This document shows positions 1 through 64,000 of a DNA stretch of 64,000 bases, one piece after another (within the stretch, counting starts at the first letter, position 1; the number at the start of each line of letters is the position of its first letter). The position numbers were made by a program, and so were the translations under genes. The stretch is from Naegleria gruberi (taxonomy: Eukaryota). The notes under the pieces were generated by a model. That model did not search any database. It was given only the letters and a program-made list of their open reading frames with translations, and had not been told where the DNA came from. The DNA lies in NCBI GenBank assembly GCA_000004985.1, contig GG738851.1; one strand, written 5' to 3'.

Positions 1-32
1 TAATTCTTCATCATGTTGATTCGAACAATTAT

Positions 33-2786
33 ATGAATGAAGTTAAATTATTTATTCAAAGTGATGCTATGAGTACTATGAGTAGTAATACTACTACCAA
101 TTTATCTTCATCTTCAAAATTACTAACGGACGATCATCATGATGATGAAAATAATTCAACATGTACAATTAATAATAATCTAAATAATACAACTACAACA
201 ATAACAAATTCAGCAACTACAACAATATCATCACAGGAAAATAATAATTTAAATATTATTGATGCATCAACAACATCATCAGAAAATTCCGAATTATTTA
301 ATGTATTACCTGATGATAATAATAATTATCAGATGCAACAGATCAAGTCGGAATCGCCTAGAGTTTCAACTGTTATTGAAACAAAAGTAACGATTTCTAC
401 TCAATCAGCAGCTGAGGATGATCATCAGGAAGAAGAGAATGATGAACATGCTATTGATGATCCAATGCAGGAATCACCAGCAAAACCACAACAGGATAAT
501 GTACAGCAGAATAATAGTAACTTGTCACCGTTTGAATTAATGATGGCCAAGTTGGAATCAAACAAGAGTGCAACAAGTAAATTAATTTTCAAAAGGAAGA
601 ATGTTGATTTGTTGGGAGAGTCAACTAGTTCGGCATTTCAACCACAGGCATCGAGCTCAATGGATAGTTCAAACCCGATTGTGGAATCGGATGGTGTTGG
701 ATTGATTGGTGAATCTCCTGGATTGGAAGATGAAGTACTGGATTGTAAAAGAACAAATGGAGTGCTACGTTGTTCATCATTTTCACAGGATACGGATAGT
801 AAAATTGGGGATGATTACGAGGAGCCATTTCAAGATCATGACAAAGCATTGGAAAAACTCTCTGAAGGATTGTCAGATGAACAAAAACGAGTTTTTGATA
901 TGGTAAAGGAGGGGAAAAGTGTTTTAATTACTGGTTTGGCTGGTGCTGGAAAATCATTCTTGATGAAACGAATTATTGCCATGTTAAAATTGATGAGGAA
1001 AGATTATGCTGCTACTGCTGCCACAGGCATTGCAGCAGTCAATATTGGAGGAGTTACTTTGCATAGTTATATAGCTTTAGCTGATACTAATTGTGCAGGA
1101 ATTTGGGGAAAGAAAATGGATATCAAAGTATTAGATACATTGATTATTGACGAAATTTCAATGATTAGTGCAGAGCTCTTTGAACTTGTTCATTTCCTAT
1201 TGACTCTTGTTTGTTATTACTCTGATATTAAGAGACGTTACGATCTTCAAAAGCAAGATAAGAAGAAATTGACAGAGTCCATGAAAAGGATTTACGATCA
1301 AGCTCTTCCATTCCATTTAATTGATGGACTTCCACTATTTGGAGGAAAGCAATTAATTCTTTCAGGAGATTTTATGCAATTAACACCTGTACCGAGAAGA
1401 AATAGTTCAGATTCAGAAAATCACATGGAAGGAAAAGATAAGCAATTCATTTTTCAATCACCACTCTTTTCCAAAATTTTTAACTCTTCTAATATTATGG
1501 TTCTCAAGCAAATATTCAGACAAGTCGATCAACCTGATTTTTTAGAGGCACTTAATGAGATTAGAATGGGAAAAGTCTCTACAAAAACCATCAATTTTTT
1601 GAAAAGATTAAAGCAAAACAGGTTAATGCCAGTGAATGGAATTTTACCTACCCTACTCTACACAACCAACAGAGATGTGGACCAGGAAAATAACACTCAT
1701 TTAGCAAACCTGTCCAGCGACAGTCACTTTTTTGAAACTGAAACAATAGATCCAAATCATAACATTCCGAACTCTACACTGAACTATATGAAACGTATAT
1801 TTGAGAACCAAATTTCTGAAAATATAACACTGAAGGAAGGAGCACAAGTAATCCTGACAAAGAATATGGACAAGTATCATGTTAATGGATCGAGAGGAGT
1901 AGTTGTAGGATTTAAAGTTTTTTCTCAATTACAAATTGAGGAGTGGCAAAAATTCAGATTTTCTCGTTTCTCATCAAAATGGACCAACGATATTGAAATA
2001 CCAAAGATCAAATTTTTCGATGGCTCTGAGTCTTACATTCCACCTGTTGTTTTTACAATGAAAGGACCAAAGATAAATGGTGCTGAAACAGAATTGTGGA
2101 GAATGGGATTTCCACTCAGGTTGGCCTGGGCCATCACTGTTCACAAATCACAAGGTATGACTTTGGATTATTGCAAAGTGGACCTCTCACAGATATTCAC
2201 TCCTGGACTTTCGTATGTGGCACTGAGTCGTGTAAAGAATGCCAAAAATTTAGAAATTGTAAATATTAACTGGAAGAAGATTGATTATGTGAATGAGGAT
2301 GCAAAAAAGTTTTACAAGAATCTGAATAACAAGGATCTCAGCTCCTCATCTCCCCTAGGAAAGAGATCTTCAGTTGGTTCTTCATCTTCTGAAATGGGCA
2401 TTGTACCAATATTCTCAACACCCAACACTAAAAAGATCAAAACAGATGATAACATGGATCTTTCATTCACTCCTCCTCAACAACCTATGGCTTCCTCTTC
2501 TTCAGCATCTACTACTCAACAACTTCAGTGTACAACAAACGTTATTTGGAGCTGGCAAAATGGAGCTAATTGGAAATTGTACGATAGAATTTCACACCAA
2601 ATCGAACAAGGTTATAGTGAGTGGACCAATGAGAATCAACCAGAATCAAAACGATTCTACTCTGTTTCAGATGCTCACTATATTGATTTCCAATTAATGA
2701 AACAAGTGAATAAGAATGAATCATGGAGAACAAGAAAGGTCAAAAGAGAGGAGCAATTCATTACTCGTCTCACCAAACAAATGTAA
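33..2786 (+). CDS. PIF1-family 5'-3' DNA helicase with an N/S/T-rich low-complexity N-terminus and a C-terminal WWE-like domain
   Basis: Single ORF of 917 aa starting at the ATG at 33. PIF1 motifs are readable: Walker A GLAGAGKSF, motif II LIIDEISM, motif III LILSGDFMQLTPV, motif V ITVHKSQGMTLD, and VALSRVKNAKNLEIVN. The C-terminus (VIWSWQNGANWKLYDRISHQIEQGYSEW...DAHYIDFQLMKQ) fits the WWE W-W..W..Y..E pattern. There is no Rep/HUH domain upstream within the window. Confidence 0.8.
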   Translation: MNEVKLFIQSDAMSTMSSNTTTNLSSSSKLLTDDHHDDENNSTCTINNNLNNTTTTITNSATTTISSQENNNLNIIDASTTSSENSELFNVLPDDNNNYQMQQIKSESPRVSTVIETKVTISTQSAAEDDHQEEENDEHAIDDPMQESPAKPQQDNVQQNNSNLSPFELMMAKLESNKSATSKLIFKRKNVDLLGESTSSAFQPQASSSMDSSNPIVESDGVGLIGESPGLEDEVLDCKRTNGVLRCSSFSQDTDSKIGDDYEEPFQDHDKALEKLSEGLSDEQKRVFDMVKEGKSVLITGLAGAGKSFLMKRIIAMLKLMRKDYAATAATGIAAVNIGGVTLHSYIALADTNCAGIWGKKMDIKVLDTLIIDEISMISAELFELVHFLLTLVCYYSDIKRRYDLQKQDKKKLTESMKRIYDQALPFHLIDGLPLFGGKQLILSGDFMQLTPVPRRNSSDSENHMEGKDKQFIFQSPLFSKIFNSSNIMVLKQIFRQVDQPDFLEALNEIRMGKVSTKTINFLKRLKQNRLMPVNGILPTLLYTTNRDVDQENNTHLANLSSDSHFFETETIDPNHNIPNSTLNYMKRIFENQISENITLKEGAQVILTKNMDKYHVNGSRGVVVGFKVFSQLQIEEWQKFRFSRFSSKWTNDIEIPKIKFFDGSESYIPPVVFTMKGPKINGAETELWRMGFPLRLAWAITVHKSQGMTLDYCKVDLSQIFTPGLSYVALSRVKNAKNLEIVNINWKKIDYVNEDAKKFYKNLNNKDLSSSSPLGKRSSVGSSSSEMGIVPIFSTPNTKKIKTDDNMDLSFTPPQQPMASSSSASTTQQLQCTTNVIWSWQNGANWKLYDRISHQIEQGYSEWTNENQPESKRFYSVSDAHYIDFQLMKQVNKNESWRTRKVKREEQFITRLTKQM

Positions 2787-2818
2787 ACTTTTACCATTCA
2801 AATGTCATTGTGAAAAAA

Positions 2819-5467
2819 ATGTATGATCATTGGGTAGGTATACCTATTCTACTACTCTCTTCACTATCATTACGCTAGAAATACGACAGAGATCAAGTCC
2901 TCCGAATAACTCTCAACAATGGCTTTTATCTACAATATGCTGATGATAAATTTAAAAAAGATAAAGATCTTGTGTTACAGGTAATTTCTCGGTACGGAAG
3001 GGGACTCGAATTCGTAGACGAATCCCTGAAAAAAGATAAGGAGGTTGTTCTTGCAGCTGTCAAACACGATGGCTTTGCACTTAAATTTGCTCATCATTCA
3101 TTGAAAAAAGATAGAACAATAGTTTGGGAAGCAATTTCACAAAATGGAAATGCTCTTCGTTTCGCTGATGCAATATTTCAAAATGATAGAGAAATTGTGT
3201 TGCGATCGGTGAGAATCGCTGGCGGAGCATTACAACATGCCAGTGATTTGTTAAAAGTGGATCATCTAGTTGTGTTTGAAGCAGTCAAACAGAGTGGACA
3301 TGCTATTCAATTTGCGCACTCATCATTTAAGAAAGATAGAGAGCTGGCATTGAAATGTTGTAAAATAGGAGATAATTCATTTGAATATGTAGATGGATCA
3401 TTCAAGAAAGAAAGAGAGTTCGTATTGGAATCTGTTAAAAGTTTTGGAACAGCTCTTTTGCATGTACATGAACCATTTAAAAAAGATAAGGAAATAGTTT
3501 TTGAAGCTATCAAACAAAGTCCAAGTGCATTCTTCAGTGCTGATGATTCATTTAGGAAGAAAGACAGAGAATTTATATTGAAAGTCGCCAAGTGTGATGA
3601 GGGTGCAATTTATTGGACAGATTATTCTATCCAATCAGAGACATTATTTGCATTTATCTACTCGTTTAGCTTGAAAGCTGATCAAAAAGAATGGATAAAG
3701 GGTCTAAATTCAACGCTATACGAAAATATCGAGAAAGCCAAGGCTGAATCAATTCAGACATGTTTATCTAGAGATGTTATTGGAATGTATTCGAACAAGT
3801 TTTCTGAGGAAGCTTATTTATTTTGTTGCTTGGCTTTACCAGACACTTATCCTAAACCTGTAGGAAATATATTCAATTTCAATCAATCGTATTCTAGTCA
3901 ATTTGTGGAAAAACTGATTATTGTACAAATTTTGAAGAGTATTAGTTCATTGGATTCAACTTGCAGCGCATCTGTCAGTAAGACAATAGATTATTACTTG
4001 TTTTTATTCAAGTTAGACAGATTTTTAGACGAATCTAATGTTAAATCAACCAATTATTCCAAGCTTGGATCTGTTGTTATGGAAATTTCATCAAAGTTTG
4101 AAACATCATATTACTCAAAAACTGATATTGGAATTGCATTATTATTTTTCAAAGATTGGATCAGCAGATTTAAACATTTCGATGATCACCGAGAGACATT
4201 AGCTCAATACAAGCAAGTTGGAGGTGATTTCTCAAAAATTATGCGAGTTATCACGCAATTTCATTACTATTCAAATAATGATTATGATGTTGTTTCAGTA
4301 CTAGGATATGGAGGCGAAGGAGCTGCTTTTAAAGCATTTAGTAAGAAATTGAATGAATTGGTGGCCATCAAAATCAAATTTGAGAAGGAAGATGAAAAAA
4401 GCAGCGAGGAAAGAATTCAATTTATCAGGAGAAATGATATTGAAGGTAAAATCAAATGCCACGATTGTAATTTGATTGATGGTTACATGTATTCTATCAT
4501 GGAATTGGGAGAAGAGACATTATCTGATTATATTGATAGAAATAGAACTTATTATCAAAATAAGCAATATTCGAAAGAGCATTTTATTGAGATTCTAATA
4601 ATATTTAACAAGATTTTACAAGCAGTCAAATCAATTCATGACCATAATATTTCACATAGAGATTTGGATCCTAAAAATGTAGTCAAAGTGAAAGATCGTT
4701 ACAAAATTATTGACTTTGATATTGCAAAGGTCATCAAAACAGGTAATTCTATCACCCTAACTGTTGGAAAATTTGCATACATGTCACCAGAAGTGTCACA
4801 CGACAATTACAGCGAGGAAATGCTCAATAACGAAGACAAGCTTTCAAATAATATTGGAAATGTCACAACATCATGTGATATCTTCTCATTGGGATGTATT
4901 TTATTGAAACTCTTAACAAACTGTAGTTTGAGATTGGATAGAGAATTCGTAACTGTTATCAACAACTTTGAGAAATATGATGGAAATTATCAATACTTTA
5001 CAGATAATGGATTTTATTTCTATTCAATATTGATTGATTTGTTAAAGGAAAAGAAATTACATCACGCCATTCAACAGACAGTGAACCAGTTCGTGGATCC
5101 TGAATGGGAAGTTAATGAAATACTTATCAAGTGTTTAATAACAATGATTCAAAAGGATCCAACTCAAAGATTAGATTGTTTCATACATAGTAATGTCCTT
5201 ACAAAGGTAATCGATTTTTTAAAAGGTGAAAACAACATGACACTTAACCAAATTCTCAAAGATATGGAAAATTATAAGGAAATTAATGAATTGAAGGATA
5301 TTCCACAAATTATTGAAGAAAATGAGCAGCTTAAGAATGAAAATGTTGAGCTGAAGAGAATGATCGAAAATCTAGAAGAGAAAAGTCGAAAGGATAAGGA
5401 AGAAAATCAAATGCTAATGAAGAAGTTAGAGGAAATGGAGAAACGAACCAAAGAGCTTGAAAAATAA
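2819..5467 (+). CDS. DUF4116-like tandem-repeat protein fused to a protein-kinase-like domain and a C-terminal coiled coil. Model: join(2819..2833, 2879..5467).
   Basis: The long ORF has no in-frame ATG. Its frame stays open back to 2879 and still encodes the repeat there (YADDKFKKDKDLVLQ). Upstream lie ATG TAT GAT CAT TGG (MYDHW), then GTAGGT...CGCTAG; a 45-nt GT..AG intron (2834..2878) joins these in phase 0. About nine repeats of ~37 aa follow (K-DREVVLeAVKqnG-AL-fA---LKKDR). Kinase motifs are VAIKIKF, HRDLDPKNV and DFD (instead of DFG), plus an odd Gly loop LGYGGEGAAF. The C-terminus is a K/E-rich coiled coil. Confidence 0.55.
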
Positions 5468-5596
5468 ATTCATAAACTGGAATAAATAGAGAATTCAATC
5501 AAATTTCTAATAATAACTAAAGGGTATTTAAAATAATAATTATGACAACAAATTGGTGAACCGTGCTATCACGTTTTTTAATAACACAACAAAAAA

Positions 5597-6364
5597 ATGA
5601 ACAAAATCTCAAGAGGGTTAATCACCACAGGTAACAAGAGATTCTTCTCATCCACTTGCATGAACAAAAGTAAACCAATTGTTGAATTCAAAGAAATTCA
5701 GAAGGGACAAATATGGTTAATTGACAATTTATTTTCTGAAGAGGAATGCAAATCCTATATTGAATTGGCTGAATCGCAAGGATTTAATGATGCACCAGTC
5801 ACAGTTGGTGCTAATACTTTCAAAATGATGACAGATTACAGAAATAATAAGAGAGTAATTTTGGATGATCCTAACTTAGCTCAACAAATCTACACGAAAG
5901 TGAAAGATTTCGTTCCAGAATTTGCAAGTGAACTGAATGTCAATTCAAGAAAGATCAATACAGAATTCTTTCAAAAGTGTGGAGTGAACGAAAGATTCAG
6001 ATTTTACAGATATACCTCAGATGAGTATTTTAAAGCTCACTTTGATGGAAACTTTGCTAGAAACAACGTAGAGTGCACTCTTGAGAATGGAAAGACCTAC
6101 CTCTGTGAAGAATCTTCCTTCATAACCATGCTCATCTATTTAAACACTTTAGAGAAGGGAGGTGAAACAAATTTTGTGAATCCAGGTGGAGAAGAAAGAA
6201 TTCTTCACTCTGTGAATCCAAAAACAGGAAGAGTGCTATTGTTTGTCCATCGTTTGTTGCATGAAGCTGAACCAGTTGGAGAACCTTGGCAATTCAAATA
6301 TGTGTTGAGAACAGATATCATGTATAGAAGACCAATGGGTCTATTTTCATCATTTCATTGGTAA
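5597..6364 (+). CDS. 2-oxoglutarate/Fe(II)-dependent oxygenase (prolyl-4-hydroxylase-like)
   Basis: 255-aa ORF from an ATG. The HxD...H facial triad is present as KAHFDGN (H-x-D) and LFVHRLLHEAEP (distal His), and RTDIMY carries the 2OG-binding Arg. The N-terminus is basic and presequence-like. Confidence 0.6.
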   Translation: MNKISRGLITTGNKRFFSSTCMNKSKPIVEFKEIQKGQIWLIDNLFSEEECKSYIELAESQGFNDAPVTVGANTFKMMTDYRNNKRVILDDPNLAQQIYTKVKDFVPEFASELNVNSRKINTEFFQKCGVNERFRFYRYTSDEYFKAHFDGNFARNNVECTLENGKTYLCEESSFITMLIYLNTLEKGGETNFVNPGGEERILHSVNPKTGRVLLFVHRLLHEAEPVGEPWQFKYVLRTDIMYRRPMGLFSSFHW

Positions 6365-7117
6365 ATGAATAAAGCTTACCTAATAAACTTGAATCAGACA
6401 ATAATTGGAAAGAGATATCAAGTCAGCCCATCAAGGACAATTAGACACAATTCTGCTACCAAGGTCTAATTCAATTTCATAATGTCAATATTGATGACAT
6501 AAATAGTGAAGAATCGCATATCCACTGCCTATCTTAATTACGTTCATTGTTTCGGTCAATATTCAAACTGAGATTTGACCAGGTTCACTCAAACTATTTC
6601 GCTGATTCTCATTATTGTGGCCAAGATATCTGTCATGAATCATGTGGCATATTGCACCAGAGGAAATTTAGCAAAACCTCAAACTAATAAAATGTCCAAA
6701 CAGGTGGTCAATAATGATGCTAACAATATTAGTGGCACTACCACATGCATGCAAACTTTCGCATGTATCACTTCGAGAAATACACAAGAGGAGAGTTCAG
6801 AGCTCTTCAAGTTTTCTCCTCATTTGAAGTCTTTCAGATATTTTCAAGATGCTGAACGCATGTTGAATAATTATTTCCAATTTTACATGCGGAAGGTATT
6901 GGAGTTGTGTTATTTTTTTTCGTTAAGATTTTTAAAATTGGCGGGAATTTGTTTAAGGTTGTTTGCTTATTAGTGCGAGCATGTAAAAGAAACACATGTT
7001 TCAAATTCCTTAACAATTTAAACAATAGAATCGGTAAGCTAGTTTTCATTCACCTATCAAGATTAAATTTGTTTTATTGTTTTTGGGCACAGTTTGAACA
7101 ATTTTCTCTTGCATCGA

Positions 7118-8006
7118 TCATTCGACACCAATCATTTGATTATCAAGTTTCTTATCGTGCTGCTTCTTAGACTGTTGAAGAAGCATCAGAATTTGATTAT
7201 ACATTTCTTCAAGCTTCTTATCCCATTCCTCTTGTTTCTCTTGCTTATCCCATTCTTCTTGTTTCTTATCAAGATTATTAACACTTTCAACAACCTTATC
7301 GAGACCCAACAGGATTTGTGAATTTTGTTTTAATAGGTCGAGTAAAAGTTCTCTTTCCATTTTTTTCACTAGCTCAGGTGATTCGTAATTGCTGTAGAAA
7401 TTCCAATTTATTTGATAGCATTGATTAAGGGCAAAACAACTTTTGTACGAAACAATTTTAAACATTAGAATCATTTTCGAATACTTGTCTCTTTCCCAAT
7501 TTTGCTCTTCCAAATTCAATAACATATCGAATAGATTTAATCTGATTCAATAGCAATAGAATGAAAAACATTCCAATTGCAGCATATCCAAAATCGAGAT
7601 ATCTAGTGCAAATCACCAATCCAATAAAATTCAACAAACTGTAAATAAACATGCCAAGTGGATCTTTGGTAGCCATCGAATAGAAACCACAGCCAATTCC
7701 AATAATCACCAACATGGCAATCCACAATGGAGTTCCAATCCAAAATACAGAAAAGATCAATACCAATCCAATCAGCAACAATTGGAATGAAAACATGTTT
7801 GCCAAATTTTGCCATTGTACAGCAGATGCTTGATTAGTATATTGTTTTTTCTGAATGGAATCTATAAAGTGTTCAATGTTTTTAGAGAACATGTCATAGA
7901 GTGGTGTTCTTGTTGTTTCTTGTTCTTGTGGAGCTGTTGTTGTTCTTGTTGTGGTTTCGTCCAACTGTTCAGAGTTGAGTGGTTGATGCGCTTCGGAATT
8001 GTTCAT
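7118..8006 (-). CDS. Hypothetical 4-TM membrane protein with a C-terminal K/E/Q-rich coiled coil. Tentative model: complement(join(7118..7372, 7485..8006)).
   Basis: Two ORFs (7458..8006 and 7118..7525) overlap by about 65 nt in different frames. A 112-nt GT..AG intron (7373..7484; donor CAA|GTATTC, acceptor CACCTGAG|CTAGTG) joins them in frame to give a 258-aa protein. It has a Thr-rich N-terminus and four hydrophobic segments. The tail has a direct repeat (EEWDKQEKQEEWDKK) encoded by duplicated DNA. The splice is my reconstruction only. Confidence 0.4.
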
Positions 8007-8399
8007 TGTTGCTTGCTTTCGTTTTTTTTCTGTTTGGAATAATCCAAATGCCTATATATTTGGATATTTGTAGGATGGAAAAAAAACGTGTTTTTGTTGT
8101 GGTTTGGTGGATGGCATTTTGCGATTGGTTAATTTTTTTTTGTAAACTTTTTTAATATTGTAATTCTTTAATTCTTTGAATGATATTGAATTCAAACATT
8201 TAAAACTTTTGTAATGCAACCTTAGAGAAATTACAAAGTGTTGTTTGTCCTCAATTGAGTGGCAATGTGAACTTGAATTTCAATCTCAATCTTGATCTAA
8301 AAATAAATTTCAAGAAAATTGCAAATAAAAACGAGAACAATTTCAATAAACAACTTTTTCAAAAACAAAAAAACAAAACAAAACAATTAACTAGGAAAA

Positions 8400-8984
8400 A
8401 TGCACCCGGAAAAAATTACTGGAAGATTAGGAATTGCAACCAATCAAACAATTAAGAGAAATGCCTACATTCGTATACAGGAAAAGGCAGTTTCTCATTA
8501 TCAAATTGATGGAGAACAAGTTGCCTTCTCATTGAATAGACACAAAGCATGGGAATTGTTGGAAAAGCAACAAGAAATTGAAGAATCATATGACAATGTG
8601 TCAAGAAACAATGATCAAGAAAATAGACTAACTAAAAAGAAACATTTCCAACAACATCTCAATAAGAGTAAACATGACAATCGATTGCAACAAAAGGAAT
8701 TGGCAAAACTCAAGAAGAATTTAGAAAAGAAACCAATTCTATCCGAATCAACAGAAGAAGAAGCAGAACCAAAGATTGTGAAACATTTAATTGGAAGCAA
8801 AAATTATCCGAGAGGAGTTTCACTGTTCCCTGAAAATGGAATTGTCATTTCAGAAGTTATGAGTCGAGCACAAATTTACAAATTGAGTCAACACAGAGAT
8901 CGTCAACGTCATTTGGGTGTTTCAGGTAATCAGAAATCAAGACATCAGAAAAAAGCTGAATTTGAAAAGAGTATCTTTTTGTAA
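8400..8984 (+). CDS. Hypothetical K/E/Q-rich protein
   Basis: 194-aa ORF from the ATG at 8400 with no recognisable domain. Composition looks like coding sequence rather than AT-rich spacer. Confidence 0.3.
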   Translation: MHPEKITGRLGIATNQTIKRNAYIRIQEKAVSHYQIDGEQVAFSLNRHKAWELLEKQQEIEESYDNVSRNNDQENRLTKKKHFQQHLNKSKHDNRLQQKELAKLKKNLEKKPILSESTEEEAEPKIVKHLIGSKNYPRGVSLFPENGIVISEVMSRAQIYKLSQHRDRQRHLGVSGNQKSRHQKKAEFEKSIFL

Positions 8985-9121
8985 AGATTACAATTGTACG
9001 TATAGCATTCGAGAGTAGGCAATAAAGTCATGATTTTGTTCCACTGTGGAACCTGATCCAATTTCCATTGTAAAATCATTTTACTGAACTTGAAAGTCAA
9101 TCAAAAAAAAATAACACAATA

Positions 9122-10604
9122 ATGAATGCAGGATTATTTTCTTCCGGGGCTTTTAATTCCGAATCTTTTAAAGATGTTTTGAATTGTGGTAAGAGATTGC
9201 CCTCCAATTCTTCCATTACATTCGAGGGAATTATGAAGGACTACTTTTATCAGACTGGTATGATGAAGGTATCTAATAAATTATTGGAAACTGCCTATTC
9301 GATTGCTGTTGATCATGATCCGATCAGTTTGGAAAGGCAAATTCACTTGGCATTAGGATTGCACAGTTGTAAAGATGGGCTGAATGAAAGAAGGGATTTG
9401 AATTTAGTTGTAGGTTGTTTAATTATATTATATTCATACATATATAAATATATATAATTATATATTATAATTATGCAATATATTTAATAATTATTGTAAA
9501 CTAAAGATTGTATTGGATATTAGTGGATCAATGGGATCTGCCATGTCTAGCAAGGAAAAAACCAAAATGCAAGTGGCCAATCAAGTAATTTGTGAAATAA
9601 TTGACAATTTGAGAGAATTTGAAAGATTGGGAATTGTTTTATTCGATCACAAGGCCGAAACTTTACTTCCATTAACAATCGTTCAAGATTTAGATAAGAA
9701 ATCACTCAAGGAAACTGTTCTAAAGATTGAAGAGCAGGGATCTACAAATTTTGAAGCTGGTATGCAAAGAGGAATCGATTTATTTTCCACTCTAGATTCG
9801 TCTGATTTATCCAATTCTAATAGAATCATTTACTTGACAGATGCTTGTCCAAACGTGGGTGGAACTGACACTCTCGATATTCTCACAAAAGATGCAAACT
9901 CTGGTCCGTACAATATCTTTTCAACTTTTATTGGAATTGGTTTAGATTTCAATTCGGATATTGTGGAAGAATTGACTCGAGTTCGTGGTTGTAATTATTT
10001 CTCTGTTAGATCAACTGAGGATTTTACAAAGATTTTGAATCAGGATTTCAATTATATTGTAACACCGATTTGTTACAATGTCAAGTTGAGTTTGGAATGT
10101 GAAAATTATGAAATTGAAAAATGTTTTGGAACAAATATGGCGGGAGAATCAACTGGCGAGATTATGAAAGTTGATACTTGTTCTGCAAGTCAATTGGATG
10201 AAAGAGGTGTTAAGGGAGGGATGGTTTTATTAAGATTGAAAGCAAAGAATGATTTTAAAGGAGAATCGAATGTGAAATTAACACTTTCCTATGAAACTAT
10301 TGAAGGAAAGAAGGTCAGAGATGAGAAGCAAGTTAAAATTGAATCAAGTGATCAACTTGGAAATTATTACGAAACTAATGGAATTCGAAAGGCCATTGCA
10401 TTGGTTAGATATGTTGAACAGGTGAAGGGTTATTTGATGGAAATGAAGAATGGGGAAACAAAACATGAAGGATGGAATTCAAAATTCAATCAATTATTGA
10501 ACCATTTCACCAATGAAGTGCAAGAAATTGGAGACGAAACCATGAACGAACATGTTGACTCTCTTAAGAAATTAATTAAATTTTCCACTGTTGTTAGAAA
10601 ATAA
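9122..10604 (+). CDS. von Willebrand factor A (vWA/MIDAS) domain protein. Model: join(9122..9409, 9507..10604).
   Basis: Exon 1 ends ...RDLNLV before GTAGGT. A 97-nt intron that is almost pure AT ends ...CTAAAG. Exon 2 resumes IVLDISGSMGS, restoring the vWA beta1-MIDAS motif (vlDiSGSM). Later MIDAS residues are STNFEAGMQ and the LTDA region. Confidence 0.65.
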
Positions 10605-11167
10605 ATTCCTGTACAATTCAACTATGTAGCATCTCAATCACCAACTATCTAGAACTCACTTTCCAAACATTCAACATGTTAGAATTGAGTAAACTGATTT
10701 GCTTTATTGAAGAACAATGTAAGGCGTTGGTTACACTAAATCAGTTCAATGAAATACCCACTCTGTAGTTTTAATTGCAAATCTGTTCAACAGTTTCCTT
10801 TATTTATTAATTAAAATCTATAAAAGTAAATTTAAATACTTTTGCATTTGGAAATTCTAACAATATCTTTGAAAGTCAATTTAGATCTCAACTCTTTTCA
10901 TGGTGTTGCTTGACATGAACCATCATGAAGAGGTAAGTTTAGTTTACAATTTTATGAAATTTAGTCTAGTTTGAAAGTTGTATCAAGCGTCAGCTCTAAT
11001 CGTCCAAGAAAACTGACATTGTCTCTTGAACTTATGGTGTTTTCTAATACTTTTGTATGCTTGATAAGGATTGATGAACTGGTTGTAAGATTAACTTTCG
11101 TATAAATAGCAAGTAGAGTGGCTCATTAAGATATTCAAACAAACCAAAAAAAACAATACAAATAACA

Positions 11168-12505
11168 ATGATGAAAACTGTTGCTTTCAAGCTTGCAATC
11201 TTGCTTGTCTTGGCCTTGATTCTTTCTATTGGCTCAATTCAAGTCGAATCCTTTAATCTTTCGAATACTTTAACAAAGGTCATTAGCTTTGACTTTAAGA
11301 ATACCTATCTAGGCACCATGTTGAGAAACAAACTCTACGGCTCCACTGTTATTCAACACTCCATTCCTTCTTCCATCACTAAGAAATTCACTCAACAAAG
11401 ACTTCTCCAATTAAGAGCCATGACTGACAGAGATTGTGACCATTCTCATCATGGAAACAATCAAGATTCCTCCCTGATCTGCCAACAAGAATTCAACTTC
11501 CATTTCAATTCTGTCAATGGAGTTGTCAAGGGCAAGAGATGGATGCAAGATTTACTCTCCAAAATTGGAAATACACCAATTACCAAATTGAAAATTCCAG
11601 CCACTCACGATTCGGCCACCTACAACGTCTCAACAAGTCAAGATTACAGTTCTGACACTCTATCTGATCCAAGTATGCTATTAATTCCACAATTGGTTCA
11701 AATCTTCCAAGCTTATGGTTTGAACACTCAACGTGTTAAGCAATTTGTTGCTCCTTGGTTCAAGAATCAAGAATGTTCAATTTATCAACAGTTGAATCAT
11801 GGTATTAGACATTTGGATTTGAGGGTTTGTAAGCAAAGTACTGGAACAACCGCTGAAACAAAGTATGTTGCTTGTCATGGAATTGTCAGTGTGACAATTG
11901 CAAATGTCTTGAGACAAGTTAAACAATTCTTGAATGAAAATAAGAAGGAAATTGTTACTTTGGATTTCAATCACTTGTATGGATTTTCCACACAAAATGA
12001 TCATTTGGAATTCGTTAACATGAGTAGAACCATTTTAGGAAGTGACTTGTTGATTAATCCTTCCCAATTCACTACAAATAGCACACTCAATCAAATTTTC
12101 ACAACCAGTCAAAGAGTATTCTTCTATTATGTCCACACTGCAACTGTAATTAACTATGGCTCTCAATTTAATCTCTTCCCAAGTTGGAAAATTGACACTC
12201 GTTGGGCCAACAAGCAAGATATGACATCTCTCAAAACTGAAATTCTTGTCGAGTTGAACTCTAGAACTGATTTCCGATATGGATTCGTCTCCCAAATTGT
12301 AATGACTCCAGATTTGAATATGATGGTCAATGGATTATTCGAATCTCCAAAATCAGTGAAGGAATTGGCAACAATGAATTATGGAGTGATTCCAACATGG
12401 ATTTCGAATGATCTTCCAGATTCTAAGATGAATGTTGTTAATGCTGATTATTATCACTTGTTTGGTGACGATTTCGTTTCTGCAGTTATTGCACAAAACT
12501 TGTAA
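11168..12505 (+). CDS. Secreted PI-PLC X-domain (PLC-like phosphodiesterase) protein
   Basis: N-terminal signal peptide (MMKTVAFKLAILLVLALILSIGS). The X-box catalytic motif is KIPATHDSATY (PGTHDS-like), and the second catalytic His is in HGIRHLDLRV. Confidence 0.6.
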   Translation: MMKTVAFKLAILLVLALILSIGSIQVESFNLSNTLTKVISFDFKNTYLGTMLRNKLYGSTVIQHSIPSSITKKFTQQRLLQLRAMTDRDCDHSHHGNNQDSSLICQQEFNFHFNSVNGVVKGKRWMQDLLSKIGNTPITKLKIPATHDSATYNVSTSQDYSSDTLSDPSMLLIPQLVQIFQAYGLNTQRVKQFVAPWFKNQECSIYQQLNHGIRHLDLRVCKQSTGTTAETKYVACHGIVSVTIANVLRQVKQFLNENKKEIVTLDFNHLYGFSTQNDHLEFVNMSRTILGSDLLINPSQFTTNSTLNQIFTTSQRVFFYYVHTATVINYGSQFNLFPSWKIDTRWANKQDMTSLKTEILVELNSRTDFRYGFVSQIVMTPDLNMMVNGLFESPKSVKELATMNYGVIPTWISNDLPDSKMNVVNADYYHLFGDDFVSAVIAQNL

Positions 12506-12578
12506 ATAAACTAGAGCACAATTTTGATAAAAAGTATCTATCCTATTTTCTGCATTGTTAGAGAATGAAATTATTGAA

Positions 12579-14045
12579 TTATCGAGAATTGATTTTTTCA
12601 ATCATTTGTATGAGGAAAGTACGATCCTTCAAGAGGTAATTGTACTCGTCTCTTGTAATAAAATTATAGGTCATTAATGCTTCCATGATAATTTCTCTAT
12701 CGTGCTTAAAGTAAGTTCCACATTCAAAGAATGCAGATCCATTAAGTTTCACTGCTTCCAGTACGAATTCTCTGTCCTGTTTCACAATTTCTGGGCATTC
12801 CAATATAGCAAGAGTATTGTGTTTGAAATATGCCAAAATGACATCTCTGTCCTGCTTTAACTCGTCAGCAGCATATTCAGCAACTCTTGGATTAATATCG
12901 ATTGCCTCCAAAATAAACTCTTTTTCTTTGATCAAATCTGTTGAATAGGTTATAGCTCTGGGATTGATTTTGATAGCTTTCTTGATGATTTCAACATCTG
13001 ATTTTAAACTTGGAAGAGCAGCATAACCCAGAGCATACCCATTAGAGGAAACTGCCAAGTAAACCAAATCTCTATCTCTCCTTAAACTTTCGTGAGCATA
13101 TTTGAAAGCGCATCCCTCTTGAGTAATAGCTGCTGTCACAATTTCCACATCCTGTTTGAGTGATTCGTCAGCATCCTTTAGTGCATCTCCACATTGTTTT
13201 ACTGCCTCTAATACTATCTCTTTGTCCTTTCTAAATTGATGAGGAACTCTACCAAGCACTTTTCCATTTCTTTTAACGGCTTGAAGAGCAAATTCTCTGT
13301 CGTTCTGTATTTCTGGACTTGCCAGTAGAAATCCTGCAACATAATTAGGTCCAATTGATTCCAAGAGTATTTCCCTATCTTGTTTAACATATTTTGCGGC
13401 AAATTGAATAGAAGTTCCATCAAGTTTGACAGCATTTAACAAAATTTCTCTATCTTTTTTCATATTTTCTGGAATGGTCATTATTGTAATAATTGGGTTC
13501 TTTTTGACAGCCTCAAAAACTACCTCTCTATCATTTTTCAATTCCTTGCTGCAATGTGAAAAAGCACTCATCGAATTTCTGATAGCTTTCAACACTAATT
13601 CTCTATCCGACCTAAGATCTTCATTTGCAAACTCCAAGGCATCTCCACATCCATTCTCAATAGCCAATCGTACCAATTCTTGATCGTTTCGCAACTCGTT
13701 TACCATCAGTTCAAAAGCTCTCCCATTCACTCTCAAAGCCTTCATCACAAATTCTCGATTTTTCTTCAATTCATTACTTGCATCATAAATTCTACAAAAA
13801 TCCAATCGGATAGCCTTCAGCATAATCTCTTCATTGTTTCTCATACACTCAGAGATGAATAAATTATCCAACTTCATCCTCTCCAATGCCAGTCCATACA
13901 TGATCGGATCAAATTCGAATAGTTGGGCAATTTCGGAAAAGAAGGGAATTGCCTTGAGAGCCTTTCTTTCCAGGTCATATTTTTCTCGTAAAATTCGTGA
14001 TGAACAGTTTGTATCTAAAAGCAAAATTGTGCAATGTGTTGTCAT
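12579..14045 (-). CDS. DUF4116-like tandem-repeat protein (paralog of the repeat region in 2819..5467)
   Basis: 488-aa ORF from the ATG at 14045. It is built almost entirely of the same ~37-aa repeat (KNDREVVFEAVKKNP.., KQDREILLESI.., RKDKEIVLEAVKQCGDAL..). Confidence 0.6.
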   Translation of the reverse strand: MTTHCTILLLDTNCSSRILREKYDLERKALKAIPFFSEIAQLFEFDPIMYGLALERMKLDNLFISECMRNNEEIMLKAIRLDFCRIYDASNELKKNREFVMKALRVNGRAFELMVNELRNDQELVRLAIENGCGDALEFANEDLRSDRELVLKAIRNSMSAFSHCSKELKNDREVVFEAVKKNPIITIMTIPENMKKDREILLNAVKLDGTSIQFAAKYVKQDREILLESIGPNYVAGFLLASPEIQNDREFALQAVKRNGKVLGRVPHQFRKDKEIVLEAVKQCGDALKDADESLKQDVEIVTAAITQEGCAFKYAHESLRRDRDLVYLAVSSNGYALGYAALPSLKSDVEIIKKAIKINPRAITYSTDLIKEKEFILEAIDINPRVAEYAADELKQDRDVILAYFKHNTLAILECPEIVKQDREFVLEAVKLNGSAFFECGTYFKHDREIIMEALMTYNFITRDEYNYLLKDRTFLIQMIEKINSR

Positions 14046-14142
14046 TTTTTTTGTAAAGTTTTTAACAAAGAAGTTCTTGTTTCAATGTTAGTTCCTCAAT
14101 TTAGTTCTTATACGTATTCATATCTTTTTAAGATGATCGTAA

Positions 14143-14231
14143 GGCGGCTTAGCACAGTGGCAGTGCATCAGTCTTGTAGGCAGAAATGCTGAGATAACTG
14201 AGGGTCGAGGGTTCAATTCCCTCAGTCGCCT
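14143..14231 (+). tRNA. tRNA-Thr(UGU) with a 17-nt intron
   Basis: Cloverleaf read by hand: acceptor GGCGGCT/AGTCGCC (one G-U), D-arm GCAC-AGTGGCA-GTGC, anticodon stem TCAGT/ACTGA, loop CTTGTA|intron GGCAGAAATGCTGAGAT|A, T-arm GAGGG-TTCAATT-CCCTC, discriminator T. A T4 run (CCTTTTGTC) follows as a Pol III terminator. Anticodon TGT. Confidence 0.7.
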
Positions 14232-14629
14232 TTTGTCATTTTCATATTTTTTTACATTCTGTTTACTAGTATGGCAATCAGTAACCAACATATTCTTTAT
14301 TATCATAATAACTTCGGCTGATCATTTTCAAGCCTTCCTTGGTTGTATCCAGACAAGGCTTTCATAAAACTACCAAAAAAAATACATCATCACTATCTGT
14401 GGTTGAAAACACACTCATTGTAGTAGGCTTTTTGATTGTTTCGCAAACATTTCAAAGCCTTTTTTTGCTAATAGTAGTATTGTGTGATCACCATCATCAT
14501 TGTCTGCTCTGATTGTATAAACAACAAAAAGAACAATAACATCACAACGGAGGAATTTTTGATAGTACATATATAAATATTTAATATTTAATTATTATTA
14601 TTTAATAATCGAGAGAGAATATATTCAAA

Positions 14630-16018
14630 ATGGTTAGAAGTGATTTGAAAGTAAAGTGGAAATTGAGAAATTCCGGACAAGTAACAATAAGAGCAGGACA
14701 TTGTGCTGCCAATATTCCTGGAACTCCACTTATGTATGTCTTTGGAGGAAGTAATAATCACTTAGGTGATCACATACCTTCAAAGGAATTTGATGTCTAC
14801 AATTGCAATACAAACTCTTGGAGAAGAGCAGGTATTCATTCCGATGTACCTGAAGAGGATGCTAAAATTCCAAGACCAAAACCAGTAGTTGGATCTTCAC
14901 TTGTTGGTGTTGAGAGAGGACAAATGATTGGAGAATTAAGTTATGCCACTAGTACTATTGCAGAAAATCAAGAACCACACTCTGCTCTTATATTGTATGC
15001 TGGTTGGAGTAGTGATTCATTGATAAATGATCTTTGGAAATTTAATTGCAAAACAGAAAAGTGGATTAATCTTACAGATAAGCAAAAAGGATCTATTCCA
15101 TCACTTCGTTCAAATCATAGTGCTGTTGTTATTGATAATCAAATGCTTGTTTTTGGAGGAATAGGAGAAGAATTAGAAGATTTAAAGCAAGATATGTACA
15201 TTTTGGATTTACAGACATTGCATTGGAGGAAAGTTGCTCTTGAAGAAAGTGACGAAAGACCACCAGCAAGTAGATCACATGCTTGTTGTGTACATAGAAA
15301 GAGTATGATTTTATTTGGTGGAGGTACTGATAAGGTGTGCTTTAATCACTTGTATAGATTTGATCTCGAAGTGGAAAGATGGACTAAAATCAAACCAAAT
15401 AAGAGTGAAGAATTGAAAGAAGCTGAACGTGATCCAACAAAACCAATTCCTTCCAACTTGGTGTTAATAGAACCTGAGCCAAGAATGTTCCCTAATGCAG
15501 TTATATATGACACTGATAGAATGTTTTTATTTGGAGGTAGAAATGGTAAACAAAAGATTAATGAAGTGTGGCAATTTGACTTTTTGAATAATCAATGGAA
15601 TTTAATGCAGGTTGGTGACTATTCTGAGGATGATAATAGCACTCTTGTACTAAATGATGATGATATGGCTGGTGTTGAAGAAACTAATGAACCATCCTTC
15701 CCTCCAGTTCAAGCACAACATGCTATGCAAAATGATGACATGACAGATGCTTCTCCATTACCATCCCCTCTTACTCCATTCTTAAAGAAACATCCAATCA
15801 AGCCAACTCCTAGAACAGGTGGAAATATGACAGTTGTTACAACTGGTAAAACAATTGGACCAAAGTTTGACAAGATTCTTGTCTTTGGAGGTAATGATAC
15901 CAAAGGAAAATTGAACGAAGTTTGGGAATTAATTGTCAATCAAAGAACATATACTAAGAATCTCGAAAAGTTGGTTAATTCATCACTTTTTTCAGATATC
16001 GACGTAAAGTTATTGTAA
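14630..16018 (+). CDS. Kelch-repeat beta-propeller protein
   Basis: 462 aa. Repeated kelch signatures: ...FGGsnn.., SAVVIDNQMLVFGGIG, CCVHRKSMILFGGGTD, DRMFLFGGRNG, ILVFGGNDTKG. Each is followed by a W-containing strand. Confidence 0.7.
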   Translation: MVRSDLKVKWKLRNSGQVTIRAGHCAANIPGTPLMYVFGGSNNHLGDHIPSKEFDVYNCNTNSWRRAGIHSDVPEEDAKIPRPKPVVGSSLVGVERGQMIGELSYATSTIAENQEPHSALILYAGWSSDSLINDLWKFNCKTEKWINLTDKQKGSIPSLRSNHSAVVIDNQMLVFGGIGEELEDLKQDMYILDLQTLHWRKVALEESDERPPASRSHACCVHRKSMILFGGGTDKVCFNHLYRFDLEVERWTKIKPNKSEELKEAERDPTKPIPSNLVLIEPEPRMFPNAVIYDTDRMFLFGGRNGKQKINEVWQFDFLNNQWNLMQVGDYSEDDNSTLVLNDDDMAGVEETNEPSFPPVQAQHAMQNDDMTDASPLPSPLTPFLKKHPIKPTPRTGGNMTVVTTGKTIGPKFDKILVFGGNDTKGKLNEVWELIVNQRTYTKNLEKLVNSSLFSDIDVKLL

Positions 16019-16170
16019 AGAAAATAAAATCAAGAATATTCAAAATATTAAGCCTTTCAATAATGTTTGAAATATTTCATTTATTGGACTCAAATATAAA
16101 ACACAACGATACAAATAACAATTATGAAATAGTATGAATTTGAAATTGACATGACCACCTAGATTTTTAT

Positions 16171-16689
16171 TTAACCAGTTCTCAAGATGATGTGAACTCC
16201 AGAGTCAGTTGAAACAATATCACTCAATTCTCCAATCTTTAAACGGAATGAAGCATCTTCGAATGGTTTTTGCATTTGACCACGTCCAAAGAAGCCAAGA
16301 TCACCTCCTCTCTTTGCACTACTACAATCACTATGGACGGAGGCTAATTCTTGGAATTTTTCAGCCATATCTTCAGCATTGAAAATATCCTCTCTCAATC
16401 CTTCCAATATTTCCGTAGCATCCTTTTTCGATCGTGTAATATTCTTTTCCTTCCATGATGATGGATTCCTAGATTGATTATGTTTAATCAACAAGTGGCT
16501 AACCTTGACTTGCTCACCATCATCATTATTATTATTAGTATTATTATTATTGACGAGTGGTTTGGCTGATTTTGTTGGTTTTTCCCATTGTGTTTCGTTG
16601 GTAAATTTGTTGATGTAGTAGAAAACGCCTGGTCTGCTTGAGGATTCTTTAACTCTCCAGCCCTCAGGTACAGAAGGAAGATTAGACAT
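16171..16689 (-). CDS. Pin1/Ess1-type peptidyl-prolyl cis-trans isomerase (WW domain + parvulin rotamase)
   Basis: 172 aa. WW domain [31 protein letters not shown], then an Asn-rich linker, then the parvulin domain ([18 protein letters not shown]..., [37 protein letters not shown]). Confidence 0.85.
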
Positions 16690-17047
16690 TTTTTCTTATT
16701 TATTAATATTAATAATAGATTGAATTGTAACGGCTACAAATATTGTTTGAAACAAAGTATTAGGAGAAGAAGAACAAGATGGCTTGTAAAAACATGATCA
16801 TCACGTAATTTTGTTTTTCTTTTGATGAAGGAATATTATTATTATAATAATAAATATAAAGAAAATTAATTTATAGATAAATATATGATGATGATTTTAT
16901 AATATTACTCGTGTGTACGAAAAGAAGGAGAATGAAACAAGATAATTCTACGATAGAGTTTCATCTTGATTCCAATTCCACTCCCAATAATTATTCACTC
17001 ATCCTAAAAAGATTTTGAAATTCCCATGATATAATAATTTACTAAAT

Positions 17048-17472
17048 TTAATCTCTCTTGTAGTCTTGTGGATATGGAGACCAACGTTCTGATGGAATTG
17101 GATAACGAGGAGCAACTGGTCTTCTCTGTTGTTGTTCAATTTTAATTCCACAAAATGTTCAATAATAATAATATTAATTCATTTAAATATTAATTCCACG
17201 ATAAAACCACAAAATGTTCAATAATAATATTGTTGATGAAGTGTAATTCATGATGGTAATGATGGTGATAATAAAAAGCGCTCGTTCCTATTGATGATGA
17301 CAATTTAAAAACATACCTCGAAAGTGGAACTAATCTTGAAAACAGGAATAGCAACCAAGAACAAACCGAGAACGGCAAACTTGAAATTTCTGCTAGCATT
17401 CTTAGAATTGGTGTAGTAGCCACCAGTTGGTGTCCAAACGTCCTTTGGATAATTCATACGATGTCCGCCCAT
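17048..17472 (-). CDS. Small (77 aa) single-TM protein, mitochondrial-membrane-like. Model: complement(join(17048..17125, 17317..17472)).
   Basis: Exon 1 encodes MGGHRMNYPKDVWTPTGGYYTNSKNASRNFKFAVLGLFLVAIPVFKISSTFE and ends at a GTATGT donor. A 191-nt intron carries an internal ~30-bp direct repeat. Exon 2 (RRPVAPRYPIPSERWSPYPQDYKRD*) follows an ...ACAACAG acceptor. The overlapping listed ORF 17190..17423 is out of frame and is rejected. Confidence 0.4.
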
Positions 17473-17665
17473 TTTTTATTTCTGTGTTCTTTAATATTAT
17501 TTAATTATTTAATAGAGATTATTTAAGATATTTAAATTGAGGCCAGTTTCAATGGAATGTTCATTCTAATGATCATTGTTATTGAATTTGGCTCCCTATA
17601 GAATATAATGGAATTTTTGTTTTTATTTTACAAGCAATAATACAAGGAGAATGATCAATTTCTTC

Positions 17666-18262
17666 TTATTTGTGATTTCTTACCCAAGGGAATGCCTTAG
17701 CATCAAGAGCTGCCTCTGTTACAACATCCATGGAAGTTGTCAAGCCAGTCCATTCATTATGTTTGTTTCTAACTAAGAGGTGATGAATACTCTTCTTCAT
17801 CAACAATTCAGCAACTTGATCTCTCTCAATTTCTTCATTACAAAATTCGAGTTGTTTATGCATGATTTGAGTGACTGGTGTAGAGGAAGGAAGACCTTCA
17901 ACGAAACCTGCCTTCACCAAATCAGTTTTTGTGATAATTCCAACAGGATCATGAAGTGAATTGACCACAACAACACTTCCGATGTGCTTTTCCACAATAA
18001 TCTTGCTAGCTTGTTCTAAAGATGCTGATTCTTCGACACAAGCAACCTAATTGAATATATAGATGATTACAAAATTGTTGTTTGATGTAAAGTTATTAAT
18101 TTTCCAAAAACGATGATGTTCCATTCCGATCCAAAAACCAAACAACAAATAAATCAATTGATCAATAATTATCAACAAATCAACGATCACCATATGTTAG
18201 AATTATTGAAAAACTTGATTATTTACCTTTTCCTTAGGAATCATAAAAAGCTTAACCTTCAT
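17666..18262 (-). CDS. CBS-domain protein. Model: complement(join(17666..18046, 18227..18262)).
   Basis: A 12-codon first exon MKVKLFMIPKEK ends at a GTAAAT donor. After a 180-nt intron (18047..18226) with an AATTAG acceptor, exon 2 reads VACVEESASLEQASKIIVEKHIGSVVVVNS...IITKTDL.., a typical CBS pair. Confidence 0.5.
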
Positions 18263-18414
18263 TTTGTTTTCTGTATTTTTCTTCTGAATGTTCTCGAGTA
18301 TATTAATAGAAGCTTAAACTGTTGTTGGAAATTACAGTGATCCTTTCTCTAAAACAAATATGATTGGGTAATTGAATAATGGATTGTTTTTTATTGAACA
18401 CTTCCAAGATATAG

Positions 18415-20856
18415 TTATCGATTGTTATTGGGTGATGTTAGAATGTATTTGAAATGACTTGGATGAAATTGATTCCATTTCGAAAAGATTAATTCTTTCT
18501 GCTCAATTTGAGAAGTGTTATGGTAGAGAAATTTGAGCAATACAAGGGATGGATATTGTAGCGATTGCTTGGAGTGTTTGAGGTTGAGTCTTGTTCTTTT
18601 GATGAGATCTTTCAATGAGGAAATTCTATCATGTAGTGTGTAATTGGAGCTAATGTCTTGCCCTCTCCTTATTAAAAGTGGAACCGCTCTCAGTAGAATA
18701 TCTTCATAGGTGGTAATCTCTTCCTGGCTCATCTCGTTAAAATAATGAGCTTCACAGTAGGCAGCCTTATAATGTTTCAACTTTTGACTGGTACTTAACC
18801 ATGTATACTTTTCAGAGACAAGGTCTTTGATGAGGAGATGGGTTTGAGGTAGGAGATGTACACCCTTGTCTGTCAAGATTTTGAATAGTCTTGCTCGTTG
18901 ATAGTCATAGGTCATGAGCCTGTATAGAGTTAATTCACTTTCAGGAATTGGAGACATACATCCAAATATTCCGACCAGATGTTCCTCTGTGTCCTTACCT
19001 ATGCTGGATTTCAAAACAAATGTGGTAAGGAAATTCATAACCTGTTTCCTTATTGAAGTGATTGATGGAAAATTTTGCTCTGGTGAAGATTCTGTGTTTG
19101 ACGATTCAATATGCTGAACATTATTCAACTTGTTAAATCTTGACTCTAATGTTTGAGCAAGGTGGGAGATTCCTTTCTGGGGGAAGAGATCTGTATTTCC
19201 CTTTGCAATTTCTACATTATCTTCATAGGAGGAGACTGATTCTTGTAGTGTCTTAATATCAGATGTGCTAAGGGACTTGTTCAACATGTTGGATATTAAT
19301 TGTTGTATTTCCACAATGCTAGTATTGATATGTTCATCTCTTTGATGTAGGGAGGATGATGAGGGGTTGGAAATGAAATTTCGAGCTAGTTCTCTTCTTT
19401 TTTCTATCGACTGGTCGTGCATCTCAAAGAAAGCTATTCCACTTTCATCTTTGTCATTATCCAGAAACGAATAGGACGGTTTTTGTAACAGATATCTGGC
19501 AAGTCTGTGTAAATGATTATACATGCTGAGTTTGTGTTTTGCTTGTTGTTTCACTTGTGAAGTTTTGAATTCTCTGGCTTCTTCGGATTCCTTGAAGAAT
19601 TTTTGTACTACTCTATTGATTAGATGAACGGCCTCAGAATTAAATTGGAATATGTGATGGTACAAGTCACGATACTTGTCCAATTGTGATACTTCTTCAC
19701 AAAGCTTAGAATATTTGGCATCTACTTTTTCCTTAGACCCAGTTATAGTTGTGCTTTGAAAGAATGTAAACATGTCATTTAGAGAGTCTAACAGGTTTGA
19801 ATGAGAATCCGTAATGGTCTTTCCAATTGTATAGGCTCTCAAAATATCTTTCAGTTTCCAGTTTGATATCACTTCATGTCCCAGTTGACCTTCCAAAATC
19901 TTTTCCATTTCATTCCAACATTGGTCAATTGTTACTTTTACCTTACTGCAGATTGGGCTTACTCTTTGGTGGATAGATATTTCATTCAAATGTTTTGAAA
20001 TAAATCCAATGGGTACGTTTACGTGGTGGTTGAGAACGGATTGTGGAGTAATGGCTGGTGAGCGAATAAGTATTTCCAAATCTATCACATCCATTTCTCC
20101 AACTTTCAATTCATGCAGGTTGAATGAATCATCAAACTTTTGCAAGAAACACCTCATGAATCCTTCCTCCTCTTCTGGTGCTCGAAAAGTACTATCATTC
20201 AAATCCTCTCGCGTGTTATAGTCCATTTGAATATTAGAACCAATGGAAAGAGGGTTCTCAGTGGAAATAATCGAGTTCAAGACCAAATTACGTTCCTTAC
20301 TCGTTCCATAAAGTCTTTGTAATATTTCCTGATGACTTTCAATATATTGACCAGGATTGGTAACACCATTCTTCCTCAAAACATCGATTATTTTGTAATA
20401 TTCACTTTGCAAGGATTTTAAATTTTTAGAAATATGATCCGAGGTTGAGTATTGAGCATTTCTCTGAATTTTTCTTTCACTCTTTTGTATGCCATTATTT
20501 TCATCATTTTGCATACTTAGATATTTCATCAGGAATTTTGATGTAAATTTCCTTTCGCTAACCAATTTCATAAATAATTCTTCCAATTCCTTTCTCTTTA
20601 AATTCCATCGTTTTTCAAATTGTTCAATAAAACTTGTTGACAATGCCAAATAATTTGCCAATTCTTCAATCCTCTCTCCGATGACAAATATTCTGCTCTT
20701 TCCTTCCAATTTTCCTTCCACTCTGCTACTCCATTCAACAATCAAATCTTGTAGAGAATTTTCTCTCTTTACCCTGCCATTAATTAGTAAATAATTTCTC
20801 TTCTCCTTGTGCTGATGATCATTTTGTTGTCTTCCTCCGATAATAAAACCATTCAT
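18415..20856 (-). CDS. Large (about 814 aa) hypothetical cytosolic protein
   Basis: Long uninterrupted ORF. The first in-frame ATG is at 20856 (MNGFIIGG...); the listed start at 20880 is a TTG. A possible short upstream exon (MSNIWFFRFS.., donor GTAAGC near 21015) could not be phased. No domain recognised. Confidence 0.45.
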   Translation of the reverse strand: MNGFIIGGRQQNDHQHKEKRNYLLINGRVKRENSLQDLIVEWSSRVEGKLEGKSRIFVIGERIEELANYLALSTSFIEQFEKRWNLKRKELEELFMKLVSERKFTSKFLMKYLSMQNDENNGIQKSERKIQRNAQYSTSDHISKNLKSLQSEYYKIIDVLRKNGVTNPGQYIESHQEILQRLYGTSKERNLVLNSIISTENPLSIGSNIQMDYNTREDLNDSTFRAPEEEEGFMRCFLQKFDDSFNLHELKVGEMDVIDLEILIRSPAITPQSVLNHHVNVPIGFISKHLNEISIHQRVSPICSKVKVTIDQCWNEMEKILEGQLGHEVISNWKLKDILRAYTIGKTITDSHSNLLDSLNDMFTFFQSTTITGSKEKVDAKYSKLCEEVSQLDKYRDLYHHIFQFNSEAVHLINRVVQKFFKESEEAREFKTSQVKQQAKHKLSMYNHLHRLARYLLQKPSYSFLDNDKDESGIAFFEMHDQSIEKRRELARNFISNPSSSSLHQRDEHINTSIVEIQQLISNMLNKSLSTSDIKTLQESVSSYEDNVEIAKGNTDLFPQKGISHLAQTLESRFNKLNNVQHIESSNTESSPEQNFPSITSIRKQVMNFLTTFVLKSSIGKDTEEHLVGIFGCMSPIPESELTLYRLMTYDYQRARLFKILTDKGVHLLPQTHLLIKDLVSEKYTWLSTSQKLKHYKAAYCEAHYFNEMSQEEITTYEDILLRAVPLLIRRGQDISSNYTLHDRISSLKDLIKRTRLNLKHSKQSLQYPSLVLLKFLYHNTSQIEQKELIFSKWNQFHPSHFKYILTSPNNNR

Positions 20857-21150
20857 CTCATTGAGAGAACATGATTTCAAATATTTTTTCTGTGCCGTAA
20901 AAACTCCGCATAGAGAACTTCCATCATCAAAATTGAAATTGCAAATTTGCCTTCTTTGTTCACCATCACCATTTATTCTAACAACATAATTTACAAGAGA
21001 GTTGGAGGCAGCTTACTTGAAAATCTAAAAAACCAAATGTTGCTCATGATGGTCACTACACACAGTAATAAGAATCATCAATAGTATCGACCAAAACGGC
21101 TCCTCAGTTCGCAATTGCTTGGAGGACATAAAAAAACACAATCGGAAAAA

Positions 21151-23187
21151 ATGCTGCTTTCTCAAAGCAGTGAAACATCAAAAAACAACCAACAGCTAAT
21201 GAAGAGTCAGCAGAAGGTAGCCGATACTTGTTCAATACTTACGAGGAGGTTAGGACTTTCTAGTAGTAGTAACAATGGCAGAATATTGATTGGTGGCAGA
21301 GAATGTTGGATTAATTCTACATTTTCTTATTCGGATGAGAGTTTTATTGTGAATGATGATGAAGAGGATTGTACAGTTGTGAATGAACAAAGTAACACAG
21401 CCTTGGCTAGTAGTAGCAGTCAAGATTTGCATCAGGGTAGTGATGATCATATTACGGAATCGAATATGGTATTCGATGATGTTTCTCCTAATCAATTTAA
21501 TGATGAGAATAATCAAATCACAACAAGTCAGAGTCGAGGTTCTACTACACAACATGAAACATTGGACGAATTCCCAGAAATTCAAACTATTCCAAATCAA
21601 ACTGCTGGGACTTTGAAAACATCATTGGAACCATCAAGGAATAGTCAAAGCCTTTTTCTTGACGACTTGAACGATCATCACAGTCACATGATGCAATTAG
21701 TTAAAGGAGTTGATGCTGTTGCAAGAAAAAACTTTAATTTAGCACCATCTAATTTACCAGATCAACACTATTTACATCACTACATTCCTGAAAATGATGA
21801 TTCACTTTCAACAACAAAGGTTAGAACATTAAGTGATCAAGGAAGTGAGTTTAGTTCCGAACGAGGTGATATTGATAATGAGTGGTTTTTCAATTCTTGT
21901 TCAAATGTGAATGATAGTTATTTCCTTCCAGATGAGCTAATTTACAAAATTTTAACATATCTTGACTTTGATGATGTTGTTCTAAAGTCCTCTCTTGTGA
22001 ATAGACAGTTTTTCAGTGTCAGTAATTGTGGAGGTTTTTGGATTCAATTTATCAAAACAAGAAAATGTGAAGACACTGTCAATATTCTTTCCTATTATCA
22101 ATACGAGTTCCATTCAAATCATATAGTCAAACAAATCAAGCATGAACCATCCGAAGAAGTTACCCTTCAAGAAAATGATGATGCCACTACTCAAAATACA
22201 GACAATCCACCAAATACTCCGAGCGATGAAATTGTCATTCCATCTCAACAAGATTCGAGTAATTATGATCCTGCTAATCATTTAACTATTTATAGACCTA
22301 TTTTATTAAGTTATTTATACCATAAGAGAAACTTGAAGAAATGGTTTTTCTTTACAGAGGCCAACTATTACTTACTATTTTTGCTTCCGTTTGGAATTAT
22401 GACATTTTTATTCTTATCTTCATACGTTTTCCCAGTCTTTCCTCCTTTTTACAAGCTCAACTTGTTTTCCTTTTCAGCAGCTCCTTCCAAATTCTTTGCT
22501 CCCTCTCGAAGAAATATTTATATTGAAGGTATTGGAGAAAATTTTTCACAGTGGACTCTTGGAATATTTGGAGCTTCAATTCTTGTCATTATCATTTCAC
22601 TGCTATTGATACGGCCCCTCACAAAATCAGCTCTTAGACAATATTCCTTGTCTATCCAAAATGAGGATCAACTCTCCTTCACCAAGTCTATTATAACCAA
22701 AACAAAATTGGATTATTCCTCTCTGATACCACACTCAACAGAAATGTTACCAGTTTCTCTTAGAAAGAAATTAGTAAGAGACATTTTAGGACATGAAAAA
22801 TTATTTACAAAAGAACATGTTGTGAGGTGCATGGTTCTCATTCCAGTTGTATTATGTTATATCACAACTGTTTTGAAAAACTTTGTCTATATTCCATACC
22901 TTTCTGAAACCTATCACACCTTATTGAGCTTACCTGGATATTTAGTTTTGGCATATCTCATCAAGACACATTGGTATATGGTATTCAAGATTCATGGTTT
23001 CTTCTCCTTACTTGTTTGTTACGCTTGTTTCCACTTTGTACTAAATCAACTCAAGTGGGATGTTCTCATTCGACCAATGTTTTACTTCCTTTCACAGGTA
23101 TTTGGTGTGTGGTGCTACATTATTCTCAACTTTTGGGTATTGGGAGGTCCAGACAATACTCAAGGAATTCCATGTGCCAACAGTTAA
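21151..23187 (+). CDS. F-box-like N-terminal domain fused to a polytopic (about 8-9 TM) membrane domain
   Basis: ATG at 21151; the listed start at 21115 is a TTG. The F-box-like segment is LPDELIYKILTYLDFDDVVLKSSLVNRQF. The C-terminal third has multiple hydrophobic helices (LLFLLPFGIMTFLFLSSYVF, ILVIIISLLLI, VLIPVVLCYITTVL, LVLAYLIKTHWYMVF, FFSLLVCYACFHFVL, VFGVWCYIILNFWVL). Confidence 0.45.
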   Translation: MLLSQSSETSKNNQQLMKSQQKVADTCSILTRRLGLSSSSNNGRILIGGRECWINSTFSYSDESFIVNDDEEDCTVVNEQSNTALASSSSQDLHQGSDDHITESNMVFDDVSPNQFNDENNQITTSQSRGSTTQHETLDEFPEIQTIPNQTAGTLKTSLEPSRNSQSLFLDDLNDHHSHMMQLVKGVDAVARKNFNLAPSNLPDQHYLHHYIPENDDSLSTTKVRTLSDQGSEFSSERGDIDNEWFFNSCSNVNDSYFLPDELIYKILTYLDFDDVVLKSSLVNRQFFSVSNCGGFWIQFIKTRKCEDTVNILSYYQYEFHSNHIVKQIKHEPSEEVTLQENDDATTQNTDNPPNTPSDEIVIPSQQDSSNYDPANHLTIYRPILLSYLYHKRNLKKWFFFTEANYYLLFLLPFGIMTFLFLSSYVFPVFPPFYKLNLFSFSAAPSKFFAPSRRNIYIEGIGENFSQWTLGIFGASILVIIISLLLIRPLTKSALRQYSLSIQNEDQLSFTKSIITKTKLDYSSLIPHSTEMLPVSLRKKLVRDILGHEKLFTKEHVVRCMVLIPVVLCYITTVLKNFVYIPYLSETYHTLLSLPGYLVLAYLIKTHWYMVFKIHGFFSLLVCYACFHFVLNQLKWDVLIRPMFYFLSQVFGVWCYIILNFWVLGGPDNTQGIPCANS

Positions 23188-23500
23188 AATAAAACTGTGG
23201 GTTAAATCTTTTATTTATTATTCAATCAACATTACAATTAATTGATCTCTAACAATACTCTTGGTAATTTAGTAAGCATTGTATATGATGTTCTAAATAA
23301 TAGAAGAAACTAAGTTTGAGCTTTTGCATACTTTAAATTAATACATTCTTTTTCATTAGTCATCCATTTTCATAAAACTTAAATTCAAATTTATAAATTA
23401 AAAAAAATGCTCAAAGTTGTGCGGAGGGGTTTTCATCTTAAAAGAAGAGAAGGTTTTTAGGAGTGTATCATCTTCTCTGTTGATAATAATTGCCATCATC

Positions 23501-24832
23501 ATGATTGTAATGGTGAATTTTTGTGATTTTCTTCGGGCTGATGATACAGTGACATCCGAAGGTATAATACAGGTTCAGGTAATTTCGAGACATTGCGATC
23601 GTATGCCAATATCACCTCTGACTATTCCGAAGGATCCTGTTGATTTCCCCAAGTTGGCTGATTTAAATTTGGGAGATTTAACTGGGTTAGGACAACACCA
23701 ATGTAATCAACTTGGTGATGTTATCTATGATAGATATATTGATGTAAATTCAAAGACTAAAATCAAGGGAATTGTTCCACATTATGAATCAAAACAGTAT
23801 AGTTTTAGATCGACGGATTTGGATAGAACATTGATGAGTATGTGGTCCATTTCAATGGGCTTATTTAAAGAAGGAACTGGAAGAAGAGCTATCGTTAATT
23901 ATAAGGATGCTCATGATATGGGACGGGAAGTTTTTGCATTACCGAACGGAACACAGGCAGTTCCTATTCATACTGTTTCTGAGGATATGGACTCTTTGTT
24001 ACTTGGATTTTCATTTTGTAATACAGTTTTGAATAGAATGAGTATTATAAGATCATCAAAGGGATACATCGATTTTTTCAAAAAGCATAGGGTAGTCATT
24101 GATAAATTATATAACGAAACAGGATGGAAAGCACAACCAAATGATGGAAATATTGGAGTTTTATTTGATTTACTGACAGTGCAGAGATCACATGATTTAT
24201 TATCAATTAGATGGGTTAATGAAAATTGGGAAGTCATAGATTCCATTAGAAATAATTTTCTTTTAATGATCTATAATTATAATGTCATTGGAAAAGAAGG
24301 AAGTAGTGAATTGATCAAGACTCTCAAATCAAACATGGACAGTACAACCAAATACAAGTATATTCACTACAGTGCCCACGACACAACTCTTCAATCTCTC
24401 GCTGCTAGTTTGAAATTAACAAATGATTATCCATTTTTGGGATATCAACCAAATTATGGTGCCTGGTTGGCCTTGGAATTACACGAAATGACTGACGGTA
24501 CTGCAGCTGTCAGAATTGTCCACGGAAAGCAGTACAATGATACAAGTACACCTCTCAAATTAACCTCCTTGGGCTGCAATACAGAATTTTGTCCCCTCAC
24601 CGAGTTTGAAAAGCATATTACTCGAGACTCAATAGTTACCAATTGGTGTAGAGCTTGTGATAACTCTCAAAGAAATATTTGTGCTTCTGAATATCTGAAA
24701 AGTTCAGAAGAGTCATATATTGCCTTCCTAGTTTCAACACCAACATTGGCTTTCACAAATGCTATTACCCTTATTGCCTTGGTGTTTGCTTGTGCTAGAT
24801 CAAGAAGACAAAAGTATAAAGAAATGGATTAA
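23501..24832 (+). CDS. Histidine acid phosphatase (branch 2, lysosomal/prostatic-type), type I membrane
   Basis: The N-terminal signature is ISRHCDRMP, i.e. RHGxRxP with Cys in place of Gly. The C-terminal catalytic HD is in YSAHDTTL. A C-terminal TM (LAFTNAITLIALVFACA) is followed by a basic tail. The start is uncertain: the ATG at 23501 is in frame, but the frame is open from 23417 where the listed start is a TTG. Confidence 0.6.
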   Translation: MIVMVNFCDFLRADDTVTSEGIIQVQVISRHCDRMPISPLTIPKDPVDFPKLADLNLGDLTGLGQHQCNQLGDVIYDRYIDVNSKTKIKGIVPHYESKQYSFRSTDLDRTLMSMWSISMGLFKEGTGRRAIVNYKDAHDMGREVFALPNGTQAVPIHTVSEDMDSLLLGFSFCNTVLNRMSIIRSSKGYIDFFKKHRVVIDKLYNETGWKAQPNDGNIGVLFDLLTVQRSHDLLSIRWVNENWEVIDSIRNNFLLMIYNYNVIGKEGSSELIKTLKSNMDSTTKYKYIHYSAHDTTLQSLAASLKLTNDYPFLGYQPNYGAWLALELHEMTDGTAAVRIVHGKQYNDTSTPLKLTSLGCNTEFCPLTEFEKHITRDSIVTNWCRACDNSQRNICASEYLKSSEESYIAFLVSTPTLAFTNAITLIALVFACARSRRQKYKEMD

Positions 24833-24844
24833 TAAACATCCAAA

Positions 24845-26515
24845 TTATAATGAATAGTATTTTCCCGAATTGTTTACACTATTGTCACCCTCTTCAGAAG
24901 TTGATGAGATTAGTGAAACACTCTTATCATCTACATTGCCCTTCTTCTGGAATCTCTTGACAAAAGTGAAATCTTCCTTATTGAATTCATAGTATAAAAC
25001 AGATGAAGAAAATACAAACGCCATAACAATGGCACATGATCTCAGTAAGGAATAGAGAGTTATTTCATCTGTTAGTTTGGCAGCCAATAAATTTAAATCA
25101 ATTGCTGTGAACCCTTGTAAAATTGCAAGGCAAAAGGCACCCAATTTGAAATACTAATTTAACATACAGTAAAAATCATAAAAATGAAGAAAATGGAAAC
25201 TTACCTTTGTGCTAAATGCTGAGACATCTGAAATTTTCTTTAGAGTAAAATAGATTATCAGTAGGAATACAAAGCAAGCGGCATGAATAAGGAATTCAAT
25301 GGCCCAAGAAACTGAAATCCACCCAATAACCATGTAAAGTGGACCCACAGTAAATTGGAATATTGCACTAATCAGAACACAACAAGTAATTAAAATAATA
25401 AATATTGAAAATGTTAGACAATAGGAGAGGATGGAGTTTGGTTTCTTTTGTGTCTTGACATACTTCATCAGGCCATACAAGTTAACTAGAATTGGAATAA
25501 GTGCAAAATAATTCACAAATTCTGAAATGGTAGCCAAATATCTAAATGCTGATATCAAATTCAGCAATTCGAAAACTAGAGATAATACTCTCAAAACAGA
25601 AGCCAAAAATATGGCAAGGGATGGTAGTAATTTCATCAAAGAGTATTGATTTCTATCCCTATCCTTTTGAAGTAAATTGATAAGCTTTGGAATGAGGGAA
25701 GAAAAAAGAATGAAAAGAGATAGAGCTGAAAATGAAATTATCCCAGTGTATGCAGTGAAATCTATAATAAATTCGGTAAGAGCTCTCTTTTTGCACCCCA
25801 TACCAAACATGTTAGAATTCACACAATAGCACAAGTATGAATAATCTAGATATGGTGAAATGAATGGCACTCCAAAGTTACTATGTCCACAAAATCTAGC
25901 ATCTCTCGGAAAATCCTCCAACATGGATCGTATTGTAGCATTTGAATTTTTACAATTATTATTTTCAATTCTCTCATTAAATGATTTGTATCCTTTTGCA
26001 TTACTACAATATTTACAATAATTAATAAAATCAAATATCTCACTTCGATTGTATGCATAATTTTCACACAAATCAATGCATGTCAAATTATTTCTCTCTT
26101 CCACAATTTTAAACGATTGACAAACATCCAATAAACTCAAATCACTAATTTCAGGGAAGGCAATGGTTGGATAATCCTCCACATGCCAAAACTCTTCCAC
26201 AGGAAGAGGAACTGTGTTATCGGGCAGAATGACCCTTTCACATTCTACAGATGGCATCTTTGGATTTTTAAATATTTCATATTTTGATCCTAACTTTCCA
26301 ATCAAGGAAGCACTCGATGATTTACATTTCCATTGTCCCAACATTTCGGAAGATGATGATTCTACCACTCCACAATATATTATTTCCATCATGAATATTA
26401 TAATTAATAATAAATTAAAATTATTCCGCCGACACTTCCAATTCATCGAATTAATCGAATGTGATGAGGAATGGAGAAAAACACTCAGTGAAGGGTTGAC
26501 TAGAGGTTTTGCCAT
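24845..26515 (-). CDS. Cys-rich ectodomain + 7TM receptor-like protein (frizzled/smoothened-like architecture). Model: complement(join(24845..25153, 25205..26515)).
   Basis: N-terminal signal, then a roughly 230-aa region with about 20 Cys, then six to seven hydrophobic helices. A 51-nt intron (25154..25204; donor AAG|GTAAGT, acceptor TTAAATTAG|) joins in phase 0 to the listed ORF 24845..25144, continuing ...STK|YFKLGAFCLAILQGF.... Confidence 0.5.
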
Positions 26516-27161
26516 TTTTTTTGCTTACGATGAATTTTCGCGCTCATTTTAAGGTTCATAATTACAATTTTAAAAAAAACTAAAATAATGATTTTTAAAT
26601 GCAGCAACAGAACACATAGTTATTTATTACGGCCCAAGTGTTGTTCCATAAAGTTGGCTTCAGTGTTTGGAAGTGATCTTGTTGGATTGCCAGGAATGAT
26701 GGATTTCTATGTAGTCCAAAAGTAGTTCTTTGATTGGCAAAGAATGGCAGATGGTTGACTTTTTGGAATAACAGCTGGTAAGGAACCAAAAGAGGAATGA
26801 AGAAGGAATTTATGAAGAAAGAGAGAAGGAATTGAAACGGAAGAGGAAGTACCTTACGAAAGAATGTTTTGATCTTTTGGCAGAAACTGACAAAATGGCA
26901 AAGCTCAAAACCACAAGCAAGACAAATTATTAATATGATAATGTTAAGGTTAGAATTGGTATAATCGAAAGGATGTTATTTTAACCGAATAGTGACTAAA
27001 CAATGAACTGTTTGTTTTATACAATTTTTTGATAAGTTATTTTTCAAAGATGAATATTTGTAAATACTCAATTTGAAAAAGTAAGAGTCAATCTTGTCAT
27101 ATCTTTGATTCTAAACTTGATAAATTGAACACATTAAGGCGTTGTTGAACCTTAATGTGAA

Positions 27162-27242
27162 GCAGGGGTTCCCGAGTGGTCAAAGGGGGTAGACTCAAGT
27201 TCTACTGCGCAAGCTTCGTGGGTTCAAATCCCACCTTCTGCA
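27162..27242 (+). tRNA. tRNA-Leu(CAA), class II with long variable arm, no intron
   Basis: Acceptor GCAGGGG/CTTCTGC (two G-U), D-loop GAGTGGTCAAA, anticodon stem GTAGA/TCTAC, loop CTCAAGT, long variable arm, T-arm GTGGG-TTCAAAT-CCCAC, discriminator A. A T4 run (GTTTTGTC) follows. Confidence 0.7.
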
Positions 27243-27776
27243 GTTTTGTCTCCTAAAATTTTTCCTTGAGAGGTTTACCGAACTTGTTAATTGCATTACC
27301 TTCCAGATGATGTCTAGTATATATTATGTAAATATTGTGCCTTCATTATATGTATTCACAAAGACAATCGATTATGATGACATGCATATCAAAGTGTTGA
27401 AAATAGTTTAGCTCTAAAAACAAATTACTGATGAAAATTAAATTTATGAATGTGAGCTGAGTGAATGAAATTGTCTCTTGTTCAATTAAAAAAAAAGAAA
27501 CCTTCATGGCGCCGAACAGCAAAAGAGCTACCATTGCTATTCCTATCACTCAGTATTTGCAGTACTGTAAATCCACAGCAGTTTTGAAATTCCTTAAATA
27601 TCAAGAACACATTGAATGATATCAGATTGAAAAAATTCATTTTCAATACAGTCTAGTATATCAAAATGTTTTAATTGATTGAACTGCGAATGAATAGTGT
27701 CGATATGAAAACATCTAGATTTCCACATCTTAGTGCTTTTTGAAAAGCGGTGTATGGTTTGAATACTTACATCGTC

Positions 27777-27827
27777 GTTAACTAGATTTCTGATAGAGTT
27801 GAACAGTGAATGATTAAGAAAGTAATT
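27777..27827 (+). promoter_or_regulatory. Conserved 51-bp element immediately upstream of 5S copy 1 (shared with copy 3)
   Basis: GTTAACTAGATTTCTGATAGAGTTGAACAGTGAATGATTAAGAAAGTAATT matches 52652..52702 (reverse complement) with only a few mismatches. Flanks beyond this are unrelated, and copy 2 lacks it. Confidence 0.4.
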
Positions 27828-27945
27828 GGCTACGGCCATATCACGATGAATGCACCTCATCCCGTCCGATTTGAGAAGTTAAGCATCGTCGAGCCACATC
27901 AATACTGAGGTTGGAGACAACTTGGGAACCTGTGGTGCAGTAGTC
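27828..27945 (+). rRNA. 5S rRNA gene, copy 1
   Basis: GGCTACGGCCATATCACG...CATCCCGTCCGATTTGAGAAGTTAAGC...GGTTGGAGACAACTTGGGAACCTGTGGTGCAGTAGTC. The core CATCCCGTCCGATyTGnGAAGTTAAGC and the helix I pairing GGCTAC/GTAGTC match eukaryotic 5S. It differs from copies 2 and 3 at GCAGTAG versus GCTGTAG. The first T5 run lies about 25 nt past the 3' end rather than immediately after it. Confidence 0.85.
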
Positions 27946-28113
27946 ATGGCTTATTTAGATTTCTTTTTCTTTTAAATCCAAGAATGATTTAATTTCTTCC
28001 ACTTGTTACCGTTCCACCATGCATAAAGAGGTTTCACACCCTTTTTTACATGTCTATGAGCCTTCCTATCAGCCCATCCCTTTTCTCTTCTTCAAAGAAC
28101 TTGTTATTTGGTC

Positions 28114-28323
28114 TCAATCATCAACTTCAAATGGACCCAATATAAATGGTGATAATTTACAATAATCACCTCTCGAAGCAGAGAAAACTTCAATTGTTTC
28201 ATAACCTTCCTTAGTCACCTTTTTACTTCTATATGAGTGTTTAGCACATTCAACTTTTCCTCTCATTTTTTTATATTGAATTGAATCAATCCATTTAATC
28301 AGTGTTATGGTCAATGGAGACAA
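28114..28323 (-). CDS. Small hypothetical protein (69 aa)
   Basis: ORF MSPLTITLIKWIDSIQYKKMRGKVECAKHSYRSKKVTKEGYETIEVFSASRGDYCKLSPFILGPFEVDD with no recognisable family. It lies 170 bp downstream of 5S copy 1. Confidence 0.25.
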   Translation of the reverse strand: MSPLTITLIKWIDSIQYKKMRGKVECAKHSYRSKKVTKEGYETIEVFSASRGDYCKLSPFILGPFEVDD

Positions 28324-28743
28324 CTCTACTCAAGCATTAATATATTCTAATCAAAACATGTCATCCAATGCCAATATCAACCACACTGCAGAGCAAACTT
28401 CCACACCCAGTGTTACTCTTGCAGAGAACGCTTTGTTCCAAAAATAAAATTATAATTTCTGCTATTATTGGAATTTTATTAGACATTAATATTTATAAAT
28501 CAACTTTTATTCCTTTATGTTATCAAGATTTATTCAAAATCATAAGGTATTCCATTATACATTTTCAAGTACTTGGAATCACTTCTTTTTACAAATCCAA
28601 AACAAAATCATTTATTGTTAAAATATCATTTCGTCTTCACACGTATCAAGAACTCCACAAGATCATTGCAAGCTGTCTTAATATTATTTGCTATTGTCAT
28701 ACTTTTTGTTTCTTCGTTCTGTTCACCAAAGTCTCCAGGAGCC

Positions 28744-29652
28744 TCATTCAACAATTCGATTGACTTGTTTGGCCAAAATATGACCATCATCATCATATTC
28801 GCTCTTAACATAATTAAATATCGATTCAGCATCGAAAGCTACTACACATATTTCCTTTGGCTCCATCATCCCAAATACAAAGTCACTACTAACTCCACAA
28901 TGGTAATTGAGCTTATTCCATTCCATTTTTCTAATATGACAGTAAAAAGATGTACAAAATCTATCTTTCACTCCTTGTCCTGATTTACCAACATATAATA
29001 TTGGTAACCTCTTTGAAACAATAAAATAGATAGAATTTGGTTTGTAAATGCCGACTGAGTGTTTTTTGAAAAAGTTAGAGCTCACAATTTCGGCAAGTAC
29101 TTGTGAAGGCCATGTGGGGTATGGTTTTTCGTCAATAATGGTATCATCCGAGATAGTACATTCTTTATATTTGCCAGAATTGCCTACAAAGAATGGAATA
29201 TTACGGTATTCGCTCTTCTTCCAATCGCCATCTTTCCAGTCATAATACTTGTCTATTTGATTGAAAAACAATTCCTCTAAACTATACGGAAATTTGGCAC
29301 CAGGCAAGACATTGTTTGGGAATCTATTCCTCAATTCTTTCTTCAACTCTACCAATGATTTCTTTTTAAACAACTCACTTAATTGTTTATCTTGTTCGAT
29401 GATTTTAGGTATACATGGTTTGACATGAGCCTTATTGATCAATATAGGTGAAGAAGTAATTTGAAAGGGTTCATTCTTTACGAATAGTGAATACATGTTA
29501 CCTTTGTCCACAACTCCTGATACGTTTCCATCATTATCCAGAAACAGTTTAACATCGATACTACCTTGCTTGAGCTTGTTTGTAATCTCCTCGTATGAAA
29601 TGTCAAAGAATTGAACCTCAATTCTTAGATTTGAATTGCTTTTGTTCATCAT
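28744..29652 (-). CDS. Orphan protein with a C-terminal GIY-YIG-like nuclease motif
   Basis: 302 aa from the ATG at 29652. The C-terminal segment SIYFIVSKRLPILYVGKSGQGVKDRFCTSFYCHIRK fits the GIY-(10-11)-YIG-...-R-...-H spacing of GIY-YIG modules. The rest is unrelated to known families. Its paralog is 31423..31890. Confidence 0.45.
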   Translation of the reverse strand: MMNKSNSNLRIEVQFFDISYEEITNKLKQGSIDVKLFLDNDGNVSGVVDKGNMYSLFVKNEPFQITSSPILINKAHVKPCIPKIIEQDKQLSELFKKKSLVELKKELRNRFPNNVLPGAKFPYSLEELFFNQIDKYYDWKDGDWKKSEYRNIPFFVGNSGKYKECTISDDTIIDEKPYPTWPSQVLAEIVSSNFFKKHSVGIYKPNSIYFIVSKRLPILYVGKSGQGVKDRFCTSFYCHIRKMEWNKLNYHCGVSSDFVFGMMEPKEICVVAFDAESIFNYVKSEYDDDGHILAKQVNRIVE

Positions 29653-29901
29653 TTTCGTTTATATTTGTTACATTTATTTCTTTATAATTAAGATTTCTAT
29701 TTACAAACTGTATTATCTATTTCTCATTGGTTGCTTGACTCCTCTTTCCAAACCCTGTCTGAGTTCCTCCATTAATGTAAGAATGTTTTGCCCAATGTGA
29801 TTGGGGCACCTAGTGATTGTATAATTTTAATGTTCCGAGTCATACAAGGCAGAACAAGGAGGCCTTTAAACAGCAGTTTATTGTTCTGATGATTTGCAAT
29901 T

Positions 29902-30351
29902 TCATTCGTCCTCAATTTTACACTTTACAGCAAGCATCTTGCTCAACAAAAGAATGCAAATTTCTTTTTGTTCTTTTTCGTCACAAGTTTCAAGAACTTC
30001 GGTTATAGCTTGATATTTTTCTAGTATCTGAGCTTTTCCTTGTTCATCATTTGCTTCTTGTTTGTTAAATTCTTCTCTAAAAATCTTTTCTCCTATGATG
30101 ATTTTATTGGTTGACTTGGCGTTTTTAAATTCAGCATTATCTGACAATTGTGAATAATTTAATTGAAAGCCTTTGCAATGAAAAGTAATTTTTTCATAAT
30201 ATTCACTACCCGGATTGCTCTTCAACTGTGCAACATCTTTCAAATAGCTACTAAAACTTTGATATTTTTCATCTATTAAACCATCTTTAATCTGCTTTGC
30301 AGTATCGCGATCTCCATCATATACAACCGAAATCAACTCTTCGCTGTCCAT
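29902..30351 (-). CDS. Hypothetical protein (149 aa)
   Basis: ATG-initiated ORF with coding-like composition. It is transcribed divergently from 30410..31318 with only 58 bp between the two start codons. Confidence 0.35.
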   Translation of the reverse strand: MDSEELISVVYDGDRDTAKQIKDGLIDEKYQSFSSYLKDVAQLKSNPGSEYYEKITFHCKGFQLNYSQLSDNAEFKNAKSTNKIIIGEKIFREEFNKQEANDEQGKAQILEKYQAITEVLETCDEKEQKEICILLLSKMLAVKCKIEDE

Positions 30352-30409
30352 TTTTTTTTGAGGAATTTTTCTAAAAATAACATGAAAAGAATCTATTCAA
30401 CGTGAAAAA

Positions 30410-31318
30410 ATGACTAAAGCATCAGCAAGCAAAACACTCCACGAAACTGTTACAACATTGCACAATAGTGCACAAAGCAGCAATATTTGTGATGATCTTG
30501 CATACTTTTATTTTTTACTAAAGGTAATAAAAGAGGGTGTACATAACTTTACAGATATCCAGAATTTTGATGCAAAAACGAAGGTGAAGAACAGTGCTTT
30601 TTTTGAACAGCTCGTTGAAAAAAGGGTTGGGAATTGTATTGTTCATACTTGTGCGAATTTTGAAGCTATCACGAAAGAATTCTTGAAGAAATGTATTCGC
30701 GAGTCCAAAACACAAGATCTAACGAACAGGCAAGAGCAAGAATATAACGAAATCGCAAAACGCGCATTGAAGCTTGTCCATTGCGAATTATTCGATGCTG
30801 AATGGAATGTAAAGGACAACTATCATTTTGCTCTGAAATTTAACAATAGCATTTTAGATAGTGTCAGGAAAGACCTTTATTGCATTGACATTAACGGAAA
30901 TTTAGTAGATAATAATTTGGAATTTTGGAGATTCGATAAGGAACTGGATTGTAAATATACTGTAATGGAGGTTGACGTAAAGACTGTTCTTAAAGATAAT
31001 TTTTTTGCTTACTTTGATAATTTAAACCTTGAAGATATTAAAAATTTGAATGTAAAGTCTGTTACCGCCGCCAAGATCAGGGACAAAACAGCGGACAATT
31101 ACTCATACAATGATGATGGTATTCAGTTTTATTTTGAAGATTTCGCAAAGAAAAGGGGTTATTTTGTAATTCAACACTGGTGTCTTGTGAAACATATAAT
31201 GGGATGGGAGACATGTATTGAATCAGACTTCAGTAAGCTTAAAGGATGTACTTTACCATCCAATGACCAAAATACAAGCAACGACGAGATTGATGATGTT
31301 TTGAATTTTACTTTATAA
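30410..31318 (+). CDS. Hypothetical protein (302 aa)
   Basis: ATG-initiated ORF with no recognisable domain. Head-to-head partner of 29902..30351. Confidence 0.4.
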   Translation: MTKASASKTLHETVTTLHNSAQSSNICDDLAYFYFLLKVIKEGVHNFTDIQNFDAKTKVKNSAFFEQLVEKRVGNCIVHTCANFEAITKEFLKKCIRESKTQDLTNRQEQEYNEIAKRALKLVHCELFDAEWNVKDNYHFALKFNNSILDSVRKDLYCIDINGNLVDNNLEFWRFDKELDCKYTVMEVDVKTVLKDNFFAYFDNLNLEDIKNLNVKSVTAAKIRDKTADNYSYNDDGIQFYFEDFAKKRGYFVIQHWCLVKHIMGWETCIESDFSKLKGCTLPSNDQNTSNDEIDDVLNFTL

Positions 31319-31422
31319 TTTGATCATGATTGCCAAACACTTATGAAAATTACAGTATGAAAAACTCCATATGAAAAACTCATCTATAAATGACTTCAAT
31401 TTAAACCAAACAGTTTACAAGA

Positions 31423-31890
31423 TCATTTCTTTATATTGTTAAGATTTAATTTTACAATTCTTTGGCGAATATGTTTAATATCAACGGAGTGTTTTTTGCA
31501 AAACTTTGAGTCCAATATAGTAGCCAACTCTAATGATGACCAAGTAACAACTGGATCCTTGTTCTTAATTATAGAGTCAGATATGGTGCATTCTTCATAC
31601 TTTAAAGATCTGTTTGCCAAGAAGAATGGAATGTGACAGTATTCATTATTTTTCCAATCCCCACCTTTCCAATTGTTAAGGTTGTCAATCTTATTGAAAT
31701 AAGACTCCTCTCCGTTTCCAGATAAACTTGGTAATATATTCGTTGGGTATCTTTTTCTAGTTTGTTCCTTCATTTTAACAAACAATTTTTCATCGAACAA
31801 TTTCTTCAATTCTTTATCTTGTACAACGAACAAAGGCAGGTATTTGATGGGACCTTGATTGAGTGAAGTTGATTTGTCCTCTTGATTCAA
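31423..31890 (-). pseudogene. 5'- and 3'-truncated duplicate of the 28744..29652 gene (lacks the N-terminal ~55 aa, any ATG, and the GIY-YIG-like C-terminus)
   Basis: The translated region HVFIKSELNQEDKSTSLNQGPIKYLPLFVVQDKELKKLFDEK...KRYPTNILPS...GGDWKNNEYCHIPFF...YEECTISDS...KKHSV aligns along its length to residues ~56-215 of the intact copy. The listed start is a TTG and the frame has no ATG. The 5' flank motif CATTTCTTTATAATTA(TTA)AGATTTCTATTTACAA is shared (29670..29705 versus 31975..32010). Confidence 0.45.
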
Positions 31891-32175
31891 TTCACTCTTT
31901 ATAAAAACATGTCATGCTGAGTTGAAATTTTACTCGCATCTTCTCCTGGTATCATTTCATTGACATTTTAATGTTTCATTTCTTTATAATTATTAAGATT
32001 TCTATTTACAATCAATAGATTCGTTGCATTCACTGTTCAAACATTCAAAGACTGTAGCGGGATAGTCGCCATATTCCTGGCAGGCTTCTGGTCTTAATTG
32101 TAAAATGAAATAACAAATATTTATTCTGATGTTTAATTAATTTTTAAAAGCAAAACTGATTCAAAAATTTAGACT

Positions 32176-32586
32176 TTAAGAAATTGATTTCTGTTTCAAT
32201 TTACGCTTGTAAATATCAACTTTCTTATTCTTCTTGCCACCTCTTCTATTCTTTCTATTCTTTCTATTCTTCTTTCTGTAAGTGTCAATTCTTCTCTTCT
32301 TATTAAATCTTCTCTTCTTTCCATAAACATCAATCTTCTTTCTGATAATTCCCTTCTTTCCAAATTTCTTCCATCCTCTTCTCTTTCTTCCATAGGTGTC
32401 AATGTAGTTGTTGAGCTTTCTATTCTTCTTTCTCTTCTTGAGATTTCTCTTCTTGTTATTCTTTCTAATGAACAAGGAAAGTGTTGAGGCAGCAGTTGAT
32501 TCTTCTGCAGAAACTCCAGAAGTGAAAGAAAGTGCAAGAATGGCCAAAGTCAAGGCAATCAATAAGATTGAAACAAATCTTTTCAT
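32176..32586 (-). CDS. Secreted, extremely basic tandem-repeat protein
   Basis: Signal peptide MKRFVSILLIALTLAILALSFTSGVSA, then four to five repeats of (I/V)D(T/V/I)YG(R/K)KRR embedded in K/R runs. The alternative listed frame 32196..32537 (RRE-rich) is an artefact of the same repeat DNA. Confidence 0.4.
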   Translation of the reverse strand: MKRFVSILLIALTLAILALSFTSGVSAEESTAASTLSLFIRKNNKKRNLKKRKKNRKLNNYIDTYGRKRRGWKKFGKKGIIRKKIDVYGKKRRFNKKRRIDTYRKKNRKNRKNRRGGKKNKKVDIYKRKLKQKSIS

Positions 32587-33328
32587 TTTTTGTTTTTTGA
32601 TTGTGTTTGAGAAGTGAAACATGTTTCAACAGTATTTAAATGTTTGAAAAGAATAGTTTGATTAGTATATTGATTTTTATGATTTTCCATAAAGAGAGTA
32701 GCCACAGATTTTGGACATTGTACATTTGGTCTTTGTTAATCGGTGCGGATAATTGAACAAGAACAGAATGAAAGAACTTCAATGGTTGGATTGTGCTCAA
32801 AGATGTGGAATATCTTGGAATGAAAAAAGTTCCAATATTTAAAGAACGAAAGGACTCTGTAAACTGTTGGTGGACTTTTTGAATTAATCTGATACATCGT
32901 ACTTTTTTTATTCTTGTGCTAGTAGTTTCAAGTTGTCCAATGAAGAGTGGGAATCCTCTCTTTAACTTTCGTATATTTTGAAAATGAGATAAACAAGAGG
33001 TGCTTACCACTCTATACCAAGTTATTGTTAGATGAATTTGCACTCGAGTCAAATTTTTGACACTATTGCCAATAATTGAGTTTTGATTTTTTCACCTTAG
33101 GAGTAATGATATCTTAGCTACCTCTCATTTAATTTTAAAGATTTCATCTCTAAAAACCACAGAGAAAATAATAAAAGATTGGACTCTTTCATTTTTTTTT
33201 ACAAAAAACAAGGTAATATACAAGTTATGAGATAGGTTTTGGATATAATAGTATATATTTCTTTGCAAAGAAATTCAATAAACCTTACCAAGTATGTGAG
33301 AACACAAATTAAGGAACAAAGATAAAAA

Positions 33329-33446
33329 GACTACAGCACCACAGGTTCCCAAGTTGTCTCCAACCTCAGTACTGATGTGGCTCGACGATGCTTAACTTCT
33401 CAAATCGGACGGGATGAGGTGCATTCATCGTGATATGGCCATAGCC
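33329..33446 (-). rRNA. 5S rRNA gene, copy 2 (inverted relative to copy 1)
   Basis: Reverse complement matches copy 1 along the full 118 nt apart from GGCTATGG (versus GGCTACGG) and GCTGTAGTC (versus GCAGTAGTC). It is immediately followed on its own strand by TTTTTATC, a Pol III terminator. Confidence 0.85.
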
Positions 33447-33513
33447 ATTCATCTCTCAAATACAATGAATATAAAGAACATTAGTTATTAAAATATTGTA
33501 AACTGGATAAAAA

Positions 33514-34970
33514 ATGTCGCAACATAAGAACGTTGTTATCATTGGTGGAGGAGTGGCCGGTTTGTATGCTGCCAAAACACTTTCGGATAACCAAGTTTCG
33601 AATTTTATAATTTTGGAAGCAAGTTCAAGACTTGGAGGAAGAGTTTGCTCTGATTCCGAAAGAGGTATCGAATTAGGAGGTGTGTTTACAACCAACACAT
33701 TTAAATACTAATATTTAAACTACTTTTAAAACAGCTGAATATGTTCATGGAGAGGAAACTATTTTGTGGGATATTTTGGTCAACCAATTAAATGTGGAAT
33801 TGGAATTTAATCATGACATGACAAAACTAACTCCAAAAGAATGTGGATTGGGATTAGTAGTTGGTGCGTAATTTATCAAATTATTGAAATTGGAATTAAT
33901 GAAATTTCAAAGATGGGAAAATGCTTCAAGCTGACAATCCTATATTTGCAGAATTGGATGAAATTCTTGAAAAGCTAATAAATGATGAAGAGCTAAAATT
34001 TGCAAAAGATATGACACTTAAGGAATGGCTGATTTGGAGGGAAATTCCAGAAAAGTATCACTTGTTAGTTGACTCAACAATTGCCCAGGAAAATGCAACT
34101 TGTATTGATGTGTACAGCGCTAAGGGAGCTCAAGAAGATTTAATTGCTGAGTTTAATAGTGAATTTGGAGATGGGAATTACTTTCTTAAGGGAAAGAATA
34201 CTTTGGAAAATTTGATAATTCCATATTTGGTTAAATCCATCCAACAAGAACAAATTAGATTGGATTATGCTGTGGATTCCATTGATTACACTTCCAACCA
34301 AATCAAAATTAATGGAGGCGATATTATTTGTGATAAGATTATCCTCACTGTTCCATTAACAACTTTACAACATAATTTAATTCAATTTACTCCAGATTTA
34401 TCACCAATCAAAAAGCATTTAATTCAAAATCAATTCAACATGAATGGTGGCACCAAGATTATTCTCAATTATAAGAAACCATTTTGGAGAGAACAATTCC
34501 CAAATGTGAATGTTGTTTGTGTTGGAGATGATGATCCCTTAATTTCTCAATTCTGGTTTTCGAGCACATCTGAGGAACAATCTGAGAAATTTGGACACGT
34601 AATTACTGGATTTTCAATGAGTAATAGAGCAAATTATGGAATTGTGATGGGAGAGGAGAAGGTTAAGGATCATTTCAGAAAAATGATTCAAAATATTTGT
34701 GGATTAACAAGTGAAAATGATGGATTTATTGGTGGAATGGTAAGGAATTGGCAAGATGTTGAGCACATTTCTGGAGCTTATGCATCGGTCAATACTTCAG
34801 AAGAATCGAGACAAAACTATATTGGAAACCCTAGATTGGCCCTCTCTCAACCTATTGAATCAAAGATTTATTTTGCAGGTGAATTGTTCTGTACTCATTC
34901 GCCTGCTACTATTCATGGAGCAATGGAAACTGGAAGAGATGCTGCTTTGAGAGTAATAGCCGAAATGTAA
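33514..34970 (+). CDS. Flavin-containing amine oxidase (polyamine-oxidase-like). Model: join(33514..33679, 33735..33863, 33913..34970).
   Basis: Exon 1 has the FAD Rossmann fold VVIIGGGVAGLYAAKTLS...ILEASSRLGGRV. A 55-nt intron (GG|GTGTGT...AAAACAG|) and a 49-nt intron (VV|GTGCGT...TTCAAAG|) restore ...RGIELGAEYVHGEETILWD...GLGLVVDGKMLQADNPIF.... The total is 1353 nt (451 codons). The C-terminus has the amine-oxidase motif ...YFAGELFC..HGAMETG. Confidence 0.7.
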
Positions 34971-35208
34971 AGTTTATTCGAAAGTGTTTGTTTTTACCTT
35001 AGATACTCAGTTGACCAGATTTCAGCTAATTCTTAAGAAATCAAAAAATTTTTAAGAAAGATTTAATTTCTAAATAGCCATCAATCACATGCCAATAAAT
35101 ATGGGGAAATAAAAGTCAAAAAGTCAATGACTAGTCTTGAAAGGTGTTTCCAAAAGTAATGTGAATGGCAACTTTGCACTTATTGAAATTGTTATTTAAA
35201 CCAACCGA

Positions 35209-35946
35209 ATGTTTCTAATAGAAAACAATAACAAAAAAAGAAACAAAATGATTATGCAAGAATTTGAACCAAAGAGAAGAAACACAAAGATTTCAACAAG
35301 TTTTGATGAAAGTCCAATTACTAATATTTCACTTTCGAATAAGAATACTTCAAGTTTCGATGAACAAGTTCCAATTTTCAAAGCAAAGAGACAAACACCA
35401 TTCCCATATTTGAAGAGAAAGTCAATCAGAATTGACTTGGTATTGAAGCAACAAAAACTTGCTCAAAAGAAGAAGAATGAACAAAAGTTATTGGAATCTT
35501 TGAGAAATGACAAGAAACTGTTAGAAAATGAAAACATGACCTTGAAGGGAAGAATTATGCAAATGGAATTTATACTTCAACAATTAAAATCTACCAGACC
35601 TAGCACACAAACTCACTCAACTCAACCAAAGAAATCTAACAAGTCAACTGACTCAATTCAATGCACCAAATGTCAAAAGTGCCTCTCCTCCAAATATTTC
35701 AAATATCATGATAGAATTTGTGGAAACACCAAGCTCAATCGTTTACTTTCAGAAACGGATTTGAAAAGATTACAATTTCTAAGAAAGAATCAAAAAACTG
35801 TATTAAATTTCTCACCAAAGAATGACTGGAGAAGAAAGAGGGAAGAGTTTTTGGCTCAAATTAAGAGCGCCCAAAAGAAGCACTCTTCAAATTGTATTAT
35901 TTTCTTTAGAACACAAGAAAAGAGTTTCTATAAATCAATAAAGTAA
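35209..35946 (+). CDS. Hypothetical basic protein with a coiled-coil/leucine-zipper-like segment and a C-terminal C2HC-like Cys cluster
   Basis: 245 aa from an ATG. Contains KRKSIRIDLVLKQQKLAQKKKNEQKLLESLRNDKKLLENENMTLKGRIMQMEFILQQLK, then CTKCQKCLSSKYFKYHDRICGN. Confidence 0.35.
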   Translation: MFLIENNNKKRNKMIMQEFEPKRRNTKISTSFDESPITNISLSNKNTSSFDEQVPIFKAKRQTPFPYLKRKSIRIDLVLKQQKLAQKKKNEQKLLESLRNDKKLLENENMTLKGRIMQMEFILQQLKSTRPSTQTHSTQPKKSNKSTDSIQCTKCQKCLSSKYFKYHDRICGNTKLNRLLSETDLKRLQFLRKNQKTVLNFSPKNDWRRKREEFLAQIKSAQKKHSSNCIIFFRTQEKSFYKSIK

Positions 35947-35985
35947 AACACTTGCTCATAAAAAATTGATAAAAGCGTTAAAAGA

Positions 35986-36069
35986 TCCGATGAGACGGAA
36001 TCGAACCGCCGACCACAGGATAACAGTTTCAGCTACAGTCCCATGCTCTACCAGCTGAGCTATCATCGG
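35986..36069 (-). tRNA. tRNA-Tyr(GUA) with an 11-nt intron
   Basis: Reverse complement reads CCGATGA-TA-GCTC-AGCTGGTA-GAGC-A-TGGGA-CTGTAG|CTGAAACTGTT|A-TCCTG-TGGTC-GGCGG-TTCGATT-CCGTC-TCATCGG-A. The acceptor stem is perfect, the anticodon is GTA, and the intron sits at the canonical 37/38 position. A T4 run follows on the gene strand. Confidence 0.8.
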
Positions 36070-36211
36070 TTACATTAACTTTTCCAAAATATTCTAAATA
36101 AATCAAAAATACGATTCAACATTATGTTTAATATTACCCCTCCATGTGAATTAATACTTACCAATTCTATTACTGTACGTTCCCAATCAAAAACAATAAT
36201 CAAGAAAAAAA

Positions 36212-37279
36212 ATGAATCAATTACTCAGACGTTCTTCTCTCGCCAATTTTTCAAAAATCAAAAATTTCAAAGCCTTCATCATTTCATCAAATTGCTCTGC
36301 ATTGGCTGTGCATTGTAATTTTCCAGTCTTTGGAATGACATCCACTCCACAATATTTCCATTCCTCCCTACAATTAAAATCCAATACAGAAGCCGAAGAA
36401 AAGAGAAGAAGAGAAAAATACGAATCTGTTATTATCGAAGCACGTAATGCCTATTATAATAAGGAATTTGATAAAGCCATCATGATGTGTAGTAATGTTT
36501 TAAAATTGGATAAAGATTATAAGGATGCTATCGGACTTCGTGGACTTTGTTATTATTATGTTGGAAAATATGAAAGTTCTTTGGCTGATTTGGATAAATA
36601 TTTGGAACAGAATGTTATTGATTTTGAAACTACATTACATAGAGCTTATTGTAATTTTAAATTAATGAGATTTGAAGATATGTTAACTGATTTGAATGCT
36701 ATTATTTTCGTTACTTCACCATCTGAATTTCCAAATAGATTTATTGATGCTCGATTAATGAGAGCTAATTATTATTTAATGACCAGGGATGTTGATTTGG
36801 CATTTGCTGATTTACATGCTATTGAAAATAATTTGGGAAATTCAAGTTTTGCCTTGCAAAATGAACAACTTGCTCAATTCTATGAAGGAATTGCTCTTTG
36901 TTATGCTGCCAGATCACAACACGATAAATCAGCATTCTACTTGACTGAATTAATTGAAAAGGGATACAAAAATCAAGGAAAGACACCAGATGCTAATATT
37001 AATTTGAAGAGAGCTCTCTCCTATGTCGAATGTTGCAATTTTGAAAAAGCCATTGAAGATATTGACCTTTACATTTCCTCTAAAGGATTTATGGAAATGC
37101 CAGGTGTCTTTATTTTGAAAGCCAAAGCACTCTTTGGAATGAAACAATACCAAAAAGCACTCGAAGAAGTATCTACCTTTGAAGAATTGGACTTTGTCAA
37201 GAGAAATCCCTTCATGATTGCACCAGAATGGTTAGACGAAGCCAAACACATCAAGGAAGAATGCAAAAAGCATTTATAA
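36212..37279 (+). CDS. TPR-repeat protein with presequence-like N-terminus
   Basis: 355 aa from an ATG. The N-terminus is MNQLLRRSSLANFSKIKNFKAF. Multiple 34-aa TPR-like units follow (AIMMCSNVLKLDKDYKDAIGLRGLCYYYVGKYESSLADLDKYLEQN..., etc.). Confidence 0.5.
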   Translation: MNQLLRRSSLANFSKIKNFKAFIISSNCSALAVHCNFPVFGMTSTPQYFHSSLQLKSNTEAEEKRRREKYESVIIEARNAYYNKEFDKAIMMCSNVLKLDKDYKDAIGLRGLCYYYVGKYESSLADLDKYLEQNVIDFETTLHRAYCNFKLMRFEDMLTDLNAIIFVTSPSEFPNRFIDARLMRANYYLMTRDVDLAFADLHAIENNLGNSSFALQNEQLAQFYEGIALCYAARSQHDKSAFYLTELIEKGYKNQGKTPDANINLKRALSYVECCNFEKAIEDIDLYISSKGFMEMPGVFILKAKALFGMKQYQKALEEVSTFEELDFVKRNPFMIAPEWLDEAKHIKEECKKHL

Positions 37280-37439
37280 ATCAAAATAATCACTTCCACA
37301 CAACCCACTTTCCTCAAATAATAATAATACTTGAACAATTGCCACATCAACCACAACCAATAGGTGAATTGTACTTGTGTGTGAAACTTTTCACACAAAC
37401 TGTTGTTATCCAACCCATCAAAGAACTTCAATTAAAAAA

Positions 37440-38815
37440 ATGAGCAGCAGCAACAAGTTCTTCCGTGTGTTGCATCAATCAAAGAAGAGCAAAGCACGTG
37501 TTGGTCAAATCATTACACAGCACGGAATTATCGAAACTCCAAACTTTGTACCAGTTGGAACGAATGGAACACTCAAAGGAATTGATAATCACTCACTTTC
37601 ATCATTGGATGTTCAGTTAATGTTTTCCAATACCTATCACTTGTTGATTCATCCGGGAGTTGAGGCAATTGAACAAGCAGGAGGATTACACAAGTATGTC
37701 TCTTGATTTTTATGTTAAACATATTCACATTCATATTCACATCCACATGAAAATATTAAATATTGAATGTGATGATGATTGAATATTTCAGATTTATTTC
37801 AAGGAAACATCCAATTATTACTGATTCGGGAGGTTTTCAAGTTTTTTCACTTCAATCAACACCAACAGAGGAAGGAGTTTTTGAAGGAGAATCACCGAGG
37901 AAATTGATTGAATTGAAAGGACAATCGAAGAATAAGGCACATTCAGAAAGTTTAGTTGAGAGAGTTTCTGAGGATGGTGTGACTTTTAGATCGTATAGGG
38001 ATGGTAAATTACTTCAGCTCACTCCTGAAACATCTGTCACTGCTCAACATAAATTTGGATCTGATATTATAATTCCATTTGATGAGCTGTTACCTGAACA
38101 TGTACCAATGACTGTTATTGAAGAATCTCTGGAAAGAACTCATAGATGGGAATTACGTTCATTGAAATGTCATTTGGAATTATCAAAACAATGTAACAAA
38201 CATCAACATATGTATTGTGTTTTACATGGTGGAACTAATTTGGATTTGAGAAAGAAATCAATGGATACTCTGCTGGATCCTTCATGTTTCCAATTTAGAG
38301 ATACTGAAGATGGTTTACCAAATGGATTTGAAGGAATTGCTATTGGAGGAAGTTTAGGATCGAATAGAGAGGAAATGTTGGATGTGTTAAAATTTACCTA
38401 CAATTATTTGGAAGAGAAGATTCCACAAGATTGTTTCGTACCTAATCATATCTTAGGCATTGGTGATATTGCCTCAATGAAATCATTTATTGAACTTGGA
38501 TTTGATACATGTGATTCGGCCTATCCAACTAGATTGGCAAGACATGGTAATTTAATTGTTGGTGCTGCCTCTGGAAATCCAACAACATTATCTATTAAGA
38601 GCTCAGCCTCTCTCGGAATGCACGATAGACCAATTGATACAACTTGTGATTGTCCAGTTTGTTCTGGGCCAGATGCCTACTCTGTGGCCTACTTGCACCA
38701 TCTATTCAAGATGAGTGAACCAACTTATATAACCCTCTCAACCATTCACAACGTTAGACAAATGATGATTTGGATGAAGACGATAAGAGAGAGAATAAAG
38801 AATGATGAATTGTAA
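37440..38815 (+). CDS. QTRT1: Queuine tRNA-ribosyltransferase, catalytic subunit. Model: join(37440..37693, 37792..38815).
   Basis: Exon 1 reads ...ARVGQIITQHGIIETPNFVPVGTNGTLKG...MFSNTYHLLIHPGVEAIEQAGGLHK. A 98-nt GTATGT..TTTCAG intron follows in phase 2. Exon 2 resumes FISRKHPIITDSGGFQVFSL, carrying the nucleophile Asp motif TDSGGFQ. The second catalytic Asp is in GFDTCDSAYPTR, and the zinc site is CDCPVCSG...LHHLF. Confidence 0.8.
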
Positions 38816-38822
38816 TGTTGTT

Positions 38823-40847
38823 CTACTGTGAATTGACAGATCTTTTTTCAAACATTTCATTCTCGATTCTTGCCTTTCTCAATAAATCATCCAGTTTGTC
38901 TCTACCGAGTGGAATTACTGGAAGCTCTCTCAGATGATTCAAACGATCCTCAATGTCATTTAACTTGTTTTTGTGCTCTCTTTCAAGTCTTGCCTCCCTT
39001 ACATAGTCTCCCTTCTCAGCTTTTTCCTCTTGTTTGGTTACCTGAACAGTTTTGTTCAGAGAGGTCCATCCTCCTTGCTCATAGCTTTCATGGATTTCAA
39101 ATAAATACCTTCTCTCTACAGGCACAATTGATTTTAGCTTTTCATCTATTGATTCTAATTTTTGAATTTCATCCTTTGATGGTTCAAAACCCATTCCATA
39201 TGGAATCCCTTCTGGAGGATCATCTTCTTTGATAATTTCAATAAGTCTCTTTTCTTCCTCATCAGTCAAGGTAAAGTAAACAGCATCGTCTTTCATTTCT
39301 TGATTTTTCTTCAAAAACGTATTTTCTTCAGCTCTTGGTGTAAGCTTTTTTCTTGTTATACCAGATTTGGCAGAGTCTCCTCTTATGAGGGAATGGTTTG
39401 ATGAGATTTTTCGTCTCGAGGAATCAAGAGCTTCTGTGGGATTTTTGTTTGATTCTCTTACAAATTTCATTAAACTGGTTTTCTTTAGAATTTCCTTCTC
39501 AGATTTATGCCTTTCCACAATAATCCTTATGCTTTCATTCAATGGCTTTCCCTTAACTTCTTTCTGTTGGAGTAATAAGTCTAATTTATGTATCTTCTTC
39601 ATGTAATCTGAAGAAATGTCTCCTTCCTTAATTTCCTCGTAAGCTTCTTCAGTGGTGATAGCACTAGCTTGAGCTAAATGGAAAATGACATCATCTCTCA
39701 TCTCAAAAATTTCAGTGTTTACAGATTTTGTTAAAATATCCAAGTCAGGTGGAAGAATCACATCCACTTGTCCGTCTTCTGTGTCAATAACTATTTTTCT
39801 TGAGGTTACCTCTTGAACAAATTCTTCTAATTCCTTCCTAATTTCATCCTTTTTAATTTCAGTAATGTCTACATCAGAAGAGTCACCAACGGAACCAGCA
39901 ACTGAACTAGGTCTAGAAGAATATCTGTTGGTCAACATGTCATAGACTGTTCCAATATTTACAAATTCACTTCTAGAGATATCACCCTCTGTTGCTTCCG
40001 ATACCATATTACTTTCTTTGGATCTTGCTGAGAGGGCTGTTATTTCTGAAATCATGTCATTAATTTCTTCAGTGTTTGTAGCTTCTTGTTCCATCGATTC
40101 ATTCTTATCACTAGAACTGATAAAAGAAGTAATTGATGCATCTGTTGAAATAGTTTCATTCATACAAACAACATCCATCAGCTCATCATTAGTATTCAAA
40201 ATATCATCCAACTCCAATTCATCCCCAATTTGAGTCTGTTCAAGATCAATATTAAAGTTGGGAATTATATTTTTGAGGTTTTGCAAACTCTCCCTTAAAT
40301 CGAAAAAATCACTGTCTTCCATTCTATCCTTCATATCTTCAATGCATGAATCGCTACACATCGAAAGATTGTCATCCTCAATAAACTTAGTAACTGGTGT
40401 TGAGACTTCCGATCGGCTAACTCCAACATTATTACTCAATGGAATTTGTTCCAAGCTAGTAAGAGATGAATTAAGAGAGGAATTGAGAGAGGATGGTATT
40501 GATTCAACTCCACTCAATTTCTTTGTAGTACCACCAGATGAGACTGCCCTCTTTCTCAACTTTGAGGAAGGCAACGATGTAAGGAAGGTACCAATTGTCT
40601 GATCTTGGCTACCATTGGATGAAGAACTCTTAACAGAAGAAACAGATTCCGACAATGATATTGTTGAATCTACACTGCCAGGTCTTGTCCTACTTGAATT
40701 AATTCCCTGAGAGGTTGAAGATCTCTTATGAATAGGAGGAAATTTAAGGGAAGGAGAAGATGAAATACTACTACCAATAGAAGGCTCCTTTTTAAGAGAA
40801 GAGGCAGATGATGGCTTCTTTCTCGAAGGGGTTGATAGCATCGACAT
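38823..40847 (-). CDS. Ser-rich hypothetical protein (about 674 aa) with a conserved-looking C-terminal domain
   Basis: First in-frame ATG at 40847 (MSMLSTPSRKKPSS...); the listed start at 40922 is a TTG. Long S/T-rich low-complexity region. The C-terminal roughly 150 aa (EEEKRLIEIIKEDDPPEGIPYGMGFEPS...YLFEIHESYEQGGWTSLNKT...) is better conserved in character. It converges on the TGT gene with a 7-bp gap. Confidence 0.45.
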   Translation of the reverse strand: MSMLSTPSRKKPSSASSLKKEPSIGSSISSSPSLKFPPIHKRSSTSQGINSSRTRPGSVDSTISLSESVSSVKSSSSNGSQDQTIGTFLTSLPSSKLRKRAVSSGGTTKKLSGVESIPSSLNSSLNSSLTSLEQIPLSNNVGVSRSEVSTPVTKFIEDDNLSMCSDSCIEDMKDRMEDSDFFDLRESLQNLKNIIPNFNIDLEQTQIGDELELDDILNTNDELMDVVCMNETISTDASITSFISSSDKNESMEQEATNTEEINDMISEITALSARSKESNMVSEATEGDISRSEFVNIGTVYDMLTNRYSSRPSSVAGSVGDSSDVDITEIKKDEIRKELEEFVQEVTSRKIVIDTEDGQVDVILPPDLDILTKSVNTEIFEMRDDVIFHLAQASAITTEEAYEEIKEGDISSDYMKKIHKLDLLLQQKEVKGKPLNESIRIIVERHKSEKEILKKTSLMKFVRESNKNPTEALDSSRRKISSNHSLIRGDSAKSGITRKKLTPRAEENTFLKKNQEMKDDAVYFTLTDEEEKRLIEIIKEDDPPEGIPYGMGFEPSKDEIQKLESIDEKLKSIVPVERRYLFEIHESYEQGGWTSLNKTVQVTKQEEKAEKGDYVREARLEREHKNKLNDIEDRLNHLRELPVIPLGRDKLDDLLRKARIENEMFEKRSVNSQ

Positions 40848-41156
40848 CAAAGACTTTTTTTTGTAGTTTGAAAAGAAGAGAAATTGGCGCCATTTTAAGA
40901 CAGCAGAAAAAACGAAACTCAAGAATTGGTTGTCTAGTCAAATTTTCAGATTGTCATGCAACAAATATCATTGGAAAGATAATAGTTTTCTTGATCCTAT
41001 CCAAAATGTTTCAAGCAAGTATTATCTTCTTCCTCTTGATGAAATAAAATTGATTAAAATTATTTTAAAGTTTTTTTGTTATTTTGTGATTGTTGTTGTT
41101 GTGAATTTTCTTCATCGTTAATAAATTAATTCCCTCTAGTATATATTTACTAAAAT

Positions 41157-41375
41157 TTAGTGATGTTTATCATCGTGACCATGTCCGTGGTTTCCGTGAT
41201 GTCCACCAGATGAAGGAATAACGCCAACTTTTTCAAGTCCAAGATAAAGAACAAAAGCAGCAATACCCCAAGAAGCTCCAGGCCAAACAAGACCCCAATT
41301 ACGTGGGCTACGGATAGCTTTGCTAAAGTTGAGTTTTGGGTGTTCTCTCCAAGTATCGTATTTTTCAAAGACCAT
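41157..41375 (-). CDS. NDUFB3: NADH dehydrogenase (ubiquinone) 1 beta subcomplex subunit 3 (B12)-like
   Basis: 72 aa from the ATG at 41375: MVFEKYDTWREHPKL...NWGLVWPGASWGIAAFVLYLGLEKV...SSGGHHGNHGHGHDDKHH. The TM segment WG(F/I)AAFV and the terminal KHH match NDUFB3. The His-rich tract is C-terminal here. Confidence 0.55.
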   Translation of the reverse strand: MVFEKYDTWREHPKLNFSKAIRSPRNWGLVWPGASWGIAAFVLYLGLEKVGVIPSSGGHHGNHGHGHDDKHH

Positions 41376-41672
41376 TTTTTTAAAATATTTATTTTTAAAA
41401 TTTGGAATTGATTTTATTGTTTTCTTTGTTTGATAATCAACAAAACAGAAAGTGAAAACACTTGTGCTAAGCTTACTTGAAACAACAAGAAAAGATATCA
41501 AATTTATAATATTTAAAGACCCAGTTGTATTGTTTAGGATTGAAATAATTTAAAGAAAATAAATACATGATATTCTCAATGTGTGTTGAAAATTATAGCA
41601 TCATATTCAATTCTTGTCCATTAGTTCATGTCGGAATGTGTGTTTGATTATTCTTATTTTCTCTCGGTGTAT

Positions 41673-42191
41673 TTATTGTTGTGGTTGTTGAGCAGCAGCT
41701 TGCATTTGTTTCACTTCTTCTGGTGTAAATTCAGTTTCATAAACACCATTCCATTGTAAGAACTTCATCTTTGGTGGAATGTGGTCCTTTGGTATATCAC
41801 AGTCATATTCAAGAGTAATAGCTTCATCCTTTTCATATTTGACATCATCAGCGTCAATTTCCCAAGCTCTCCATTCGGCAACCTTTGGAATTAAATCAAG
41901 TTGATCTTCCAATAAAACAATAATTTCTTCAACTTGTCCTCTGTTCAAAGTGTCTTCAACAACTTGATAATCATCAGTTGATCTACAAACTTGACTAATA
42001 TATTTAAAGTTATTTTCGTTTGATGTTCTGAAAAAGGTTCCCTTTGGAATGTTGCATGAATCCAACTTGTTCAATCCGTCATCACAGAGCATTAAAATCA
42101 TTTCTCTCCATCTTGGTTGGGCAGGGAAACCGACGATACCAGTCATGGTCTTGACTCTTGGAGCCAATAATTTGGAGCAAGCACGAAACAT
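41673..42191 (-). CDS. NDUFA5: NADH dehydrogenase (ubiquinone) 1 alpha subcomplex subunit 5 (B13)-like
   Basis: 172 aa. TMTGIVGFPAQPRWREMILML..., then ...TLNRGQVEEIIVLLEDQLDLIPKVAEWRAWE, parallels the NDUFA5 core (TTGLVGL..., [34 protein letters not shown]). Confidence 0.6.
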   Translation of the reverse strand: MFRACSKLLAPRVKTMTGIVGFPAQPRWREMILMLCDDGLNKLDSCNIPKGTFFRTSNENNFKYISQVCRSTDDYQVVEDTLNRGQVEEIIVLLEDQLDLIPKVAEWRAWEIDADDVKYEKDEAITLEYDCDIPKDHIPPKMKFLQWNGVYETEFTPEEVKQMQAAAQQPQQ

Positions 42192-42865
42192 TTTTTGTTT
42201 GATGATTTTAAAAATATTTTAATTTTATTAAATTTTGCTTTTCTCTTCTTCCGTGGTGGTACAAGGTGTTGTAGTTAAACATATTTGATATATCATTGAA
42301 TTTCTTATTGGAATGAATGGTCAGTTTATTGGAATGAATTGTATTCCAATTATGTTTTGTTAAAATTTTAAATAATTGTAGAGTTATTCTATTTGATTGT
42401 AGTTATACTATATGATAATTTTAAGAATTAATTTTCTTCTGTTATCTTTCTCTTGTACATTTACGAGAATAGAGTGATTAGCCATTGATGATTGATTCTA
42501 ATTCCATTATTATTTAATTATTAGAATATGCTCCACCTCCGAGATGGTATTCCAAAAAATCAAAAAGATATGAATATCTGCTTTATTCATCCAATACATT
42601 TAATCTTTCCATAGATCATCTATTCCAACAAATATTACATTAATTTCATCCAATCCAGTCTGTATGCTGTTCCTCATCATTTTAATACCATCGATTTTTT
42701 TTACTCATTTCTTGCTTGCCAAACTTCCATTGTAAAAATACTGTCAACCCTAAGTTTTATAAAAATTTGTTGAAAAAAAAATAATCAAAGGTAATGTCGT
42801 CAATATCATCATCATTTTTTACTAACTAATTTCCTCTAAATTATTTTCTTGTTGCAACACAGACA

Positions 42866-43288
42866 ATGGTCAGAAACGCTGCTACACCAGTTGTTGGTAA
42901 GAAGGTTAAGGGAGTCAAGAAGACTAGACAAATTACCTACAAGTTCCACGTTGATGCTCACATCCCAGTTCAAGATGGTATCCTTGATTTGGATCACTTC
43001 GAACAATACATTAGAGATAAGTTCAAGGTTGACGGAAAGGCTGGTAACTTGAAGGATAAGGTCAGATTCCACAAGAAGTTGAACAGACTCTATGTTTTCA
43101 CTGAAGTTAAGACATCCAAGAGATATTTGAAGTATCTTACCAAGAAGTACCTCAAGAAGCACAGTTTGAGAGATTGGTTGCACGTTGTCTCCAAGCAAAA
43201 CCAAAGAGCTTATGAATTGAGATACTACAATATTGCCGGTGATCAAGAAGAAGCTGCTGAACAAGAAGAAGAAGAAACCAAGCAATAA
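42866..43288 (+). CDS. RPL22: 60S ribosomal protein eL22
   Basis: ITYKFHVDAHIPVQDGILDLDHFEQYIRDKFKVDGKAGNLKDKV...SKRYLKYLTKKYLKKHSLRDWLHVVSKQNQRAYELRYYNI plus an acidic tail. SKRYLKYLTKKYLKK matches eL22 almost exactly. Confidence 0.85.
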   Translation: MVRNAATPVVGKKVKGVKKTRQITYKFHVDAHIPVQDGILDLDHFEQYIRDKFKVDGKAGNLKDKVRFHKKLNRLYVFTEVKTSKRYLKYLTKKYLKKHSLRDWLHVVSKQNQRAYELRYYNIAGDQEEAAEQEEEETKQ

Positions 43289-43454
43289 ATTTATCAAAAA
43301 ACCATTTAAAATTATTAAATTCAATTCTCTATTATTTTTTGCAGTATTAAGTTGGTAAGATAATCAATGAATTTCCGAAGTTGTTCACTTTTCCACCATC
43401 CACTTGAATCCTTTCAAGTTGGTTGATAAAAAGAAAATAATATTAAGATAAAGA

Positions 43455-43580
43455 TTTTTGAGAGTCATGAAGCCTGCAGCGTGTATTGAAAGGAGCTGGA
43501 GGAGAACAAACAATCTAGGCTATATGAGGTAGTTCGAGCAGGTCAAAGGTCGAAATCAATGACCCGCAGATACGTACCCA
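43455..43580. other. Isolated GC-rich ~125-nt island in AT-rich spacer between convergent genes (candidate small ncRNA)
   Basis: ATGAAGCCTGCAGCGTGTATTGAAAGGAGCTGGAGGAGAACAAACAATCTAGGCTATATGAGGTAGTTCGAGCAGGTCAAAGGTCGAAATCAATGACCCGCAGATACGTACCCAATGG is about 48% GC against roughly 20% in its flanks. It contains the hairpin GGTCA-(14 nt)-TGACC. There is no long ORF and it does not fold as a tRNA. Confidence 0.2.
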
Positions 43581-43923
43581 ATGGTAGTAATCATTTTCAC
43601 CAATTATCAACCTTTCCTTCACACTTTTCATTTTATCGAGAACAACATTTTGGTTTATTAATTTGTTTATTTCTAAAAAATTAATCACCCAAATATTTCA
43701 AATTATCTTTGAACAATTAATGTAGCATTGTTTTATTAGCAAAATTTGTGGTCCTAGTAGCATCTTAGCTGAAAAAACTCCTCAATGATAAAAACATGAT
43801 GATTCTCTCTAAAAATTAACACCCAAACAAATGAAAGTACTCTTTTCCAAACTCTCAAAACTTGAAATCAAGCCCATCATCTTTTGTCAGGTATTCTCAC
43901 ACTCACTTGATATATCTGTTTAT

Positions 43924-44910
43924 CTATCTCAATCTATCAACAAGTGTTTCAAAAATCAAATCCAAATTTAATCCCTGTTTGGCACTCGTCTCAAAATATT
44001 GCATATCATTGTCCATTGCAAATTCACGAGCAATCTTTTCTGAAATGACTCTCTTATCGGTGAGATCTACCTTATTTCCAACTAGAATGGAAACAACATT
44101 GGGTGCTGAGAACTTTTTCACTTCTCTATGAATTTCACATGTATTGAATTAATTGAATTTCATTTGAATTTTACACAAATTATTCATCAATATTTGAATA
44201 ATTTAACAGAATTGCAAATTATTTAATGACATTGAGGTTAATTTATCCAATTAAAATAGTAAATCTTACTTACTTGATCCATTTTTGAACATTTGCCAAT
44301 GCCCTATCATCAGTCAAATCAAAAACCACAATTACAGCAGGTATTCCTCTATAATATGAATTTGTAATCTGTTATTAAAATCAATTTTTCCAAATAAAAT
44401 TGCAAAATTCCAAAAATCCCCAAATTTTCATTCCACTTACAGTTCTATATCTTTCCTATTTGTAATTTCAATGAATTTATAATAAATAAATGGGGTTTAA
44501 AAAATACAAACCTGTCCAGCAGTATCCCATATTTGTATTGCTATTGTTTTATCTCCTTTTTTCAAATACTTTAGTTTAAAATCGACTCCGATAGTAGAAA
44601 CTAATCCTTCATCAAATTTTCCTTCTGTATATTTCAAAACAAGTGAACTTTTACCACAATTCGAATCTCCAATGACCAACATTTTGACCATTTCATCACT
44701 GAAATTTGTTAGAAAGCATGAAAACTAAGTCGAAACTTACTATTTTTGTTTCTCGTTGTTGTTCGAATCAAGTGTGATGATAGTATTATTGTGCACCGGA
44801 TTAGATAGAATTAAATCATTACTGGCCGAATAATTATTCGGACGAGAAACTTCACTGTTCGAAGAAGGGACATTAGTTTGGTTTCTTCCATGATGATTGC
44901 AATTTCCCAT
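43924..44910 (-). CDS. Rab/Ras-like small GTPase with an N-terminal MGxC (myristoylation/palmitoylation) extension and no C-terminal Cys. Model: complement(join(43924..44125, 44274..44368, 44512..44698, 44741..44910)).
   Basis: Four exons joined by GTAAGT/GTTTGT...AG introns of 42, 143 and 148 nt, all restoring frame: MGNCNHHGRNQTNVPSSNSEVSRP...NNNEKQKY|DEMVKMLVIGDSNCGKSSLV...IQIWDTAGQ|ITNSYYRGIPAVIVVFDLTDDRALANVQKWIK|EVKKFSAPNVVSILVGNKVDL...FETSAKQGLNLDLIFETLVDRLR*. G1 GDSNCGKS, G3 DTAGQ, G4 NKVD and G5 ETSAK are present. The ERF of switch II is absent. Confidence 0.6.
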
Positions 44911-45206
44911 TATTTCCACTTTCTTTAAGATAATTGTGATGATAACTTGTAAAACAGAGAATAGTTTGTGTCCTGTGTATGTGTGGTTTCGAAAAGAACA
45001 ATTCGAACTAGTGTATTTTTTTTATGCGAAACGAAATGTGACAAATAAACTAAACTGGCTAATTAACTTTGATATCCACTAAAGTGAATACAATTCTCTA
45101 TTGCAATCCATCATTTCAGTTCTACAAAACCTTTTCTAAATTCATTAAAGTTCGTCAGCTTTACAATTTTATTTACATTTAATACTTTAACTATTTACAA
45201 AAAATT

Positions 45207-45857
45207 TTACAAGGCAAGTGCCAAAATTAATGCAATCACACCAATAATTACCAAACCAGTTACCACTACAGCTGCAGAAATGTAAATCCATCTCTTTGCC
45301 ATGGCCCATTTGAGCTTTCTTCCTCCACGTTGGAAAATTTCTGCTTGTTCTCTCAGCGAATCAGTTTCAACAATTAATTCGTGCATCTTTTTCTGATTAT
45401 CCAAAATTTTATCAATGTTGATAATCATGACATTCTTGACTTCATCTACTGCATTTTGTAATTTGGAGATCTTGTCATTGTTTGTATCGTTGTGGAATTG
45501 CATGAGCTTGGTCAAGTTGACTTGTTTCTTGTGTTGATGATATTCTGTGGACATGGATTCAATCATATTCCAACAGATACGTTGCTTGCCATCTTGTGTA
45601 CTAATGACAACATAGAATAAATCACCAAGAGATGATCTTTCTCTCTTGATGAAGAAATTGAACATTTCATGAGTGAGAATGAGCTTGTCATAATTTGACA
45701 TATTTTCCTTATTGACCATTTTTGGAATGACTTTTTGTTCAATGACCATTCTCAAAGTCTTTTGGCAAGATGTTTCAGCAATGACTGAAATATTGACGGA
45801 ATTATCCATTGTACTCTTGATAATTCCTTCAGCAATCAATGCATAAGTAATTGACAT
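45207..45857 (-). CDS. Longin-domain R-SNARE (Sec22/VAMP7-like) with C-terminal TM anchor
   Basis: 216 aa. N-terminal longin-like fold, then the SNARE heptads KISKLQNAVDEVKNVMIINIDKILDNQKKMHELIVETDSLREQAEIFQRGGRKLK, then the TM segment WIYISAAVVVTGLVIIGVIALILALAL. Confidence 0.55.
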   Translation of the reverse strand: MSITYALIAEGIIKSTMDNSVNISVIAETSCQKTLRMVIEQKVIPKMVNKENMSNYDKLILTHEMFNFFIKRERSSLGDLFYVVISTQDGKQRICWNMIESMSTEYHQHKKQVNLTKLMQFHNDTNNDKISKLQNAVDEVKNVMIINIDKILDNQKKMHELIVETDSLREQAEIFQRGGRKLKWAMAKRWIYISAAVVVTGLVIIGVIALILALAL

Positions 45858-46576
45858 TTTTCGATATTTATTTGATAGAAAAGAAACTAAAAAAACGTTA
45901 TATTCGATTAGTAGACAATCTCTAGTTTGAATTTATGTTGTTTTTTTCATTGTTTCCATTCAACTTTGCTCTTAAATAATTAAATTCTTTACTAGTATTG
46001 ACAAGAATTTTTTATTTTTAGCTGCACGGTTCAATGTTAAACGTTTTTCCTTTTTACTGAAATGTTGAATGGATTCTAGAAGGCAACGGTCAAGTGATGA
46101 CGAAAGCAATTATCATCGTACCTCCAACGTTAATTTGTTAATTCTGAAAAACTGTTCTTGCAATGTTCTATTTACAAGATTTTCAATGATTTTCTGAAAG
46201 TGTTGTTGATCCGAATGTGATTTAGAATGCAGTAATTGACAAGTTATTTGAAAACATGGTTAGATAATTGATCTTTCAGGTTCCTTTTCAATTTGAATGT
46301 GTGTTTCTAAAAGGTGTGAGTGGGCCCCAGCGTTTTACTTTTATTAGAAACCAAATAAGATTCAAAAACTATTGACGTAATTTACCTTTTTATTTAAATT
46401 GGACAAGAACATGGAAATTCTAACTCCTTTTGAATAATAGAAGATCTATAGGAATAGAATTTCCTCAAACCTAAATTAACCTTTTTTGGAAATTGGTCCT
46501 ATTGAGATATTTGATCAACTCACTTTTATTGGCCCTTGCATTGCTTTTCATCAAACCAAACAAGAAAAAAAGAATA

Positions 46577-47845
46577 ATGCGATCCAGAGTTAAATTTTGC
46601 CTATCATTGTTTGTTATTTTGATGTTTTTGTTTGTTGTCTATTGTCAAGTAGACGAAAGTCCAACACCAGAGTTTTCATTAGAAACACCAACACCTGAAG
46701 AATCCTCAGCTCCTGAGCAACCTACTCCAGAACAATCAGTTAGTCAACCAACACCTGAAGAGTCAAGTCCAAATGAGCAGCCTACACCTGAAGTATCAGA
46801 TACACCAATTCCAGAAGAATCTACTAGTCAACCAACACCTGAAACCTCAAGTGAACAACCTGAGCCTGAAGCTTCTACTGAGCAACCAACACCTGAATCA
46901 TCAACAGAAACTCCAATTCCAGAAGAATCTTCAAGTCAACCAACACCTGAAACTTCAAGTGAGCAACCAACACCAGAAGAATCAACTAGTCAACCAACAC
47001 CAGAAGTATCTGAAACTCCATTTCCAGAAGAATCTACTAGTCAACCTACTCCTGAGACATCTAGTGAACAGCCAACACCTGAATCATCAACTGAACAACC
47101 AACACCAGAAACATCTGATGTGCCAACACCTGAAACATCAAGTGAACAACCTGTTCCAGAAGAATCTACTAGTCAACCAACACCTGAAACTTCAAGTGAA
47201 CAACCAACACCAGAAGTGTCAGATCCACCAGTTCCAGAAGATTCTAATAGTCAACCAACACCTGAAACATCTGTAGATCAACCAACTCCAGAAGTATCTG
47301 AAACTCCAATTCCAGAGGAATCAATTTCACCTGAAACATCTGAAACTCCACAACCAGAAAGCTCAACTGAAACACCAACACCTGAAGAATCAATTGCTCC
47401 TGAACCTTCTGAACCAACAACTCCAGAAACATCAAGTGAACAACCAACTCCAGAGGAATCTTCCACCACTCAACCAGAAACATCTTCAACAACTAGTCCA
47501 GAAACTTCTCAAGAAACCACTCAACCAGAATCATCCACTGCATCAGAAAATCCAACCACTCCAGAATCATCAAGTCAATCCACTGATTCCACTGACTCAA
47601 CTGATGATACAAGCTCACAAACAGAAGATTTTGAAAATACCCTCTTCTCAGCAGAAGAAGATGAAGACGATTCAATTATCGGAGCTCAAGTATTAAGCAA
47701 TGCACCAAGTTTCAAGATTAGAGTTAAGAATCAAGCAAGATGTAAACGTTCCTTGCAGGGATGTGTTGCCTTGATGAAGAATTGTAAGCAAGAACCTAAA
47801 TTCTTCTTGGATGGAAATGGATGTATTCTATGTGAATGTCATTGA
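46577..47845 (+). CDS. Secreted Pro/Thr/Glu/Ser-rich tandem-repeat (mucin-like) protein with a C-terminal 6-Cys module
   Basis: Signal peptide MRSRVKFCLSLFVILMFLFVVYCQV. About 25 imperfect repeats of ~11-12 aa follow (QPTPE(E/T)S(T/S)S(E/Q)). The C-terminus is CKRSLQGCVALMKNCKQEPKFFLDGNGCILCEC. The antisense and alternate-frame ORFs over this region are repeat artefacts. Confidence 0.6.
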   Translation: MRSRVKFCLSLFVILMFLFVVYCQVDESPTPEFSLETPTPEESSAPEQPTPEQSVSQPTPEESSPNEQPTPEVSDTPIPEESTSQPTPETSSEQPEPEASTEQPTPESSTETPIPEESSSQPTPETSSEQPTPEESTSQPTPEVSETPFPEESTSQPTPETSSEQPTPESSTEQPTPETSDVPTPETSSEQPVPEESTSQPTPETSSEQPTPEVSDPPVPEDSNSQPTPETSVDQPTPEVSETPIPEESISPETSETPQPESSTETPTPEESIAPEPSEPTTPETSSEQPTPEESSTTQPETSSTTSPETSQETTQPESSTASENPTTPESSSQSTDSTDSTDDTSSQTEDFENTLFSAEEDEDDSIIGAQVLSNAPSFKIRVKNQARCKRSLQGCVALMKNCKQEPKFFLDGNGCILCECH

Positions 47846-48093
47846 TAGGAGATTTAATATTATTATTTATTATTATTATTATCTATTTGTAAACATATAT
47901 ATTTAAATAAATTGTGAGAGTTAAAGAATTAAAAATAATTTTACATATTCTTAATTTACATCTAAAGTAGCATGATCCGATTATTAAATAATTAAATATT
48001 TAATATTTAATATTGAATTTAATTTAGTGTGATGAGAAACATTTTTAGGCTTTGGGAATTAAAATCTAAAAAAAAATATTATACAACAAGACA

Positions 48094-49050
48094 ATGAAAT
48101 TCTTCCCATTCCATTCTTCTTCTACTGGTGATGTATCATCGGATGTTGAGATCAAACAATTGTTACAACAAGCTGAGTTTTGTATGATCTCCGTACCTAG
48201 TATCGGAAATGTTGGACAATTGGCTATGGATTTTATGATTTCAACTTTTTATAATTCGAAATGTGCTCATATTAGTAAATTGGGATATTTAGAGACAGGA
48301 TTCTTGTTGCATTGTGTTGGTAATGATCCATATGTTCATCATAGAGATAATCATGTTGGAGAGGTGCACTCTGCTCTTGAAGTTTACTCTTTGCAATTCC
48401 ACACTCCTGGAAAACCAGAAGAAAAAGTTGGATCAAATATTGTTTTGATTCACTGTCGTTCTATTATAATTTATCCAACACTTTTTGTCAGAGATCTTAA
48501 TGAGTGGTTAGCTCAAGGAAATGATGATTACTTTTTGAAGAGTTTGCAAAATCTCATTATTTTGAGCTCTGCTAATGCAGGATTGCAAGATGATAGCTTT
48601 ATTCAATTTTTACAAGAAAAGCCACTTGAATTTGGTTTGGCAACTCTCTCATGTGATGTAAATGTAGTAGATGAAACAACCTTCCCACATGATCAATATC
48701 TTTCAAATATTCCAAAACTCGACAGACAAAAGTATCCACTATTTGTTTCAGGTGTAAATGCTAAATTAATGGAAAATCAAGAAACTTTTGGAAAGAATGG
48801 TGAAAGTAATGGACAAGTTAGAAAGTTGAACAGAGCTATTGTCTTTATGATTTGTAATGAAGGAGAAAACTCAATTCATGGTACTGCATTATGTAGAGTT
48901 GTGACTGGAGAAATTATTTTACCATTTATCAAGAACAATAATAAGGGAACACTTCCATTTGAAACATTGGACTCTATTGAATGGAAGATTCCACACAGTT
49001 GGAGACATTTCTATGGTAATCCAATTTCTGATTTAAATTTGTACAATTAA
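48094..49050 (+). CDS. PSMG2: Proteasome assembly chaperone 2 (PAC2)
   Basis: FCMISVPSIGNVGQLAMDFMISTF matches the PSMG2 N-terminal motif (..VGNVGQLAMDLIIST). The C-terminal WKIPHSWRHFYGNPIS matches WKIPSSWRLLFG. Confidence 0.65.
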   Translation: MKFFPFHSSSTGDVSSDVEIKQLLQQAEFCMISVPSIGNVGQLAMDFMISTFYNSKCAHISKLGYLETGFLLHCVGNDPYVHHRDNHVGEVHSALEVYSLQFHTPGKPEEKVGSNIVLIHCRSIIIYPTLFVRDLNEWLAQGNDDYFLKSLQNLIILSSANAGLQDDSFIQFLQEKPLEFGLATLSCDVNVVDETTFPHDQYLSNIPKLDRQKYPLFVSGVNAKLMENQETFGKNGESNGQVRKLNRAIVFMICNEGENSIHGTALCRVVTGEIILPFIKNNNKGTLPFETLDSIEWKIPHSWRHFYGNPISDLNLYN

Positions 49051-49074
49051 TCCTATAAATAAGGTATTCCACAC

Positions 49075-52000
49075 TCAATTTATACTCAAATTCATCAAGA
49101 CAATTACAATTACTATCCAATTCAGATGCACTTTTTTAGAGCTATTAATCGTCAAGTTTCCCAAGTGTGAGGACTTAATTGGTGAAGGTATTGGCTTGTT
49201 GACAGGGTAACTGGAATGTGTTGGAGATGGCGTTGGCACATTGGTTGAGTTGTTGGCTGTGCTATTTGAAATTGGTTGAGGAGAAGATATTGGGTTTAGC
49301 TGTTCCACAATATTCCACTTGAATGGAATGGATATTAATTGTGAAATTCCATTCAATCCAACACCTTTCATTACCTTTTCCATTGGAATGCCCAATCTCA
49401 AAACTGAACAATTGGTTGTTGAATTGTGAACCAAGACAGGAAAGGTAATATTGTCAAATACCATATTTGCTTCTAATCCAGTGCAATTCACACTCGATAA
49501 TGGAATATCTTCCCTCAGCACTCTTCTAGTATCAATCTCAATACTCACATTACTATTTCCAGTTAAGGAAAGACTAAAGAATGAAGTGAGAAGTAGAGTT
49601 TGGGGCCATGTTGAATATCTCTCAACTATAACACTTGGTGTCGATTCAGAAACCACTGGTCCATCAACGTCTACATTTTCCACGTAAATTCTAACTCCAT
49701 TATCTGGTTCCCATCCATTTTCGTTTAGTTTCTTAATGAGAGGAATGTACTTTTTAAAGAGCTCTCTGTGTGGGTTATACAACAATGGATTATCCCAATA
49801 TCTTGAATTCATGGCATCTGCAGAGAAGAATGATGGATAAATGGCATAGAATGCACAATGTCTGAAATATGTTTCCACAAATTCCAAATTAATCATTGAG
49901 AATTTCACATTAAGGATAGTACTATATGGTTTCTTATAGGCCAAAGTTCGTATAAAACTCAACTTGGCTTCAGAATAAGGTGCATACTTAGCATTATTAT
50001 AATTAATCCAAACTACTTCTGTTCCCAAATTGTCAATCATGTTAAATCCGAAAAAGTATTCAGAAAGAACTCCATTACTCATTCCCAATCCACCATGTTC
50101 ATGCAAGAATTTGGTGATCATATCTACATAATCTATGGAAGAGAACCATTCAACCATTCCTACTCTAGAGTTGTAATATGTGAAGCACAGATGTGATTGA
50201 TTGAGGACTGACAAGTGATCTTGACTGAAATCCAATTCGTAGCCATTACTACCCCATGAATCAAAGAATTCTCCACTCAAATTATGAAACTTATGTTGAG
50301 GATTGAGGTAGATATTCCTTGCATCCTCATTCCATTCAGATTCTTCCTTACTCAGATAATTCAATGGAATTGGTGGCTTGGCTCTAATTCCTGGCTGTGA
50401 GTTTACAATGAAGACAGCACAAGGTTTTGTACACCACGGATAGTCAACATCCTGATAATTGTAAAACCCATTCTTGTTCTTAATTCCACTCACTAGCGCT
50501 GTCTGACACTGAACTCTATCGTATTCAATGAGTGCTGAATTATTTCCACAATCAATTGTTGCCTGAATTACTTGCGTGTAATTGGAAGGATCTGTTTGAG
50601 GTGAAAATCTTTGAAGATGAATATAAGCAGATGAAGATTCTGTCAAATATCTGAAGGTTCTAATATTGTGTTGCGCTCCAAATGGAATATCTCTATCTGA
50701 ATCTCCAATTTGATGAACACCAATTCCAAAATCTTCTATCTTTTCAATTTGTGTTAAATCACTGAAAGCTACCCATAATCCTTGTTGTGAATTTGGAATT
50801 CTTACTTTAAAGTAATCTGGGAATATCAAGGAGTAATCATCAATGGCTGATCTGAAAGGATAAGCCAATGGTTTTCCAAATGAATCCTCAGTTTTTGACA
50901 ATTTAAATAAACTCAACTGAACAGTTGCCTTATTAGGCGATAGAGTTTGAAGAGCACTTAACCCAATGTCAAATGCCACATATAATAATCTAGTGCCAGG
51001 ATTGAATGCCAATCTGAATATTCTTGGCTTGTCTGCTGGCACTCCAATTCCTATTCCAACATTTGAAGAGTTAACCATTCGAGTAGCCAAAGCTGCTAAA
51101 GGATACAAACCAATAAGACCATTATTGGATCCAAGATTTCCAAAGGTTGTCAAAGAGGAAAATTCAGAGCTTGTTTCTTTTACAGATCTTGACATTCTAA
51201 TAAAATCTCCCCATAACCAATTCATGGAAAAATCAGAGATTGGAATGCCAATATAAACAGTCAAAGCTCTTTCTGATTGTTGTGAATCAATATTCTCAAT
51301 AATACACTCAATATCAATGGAAAGATTTGTTGCCCTGTATGTGGTTTTTGTTGATAACATCAGTTCACTATTTCTTGAATTCACCTCAAGTGTTGACGAA
51401 TCTGAATTATTCAAAACTGAACCAGTCATTAAAATGAAAGAAGCATTATTTGATTGCTGACTATTGAAATCTTTCACAAACACTCCACCAACATAGAAAT
51501 CCGAAAGTGGTGACAATTCAGTCCCATTAATACTTGTTCCAATAATACTTCCATATTCAGAATCGAATGAAAGAGCCAATCCATTCCCACTCTCAATCTT
51601 TCTAATCCGTTTGCTTAAATCTATTGGTGGTAACGATTCTGGAACTCTTGCCACAGTGAAAGATTTATCAAATTTAGTAACCAAATTAGTCTTGAGCTCA
51701 CCAACAAAGATATCATCAAAATAGACAGTTCCAGTATGACCCCACCTAAATATACAATAAATAGTTAAGAATAGAATGGGTTTCTCTGGAAATATCACAC
51801 CATACTTATATTCCCAATCATGACTTCCAACAGAGAAGTGAACTTGCTGACCCCACAATGATTTCCAATCCGTATAGGTCACATCAATATAGAAACTGTA
51901 ACCATCATCCCCCACACCTGTAACATTCACTGCCTTAGACCAAGCAGAAAAGAACATGGCCTTTGGTTCTGTGTGAAATAAATTCATATACTGATAGGCA

Positions 52001-52347
52001 ACCATTCCTTCCATGGTTTCATTCTTGAACATTTTAAGGGCATATCCTTGAGTTTCATTCAACCGATCATTCAATACCCTCTCATAATCCCAATACTCTT
52101 GATGGTTCTCACTCATGGATCCCCAATTATCGGCATGACCAGTTGGAATACCTTGTTGGATGGATGGATTTTTCACAAGGTTCGGGCTGAGCCATCTCTG
52201 ATAGACATCCTCTGCCCGATTGAGGATTTGATAAGCTTGGACATGAGGAAAACAAATTATTTCATGATTATTTAATATTAATAGTGAAATAAGAGGAAGA
52301 ATGATGAAGATGATGAAATATTTAGGGAATGGAGAGGATTTGATCAT
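49075..52347 (-). CDS. Large (1090 aa) heavily N-glycosylation-site-rich secreted/membrane protein, unknown family
   Basis: ATG at 52347. N-terminal hydrophobic signal/anchor (FIIFIILPLISLLILN), a very long ectodomain with dozens of N-x-S/T sites, a P/S/T-rich stalk, and a C-terminal hydrophobic stretch (LNWIVIVIVLMNL). Single uninterrupted ORF. Confidence 0.5.
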   Translation of the reverse strand: MIKSSPFPKYFIIFIILPLISLLILNNHEIICFPHVQAYQILNRAEDVYQRWLSPNLVKNPSIQQGIPTGHADNWGSMSENHQEYWDYERVLNDRLNETQGYALKMFKNETMEGMVAYQYMNLFHTEPKAMFFSAWSKAVNVTGVGDDGYSFYIDVTYTDWKSLWGQQVHFSVGSHDWEYKYGVIFPEKPILFLTIYCIFRWGHTGTVYFDDIFVGELKTNLVTKFDKSFTVARVPESLPPIDLSKRIRKIESGNGLALSFDSEYGSIIGTSINGTELSPLSDFYVGGVFVKDFNSQQSNNASFILMTGSVLNNSDSSTLEVNSRNSELMLSTKTTYRATNLSIDIECIIENIDSQQSERALTVYIGIPISDFSMNWLWGDFIRMSRSVKETSSEFSSLTTFGNLGSNNGLIGLYPLAALATRMVNSSNVGIGIGVPADKPRIFRLAFNPGTRLLYVAFDIGLSALQTLSPNKATVQLSLFKLSKTEDSFGKPLAYPFRSAIDDYSLIFPDYFKVRIPNSQQGLWVAFSDLTQIEKIEDFGIGVHQIGDSDRDIPFGAQHNIRTFRYLTESSSAYIHLQRFSPQTDPSNYTQVIQATIDCGNNSALIEYDRVQCQTALVSGIKNKNGFYNYQDVDYPWCTKPCAVFIVNSQPGIRAKPPIPLNYLSKEESEWNEDARNIYLNPQHKFHNLSGEFFDSWGSNGYELDFSQDHLSVLNQSHLCFTYYNSRVGMVEWFSSIDYVDMITKFLHEHGGLGMSNGVLSEYFFGFNMIDNLGTEVVWINYNNAKYAPYSEAKLSFIRTLAYKKPYSTILNVKFSMINLEFVETYFRHCAFYAIYPSFFSADAMNSRYWDNPLLYNPHRELFKKYIPLIKKLNENGWEPDNGVRIYVENVDVDGPVVSESTPSVIVERYSTWPQTLLLTSFFSLSLTGNSNVSIEIDTRRVLREDIPLSSVNCTGLEANMVFDNITFPVLVHNSTTNCSVLRLGIPMEKVMKGVGLNGISQLISIPFKWNIVEQLNPISSPQPISNSTANNSTNVPTPSPTHSSYPVNKPIPSPIKSSHLGNLTINSSKKVHLNWIVIVIVLMNLSIN

Positions 52348-52533
52348 CGGAGGAAGAAGAATTGAAGTTGGAGAGGTGTCCTCTATAAATCTTTTTTTAC
52401 TGTTGTTTTTGAATTGTTATGATTGTTCAATTAAGGAAATTTACATTCCCGCCAAATATTAAATTCTCATTGTAAAGATCTTGAATCGAACAAAAAATTT
52501 GAGTTAAAGTGATATTTGTTGAAGAAAACAAAA

Positions 52534-52651
52534 GACTACAGCACCACAGGTTCCCAAGTTGTCTCCAACCTCAGTACTGATGTGGCTCGACGATGCTTAA
52601 CTTCTCAAATCGGACGGGATGAGGTGCATTCATCGTGATATGGCCGTAGCC
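52534..52651 (-). rRNA. 5S rRNA gene, copy 3
   Basis: Identical in length (118 nt) and nearly identical in sequence to copy 2. It has GGCTACGG at the 5' end like copy 1, and a Pol III terminator TTTTGTTTTC directly after the 3' end. It shares the 51-bp upstream element with copy 1. Confidence 0.85.
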
Positions 52652-52702
52652 ATTCACTTTCTTAATCATTCACTCTTCAACTCTATCAGAAATCTAGTTA
52701 AC
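52652..52702 (-). promoter_or_regulatory. Conserved 51-bp 5S upstream element (copy 3)
   Basis: Reverse complement GTTAACTAGATTTCTGATAGAGTTGAAGAGTGAATGATTAAGAAAGTGAAT matches 27777..27827. Confidence 0.4.
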
Positions 52703-52742
52703 AATTTACAAAACACAAACTTTCTAATAATCTACTATTTAT

Positions 52743-53288
52743 TTAAACAAAGAATGAAACAATAATCATCAATGCAATCAAAATGCTTGATCCAATCATC
52801 TTTTCAGCACCAGAACAAACATATTTAGTTCCAGAAAGACAAACTCCATTATATGCAGAATAATCAACAGTTTGTTTAACACTTGAACAGGCACTATCAT
52901 AATAAACAGTCAAATATCTACAGGCAGTACTCTTATAAGAACCAGCACCTGGAATAACAACACAAGTATCCAATGGGAAGATTTGTGAGACAACTAAATT
53001 GGAAGTAGCACAAGTAGTGTCAGAATAAATTGATAATTGTAAAGTATTCTTGGAACCAATGGAAGGAACAGTTGAAGTACATTGACTAGTGGTATAGAGT
53101 GAGGTGGTGTTACTACCAGTACAGGTTGGGTTGGAAGTACAGTTAGAAGTTGGAGTGTAGAGATCCAACATTGGGAGAGAGCTTGAACACTTGGAGTCAG
53201 TGAAGAGGGAAGATCTGATGTATTGACCACTGACTGATGTGATGGCAATGAGAGCAAAGAGGACAATGGAGAGAATGATAGTTTTCAT
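52743..53288 (-). CDS. Small secreted Cys-rich protein with GPI-anchor-like C-terminus (ponticulin-like), paralog A
   Basis: 181 aa. Signal peptide ending ..SVSGQY, eight Cys conserved with paralog B, S/T-rich, and a C-terminal hydrophobic tail (ILIALMIIVSFFV) preceded by small residues (SGAE). Confidence 0.55.
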   Translation of the reverse strand: MKTIILSIVLFALIAITSVSGQYIRSSLFTDSKCSSSLPMLDLYTPTSNCTSNPTCTGSNTTSLYTTSQCTSTVPSIGSKNTLQLSIYSDTTCATSNLVVSQIFPLDTCVVIPGAGSYKSTACRYLTVYYDSACSSVKQTVDYSAYNGVCLSGTKYVCSGAEKMIGSSILIALMIIVSFFV

Positions 53289-53582
53289 TTTCTTGAGATT
53301 GTTTGTTTTTTTGAGTGAAGAAATGAGTTGAAAGTTTTGTTGAATTTATTCGAAAGTGCAAGTTCATTAATTTCATGTGGCTTCACTAATGTGACAAGTG
53401 GTTACAACGAGTGTAAGATGCAATTATTGAAATAAAATGTAAAAGGAAACTTTTCCAACTCAATTCCTACATGAAATGTGACAACTCGAAGAAATTTAGG
53501 TTTCGAATATTTCCTTCCTTACATTTCGTTCAGTGAAAAAGGTTGTAAATTCATTCAATACACAAATTACAATATCTCATCC

Positions 53583-54108
53583 AATTCTTTACAAAATTAA
53601 AGGTAACCCACAGCTGGCAATTTCTAGCTGGTTTGTTTGCTTGTGTGGTTAACGTTCACTAGATTCAAAATTTACCCATCAGTTGAGGAAAAAATTTATT
53701 TCCCACTTTCCAGCTTGCTTCCAACCCACAAAAATAAAACAAGAATTTTTAACAACAACAAGCTAAATTTTTATTTGTCTTATATTCGTGTTGGTTGAAA
53801 GCCAACTCTAACCCATAGGTTAAAGTACTGTAATTCTAACACCAATCCATATTCTCCAAAACCTACATGAAACCATCCTAAAGAGGTGGTTTTAGTATGT
53901 TAGTACTACTATGTTTTGGATTTTGATGTTGTGGACTAATTTTCGAGTTATTTCCCCAAGTTTCAAAGGCCAAATTTCATTCGCACCTGTCATCGCACTG
54001 GTTTGACGGATTCTTGAATCTTCTCACACAGATTCTCATGCACCAATACAATTGAAAAAACACCAGCGTAAAAACCGAGCTGTGGGCAGTTTTAATTTTG
54101 TAAAGAAT
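53583..54108. repeat. About 526-bp element bounded by ~35-bp imperfect terminal inverted repeats (MITE-like or a regulatory palindrome)
   Basis: 53583..53617 AATTCTTTACAAAATTAAAGGTAACCCACAGCTGG matches the reverse complement of 54070..54108 (AATTCTTTACAAAATTAAAACTGCCCACAGCTCGG): 19/19, then 9/9 after a 4-nt mismatch block. It lies between the tandem paralogs, in the 5' flank of paralog A. Confidence 0.35.
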
Positions 54109-54344
54109 TACATACCACCATTCACAATTATTTTGAGCAACTGAAATACGTACCACGTAATCCATCTCCATTTACACTTCACTTGTTACTAACAACATGT
54201 CAACACCATTCAAAAACCTCAAAAAGGAAAGCAATATTCACCCTTTAATATAACTACATATCAAACAACAACAACTACAGTAAAGCATAGGGAAAAGTTG
54301 TGAAAAAACATGTTCATATAATATATTTAAGGCATTTAATTTAT

Positions 54345-54881
54345 TTAAAAAACAATGGAAAGCAAAGCAGCAACCATCATTACAACAGTGGTAAGACCAA
54401 TCTTTTGAGCATTGTTACACAAGTACTTGGTACCCAAATTACAGACACCATTGAAAGCAGCATAATCAACAGTGTTCTTAACAGTCTTACAGTCAGCATC
54501 AGAGTAGAGAGTCATAGTCTTACATCCAGTACTCTTCATGCTTGAACCATCAGTAGATGAAATACATGTGTCAATTGGCAAGATTTGTGAGATGGAGATG
54601 GCTCCACAGGTGTTATCAGCATAAATGTTGACTTGCAAAGTGTTCTTACCACCAACTGGGACAGCAGAAGCACATGCAAGAGAGGTGTAAACAGATGTGG
54701 AATTGACACAAGTCACTGGAACAATCGAGCTGGCGCAATTGTCAGTTTTAACATACATATCCAAGTAAGCTGGAGAAGCAGTACATGTTGAATCCTTGTA
54801 CAAGGTGGTTCTCATGTATTGAGCATTGACGCTAGCAAGAGCAGCAATGAGTAAGGCAGCAATAATGAAGATGGATTTCAT
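54345..54881 (-). CDS. Small secreted Cys-rich GPI-anchor-like protein (ponticulin-like), paralog B
   Basis: 178 aa. The signal ends ..ASVNAQY. Alignable to paralog A throughout (QYMRTTLYKDSTCTA versus QYIRSSLFTDSKCSS; GKNTLQVNIYADNTCG versus SKNTLQLSIYSDTTCA; TVDYAAFNGVCNLGTKYLC versus TVDYSAYNGVCLSGTKYVC). Confidence 0.55.
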   Translation of the reverse strand: MKSIFIIAALLIAALASVNAQYMRTTLYKDSTCTASPAYLDMYVKTDNCASSIVPVTCVNSTSVYTSLACASAVPVGGKNTLQVNIYADNTCGAISISQILPIDTCISSTDGSSMKSTGCKTMTLYSDADCKTVKNTVDYAAFNGVCNLGTKYLCNNAQKIGLTTVVMMVAALLSIVF

Positions 54882-55128
54882 ATTGTTGAGTGTTTTGTTT
54901 TTTTAAGGCATCTTTAATATTCACAGACTTTGTGCATGTTTATTGCCTTAAAAAAACAAAACACGATTCTGCACTACGGCTCCTTACTGCGGCTGTTGAG
55001 CAGTTGATGAACCTTCAAACACTACAAGCAAATGAAGCTTTTGGTCGTAACAAATTAGTCTTGCCTACCCTAGTACAGGTCGCGTTTAGTGTTTTTTAGA
55101 ACAGATAATTTACAGAAAGTATAATAAT

Positions 55129-57280
55129 TTATCGATGTTTGAGTTTGTGTTTCAATTGTCTCTTGTCTGAGAGTGCCTTCTTCCACTTCTTTTCGTTTTG
55201 ACCCATGGTATTCTTGTGTCTGACGTTTCTGGACATCTTCAACATCATGTATGGCTTGTTCTTCTTCTTTTGCTTTTGAGTTTCTCCAGGTTGTTCCCAC
55301 TTTCTTCTGTTGAATTTCTTCTTTTCTGGTTCAAATTCATTGTCTGAATCGTCACCCTTAGAAATGTCACCAATATCATCTTCGTCAACATTTTCATTGC
55401 TAAAGATTGGGGTTTCTCTCTTTCTCTTCTTACCCATAAGCTTTTCCATTTCCTTGCTCTTTTTGAGTTTCTTAATCAACTCAAAGTCTTCTTGTGTAAG
55501 AATTCTGGTTTGATCAATTCTTGGGCCCTTTGGTTCCTCTGAAGCTTGTTCACCATCTTCAATGACTTCTTCTTCTTCACTGTCCAATTCGAAAACATCT
55601 TCCAAGTTCAACAATTCACCACCTTCCTCGTTATCAGATCCCTCAGAATCATCAGAGTCATCCATAGCAATATTGACATCATCTTCACCGTCGCTTGGAA
55701 CATCAATCCATTCACCTTCTTCATCAGAATCTTCACCATCAACAGCCATGAGATCCTTTTCAGATTCCTTTCTCTTATTGTATTCTTCCAATAATTCAAT
55801 GCCATCAACACCTTCAGCAACTCTTTGAGTACCAAATTCTGGAATGACTGCTTCAGGATCGTGATCTTTACCTCTGTCTTTCTTGTTCAACATCTTTGGA
55901 GAAAGTTCTCTGAAGAGTGTTATAATACCTCTAGCAGCATGGAAAACTTGTTTATCCTTATGTTTAGAATATTGAGATAAATCTCTCAAGAGGGTCTTGG
56001 TCATAACTCTTGGTTGTCTTGAACAAATAACTCTAATTGTATTCAAACCAGCTGCAATAACTTCTGGTTTGGAATGGTCATTAGCAAAATTGTTAGCAAT
56101 AGTCATGACGACTGGATGAATAACATCAGGAGGAACAAAATCGTGAACTGATTGGGCAGTAATGGCAAGAATCTTGGTAACATCTAAAAAATTGAAATAT
56201 ATCAGAAATTAAAATGTCACAAAACTTACTGGCTTGGGCAGGGAGTAAATATTTTTGAATGAAAGGATAAAAATTGAGAAGAACTAATTGATTTGAGGAA
56301 ACACATCTTGAAATAACGTCCAACATTAAAATTCTTACTTCAAATTTGTCATTTGAACTCTTCAATTTAGCAAAGAGTTTTTCAGAGAAACCTTGTGGAT
56401 CATTCAACATGTTGAGAACGTTCAATGATTCAATTTCCATACCCTTTTCCTTATGTTTATCCTTCTTTTTAAGTTGTTTGAGAGCTTTCTTAAATTTGTT
56501 TTCCTTTTTCTTTGTCTTTTTAGAGTGAATATTGTTAACTTTAAACTTTAAATCTCTAATCAAGTGACCAAGATCTCTATCATCTGATTTTTGTTTTGTT
56601 CCGTCTTCATCTTCTTCAGCTTCATCAACTAATTCACCCAAGAAGAATTTAAGTGCAATAACAACAAGAGCAGTATCTTCAGCAAAACATGATTGGGAAA
56701 TAACATTGACACATCTATCATCATTCCAAATACCTCTTCTATAAAGTGTAATTAAAAGTTGCAAACTCTTCTTTGCAGCAATACGGAATGAATCTTTCAA
56801 CATGGAAAAGACAAAGTTTTGCAATGATCTATTTACATTAGGATTCTTCTTCTTCATATTGATTTTAGTAATATCGGAGAGAATGTGTTTATAAACCATA
56901 CTTCTAAGAGTCTTATCATGTACTCGGAAAAGTTTAAATAATACTGGTATTAAAGTTTTAGAGTCAAGAATGTCGTTATTACGGAAAGCAATGAGTGTGA
57001 TAGCAAGTTGTCTTCTCAATTTTGGTTCTAATTCTAATTGTTTTGTTTCCAACAAATCCAAAATCATTGGTGCTGCAGTTTTGGTTTCTGCTTTATAAAC
57101 TTTGCAAGCAACACTCAAAAATTGCAACAATTTGACAAAATATTTAGCATCATCGGCTGGTCTCAATTTTGCAACTTCGGTTTGATTTTCCAAGTGTTTC
57201 AATTGAAGGAGGAAATCATCTTTATAAGCCTTTGGATCTTTAAAAACTTGTTCTTGAAGATGAAGGAGATCGATACTCAT
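55129..57280 (-). CDS. SDA1: SDA1 (ribosome-biogenesis / nucleolar protein). Model: complement(join(55129..56183, 56230..57280)).
   Basis: The N-terminus MSIDLLHLQEQVFKDPKAYKDDFLLQLKHLEN matches the SDA1 start (LQNLIKRDPE.YKEEFLQQ). A 46-nt intron (A|GTAAGT...TTTTTTAG|) joins the two listed ORFs in phase 1 to give 701 aa. The C-terminal half has the characteristic D/E-rich acidic block and K-rich tail. Confidence 0.7.
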
Positions 57281-57504
57281 TTTTTTTGAAGGTCAAAAAT
57301 AAAAATATTTTTGTTGAACAAGACAAAATTCGGATCGAGAGAATATTCATTATTTGATGAGAAATATTTGAATATTTCAAATATAATGATGAGAAGAGCT
57401 TTTTCACCATCGTTGGACCAGATTACATGATAAATTAAATTTGTTCGGAATAATGACTATTTGATGAAGAATTTAATATCAAATTTCTAATAAGAAAAAA
57501 AATA

Positions 57505-59135
57505 ATGAAAAAGTTGTTGCTTTCTCATCGAATTCAGCTTCTTCTTCGGTATTATCTAGAAGAGGAGTTCAACATATAGAAAGTAGTATTAGGAAGGGAA
57601 GTGGAGCATTAGGATTTTCTCTATTGAATTCTTCAAAGAATAGAGATTTTCATGGGAACTCTTATAAGCGAGGATACAATTTTAAAGGAACAGAATTGGT
57701 CAGAGATTTCATTCATGATTCATTATATAATCCAGAATATGGATACTTCAACAAGAGTCATGAATTAATTATCAGTCATCCATTGTTTGAAGGAAAGGAA
57801 AATGTGGGAGAAATTTCATCATCCGAAGCCTTTGAAGAATTACTTTTAAATAATACTCTTCCAAGAGAAGAACAAACAATTTTACCATTTACTGAATTAG
57901 AAGATCATTTGGATTACTTGGAAAATTTATCTGAATTGTATCAAAGAGGTCCACAAAGTTGGGGTACTCCAATCGAAATATTTCAACCTTACTATGGTAT
58001 TGCAGTGGCAGAACACATTTTGAAAACACAATATGGATCATCTATTAATCAATCTTTGGATAGACCTTTGAAGATTTATGAAATGGGTGGCGGTATGGGC
58101 ACTTGTTGCAGAAATATTTTGGATTATTTGGAGACTGATTATCCAGAAATTTACAAGAATACAGAATATCACATTATTGAAATTTCTTCACAATTACACG
58201 AGCAACAGAAAATCAGATGTGCTCATCATGTAACCAATGGAAAACTCAAATTACATCACGACTCGTTTATGGATTGGAAACAAGTGGAGCAGGATGAATG
58301 CCACGTTATTGCTATGGAAGTTTTGGACAATTGTGCTCACGATAAGATTTCAATTGATGCTGATGGAAATGTTAAGGAATGTCATGTATTTTTCGATAAG
58401 GGTAAAAATTACTATGAGGAAGTTTACCTTGATTGTAGAGACGAGTTAATTATTAGATATTTGACGCTGGCTGGGGTTATTGAGACTTCTAACACAAAAA
58501 CCAAATTTTCTCCTAATTTTACCTACACCTCTCTGCAGGATAAGACTAAAGGAGCATTTACCAAACTGATTCAATCATTCTCTTCCAAATCCACAAATGG
58601 GATGAGATCACTCCTCATGAACTCCATTGGAGGAGACCATGTATTTTACATCCCAACAGTACAATTACAAATTATTGAAAAATTACAACAAAATTTCCCA
58701 AAACACCACTTTATTTGTGCCGATTTTGACTACTTGGGAACAGATGAATCTGGAGAAAGCAACAGACCACTCGTACAAAAGAAATTCAAATTCATGAAAA
58801 CCTCTAATTTATTAAGAAAGATCAGAGAGAAACGAACACTCTTTCTAAGTCCTGAAGATATCTCATCAGAGGACAATTTCTCCATAGAGTCACATGCATT
58901 CAGATCGTATCTAGTTCCAAAAGGAGAGTGTGATATTTTCTTTGCCACCGACTTCAATATCATGCAACAAGTTTACAGCAAAGTTTGTCAAGATCAAGGT
59001 GGCCTAAGAGGATCACTCGTCATGAAATCATCTCAATTCATGAAAGAATATGCAGAGTATGAAAATTTTACTACAAAATCAGGATACAATCCATTATTGA
59101 AAGATTACACAAACTTTTCATTCTTCCTCAGTTAA
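57505..59135 (+). CDS. NDUFAF7: NDUFAF7 / MidA (DUF185 arginine methyltransferase, complex-I assembly factor). Tentative model: join(57505..57548, 57587..59135).
   Basis: The long ORF (listed start is a TTG) carries the MidA hallmarks FIHDSLYNPEYGYFN, the SAM-fold YEMGGGMGT..., and a long C-terminal DUF185 domain. The only upstream ATG (57505, MKKLLLSHRIQLLLR, presequence-like) is in another frame. A 38-nt intron (CG|GTATTA...AAGTAG|, 57549..57586) or a 32-nt alternative (..ATATAG|) joins it in frame. Which acceptor is used is unresolved. Confidence 0.65.
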
Positions 59136-59221
59136 ATTGATTTAAAAATACAAGTCAATCACGTTTTGTTCACCACCATAATTATGGCGCGTCTACTTTT
59201 TATGGAATTACATAAGAAAAA

Positions 59222-60763
59222 ATGTACACCAAGCACATTGTGGCCTTGTTTTGTTTCGTCTTGTTGTGTGATGTTGTTGCTGTCAATGCAGCAGCAGACA
59301 TTCTCTCACAAATGATGGAACAAATTCAACAAGTAAAATCATCATCGTGCAGGTACACTGCCACAGGTGTTGATTTCTCACAATGTAACGGTTATTCTAA
59401 AGGCATACTTCCTCCCATGTATGCAATGTTAGGATATAATCCAACCTCGACCGATCTATTCACCCTTCCTATCACCGAACCGAGTACAAACATTATTGTT
59501 GAGGGATATTTTAACCCTCAGGATGTTCTGCCGAATGTATGCGAATTCGAAAGTGGCTATTCTACACTCTTCCAAAATTCAACACCTAATAACTCTGAAT
59601 TTACACCAAATTTATTTTGGAATTTCAATACTAATGACTATTCAAATATATTTGGAAATGTTCTTGACATTCAACATTCGTGTTCACTTCAAAGTGAAAC
59701 CTTTGTTGCGTACAAAACTAATTCAGCAAATCTTGATTCTAATTTCAAGAAAATTATTTCACTACTTCCTATGGAGTATAATGAACAAGTTTATTCTTTA
59801 TTTTACAATAGTTATGGACCTTTAGTTTCAAAAGGTAAATATGGAGGAAGTAGAATTGAGACAATTGTAAAATCTTCAAATTTAGGTGTGAATAGAGATA
59901 GTTCAAAAGTGAAAATTGTTGGTGGTTATTCTGAAAAGGATAAACAGAGTTGGTCTTATTCTGTCTATAGGAATCCAACTATGGTTGATGTTGAGTTGAT
60001 TAGGATGAGTGATTTTATTAGAAATTTGAATTTGGCCTCTAGTAAGGTGATCAAAAACATGATTAGATTTGAAAAATCATTGTTAACAAGTATTTCTAGT
60101 AGAGATGTATACCAATCGATCTTGGAGCAAAACCGTCCTTGTAAGAATATTATACTTTCTAATATGTATGAAATCTATATACACTATGCATGCTATGTTC
60201 CAAACGTGTACACAAATGACTTAATTTCAAGAACCTATGGTTATCAAACCAAATCAGAAAACATTTTCAAATATGGGGTTATGGGAAAGGTTTGGAATTT
60301 AGATTTAAAATGTGGTCCTTCAGAAACAATGAATTTTGACAGAAATCATAAATCAAAATTCTTTTCATTGCGTTCCAATAATGAGCCACCTCAATACCCT
60401 TTCACTAGACCAGTATATTTTGATTTGAATGAATTTAATAGCCAAAACAAAAATGACTACCGACATTTCAGAGAGGCAGCACCCTATTGGAAATCAGATA
60501 TTGGAAGTAGGACACCTTTAGGAATTTTGGGTTACTGCTCTCCAGTCAAGTTAAAAGGTATGAAGCCATTGAATTTATACAAGTATAGCATCAATGAAGG
60601 GTTTGGACATTATTTGAGTATTTATTCACCTTCAACACCACCTTTAGAATACAATATTGGTTATACATATCCTCCAGATACTGGTATTGTACAGAAACAA
60701 ATCGAATCAGGAGATCCTGATTTGATATATTTCAAAGTTTGTGTGGAATTGGAAACAGATTAA
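59222..60763 (+). CDS. Secreted protein with MACPF-like signature, paralog 1
   Basis: 513 aa. Signal MYTKHIVALFCFVLLCDVVAVNA. YNSYGPLVSKGKYGGS resembles the MACPF motif (Y/F)G(T)H(F/Y)-x6-GG. Homologous to the convergent gene 60760..62124 (e.g. GILGYCSPVKLKGMKPLN versus IGYCSSKQYAGMIELN). Confidence 0.45.
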   Translation: MYTKHIVALFCFVLLCDVVAVNAAADILSQMMEQIQQVKSSSCRYTATGVDFSQCNGYSKGILPPMYAMLGYNPTSTDLFTLPITEPSTNIIVEGYFNPQDVLPNVCEFESGYSTLFQNSTPNNSEFTPNLFWNFNTNDYSNIFGNVLDIQHSCSLQSETFVAYKTNSANLDSNFKKIISLLPMEYNEQVYSLFYNSYGPLVSKGKYGGSRIETIVKSSNLGVNRDSSKVKIVGGYSEKDKQSWSYSVYRNPTMVDVELIRMSDFIRNLNLASSKVIKNMIRFEKSLLTSISSRDVYQSILEQNRPCKNIILSNMYEIYIHYACYVPNVYTNDLISRTYGYQTKSENIFKYGVMGKVWNLDLKCGPSETMNFDRNHKSKFFSLRSNNEPPQYPFTRPVYFDLNEFNSQNKNDYRHFREAAPYWKSDIGSRTPLGILGYCSPVKLKGMKPLNLYKYSINEGFGHYLSIYSPSTPPLEYNIGYTYPPDTGIVQKQIESGDPDLIYFKVCVELETD

Positions 60764-62124
60764 GAGGCAGGATAAATATAACACATAAAATATTCTTTTT
60801 TGAATTGTGAGGGTGCTGTGCTTCCATAATAATGATAATAATTAAAATACCTATTAAGCTCAATCATTCCCGCATATTGCTTTGAAGAACAGTATCCTAT
60901 TGGATAAACATATGTGTTTGAGTCTTTTGCCACCTTGTCAACTTCTGCTTTGGAACCAGTCACAAATGATTCATAAGCTATCTTTTGGTATTGAATTTTG
61001 TAATTTTGAGCCAAATAAATTGGCAAATCATACTTGTCAGATTTTTCGTGAGAAAGAATTCCAATAGCCCTTTTTCTTAAAATTCTATAATTCATAAAAT
61101 TAATATAGTTTAAACTCTCTGAAAATGGAACCAATTTGTAAAACCATTTGTAATAACTTAAATATTGAGATTGATCCTTATTCGATTCAGCTGTGATTTC
61201 GCCAAACATGAATAAATTATTCGTGCAACTATCTGAAAGTGAGTACCAATTATCAAAGGATTGATCAATGTAATTTGTGTCCAGAAGTGGTAAATTTGAC
61301 TGGCTCAACATTTGTAATACTCTTTCATTGGTTAGTTCATACTTTTTAAGATATTCACTCAAAGTCATAATTGAAAAACCGGCTTTTCCTGGATATTGAA
61401 TTATATCTTGTTCGAAAGTTGTCGAATTTCCTTTCCCTCCTATTAATATTTCATCTTGATTACTAATTATTTGCGAAGAAGCACAAGAACTACTACTATA
61501 ATTAGCAAACAATCGAATTCCTCCATATTTGATATTTGTCACAACATAGGGACCATAAATTTGAAAGAAATTATTGAAAATTTTCTCATCTGTACTTCTT
61601 TCAAGAGCTGCAAGAGCACTCATCATTTCACTATTGTGTGAAATTGACATTTTCTCATCTGCTTCACTTGTAATGTAGTACTGAGCACTAATTGTGCACG
61701 ATAACTTTAGTTTCAATACATTAGAATAGAAACTCTTGTATCTATTCATTGTAAAAGGCCATAGTGGTGAATGTGGACTCATACTTTCTGATAATACTTT
61801 GTTTAGTCCATTCGTAGTGATTGTAGAGGAAAGTAACGTTTCACCCAACAAGGAAGTGTTACCTACCCCCTGATCACACACTCCATCTACAGTGTATTCC
61901 ACTGGTTTCGGCAATGAATATTTGGTTTTGTAATTTGTGAAGGCAATATTCTTGGAGAATGTGATTCCACCATTTTGTGAATATTTTGCAGTGACAGAGA
62001 AGGGTCTTGTTTGTTGTTGATGAGTTGGATGACCACACAGAAGGAGAAGATGCAACAACAGAATGACTGCAAGTCTCATTACACATTCTCTTTCCATTTT
62101 TTCATGTTTTAAAACATATCGCAT
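60760..62124 (-). CDS. Secreted protein with MACPF-like signature, paralog 2
   Basis: 454 aa from the ATG at 62124. A second in-frame ATG at 62079 (MRLAVILLLHLLLLCG) sits immediately before the hydrophobic core. FFQIYGPYVVTNIKYGGIRLF fits Y-G-x-(Y)-x-x6-G-G exactly in spacing. Its stop codon overlaps the stop of 59222..60763 on the palindrome TTAA. Confidence 0.45.
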   Translation of the reverse strand: MRYVLKHEKMERECVMRLAVILLLHLLLLCGHPTHQQQTRPFSVTAKYSQNGGITFSKNIAFTNYKTKYSLPKPVEYTVDGVCDQGVGNTSLLGETLLSSTITTNGLNKVLSESMSPHSPLWPFTMNRYKSFYSNVLKLKLSCTISAQYYITSEADEKMSISHNSEMMSALAALERSTDEKIFNNFFQIYGPYVVTNIKYGGIRLFANYSSSSCASSQIISNQDEILIGGKGNSTTFEQDIIQYPGKAGFSIMTLSEYLKKYELTNERVLQMLSQSNLPLLDTNYIDQSFDNWYSLSDSCTNNLFMFGEITAESNKDQSQYLSYYKWFYKLVPFSESLNYINFMNYRILRKRAIGILSHEKSDKYDLPIYLAQNYKIQYQKIAYESFVTGSKAEVDKVAKDSNTYVYPIGYCSSKQYAGMIELNRYFNYYHYYGSTAPSQFKKEYFMCYIYPAS

Positions 62125-62130
62125 TAGTTA

Positions 62131-64000
62131 TTGGAAAATGGCCGAAACGTGATTAAAGGTCAATATGAGAAAAAAATGAAACAGCTTCAGAGGAAATACA
62201 TTGCTCACCAAGTGCTTATTCTATTGTTTGTCTTTTTAGCATTGTTTTCAAAAAGAACAATGTGTAACAAAGCTCTTGGGATCTCAACAATTGTTGTGGG
62301 AAACTTGACTAATCCGTTTGGCCTCTCCATAACCAATCAATCACTACTAGTGGCCAATACCATTGGTCAGACAATCCTCTATGTAGATTTGAATAATTAC
62401 TTTAATTATAGTGTCATTGTGGGTGTGAAAGATGTTGCTGGATTTAACGGAGATGGTCAATTGACATATTTAAATATTACACTTGCCAATCCACAAAAAG
62501 CTTTTAAATATAATTCATTGATTTATGTGGCCGACACTTGGAATCAGAGAATTAGAGTTATTGATGGGAATTTTATGTATACTTTAATTGGTGATGGTGA
62601 ATGTGGTGATTCCAAGAATGGAAATGATTTAAAATCTTTTCAATTATGTAATCCAACGGATATATTCGTATTGGATGATATAATTTATATATGTGATTCT
62701 AATAATCATAAAATAAGAAAGATACAAAATGGAACTGTTGAAACCATATGTGGAAATGGTGACAATGGATTTAATGGAGATGATATCAAGGCAGTTGACG
62801 CAAGTTTGAATGAGCCTCAATCTATATACGTTACCAGAAACACTAAAGGAACAGACCATATATTATATATAGCCGATACAAGCAATCATCGAATTAGGAA
62901 AGTGGAAAACGGAATTATTTCAACTATTTGTGGAAATGGTGAAAGTAAATATAATGGGGATTTGATTCCTGCTAAAGAAGCTTCTCTAAACAATCCAAAA
63001 TCTGTATTGGTAACATCTGTTGGTGAGGTTTATTTCAGATTTTTCAAATAATAGAATTAGAAAAATTTTGACAAATCAAACAATAATGACAGTAACAGAT
63101 TTAATAGATTCTCCAACAGGAATGAGTTTGGATGAAAAGAATAGCACTTTATATGTTTCTGAATTTCTTAAAGGTCAAGTGAAAAAGATTAGTTTTCAAT
63201 GTTCATATGGATATAAGATAGATTCGTATTTCAATTGTGAACCATTCTGCGAAAATGAATGTAAACATGATGGAATATGTATTGCACCAAACAAATGTGA
63301 TTGCTACTCTAAATATGATGGAGATTATTGTCAATATCCTATTTGCTATGGAATTCCAAGTAATATTAATTCCACATGTTCCAAAAATGGGGAATGTCAA
63401 GATTTTAACAAATGCCAATGTTATGATGGATATTTTGGAGATGATTGTACAGGAATACTTTGCTTTGGAAAGAACACAACAGATGCAACTGTTTGTTCTG
63501 GGCATGGTAAATGCATTGCCAAGAATCAGTGTTCCTGTACAGATGACATGTTTGGAGGATTGGAGTGTCAATATCCTAAATGCAGGGGAATAGAATCTGA
63601 TAAGAAAGAAGTATGCTCATCACATGGTAAATGTGAAGCTCCAAATACGTGTTCATGCTTTGAAAACTATGTTGGAGAGGACTGCCAGTTTATTTCTTGC
63701 TTTGGAAAATATTCGAATGATTCTAATGTGTGCTTTGGAAATGGCAATTGTTCTTCACCAGATTTTTGCGCGTGTAGAAAAGGTTATACAGGAACTGAGT
63801 GTGAATATACTACTTGCTTTTGGAAAGTTTCAAACGATTCCTCTGTTTGTTCAGGACATGGCAAGTGTGTGAAACCTGACACTTGTGAATGTTCCAATCA
63901 TGATCAGTTTACCGGTATTCAATGTGAAATACCAATCTGTTATGGTGTTCCAGCAAATAATAACAGTGTTTGCTCTTCACAAGGTACTTGTATTGATGTA
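62131..64000 (+). CDS. NHL-repeat + tenascin-type EGF-repeat extracellular protein, 3'-incomplete at window end, with an apparent +1 frame break near 63034
   Basis: Signal/anchor LILLFVFLALF. NHL-like blades (IYVADTWNQRIRVIDG, IYICDSNNHKIRKIQNG, LYIADTSNHRIRKVENG). After the listed stop at 63049-63051 the next blade (SDFSNNRIRKILT...LYVSEF) continues in frame +1 starting at 63050. At least nine CxxxxxGxCxxxxxCxCxxGYxGxxC EGF repeats follow to the window end. Confidence 0.5.

What the first reader, a model, noticed from the sequence alone, without database searches (positions are those of the whole stretch)
43924..44910. Small GTPase with N-terminal MGNC acylation motif, a 56-aa N-terminal extension, and no C-terminal prenylation Cys
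The reconstructed 4-exon product starts MGNCNHH... (Gly2 for myristate, Cys4 for palmitate) and ends ...VDRLR with no CAAX/CC. So membrane attachment would be N-terminal, as in Arf or G-alpha, although the G-domain is Rab/Ras-like (GDSNCGKS, DTAGQ, NKVD, ETSAK). Switch II lacks the usual ERF. This is an unusual targeting solution for a Rab-like G domain.
Basis: partly seen in the sequence, partly recalled or inferred. Interest (0 to 1): 0.55.

Follow-up and report, generated by a model that had tools for sequence, protein, structure and literature searches.

The report
Naegleria Rab GTPase with N-terminal lipid anchor
This is the Naegleria gruberi gene for RabX5, a Rab1-like trafficking switch that has lost the usual C-terminal lipid-attachment tail and instead carries a conserved MGNC motif on a floppy N-terminal extension; the arrangement is already known from plant ARA6 and malaria Rab5b, so it is a further example, not a new principle.

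Summary
The gene is real and sits at the stated coordinates on the minus strand. It has five exons, not four. A 15-nt micro-exon (ERYRT) and the first 21 nt of the next exon (ITNSYYR) were missed, so switch II is complete (DTAGQERYRTITNSYYRG). The claim that it "lacks ERF" is an exon-calling artefact.

The 222-aa product is identical to the manually corrected model of N. gruberi XP_002681187.1 in Herman et al. 2021. Its N. fowleri ortholog is named RabX5 there.

Confirmed features, all conserved in N. lovaniensis, N. fowleri and Willaertia magna:
- an MGNC start (MGNFC in Willaertia);
- an N-terminal extension of 53-76 aa (56 aa here), predicted disordered in the N. lovaniensis ortholog;
- a protein that ends at the end of helix alpha5, with no tail and no Cys.

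The G domain is Rab1-like (about 47-50% identity), not Rab5-like.

The most likely mechanism is N-terminal lipid anchoring on Cys4, probably with myristate on Gly2. This would replace prenylation and make the protein independent of REP/GDI. One caveat: residue 6 (His; Pro in two orthologs) violates the published NMT consensus, so myristoylation is unproven.

Functional analogues are known (ARA6/RabF1, Plasmodium Rab5b). Similar unnamed Rab1-like proteins turned up in amoebozoan transcriptomes. Verdict: new member of a known kind, moderate interest.

The parts
43924..44910 (-). Whole coding region of N. gruberi RabX5 (XP_002681187.1, corrected model): 5 exons, 222 codons plus a TAG stop.
   Evidence: Exon reconstruction and translation. 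The product is identical to Herman et al. 2021 Table S8.
44741..44910 (-). Exon 1 (170 nt). It encodes the N-terminal extension and is absent from the RefSeq/JGI model, which starts at Met60.
   Evidence: This is the first in-frame ATG after a stop 37 codons upstream. There are 296 nt to the upstream gene, and the donor is GTAAGT. The split Tyr57 codon restores the Rab-typical K-Y-D, also seen in W. magna.
44899..44910 (-). Codons for M1-G2-N3-C4, the putative N-terminal lipidation motif (Gly2 myristate?, Cys4 S-acyl).
   Evidence: Invariant in N. gruberi, N. lovaniensis, N. fowleri and, as MGNFC, in W. magna. The codons differ synonymously between species (GGA/GGC, TGC/TGT).
44743..44898 (-). 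Low-complexity Asn/Ser-rich linker (residues 5-56), proposed to replace the C-terminal hypervariable region.
   Evidence: Composition. The region is unalignable between orthologs apart from N13 and K56. The equivalent region of the N. lovaniensis ortholog has pLDDT 40-49 and no secondary structure.
44512..44698 (-). Exon 2. It encodes beta1, the P-loop GDSNCGKS (44647-44670), switch I (STIGVDF) and DTAGQ (44512-44526).
44441..44455 (-). Exon 3, a 15-nt micro-exon encoding ERYRT (switch II).
   Evidence: Flanked by aaatAG| and |GTAAGT. A micro-exon ending in ...ERYRT is also present in N. lovaniensis (L001 6549-6572) and W. magna (L002 6566-6589).
44274..44368 (-). Exon 4. It encodes ITNSYYRGIPAVIVVFDLTDDRALANVQKWIK (the rest of switch II, RabF4/F5 and alpha3).
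   Evidence: The intron positions before ITNSYY and after KWI(K/N) are conserved in the orthologs.
43924..44125 (-). Exon 5. It encodes NKVD (44065-44076), ETSAK (43978-43992) and helix alpha5 ending ...LVDRLR, followed directly by TAG (43924-43926). There is no hypervariable tail and no Cys.
   Evidence: Ortholog models stop within 2 residues of the same point. In the model of the N. lovaniensis ortholog, alpha5 runs to the penultimate residue.

Best explanation
The locus encodes RabX5, a Rab-family GTPase restricted to vahlkampfiid heteroloboseans and derived from a Rab1-like ancestor. Its GTP/GDP switch machinery is intact: P-loop, switch I Thr, DTAGQ with the catalytic Gln, NKxD and ETSAK.

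The whole C-terminal hypervariable region, with its geranylgeranylated cysteines, has been deleted. A disordered N-terminal extension of 53-76 residues (56 here), beginning MGNC, has taken over its role.

Proposed mechanism (inferred, not shown):
1. After Met removal, the N-terminus is lipidated: S-acylation of Cys4, probably primed by N-myristoylation of Gly2.
2. The lipid tethers the G domain to a membrane through the flexible linker.
3. In the Ras fold, the start of beta1 and the end of alpha5 both lie on the side away from the switch regions. Moving the tether from the C- to the N-terminus therefore keeps the effector face pointing away from the membrane.
4. With no prenyl group, REP, RabGGTase and GDI cannot act on the protein. 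Membrane residence would be set by acylation and deacylation rather than by GDI extraction, while GTP/GDP cycling still governs effector binding.
5. By analogy with engineered MGNC peptides and with ARA6, the target is more likely the plasma membrane or an endocytic compartment than the ER-Golgi step served by canonical Rab1.
For: Shown:
- The gene model is identical to an independent manual curation.
- The protein is a Rab and is closest to Rab1. Pfam Ras scores 183.7 bits against 58.1 for Arf. Rab1B scores 175.6 bits, about 50% identity, against 144.7 for Rab5A.
- All G motifs and Rab-family motifs are present.
- The only cysteines are Cys4 and the P-loop Cys71, and the protein ends at the end of alpha5.
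- M1-G2-N3 plus a Cys at position 4 or 5 are invariant in four species. Only 2 other extension positions are invariant, and the motif codons differ synonymously.
- The five-exon structure and partial synteny (NDUFA5 and PAC2 neighbours) are conserved.
- In the ortholog model the extension is disordered (pLDDT 40-49) and the G domain is confident, with most of it above pLDDT 90.

By analogy from the literature:
- ARA6 needs Gly2 and Cys3 for membrane binding and lacks prenylation.
- PfRab5b has the same architecture.
- An engineered MGNC heptapeptide is myristoylated and palmitoylated and goes to the plasma membrane in mouse, human and fly cells.
- About 30 other Rab1-like proteins from amoebae have an MG-C start, an extension and no C-terminal Cys, and 29 of 30 fit a myristoylation pattern.
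Against: - No lipidation or localisation data exist for this protein.
- Residue 6 violates the published NMT motif, which requires [ACGST] there. It is His in N. gruberi and Pro in N. lovaniensis and N. fowleri; N. fowleri also has Pro7.
- In G-alpha-o, Ser6 to Arg, Asn, Phe or Val gave cytosolic protein.
- I could not run any NMT or palmitoylation predictor, and I could not verify an NMT gene in Naegleria.
- No transcript evidence for N. gruberi exon 1 was available. Support for it comes from gene models and conservation only.
- The predicted plasma-membrane or endocytic destination rests on animal-cell data for a peptide that keeps Ser6.
Confidence: 0.6

Rival explanations
1. RabX5 is S-acylated on Cys4 only and is not myristoylated. 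Initial membrane affinity would come from neighbouring hydrophobic or basic residues, as in N-terminally palmitoylated proteins that lack myristate.
For: Residue 6 fails the NMT motif in three of four species, and Ser6 substitutions inactivate a model substrate. N. lovaniensis and N. fowleri have Leu5 plus a Lys/Arg cluster right after the Cys (MGNCLPFNKRR, MGNCLPPRKR). The paralog RabX6 starts MCCGG with no Gly2 at all, yet also lacks C-terminal Cys.
Against: If only the Cys mattered, Gly2 and Asn3 would be expected to drift as the rest of the extension has done. They are invariant in all four species. Willaertia fits the NMT motif fully.
Confidence: 0.2
2. RabX5 is a soluble, non-lipidated Rab-like GTPase, comparable to IFT27/RabL4-type proteins that lack prenylation. 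It would be recruited by protein partners, and the MGNC conservation would have another cause.
For: Non-prenylated Rab-like proteins exist; for example, RabL4 has no prenylation site. The NMT motif is not met. No experimental data exist.
Against: This offers no alternative reason for the invariance of M-G-N-(x)-C at the extreme N-terminus of an otherwise free-drifting disordered extension in four species. The same architecture recurs in about 30 unrelated Rab1-like proteins with good myristoylation motifs. The extension is about the right length and character to replace the lost hypervariable tether.
Confidence: 0.12
3. The architecture is a gene-model artefact. The true transcript would have another 5' exon or a further 3' exon encoding a CC/CAAX end, or the locus would be a decaying pseudogene.
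For: The RefSeq/JGI model differs, at 163 aa starting at Met60. No RNA evidence was accessible here. Herman et al. note pseudogenisation in some Naegleria Rab-like clades.
Against: An independent manual curation gives the identical 222-aa protein and does not flag it as a pseudogene. Start and stop positions agree in four species. ATG 44910 is the first ATG after an in-frame stop, and only 296 nt separate it from the upstream gene. The TAG follows the last alpha5 codon directly, and no downstream frame shows a plausible Cys-ending exon. All G motifs are intact across five exons.
Confidence: 0.05

Closest known systems
ARA6 / RabF1 (plants and charophyte algae)
   Same: A Rab G domain with a Gly2 plus Cys N-terminal acylation motif on an N-terminal extension, and no C-terminal prenylation cysteines. 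Gly2 and Cys3 are required for membrane binding (summarised).
   Different: ARA6 is a Rab5-group paralog with the motif MGC (Cys3). RabX5 is Rab1-like (175.6 bits to Rab1B against 144.7 to Rab5A) and has Cys4. Its extension is longer (56 aa), and residue 6 does not fit the NMT motif. This is a functional analogue, not a family member.
Plasmodium / apicomplexan Rab5b
   Same: [quoted passage not shown]
   Different: It is Rab5-related, from a different supergroup, and is shown experimentally to be essential and ER-proximal. Nothing is known experimentally for RabX5.
Canonical Rab1 / Ypt1
   Same: It is the best sequence match: about 47-50% identity over the G domain, the same Rab-family motifs and the YD motif before beta1.
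   Different: Canonical Rab1 has a C-terminal tail of about 30 aa ending in CC and no N-terminal extension. Naegleria and Willaertia keep a separate canonical Rab1 (XP_002673902.1; P0081). RabX5 is listed as a divergent lineage-specific paralog.
Unnamed MG-C-type Rab1 paralogs of Amoebozoa (Arcella, Difflugia, Flabellula, Nolandella, Trichosphaerium, plus many metatranscriptome sequences)
   Same: Identical architecture: an MGC, MGNC or MGxxC start, a 30-45 aa extension, and a protein ending just after alpha5 (...KMAxxIKEKLE) with no Cys.
   Different: They are much closer to canonical Rab1 (75-78% identity), and 29 of 30 fit the myristoylation pattern. RabX5 does not group with them: 0.3% of NJ bootstraps, and lower HMM scores than against canonical Rab1. 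An independent origin is likely.
Naegleria RabX6 (XP_002679007.1)
   Same: A Naegleria Rab-like protein with an N-terminal Cys motif (MCCGG), a long N-terminal extension and no C-terminal Cys.
   Different: Only 38% identical to RabX5, and each is closer to canonical Rab1. The two are sister in only 3.7% of bootstraps. RabX6 has no Gly2.
Dual-acylation SH4-type motifs of G-alpha and Src-family proteins (MGC.../engineered MGNC)
   Same: Gly2 plus a nearby Cys at the extreme N-terminus. An engineered MGNC heptapeptide is myristoylated and palmitoylated and targets the plasma membrane.
   Different: Those substrates keep Ser, Thr, Ala, Gly or Cys at position 6. N. gruberi RabX5 has His6.

Membership tests
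Rab family (Ras superfamily small GTPases) | Ras-type G domain with G1-G5 nucleotide-binding motifs | tested here: met
   Pfam PF00071 scores E = 2.4e-54 over residues 62-221. GDSNCGKS, T92, DTAGQ, NKVD and ETSAK were located. The model of the ortholog has a confident G domain, mostly above pLDDT 90.
Rab family (Ras superfamily small GTPases) | Rab-family (RabF) motifs: IGVDF, KLQIW-type, RFRxIT-type, YYRG, and the LVYD-type strand | tested here: met
   Present as IGVDF, AIQIW, RYRTIT, YYRG and VVFDLT, aligned to Rab1. The motif definitions come from my own knowledge of Pereira-Leal and Seabra.
Rab family (Ras superfamily small GTPases) | C-terminal hypervariable region ending in prenylatable Cys (CC, CXC or CAAX) | tested here: not met
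   The protein ends ...LVDRLR*. Its only cysteines are C4 and C71. The orthologs also lack the tail.
Rab1 / Ypt1 orthogroup | Groups with canonical Rab1 as the species' ortholog | tested here: not met
   Rab1 is the best match, but at only about 47-50% identity. A separate canonical Rab1 exists in these organisms. The RabX5 clade is 99-100% monophyletic with no supported sister. Herman et al. list it as a divergent lineage-specific Rab.
ARA6/RabF1 and Rab5b-type N-acylated Rabs | Gly2 plus an adjacent Cys, an N-terminal extension and no C-terminal Cys | tested here: met
   MGNC start, 56-aa extension and no C-terminal Cys.
ARA6/RabF1 and Rab5b-type N-acylated Rabs | Rab5-group G domain | tested here: not met
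   Rab1A/B score 166-176 bits. Rab3, Rab8, Rab10 and Rab35 score 146-165 bits. Rab5A scores 144-145 bits.
ARA6/RabF1 and Rab5b-type N-acylated Rabs | Demonstrated myristoylation or palmitoylation needed for membrane binding | not testable with these tools
   This requires labelling or mutant localisation experiments.
N-myristoyltransferase substrates | Motif M-G-[^DEFRWY]-X-[^DEKR]-[ACGST]-[KR] (Castrec et al. 2018, as quoted in PMC9018777) | tested here: not met
   In MGNCNHH, positions 2-5 are acceptable and His6 is outside [ACGST]. N. lovaniensis and N. fowleri have Pro6. W. magna has Ser6 and fits.
Arf family (N-myristoylated GTPases) | Arf-type G domain with an N-terminal amphipathic helix | tested here: not met
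   Pfam Arf scores 58 bits against 184 for Ras/Rab. In the ortholog model the N-terminal extension has no helix and is disordered.
Amoebozoan MG-C-type Rab1 paralogs (unnamed group seen here) | Phylogenetic grouping with that clade | tested here: not met
   They group in 0.3% of 300 NJ bootstraps. HMM scores are 174-190 bits against that group, compared with 208-228 bits against canonical Rab1. Only NJ was used, so resolution is limited.

The most novel reading that the evidence does not exclude
RabX5 is a truly N-terminally lipidated, REP/GDI-independent, Rab1-derived GTPase that arose independently of ARA6 and Rab5b. Together with Naegleria RabX6 (MCCGG...) and the unnamed MG-C-type Rab1 paralogs of Amoebozoa, it would show that moving the lipid anchor and its flexible tether from the C- to the N-terminus is a recurrent and so far undescribed route of Rab1 neofunctionalisation in amoeboid protists. 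If RabX5 is myristoylated despite His or Pro at residue 6, Naegleria NMT would also have an atypical substrate pocket.
Probability: 0.4. Interest if true: 0.5.

Novelty: new member of a known kind. Interest (0 to 1): 0.35.

Why it matters
Rabs are normally delivered to membranes by REP and retrieved by GDI through their C-terminal prenyl groups. A Rab that anchors by its N-terminus escapes that cycle, so it must be regulated differently.

Until now the described cases (ARA6, Rab5b) were Rab5 relatives. A Rab1-derived case in Heterolobosea, plus look-alikes in Amoebozoa, would show the solution is convergent and not tied to one Rab subfamily.

Two practical points:
- The RefSeq model XP_002681187.1 is truncated and hides the motif.
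- The clade occurs in the pathogen N. fowleri but has no detectable counterpart outside vahlkampfiid amoebae.

The mechanism is unproven and the concept is already established, so the impact is moderate.

Tried and rejected
1. The four-exon model and the 'missing ERF' were rejected. A five-exon model with a micro-exon restores switch II.

I modelled the N. lovaniensis ortholog instead.

3. I considered that RabX5 might be orthologous to the amoebozoan MG-C-type Rab1 paralogs, because they share GKSS..TF.. and VQKW residues. NJ bootstraps and HMM scores do not support this.

4. I considered RabX6 as a sister paralog, which would imply a single anchor relocation. It was rejected at 38% identity and 3.7% bootstrap.

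5. An Arf-like reading was rejected.

6. I looked for a hidden 3' exon with Cys or an upstream start. Nothing plausible was found.

7. Literature searches for a described N-acylated Rab1-type protein found none in the held library. Elias et al. 2012 (PMC3383260) is not held, so a prior mention there cannot be excluded.

8. I looked for evidence of NMT or DHHC enzymes in Naegleria in Herman et al.'s supplements and by paper search. Nothing usable was found.

9. A profile search and an exhaustive search of 1.84 billion representatives found no further clade members. The higher-scoring hits were multi-domain, tandem Rab predictions.

Full report
**What is in the sequence**

The window is AT-rich (about 33% G+C) and comes from Naegleria gruberi. 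The annotated protein P0001, 'rab family small GTPase [Naegleria gruberi]', is 100% identical to part of the product.

I read the minus strand between 45100 and 43700 and assembled exons with canonical AG/GT boundaries. This gave a five-exon coding sequence of 669 nt, with introns of 42, 56, 72 and 148 nt:

| Exon | Coordinates |
|---|---|
| 1 | 44910-44741 |
| 2 | 44698-44512 |
| 3 | 44455-44441 |
| 4 | 44368-44274 |
| 5 | 43924-44125 (high-to-low: 44125-43924) |

The product has 222 residues: MGNCNHHGRNQTNVPSSNSEVSRPNNYSASNDLILSNPVHNNTIITLDSNNNEKQK-YDEMVKMLVIGDSNCGKSS...DTAGQERYRTITNSYYRG...NKVD...ETSAK...LVDRLR*. Coordinates of all motifs were checked by translation.

**Independent confirmation of the model**

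- Herman et al. 2021 (BMC Biol 19:142, PMC8296547) manually re-annotated the Naegleria Ras superfamily. Their Table S8 gives a corrected sequence for XP_002681187.1 that matches my reconstruction at 222 of 222 residues.
- The RefSeq/JGI model still in the databases (P0001, 163 aa) starts at the internal Met60 and lacks exon 1.
- ATG 44910 is the first in-frame ATG after a stop 37 codons upstream. Only 296 nt separate it from the stop of the upstream gene.
- The Tyr57 codon, split by intron 1, restores the K-Y-D that precedes beta1 in Rab1-type proteins and in the W. magna ortholog.

Correct:
- the coordinates;
- the MGNC start;
- the 56-residue extension;
- the four G motifs quoted;
- the end ...VDRLR with no cysteine. 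The only cysteines are Cys4 and the P-loop Cys71.

Wrong:
- the exon count;
- the statement that switch II lacks ERF.

A 15-nt micro-exon (ERYRT) and the first 21 nt of exon 4 (ITNSYYR) were missed. The micro-exon is not an ad hoc rescue. It is in the database protein. A micro-exon ending in ...ERYRT is present in the N. lovaniensis and Willaertia magna genes, and the following two intron positions are conserved.

**What kind of protein it is**

- Pfam places it in Ras/Rab (PF00071, 183.7 bits). Arf scores far lower, at 58.1 bits.
- Against solved structures, the best matches are Rab1B and Rab1A (about 166-176 bits, roughly 50% identity over residues 55-219). Next come Ypt1, Rab3, Rab8, Rab10 and Rab35. 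Rab5A scores about 144 bits.
- All nucleotide-binding motifs, the catalytic Gln119 and the Rab-family motifs are present. It should be a working GTPase switch.
- It is not the organism's Rab1. A separate canonical Rab1 with a CC tail exists (XP_002673902.1; W. magna P0081).

**Distribution and orthologs**

Orthologs:

| Species | Protein | N-terminus | C-terminus | Source |
|---|---|---|---|---|
| N. lovaniensis | P0003, 242 aa | MGNCLPFNK... | ...DRVLLG | |
| N. fowleri | RabX5 | MGNCLPPRKR... | ...ERVLKG | |
| Willaertia magna | P0005, 219 aa | MGNFCSNHNHHH... | ...VERVI | |

- NDUFA5 and PAC2 genes lie near the gene in both N. gruberi and N. lovaniensis.
- A profile search of 5.8 billion clusters and an exhaustive HMMER search of 1.84 billion representatives found no further members. 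Clade members score 337-428 bits and the next single-domain proteins 211-225 bits.

**Membrane-anchor question**

Across the three-species alignment, the only invariant positions in the extension are M1, G2, N3, C4, N13 and K56. N. fowleri keeps MGNC as well. The motif codons differ synonymously between species, so the constraint acts on the protein.

The rest of the extension is Asn/Ser/Thr-rich and variable in length (53-76 residues). In the AlphaFold model of the N. lovaniensis ortholog it has no secondary structure and pLDDT of 40-49. In that model the G domain is confident, and helix alpha5 runs to the penultimate residue.

The hypervariable tail has therefore been deleted outright, and a disordered tether now sits at the other terminus. 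From the known Ras-fold topology, the start of beta1 and the end of alpha5 both point away from the nucleotide and switch face. The tether swap should then preserve orientation on a membrane. This last point is inference.

**Caveat on myristoylation**

The NMT recognition motif of Castrec et al., as quoted by Solis et al. 2022, is M-G-[^DEFRWY]-X-[^DEKR]-[ACGST]-[KR]. N. gruberi has His at position 6, and N. lovaniensis and N. fowleri have Pro. Only Willaertia (Ser6) fits.

In G-alpha-o, changing Ser6 to Arg, Asn, Phe or Val made the peptide cytosolic. On the other side, an engineered MGNC heptapeptide (with Ser6) is both myristoylated and palmitoylated, and goes mainly to the plasma membrane and endocytic membranes in mouse, human and Drosophila cells.

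The invariance of Gly2-Asn3 is hard to explain unless NMT or a similar N-terminal enzyme reads them. I therefore hold N-terminal lipidation as likely (about 0.6 overall). Myristoylation specifically is unproven.

**Comparison with what is known**

N-terminally acylated, non-prenylated Rabs are established. Plant and charophyte ARA6/RabF1 needs Gly2 and Cys3 for membrane binding. [quoted passage not shown] A review sentence in Zahonova et al. 2018 describes exactly this class as a Rab5-related paralog.

RabX5 works like these proteins but is not one of them, because its G domain is Rab1-like. The supplementary text of Herman et al. discusses Naegleria Rab-like expansions but does not comment on the lipidation of RabX5. 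My searches of the held literature found no description of an N-acylated Rab1-type protein. Elias et al. 2012 is not held.

**Related findings made on the way**

Among the 200 closest database proteins, about 30 share the same architecture: an MGC, MGNC or MGxxC start, a 30-45-residue extension, and an end just after alpha5 (typically ...KMAxxIKEKLE) with no cysteine.

- The named ones come from transcriptomes of Amoebozoa: Arcella, Difflugia, Flabellula, Nolandella and Trichosphaerium.
- They are 75-78% identical to canonical Rab1, and none carries a descriptive name.
- RabX5 does not group with them: 0.3% of 300 NJ bootstraps, and lower HMM scores than against canonical Rab1.
- RabX5 also does not group with Naegleria RabX6, which starts MCCGG and also lacks a C-terminal Cys (38% identity, 3.7% bootstrap).

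Several independent C-to-N anchor relocations in Rab1-like paralogs of amoeboid protists are thus plausible. Only NJ trees were possible here, so this stays tentative.

**Verdict**

The gene and its corrected sequence are already published as a lineage-specific Rab, and the targeting principle is known from ARA6 and Rab5b.

What is new is modest. This is a Rab1-derived, heterolobosean example with an atypical position 6, and it comes with a hint of a wider convergent pattern. Interest 0.35; novelty: new member of a known kind.

Noticed in passing
Database proteins P0013, P0030, P0038, P0041, P0043, P0046, P0078, P0136, P0138, P0140, P0147-P0149, P0159, P0160, P0165, P0171, P0173, P0180, P0185 and others (not in the window): A large unnamed group of Rab1 paralogs from Amoebozoa (Arcella, Difflugia, Flabellula, Nolandella, Trichosphaerium) and soil or water metatranscriptomes. 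They have an MGC, MGNC or MGxxC start, a 30-45 aa N-terminal extension and no C-terminal tail or Cys (they end ...KMAxxIKEKLE). They are 75-78% identical to canonical Rab1, and 29 of 30 fit a myristoylation pattern.
   Followed up: partly
N. gruberi XP_002679007.1 / N. fowleri RabX6 (Herman et al. 2021 Table S8; not in the window): A second Naegleria Rab-like protein that starts MCCGG, has a long N-terminal extension and has no C-terminal Cys. It is only 38% identical to RabX5 and is not its sister in NJ trees.
   Followed up: partly
window 44441-44526 (-), L001 6430-6650, L002 6505-6650: The intron before the micro-exon sits 9 nt further 3' in N. gruberi. Its micro-exon is the 15-nt ERYRT, against the 24-nt AGQERYRT in N. 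lovaniensis and W. magna. This is an apparent intron-boundary shift between close relatives.
   Followed up: partly
window 44512-44698 (-) versus RefSeq XP_002681187.1 (P0001): The public RefSeq/JGI protein model is truncated. It has 163 aa, starts at internal Met60, and loses exon 1 and therefore the MGNC motif. The corrected version exists only in a paper supplement.
   Followed up: yes
window 45207-45857 (-): The gene immediately upstream on the same strand is an intronless 216-aa ORF with a Synaptobrevin (R-SNARE) domain and a C-terminal transmembrane segment (Pfam PF00957, E = 5.8e-18). A trafficking SNARE therefore sits next to a trafficking Rab. It is not a neighbour in N. lovaniensis.
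   Followed up: partly
window 41673-42191 (-) and 48094-49050 (+); L001 3044-3565 and 4757-5698: NDUFA5-like and PAC2-family genes flank the Rab gene in both N. gruberi and N. lovaniensis, although order and orientation differ. This is partial synteny that supports orthology.
   Followed up: partly
window 44647-44670 (-): The P-loop is unusual: GDSNCGKS in N. gruberi and GEANSGKS in N. lovaniensis and N. fowleri, with Asn at the position equivalent to Ras Gly13. Willaertia keeps GESGVGKT. The effect on nucleotide exchange or GAP sensitivity is unknown.
   Followed up: no
Database hits P0121-P0130, P0206-P0223 and others (not in the window): The top-scoring hits of the profile searches are 300-2300-aa proteins with two to six Rab domains, from Rotaria, maize, Brassica and others. 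These are probably fused gene models of tandem Rab genes rather than real multi-Rab proteins.
   Followed up: no
Database protein P0362 (NCBI: uncharacterized protein LOC126326081 [Schistocerca gregaria]): An MG-C-type amoebozoan-like Rab1 paralog is annotated in a locust genome assembly, on a 206-kb contig. It may be contamination by an amoeba.
   Followed up: no

What the first reader, a model, noticed from the sequence alone, without database searches (positions are those of the whole stretch)
52743..54881. Tandem pair of ponticulin-like small Cys-rich GPI-type proteins with a 526-bp inverted-repeat element in the intergenic promoter region
The two paralogs are about 45% identical with eight conserved Cys. 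Their signal peptides end NAQY/SGQY and they have GPI-like tails. Between them, about 300 bp upstream of paralog A, lies a segment bounded by ~35-bp imperfect inverted repeats (53583..53617 versus 54070..54108). This could be a MITE insertion or a cis-regulatory palindrome. 5S copy 3 lies only about 90 bp downstream of paralog A's stop.
Basis: seen in the sequence. Interest (0 to 1): 0.5.

Follow-up and report, generated by a model that had tools for sequence, protein, structure and literature searches.

The report
Transposon insertion between two Naegleria surface-protein genes
Two neighbouring Naegleria gruberi genes for small cysteine-rich, probably lipid-anchored surface proteins are separated by a 519-bp miniature DNA transposon that is cleanly absent from a 97%-identical relative, so it is a recent mobile-element insertion rather than a regulatory palindrome, and the proteins are not ponticulins.

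Summary
The window is Naegleria gruberi, not a dictyostelid. ORFs 52743-53288(-) and 54345-54881(-) are the annotated genes NAEGRDRAFT_63563 and NAEGRDRAFT_63564. They are 45% identical, and all ten Cys align, not eight. Both have signal peptides and GPI-type tails. A 5S rRNA gene lies 91 bp past gene A's stop.

The inverted repeat is real: a 19-nt perfect core that extends to about 55 nt. An ENA metagenome contig about 97% identical across this locus lacks exactly window 53587-54105. It carries a single AATT where the window has AATT on both sides. That is the signature of a non-autonomous DNA transposon (MITE-like): terminal inverted repeats, a target-site duplication and an empty site. The cis-regulatory palindrome reading is rejected.

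"Ponticulin-like" fails. A profile comparison with true ponticulin gives 12% probability and covers only the signal peptide. The family was found only in Heterolobosea and forms tandem arrays, four genes in N. fowleri. It matches Pfam PF11912 (DUF3430, the Dictyostelium BadA/B/C bacteriolytic family) just below threshold and carries that family's Y/FxxxxC motifs.

This is ordinary biology, now well resolved. Interest is low to moderate.

The parts
52533..52651 (-). 5S rRNA gene (copy 3 of three in the window), 91 bp downstream of gene A's stop and on the same strand
   Evidence: Rfam RF00001, 105.4 bits, full length 1-120. About 53 bp upstream of it, inside gene A's 3' flank, is shared with 5S copy 1.
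52743..53288 (-). Paralog A, NAEGRDRAFT_63563 (XP_002681190.1). It is 181 aa with a signal peptide, a 10-Cys beta-rich domain containing six [YF]xxxxC motifs, and a GPI-type tail with candidate omega site S159-G-A.
   Evidence: ORF. Exact match to the N. gruberi predicted protein. Motif count. Tail features.
53583..53586 (.). Left copy of the AATT target-site duplication
   Evidence: L001 has a single AATT at this junction.
53587..54105 (.). 519-bp non-autonomous DNA-transposon-like insert (MITE-like), 35.6% GC, with no ORF over 64 aa
   Evidence: It is absent from the ~97%-identical contig L001. L001 973-1941 matches window 52625-53586, and L001 1938-2779 matches window 54106-54949. Junction alignment. 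ORFs. Composition. No Rfam family matches.
53587..53638 (+). Left terminal inverted repeat: CTTTACAAAATTAAA (perfect), then the imperfect stretch GGTAACCCACAGCTGG...
   Evidence: Identity to the other arm is 15/15 at the terminus, then 10/15 in each of the next three 15-column bins.
54056..54105 (-). Right terminal inverted repeat: reverse complement CTTTACAAAATTAAA, then ACTGCCCACAGCTCGG...
54106..54109 (.). Right copy of the AATT target-site duplication
54345..54881 (-). Paralog B, NAEGRDRAFT_63564 (XP_002681191.1). It is 178 aa with a signal peptide, a 10-Cys domain containing four YxxxxC motifs, and a GPI-type tail with candidate omega site N156-N-A.
   Evidence: The AlphaFold2 model is all-beta apart from the two terminal hydrophobic helices, with mean pLDDT 78.7.
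54890..54964 (.). Perfect 21-nt inverted repeat (33-nt loop) starting 8 bp upstream of gene B's ATG. It is a separate feature, not part of the transposon.
   Evidence: L001 has an imperfect version plus about 100 extra bp here.

Best explanation
**The genes.** Two same-strand paralogous genes of Naegleria gruberi encode secreted proteins of about 180 aa, rich in disulfides and beta-strands. They are most likely attached to the cell surface by a GPI anchor. They belong to a small, fast-changing family seen so far only in Heterolobosea, which tends to sit in tandem arrays. The family looks like a remote relative of the dictyostelid DUF3430/CfaA_B_C (BadA/B/C) family, not of ponticulin.

**The insert.** The intergenic space between them holds a 519-bp non-autonomous cut-and-paste DNA transposon (MITE-like). 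It lies 294-298 bp upstream of gene A's ATG and about 235 bp downstream of gene B's stop.

**Mechanism (inferred).** A transposase encoded elsewhere in the genome recognises the terminal inverted repeats. These have 15 perfect terminal bases and about 50 bp of decaying similarity. The transposase made a staggered cut at an AATT target, and repair duplicated the AATT on both sides. A closely related Naegleria lineage still has the unoccupied site.

**Shown:** the terminal inverted repeats, the duplicated AATT, the empty allele, and the lack of coding capacity.

**Inferred:** the transposase partner, the multi-copy status, the direction of the event (insertion rather than precise loss), any effect on gene A's promoter, and GPI anchoring.
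For: **Element**
- The perfect 19-nt inverted repeat extends to about 55 nt at 79% identity. Identity is highest at the termini: 15/15, then 10/15 in each of the next three bins. This gradient is typical of transposase-bound ends.
- Only 1 of 100 shuffles of the 64-kb window gave such a repeat.
- Contig L001 (ENA ERZ929261) is 96-98% identical over window 52625-57691 but lacks 53587-54105. The junction reads CATCC-AATT-ACATACC, against CATCC-AATT-[element]-AATT-ACATACC in the window.
- With the element removed, the intergenic regions align at 510 of 545 columns.
- The element has no ORF over 64 aa, no Rfam match and no similarity to anything else in the window, so it is not a local duplication.

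**Proteins**
- The pair is 45% identical, E 2e-47. Both are annotated N. gruberi genes.
- Relatives were found only in N. gruberi, N. lovaniensis, N. fowleri and Willaertia magna, among 1.84 billion representative proteins.
- N. fowleri has a four-gene tandem array of the family.
- PF11912 is matched by 5 of 12 family members, best 27.0 bits against a cutoff of 28.6.
- The published DUF3430 hallmarks are a signal peptide, at least 8 conserved Cys and several Y/FxxxxC motifs (PMC7886984). All are present. B has 4 motifs and A has 6, P<=0.001 against shuffles.
Against: - No second copy of the element was found, so "family of repeats" is unproven. The places searched were the window, JGI metagenomes, IMG/VR and the fetched loci. 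The rest of the N. gruberi genome could not be searched.
- Only one comparator allele exists and there is no outgroup. A precise loss in the L001 lineage cannot be formally excluded.
- AATT is a palindrome continuous with the inverted repeat. The true duplication could therefore be 4, 2 (AT) or 0 bp, and the superfamily cannot be assigned.
- AATT with 5'-CT...AG-3' ends does not match the TTAA-specific superfamilies, including Kolobok, which is reported in Naegleria (PMC9587614).
- No transposase was found among the 20 largest ORFs of the window.
- The DUF3430 link is below Pfam's threshold. Window protein B has no hit at all, and A scores only 15.8 bits over its signal peptide.
- GPI anchoring rests on inspection alone.
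Confidence: 0.78

Rival explanations
1. The inverted-repeat-bounded segment is ancestral, non-mobile DNA, and L001 lost it. Replication slippage across a hairpin formed by the repeats, between the two AATT direct repeats at the base of the stem, would delete exactly this segment.
For: - The presence/absence pattern is symmetric, and there is no outgroup.
- Folded as single-stranded DNA, the segment closes its terminal stem (z = -3.99).
- The same 5-kb locus shows two other structural differences between the two lineages, so it is unstable.
Against: - This reading does not explain where a 519-bp segment with terminal-biased inverted repeats came from. The segment resembles nothing nearby.
- Deletion end points that coincide to the base with the outer ends of the inverted repeat are what a transposon predicts.
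- Even a precise loss would be most simply explained as transposon excision.
Confidence: 0.08
2. The inverted repeat is a cis-regulatory palindrome, or structured promoter element, that controls paralog A.
For: It lies about 300 bp upstream of gene A's ATG, in a compact genome.
Against: - The whole segment is missing from a ~97%-identical lineage in which gene A is intact and 97.8% identical in protein.
- The arms are 489 bp apart, which is far for a protein-binding palindrome.
- No similar element lies upstream of paralog B or of the third paralog in L001.
Confidence: 0.03
3. The two proteins are true members of the ponticulin family, that is, actin-binding GPI-anchored membrane proteins as in Dictyostelium.
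For: - The overall architecture is shared: a signal peptide cleaved before QY, a small Cys- and Ser/Thr-rich body, and a hydrophobic GPI-type tail (PMC2290967).
Against: - hhalign of the family profile against a ponticulin alignment gives 12% probability over 28 columns, restricted to the signal peptide.
- BLASTP against ponticulin gives E 0.23 and 1.3.
- The profile HMMER search of 1.84 billion representatives returned hits at E<=1e-3 that carry only Naegleria or Willaertia names where a source name exists. None is a named dictyostelid protein.
- Ponticulin has 6 Cys in about 100 mature residues. These proteins have 10 Cys in about 135 residues.
Confidence: 0.04
4. The C-terminal hydrophobic stretch is a permanent single-pass membrane anchor, or simply a retained segment, and not a cleaved GPI signal.
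For: - No trained GPI predictor was run.
- The AlphaFold2 model shows residues 163-177 as a helix.
- Some N. fowleri relatives have longer Ser/Pro-rich stalks before the tail.
Against: - The tail runs to the very last residue, with no cytoplasmic or basic residues after it.
- It is preceded at the right distance by small residues: S-G-A and N-N-A, and G-S-A or N-G-A-A in relatives.
- This layout is conserved across the family.
Confidence: 0.2

Closest known systems
MITEs / non-autonomous TIR (class II) DNA transposons
   Same: - Short (519 bp) and non-coding.
- Terminal inverted repeats that are best conserved at the very ends.
- A short AT-rich target duplicated on both sides.
- Located in a gene-proximal intergenic region.
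- An insertion polymorphism between close lineages.
   Different: - Multi-copy status and an autonomous partner were not shown.
- The duplicated AATT and the 5'-CTTTAC...GTAAAG-3' ends do not fit these canonical signatures, which I give from my own knowledge of the superfamilies: TA (Tc1/mariner), TWA (PIF/Harbinger), TTAA (piggyBac, Kolobok, Sola3) and 8 bp (hAT).
- The duplication length itself is ambiguous (4, 2 or 0 bp), because AATT is palindromic.
Kolobok DNA transposons (reported in Naegleria; PMC9587614)
   Same: A 4-bp palindromic AT-only target duplication, in a genus where Kolobok is reported.
   Different: Kolobok is TTAA-specific with 5'-RR...YY-3' termini. Here the site is AATT and the termini are 5'-CT...AG-3'.
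DUF3430 / Pfam PF11912 CfaA_B_C (Dictyostelium BadA/B/C bacteriolytic proteins; PMC7886984)
   Same: - Signal peptide.
- At least 8 conserved Cys.
- Repeated Y/FxxxxC motifs.
- Predicted all-beta structure.
- A large lineage-specific amoebal gene family.
- Sub-threshold HMM matches that span most of the profile in two family members.
   Different: - All scores are below the gathering cutoff: best 27.0 against 28.6. Window protein A scores 15.8 and B has no hit.
- The domain is shorter, about 135 aa against a 206-position profile.
- These proteins carry a GPI-type tail. The characterised member BadA was purified from cell extracts, and that paper describes no GPI tail.
- No bacteriolytic activity is known for the Naegleria proteins.
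Ponticulin (Dictyostelium ponA)
   Same: A small secreted Cys-containing glycoprotein with an ...AQY mature N-terminus and a C-terminal GPI signal.
   Different: No detectable sequence homology beyond the signal peptide. The Cys number and spacing differ. Actin binding has not been tested.

Membership tests
MITE / non-autonomous TIR DNA transposon | Terminal inverted repeats at both ends | tested here: met
   The 19-nt perfect core includes the AATT, and 15 nt of it belong to the element proper. Similarity extends to about 55 nt at 79%.
MITE / non-autonomous TIR DNA transposon | Target-site duplication flanking the element, single in an empty site | tested here: met
   AATT lies on both sides in the window, and L001 has a single AATT. 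The length is formally 4, 2 or 0 bp because AATT is palindromic.
MITE / non-autonomous TIR DNA transposon | Small size and no transposase coding capacity | tested here: met
   The element is 519 bp. The longest fully internal ORF is 53 aa, and the longest overlapping ORF is 64 aa.
MITE / non-autonomous TIR DNA transposon | Many related copies dispersed in the genome | not testable with these tools
   There is no other copy in the 64-kb window, JGI metagenomes, IMG/VR or the fetched loci.
MITE / non-autonomous TIR DNA transposon | An autonomous element with the same termini that encodes a transposase | not testable with these tools
   None of the 20 largest window ORFs has a transposase domain. 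The rest of the genome was not searched.
piggyBac / Kolobok / Sola3 (TTAA-specific superfamilies) | TTAA target-site duplication; for Kolobok, 5'-RR...YY-3' termini | tested here: not met
   The duplicated site is AATT and the termini are 5'-CT...AG-3'. The criteria are taken from PMC9587614.
Ponticulin family | Detectable sequence homology to Dictyostelium ponticulin | tested here: not met
   hhalign gives 12% probability over 28 columns, the signal peptide only. BLASTP gives E 0.23 and 1.3. The ponticulin sequence was verified as P0019, named 'Ponticulin' by UniProt.
Ponticulin family | F-actin binding and nucleation at the plasma membrane | not testable with these tools
   This is a biochemical property (PMC2290967).
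DUF3430 / PF11912 CfaA_B_C | Score at or above Pfam's gathering threshold (28.6 bits) | tested here: not met
   Protein A scores 15.8 bits and B has no hit. The best family members score 27.0 and 23.1 bits. Five of 12 members match at E<=0.1.
DUF3430 / PF11912 CfaA_B_C | Signal peptide, at least 8 conserved Cys and several Y/FxxxxC motifs (as defined in PMC7886984) | tested here: met
   Both proteins have signal peptides and 10 aligned Cys. B has 4 motifs and A has 6, P<=0.001 against shuffles. The family range is 3-6 motifs.
GPI-anchored protein | N-terminal signal peptide plus a C-terminal signal: small omega and omega+2 residues, a short polar spacer, and a hydrophobic tail that ends the protein | tested here: inconclusive
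   All features are present by inspection: A has S-G-A/EKMIGS/SILIALMIIVSFFV and B has N-N-A/QKIGLT/TVVMMVAALLSIVF. They are conserved across the family. No trained predictor or experiment was available.
5S rRNA | Full-length match to the Rfam RF00001 covariance model | tested here: met
   105.4 bits against a gathering score of 38, model positions 1-120.

The most novel reading that the evidence does not exclude
There are two non-exclusive novel readings.

(a) The element belongs to a DNA-transposon lineage that has not been described and that targets AATT. This would differ from the known TTAA-specific superfamilies. Alternatively it is a Spy-like element that inserts in AA|TT with no target-site duplication.

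(b) The two genes represent a GPI-anchored branch of the DUF3430/Bad fold in Heterolobosea (Discoba). This would extend a family of amoebal antibacterial effectors from dictyostelids to a very distant amoeboid lineage, as surface-displayed proteins that meet bacterial prey.
Probability: 0.12. Interest if true: 0.55.

Novelty: new member of a known kind. Interest (0 to 1): 0.3.

Why it matters
Transposable elements of Naegleria are hardly described. A clean occupied/empty pair with defined ends gives a seed for finding the whole family and its transposase. It also gives a ready strain marker and a natural test of whether an insertion about 300 bp upstream changes expression of a surface-protein gene.

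The protein result corrects a tempting mis-annotation (ponticulin). It points instead to a possible distant link with the Dictyostelium Bad/DUF3430 bacteriolytic proteins. That would be of interest for how unrelated amoebae handle bacteria, including the pathogen N. fowleri, which has a four-gene array of the family. None of this overturns current knowledge.

Tried and rejected
**More copies of the element: none found**
- blastn of the whole intergenic region against the window found only the two arms hitting each other.
- The 19-mer with up to 3 mismatches found only the two arms.
- The repeat pattern found nothing in JGI metagenomes.
- It found nothing in IMG/VR.
- The 15-mer was absent from the fetched loci.
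- An exact look-up of the internal 53-aa ORF found no record.
- A protein-guided scan of metagenome contigs confirmed no relatives.

**More alleles of the locus: only L001**
- Look-ups of A, B, P0002 and the 325-aa SDA1 ORF were not on record.
- The 384-aa SDA1 ORF returned the same contig.

**RNA gene inside the element: rejected.** The Rfam E-value scan gave only noise, and the tRNA scan found none there.

**SUEL-type lectin: not supported.** This is UniProt's automatic name for two N. fowleri relatives. Pfam gave no Gal_Lectin hit at E<=1.

**Helitron: rejected.** The ends are not 5'-TC...CTRR-3', and the element has long terminal inverted repeats.

**The 15-nt inverted repeat at 16539/17159** is low-complexity ATT repeats, so it is a chance match.

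**Literature.** I found nothing on Naegleria MITEs, and nothing on the project of the comparator sample.

**A second word-indexed protein search** with the family alignment added nothing.
Full report
**Source and observation**

Paralog B is 100% identical to a predicted protein of Naegleria gruberi on a 693,645-bp scaffold. Exact look-ups name A as NAEGRDRAFT_63563 (XP_002681190.1) and B as NAEGRDRAFT_63564 (XP_002681191.1). The window is therefore heterolobosean, not dictyostelid. It is 30-37% GC.

- **ORFs.** They sit at 52743..53288(-) and 54345..54881(-), 181 and 178 aa.
- **Similarity.** They are 45% identical, E 2e-47.
- **Cysteines.** Each has ten Cys, and all ten align.
- **Signal peptides.** They end SVSG|QY and SVNA|QY.
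- **5S rRNA.** A 5S gene lies at 52533..52651(-), 91 bp past gene A's stop.
- **Inverted repeat.** It has a perfect 19-nt core, 53583-53601 against 54091-54109. It extends to 53583-53638 against 54056-54109 at 79% identity.
- **Chance.** One of 100 dinucleotide-preserving shuffles of the whole window produced a perfect 19-nt inverted repeat at 50-2000 bp spacing.

**The element**

The decisive evidence came from a look-up of a cluster-mate of a third paralog. It returned a 5,661-bp ENA metagenome contig, L001 (sample ERZ929261). The contig carries the same gene order: a 181-aa gene, a 178-aa gene, then SDA1.

L001 aligns to window 52625-57691 at 96-98% identity, with one clean gap. L001 973-1941 matches window 52625-53586, and L001 1938-2779 matches window 54106-54949. 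The junction alignment shows the following:

- L001: ...TCATCC-AATT-ACATACC...
- Window: ...TCATCC-AATT-[CTTTACAAAATTAAAGG ... 519 bp ... CAGTTTTAATTTTGTAAAG]-AATT-ACATACC...

So the window has terminal inverted repeats, a duplicated 4-bp target and a matching empty site.

- The arms are identical for the terminal 15 nt. Similarity then decays: 10/15 in each of the next three bins, then 7/15. This is the gradient expected for transposase-bound ends.
- With the element removed, the two intergenic regions align at 510 of 545 columns.
- The element has no ORF over 64 aa, no Rfam or tRNA match and no similarity to anything else in the window.
- A 4-bp repeat and a 19-nt inverted repeat are both far shorter than the 127-nt k-mer in the contig's name (k127). 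Assembly collapse is therefore not a plausible cause of the gap. This last point is my inference.

I conclude that this is a non-autonomous cut-and-paste DNA transposon (MITE-like) that is polymorphic between close Naegleria lineages. Both flanking genes are intact in the empty allele: A is 97.8% identical in protein and B is 96.1%. A required cis-regulatory palindrome is therefore rejected.

**Limits on the element**

- **Copy number.** I could not test it. No further copy exists in the window, JGI metagenomes, IMG/VR or the fetched loci.
- **Duplication length.** AATT is palindromic and continuous with the repeat, so the duplication may be 4, 2 (AT) or 0 bp.
- **Superfamily.** AATT with 5'-CT...AG-3' ends does not fit the TTAA-specific superfamilies. 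That includes Kolobok, which is reported in Naegleria with 5'-RR...YY-3' ends (PMC9587614). The superfamily stays open.
- **Polarity.** There is no outgroup. A precise loss in the L001 lineage, by excision or hairpin-stimulated slippage, cannot be formally excluded. It would still leave the origin of such a segment unexplained.
- **Partner.** No transposase domain occurs among the 20 largest ORFs of the window.

**The proteins**

A profile of A and B searched against 1.84 billion representative proteins gave 12 hits at E<=1e-3. Every hit that carries a name is from N. gruberi, N. lovaniensis, N. fowleri or Willaertia magna. The rest are unnamed ENA metagenome proteins, and one of those is repeat junk.

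The 12-sequence alignment shows a conserved plan:

- a signal peptide;
- a domain of about 135 aa with 7-8 invariant Cys;
- small residues followed by an uncharged hydrophobic tail that ends the protein.

In N. fowleri, four family genes lie head-to-tail in an unrelated neighbourhood (L003 10001-14165). The three genes that were not used to build the profile score E 1e-28 to 1e-41. Tandem arrays are thus a family habit.

*Ponticulin test.* I recovered the authentic Dictyostelium ponticulin and four orthologues. hhalign against the Naegleria family gives 12% probability over 28 columns, covering the signal peptide and AQY only. BLASTP gives E 0.23 and 1.3. Membership is not met. Only the general layout is shared: a signal peptide, a small Cys- and Ser-rich body and a GPI-type tail (PMC2290967).

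*DUF3430 lead.* The only recurrent Pfam signal is PF11912 CfaA_B_C, formerly DUF3430.

- Five of 12 family members match at E<=0.1. The best scores are 27.0 and 23.1 bits against a cutoff of 28.6, and together those two matches span profile positions 1-194.
- Window protein A scores 15.8 bits over its signal peptide only. B has no hit.
- PMC7886984 describes DUF3430 as the family of BadA/B/C, bacteriolytic proteins of D. discoideum. It gives the hallmarks as a signal peptide, at least eight conserved Cys and several Y/FxxxxC motifs. It also notes one member in Bodo saltans. From my own knowledge, Bodo, like Naegleria, belongs to Discoba.
- Protein B has four such motifs (YKDSTC, YTSLAC, YADNTC, YSDADC) and A has six. 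The family has 3-6, which is strongly enriched over shuffles.

I therefore call the family DUF3430-like. It is a probable remote relative, not a demonstrated member.

*GPI anchoring.* Both tails fit the classical rule by inspection:

- A: omega S159, omega+2 A, spacer EKMIGS, tail SILIALMIIVSFFV.
- B: omega N156, omega+2 A, spacer QKIGLT, tail TVVMMVAALLSIVF.

No residues follow the tail. No trained predictor was available, so this is an inference.

**How it most likely works**

*Shown:*
- two intact paralogous genes;
- a 519-bp element bounded by terminal inverted repeats;
- a duplicated AATT;
- an empty allele.

*Inferred:*
- A transposase encoded elsewhere mobilised the element into the AATT site, about 295 bp upstream of gene A.
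- This roughly doubled the intergenic distance, from 539 to 1056 bp. It may have moved any upstream promoter sequence away from gene A.
- The proteins are exported, disulfide-bonded, GPI-anchored and displayed on the amoeba surface.
- By analogy with Bad proteins they might interact with bacteria, but nothing here tests that.

**Novelty and score**

Both genes are already annotated as predicted proteins. The element is an unnamed but conventional kind of mobile DNA. The most unusual points are the AATT target and the possible DUF3430 link across eukaryotic supergroups. I rate the finding as a new member of a known kind, interest 0.3.

Noticed in passing
window 54890-54964 (compare L001 2720-2900): A perfect 21-nt inverted repeat (GTGTTTTGTTTTTTTAAGGCA / TGCCTTAAAAAAACAAAACAC, 33-nt loop) starts 8 bp upstream of paralog B's ATG. 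In L001 the right arm is imperfect, and about 100 bp of extra sequence follows it. This is a second structural difference in the same locus. Its direction and meaning are unknown.
   Followed up: partly
L001 1-1100 versus window 52348-52745: In L001 a third paralog (P0013, 182 aa) lies tail-to-tail with gene A. It is 82-83% identical to A and 98.9% identical to NAEGRDRAFT_72736, which in strain NEG-M sits on a different 331-kb scaffold. The two are separated by only the first ~27 nt of a 5S gene. The window instead has an intact 5S gene followed by a 1090-aa ORF. This is either a real rearrangement between lineages or a contig problem.
   Followed up: partly
window 27777-27827 and 52652-52704: 5S rRNA copies 1 and 3 share about 53 bp of nearly identical upstream sequence. 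Copy 2 (33328-33446) does not. For copy 3 this conserved block lies inside the 91 bp between gene A's stop and the 5S start.
   Followed up: partly
L003 10001-14165 (N. fowleri VFQX01000035.1) and L004: Four family members (184, 225, 194 and 214 aa) lie in a same-strand tandem array with spacers of about 500-600 bp, between TFIIE-alpha and UBA1. This is not syntenic with the N. gruberi pair. UniProt auto-names two of the N. fowleri relatives 'SUEL-type lectin domain-containing'. Pfam does not support that name.
   Followed up: partly
window 52743-53288 and 54345-54881 versus L001: Between the two lineages, codon differences are mostly nonsynonymous in the surface-protein genes. The counts are 2 synonymous and 4 nonsynonymous for A, and 2 and 7 for B. 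The adjacent SDA1 ORF has 3 and 1. This hints at fast protein evolution, but the numbers are too small for a test.
   Followed up: partly
window 14142-14232 and 35986-36069: Two tRNA-Thr(TGT) genes are 91 and 84 nt long, which is longer than a standard tRNA and suggests introns. A tRNA-Leu(CAA) lies at 27162-27242, about 600 bp from 5S copy 1.
   Followed up: no
window 49075-52347 (-): A 1090-aa ORF immediately downstream of the 5S gene has an N-terminal hydrophobic stretch, many N-x-S/T sites and no Pfam domain. This exact sequence is not in the protein collection, so the annotated gene model probably differs.
   Followed up: no
window 33-2786, 2972-5467, 12579-14045, 59222-60763: Other gene content of the window:
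- a PIF1-like helicase with a C-terminal WWE domain;
- two proteins with many DUF4116 repeats, one of them fused to a protein kinase;
- an ORF with a MACPF/perforin domain match at 28 bits.
   Followed up: no
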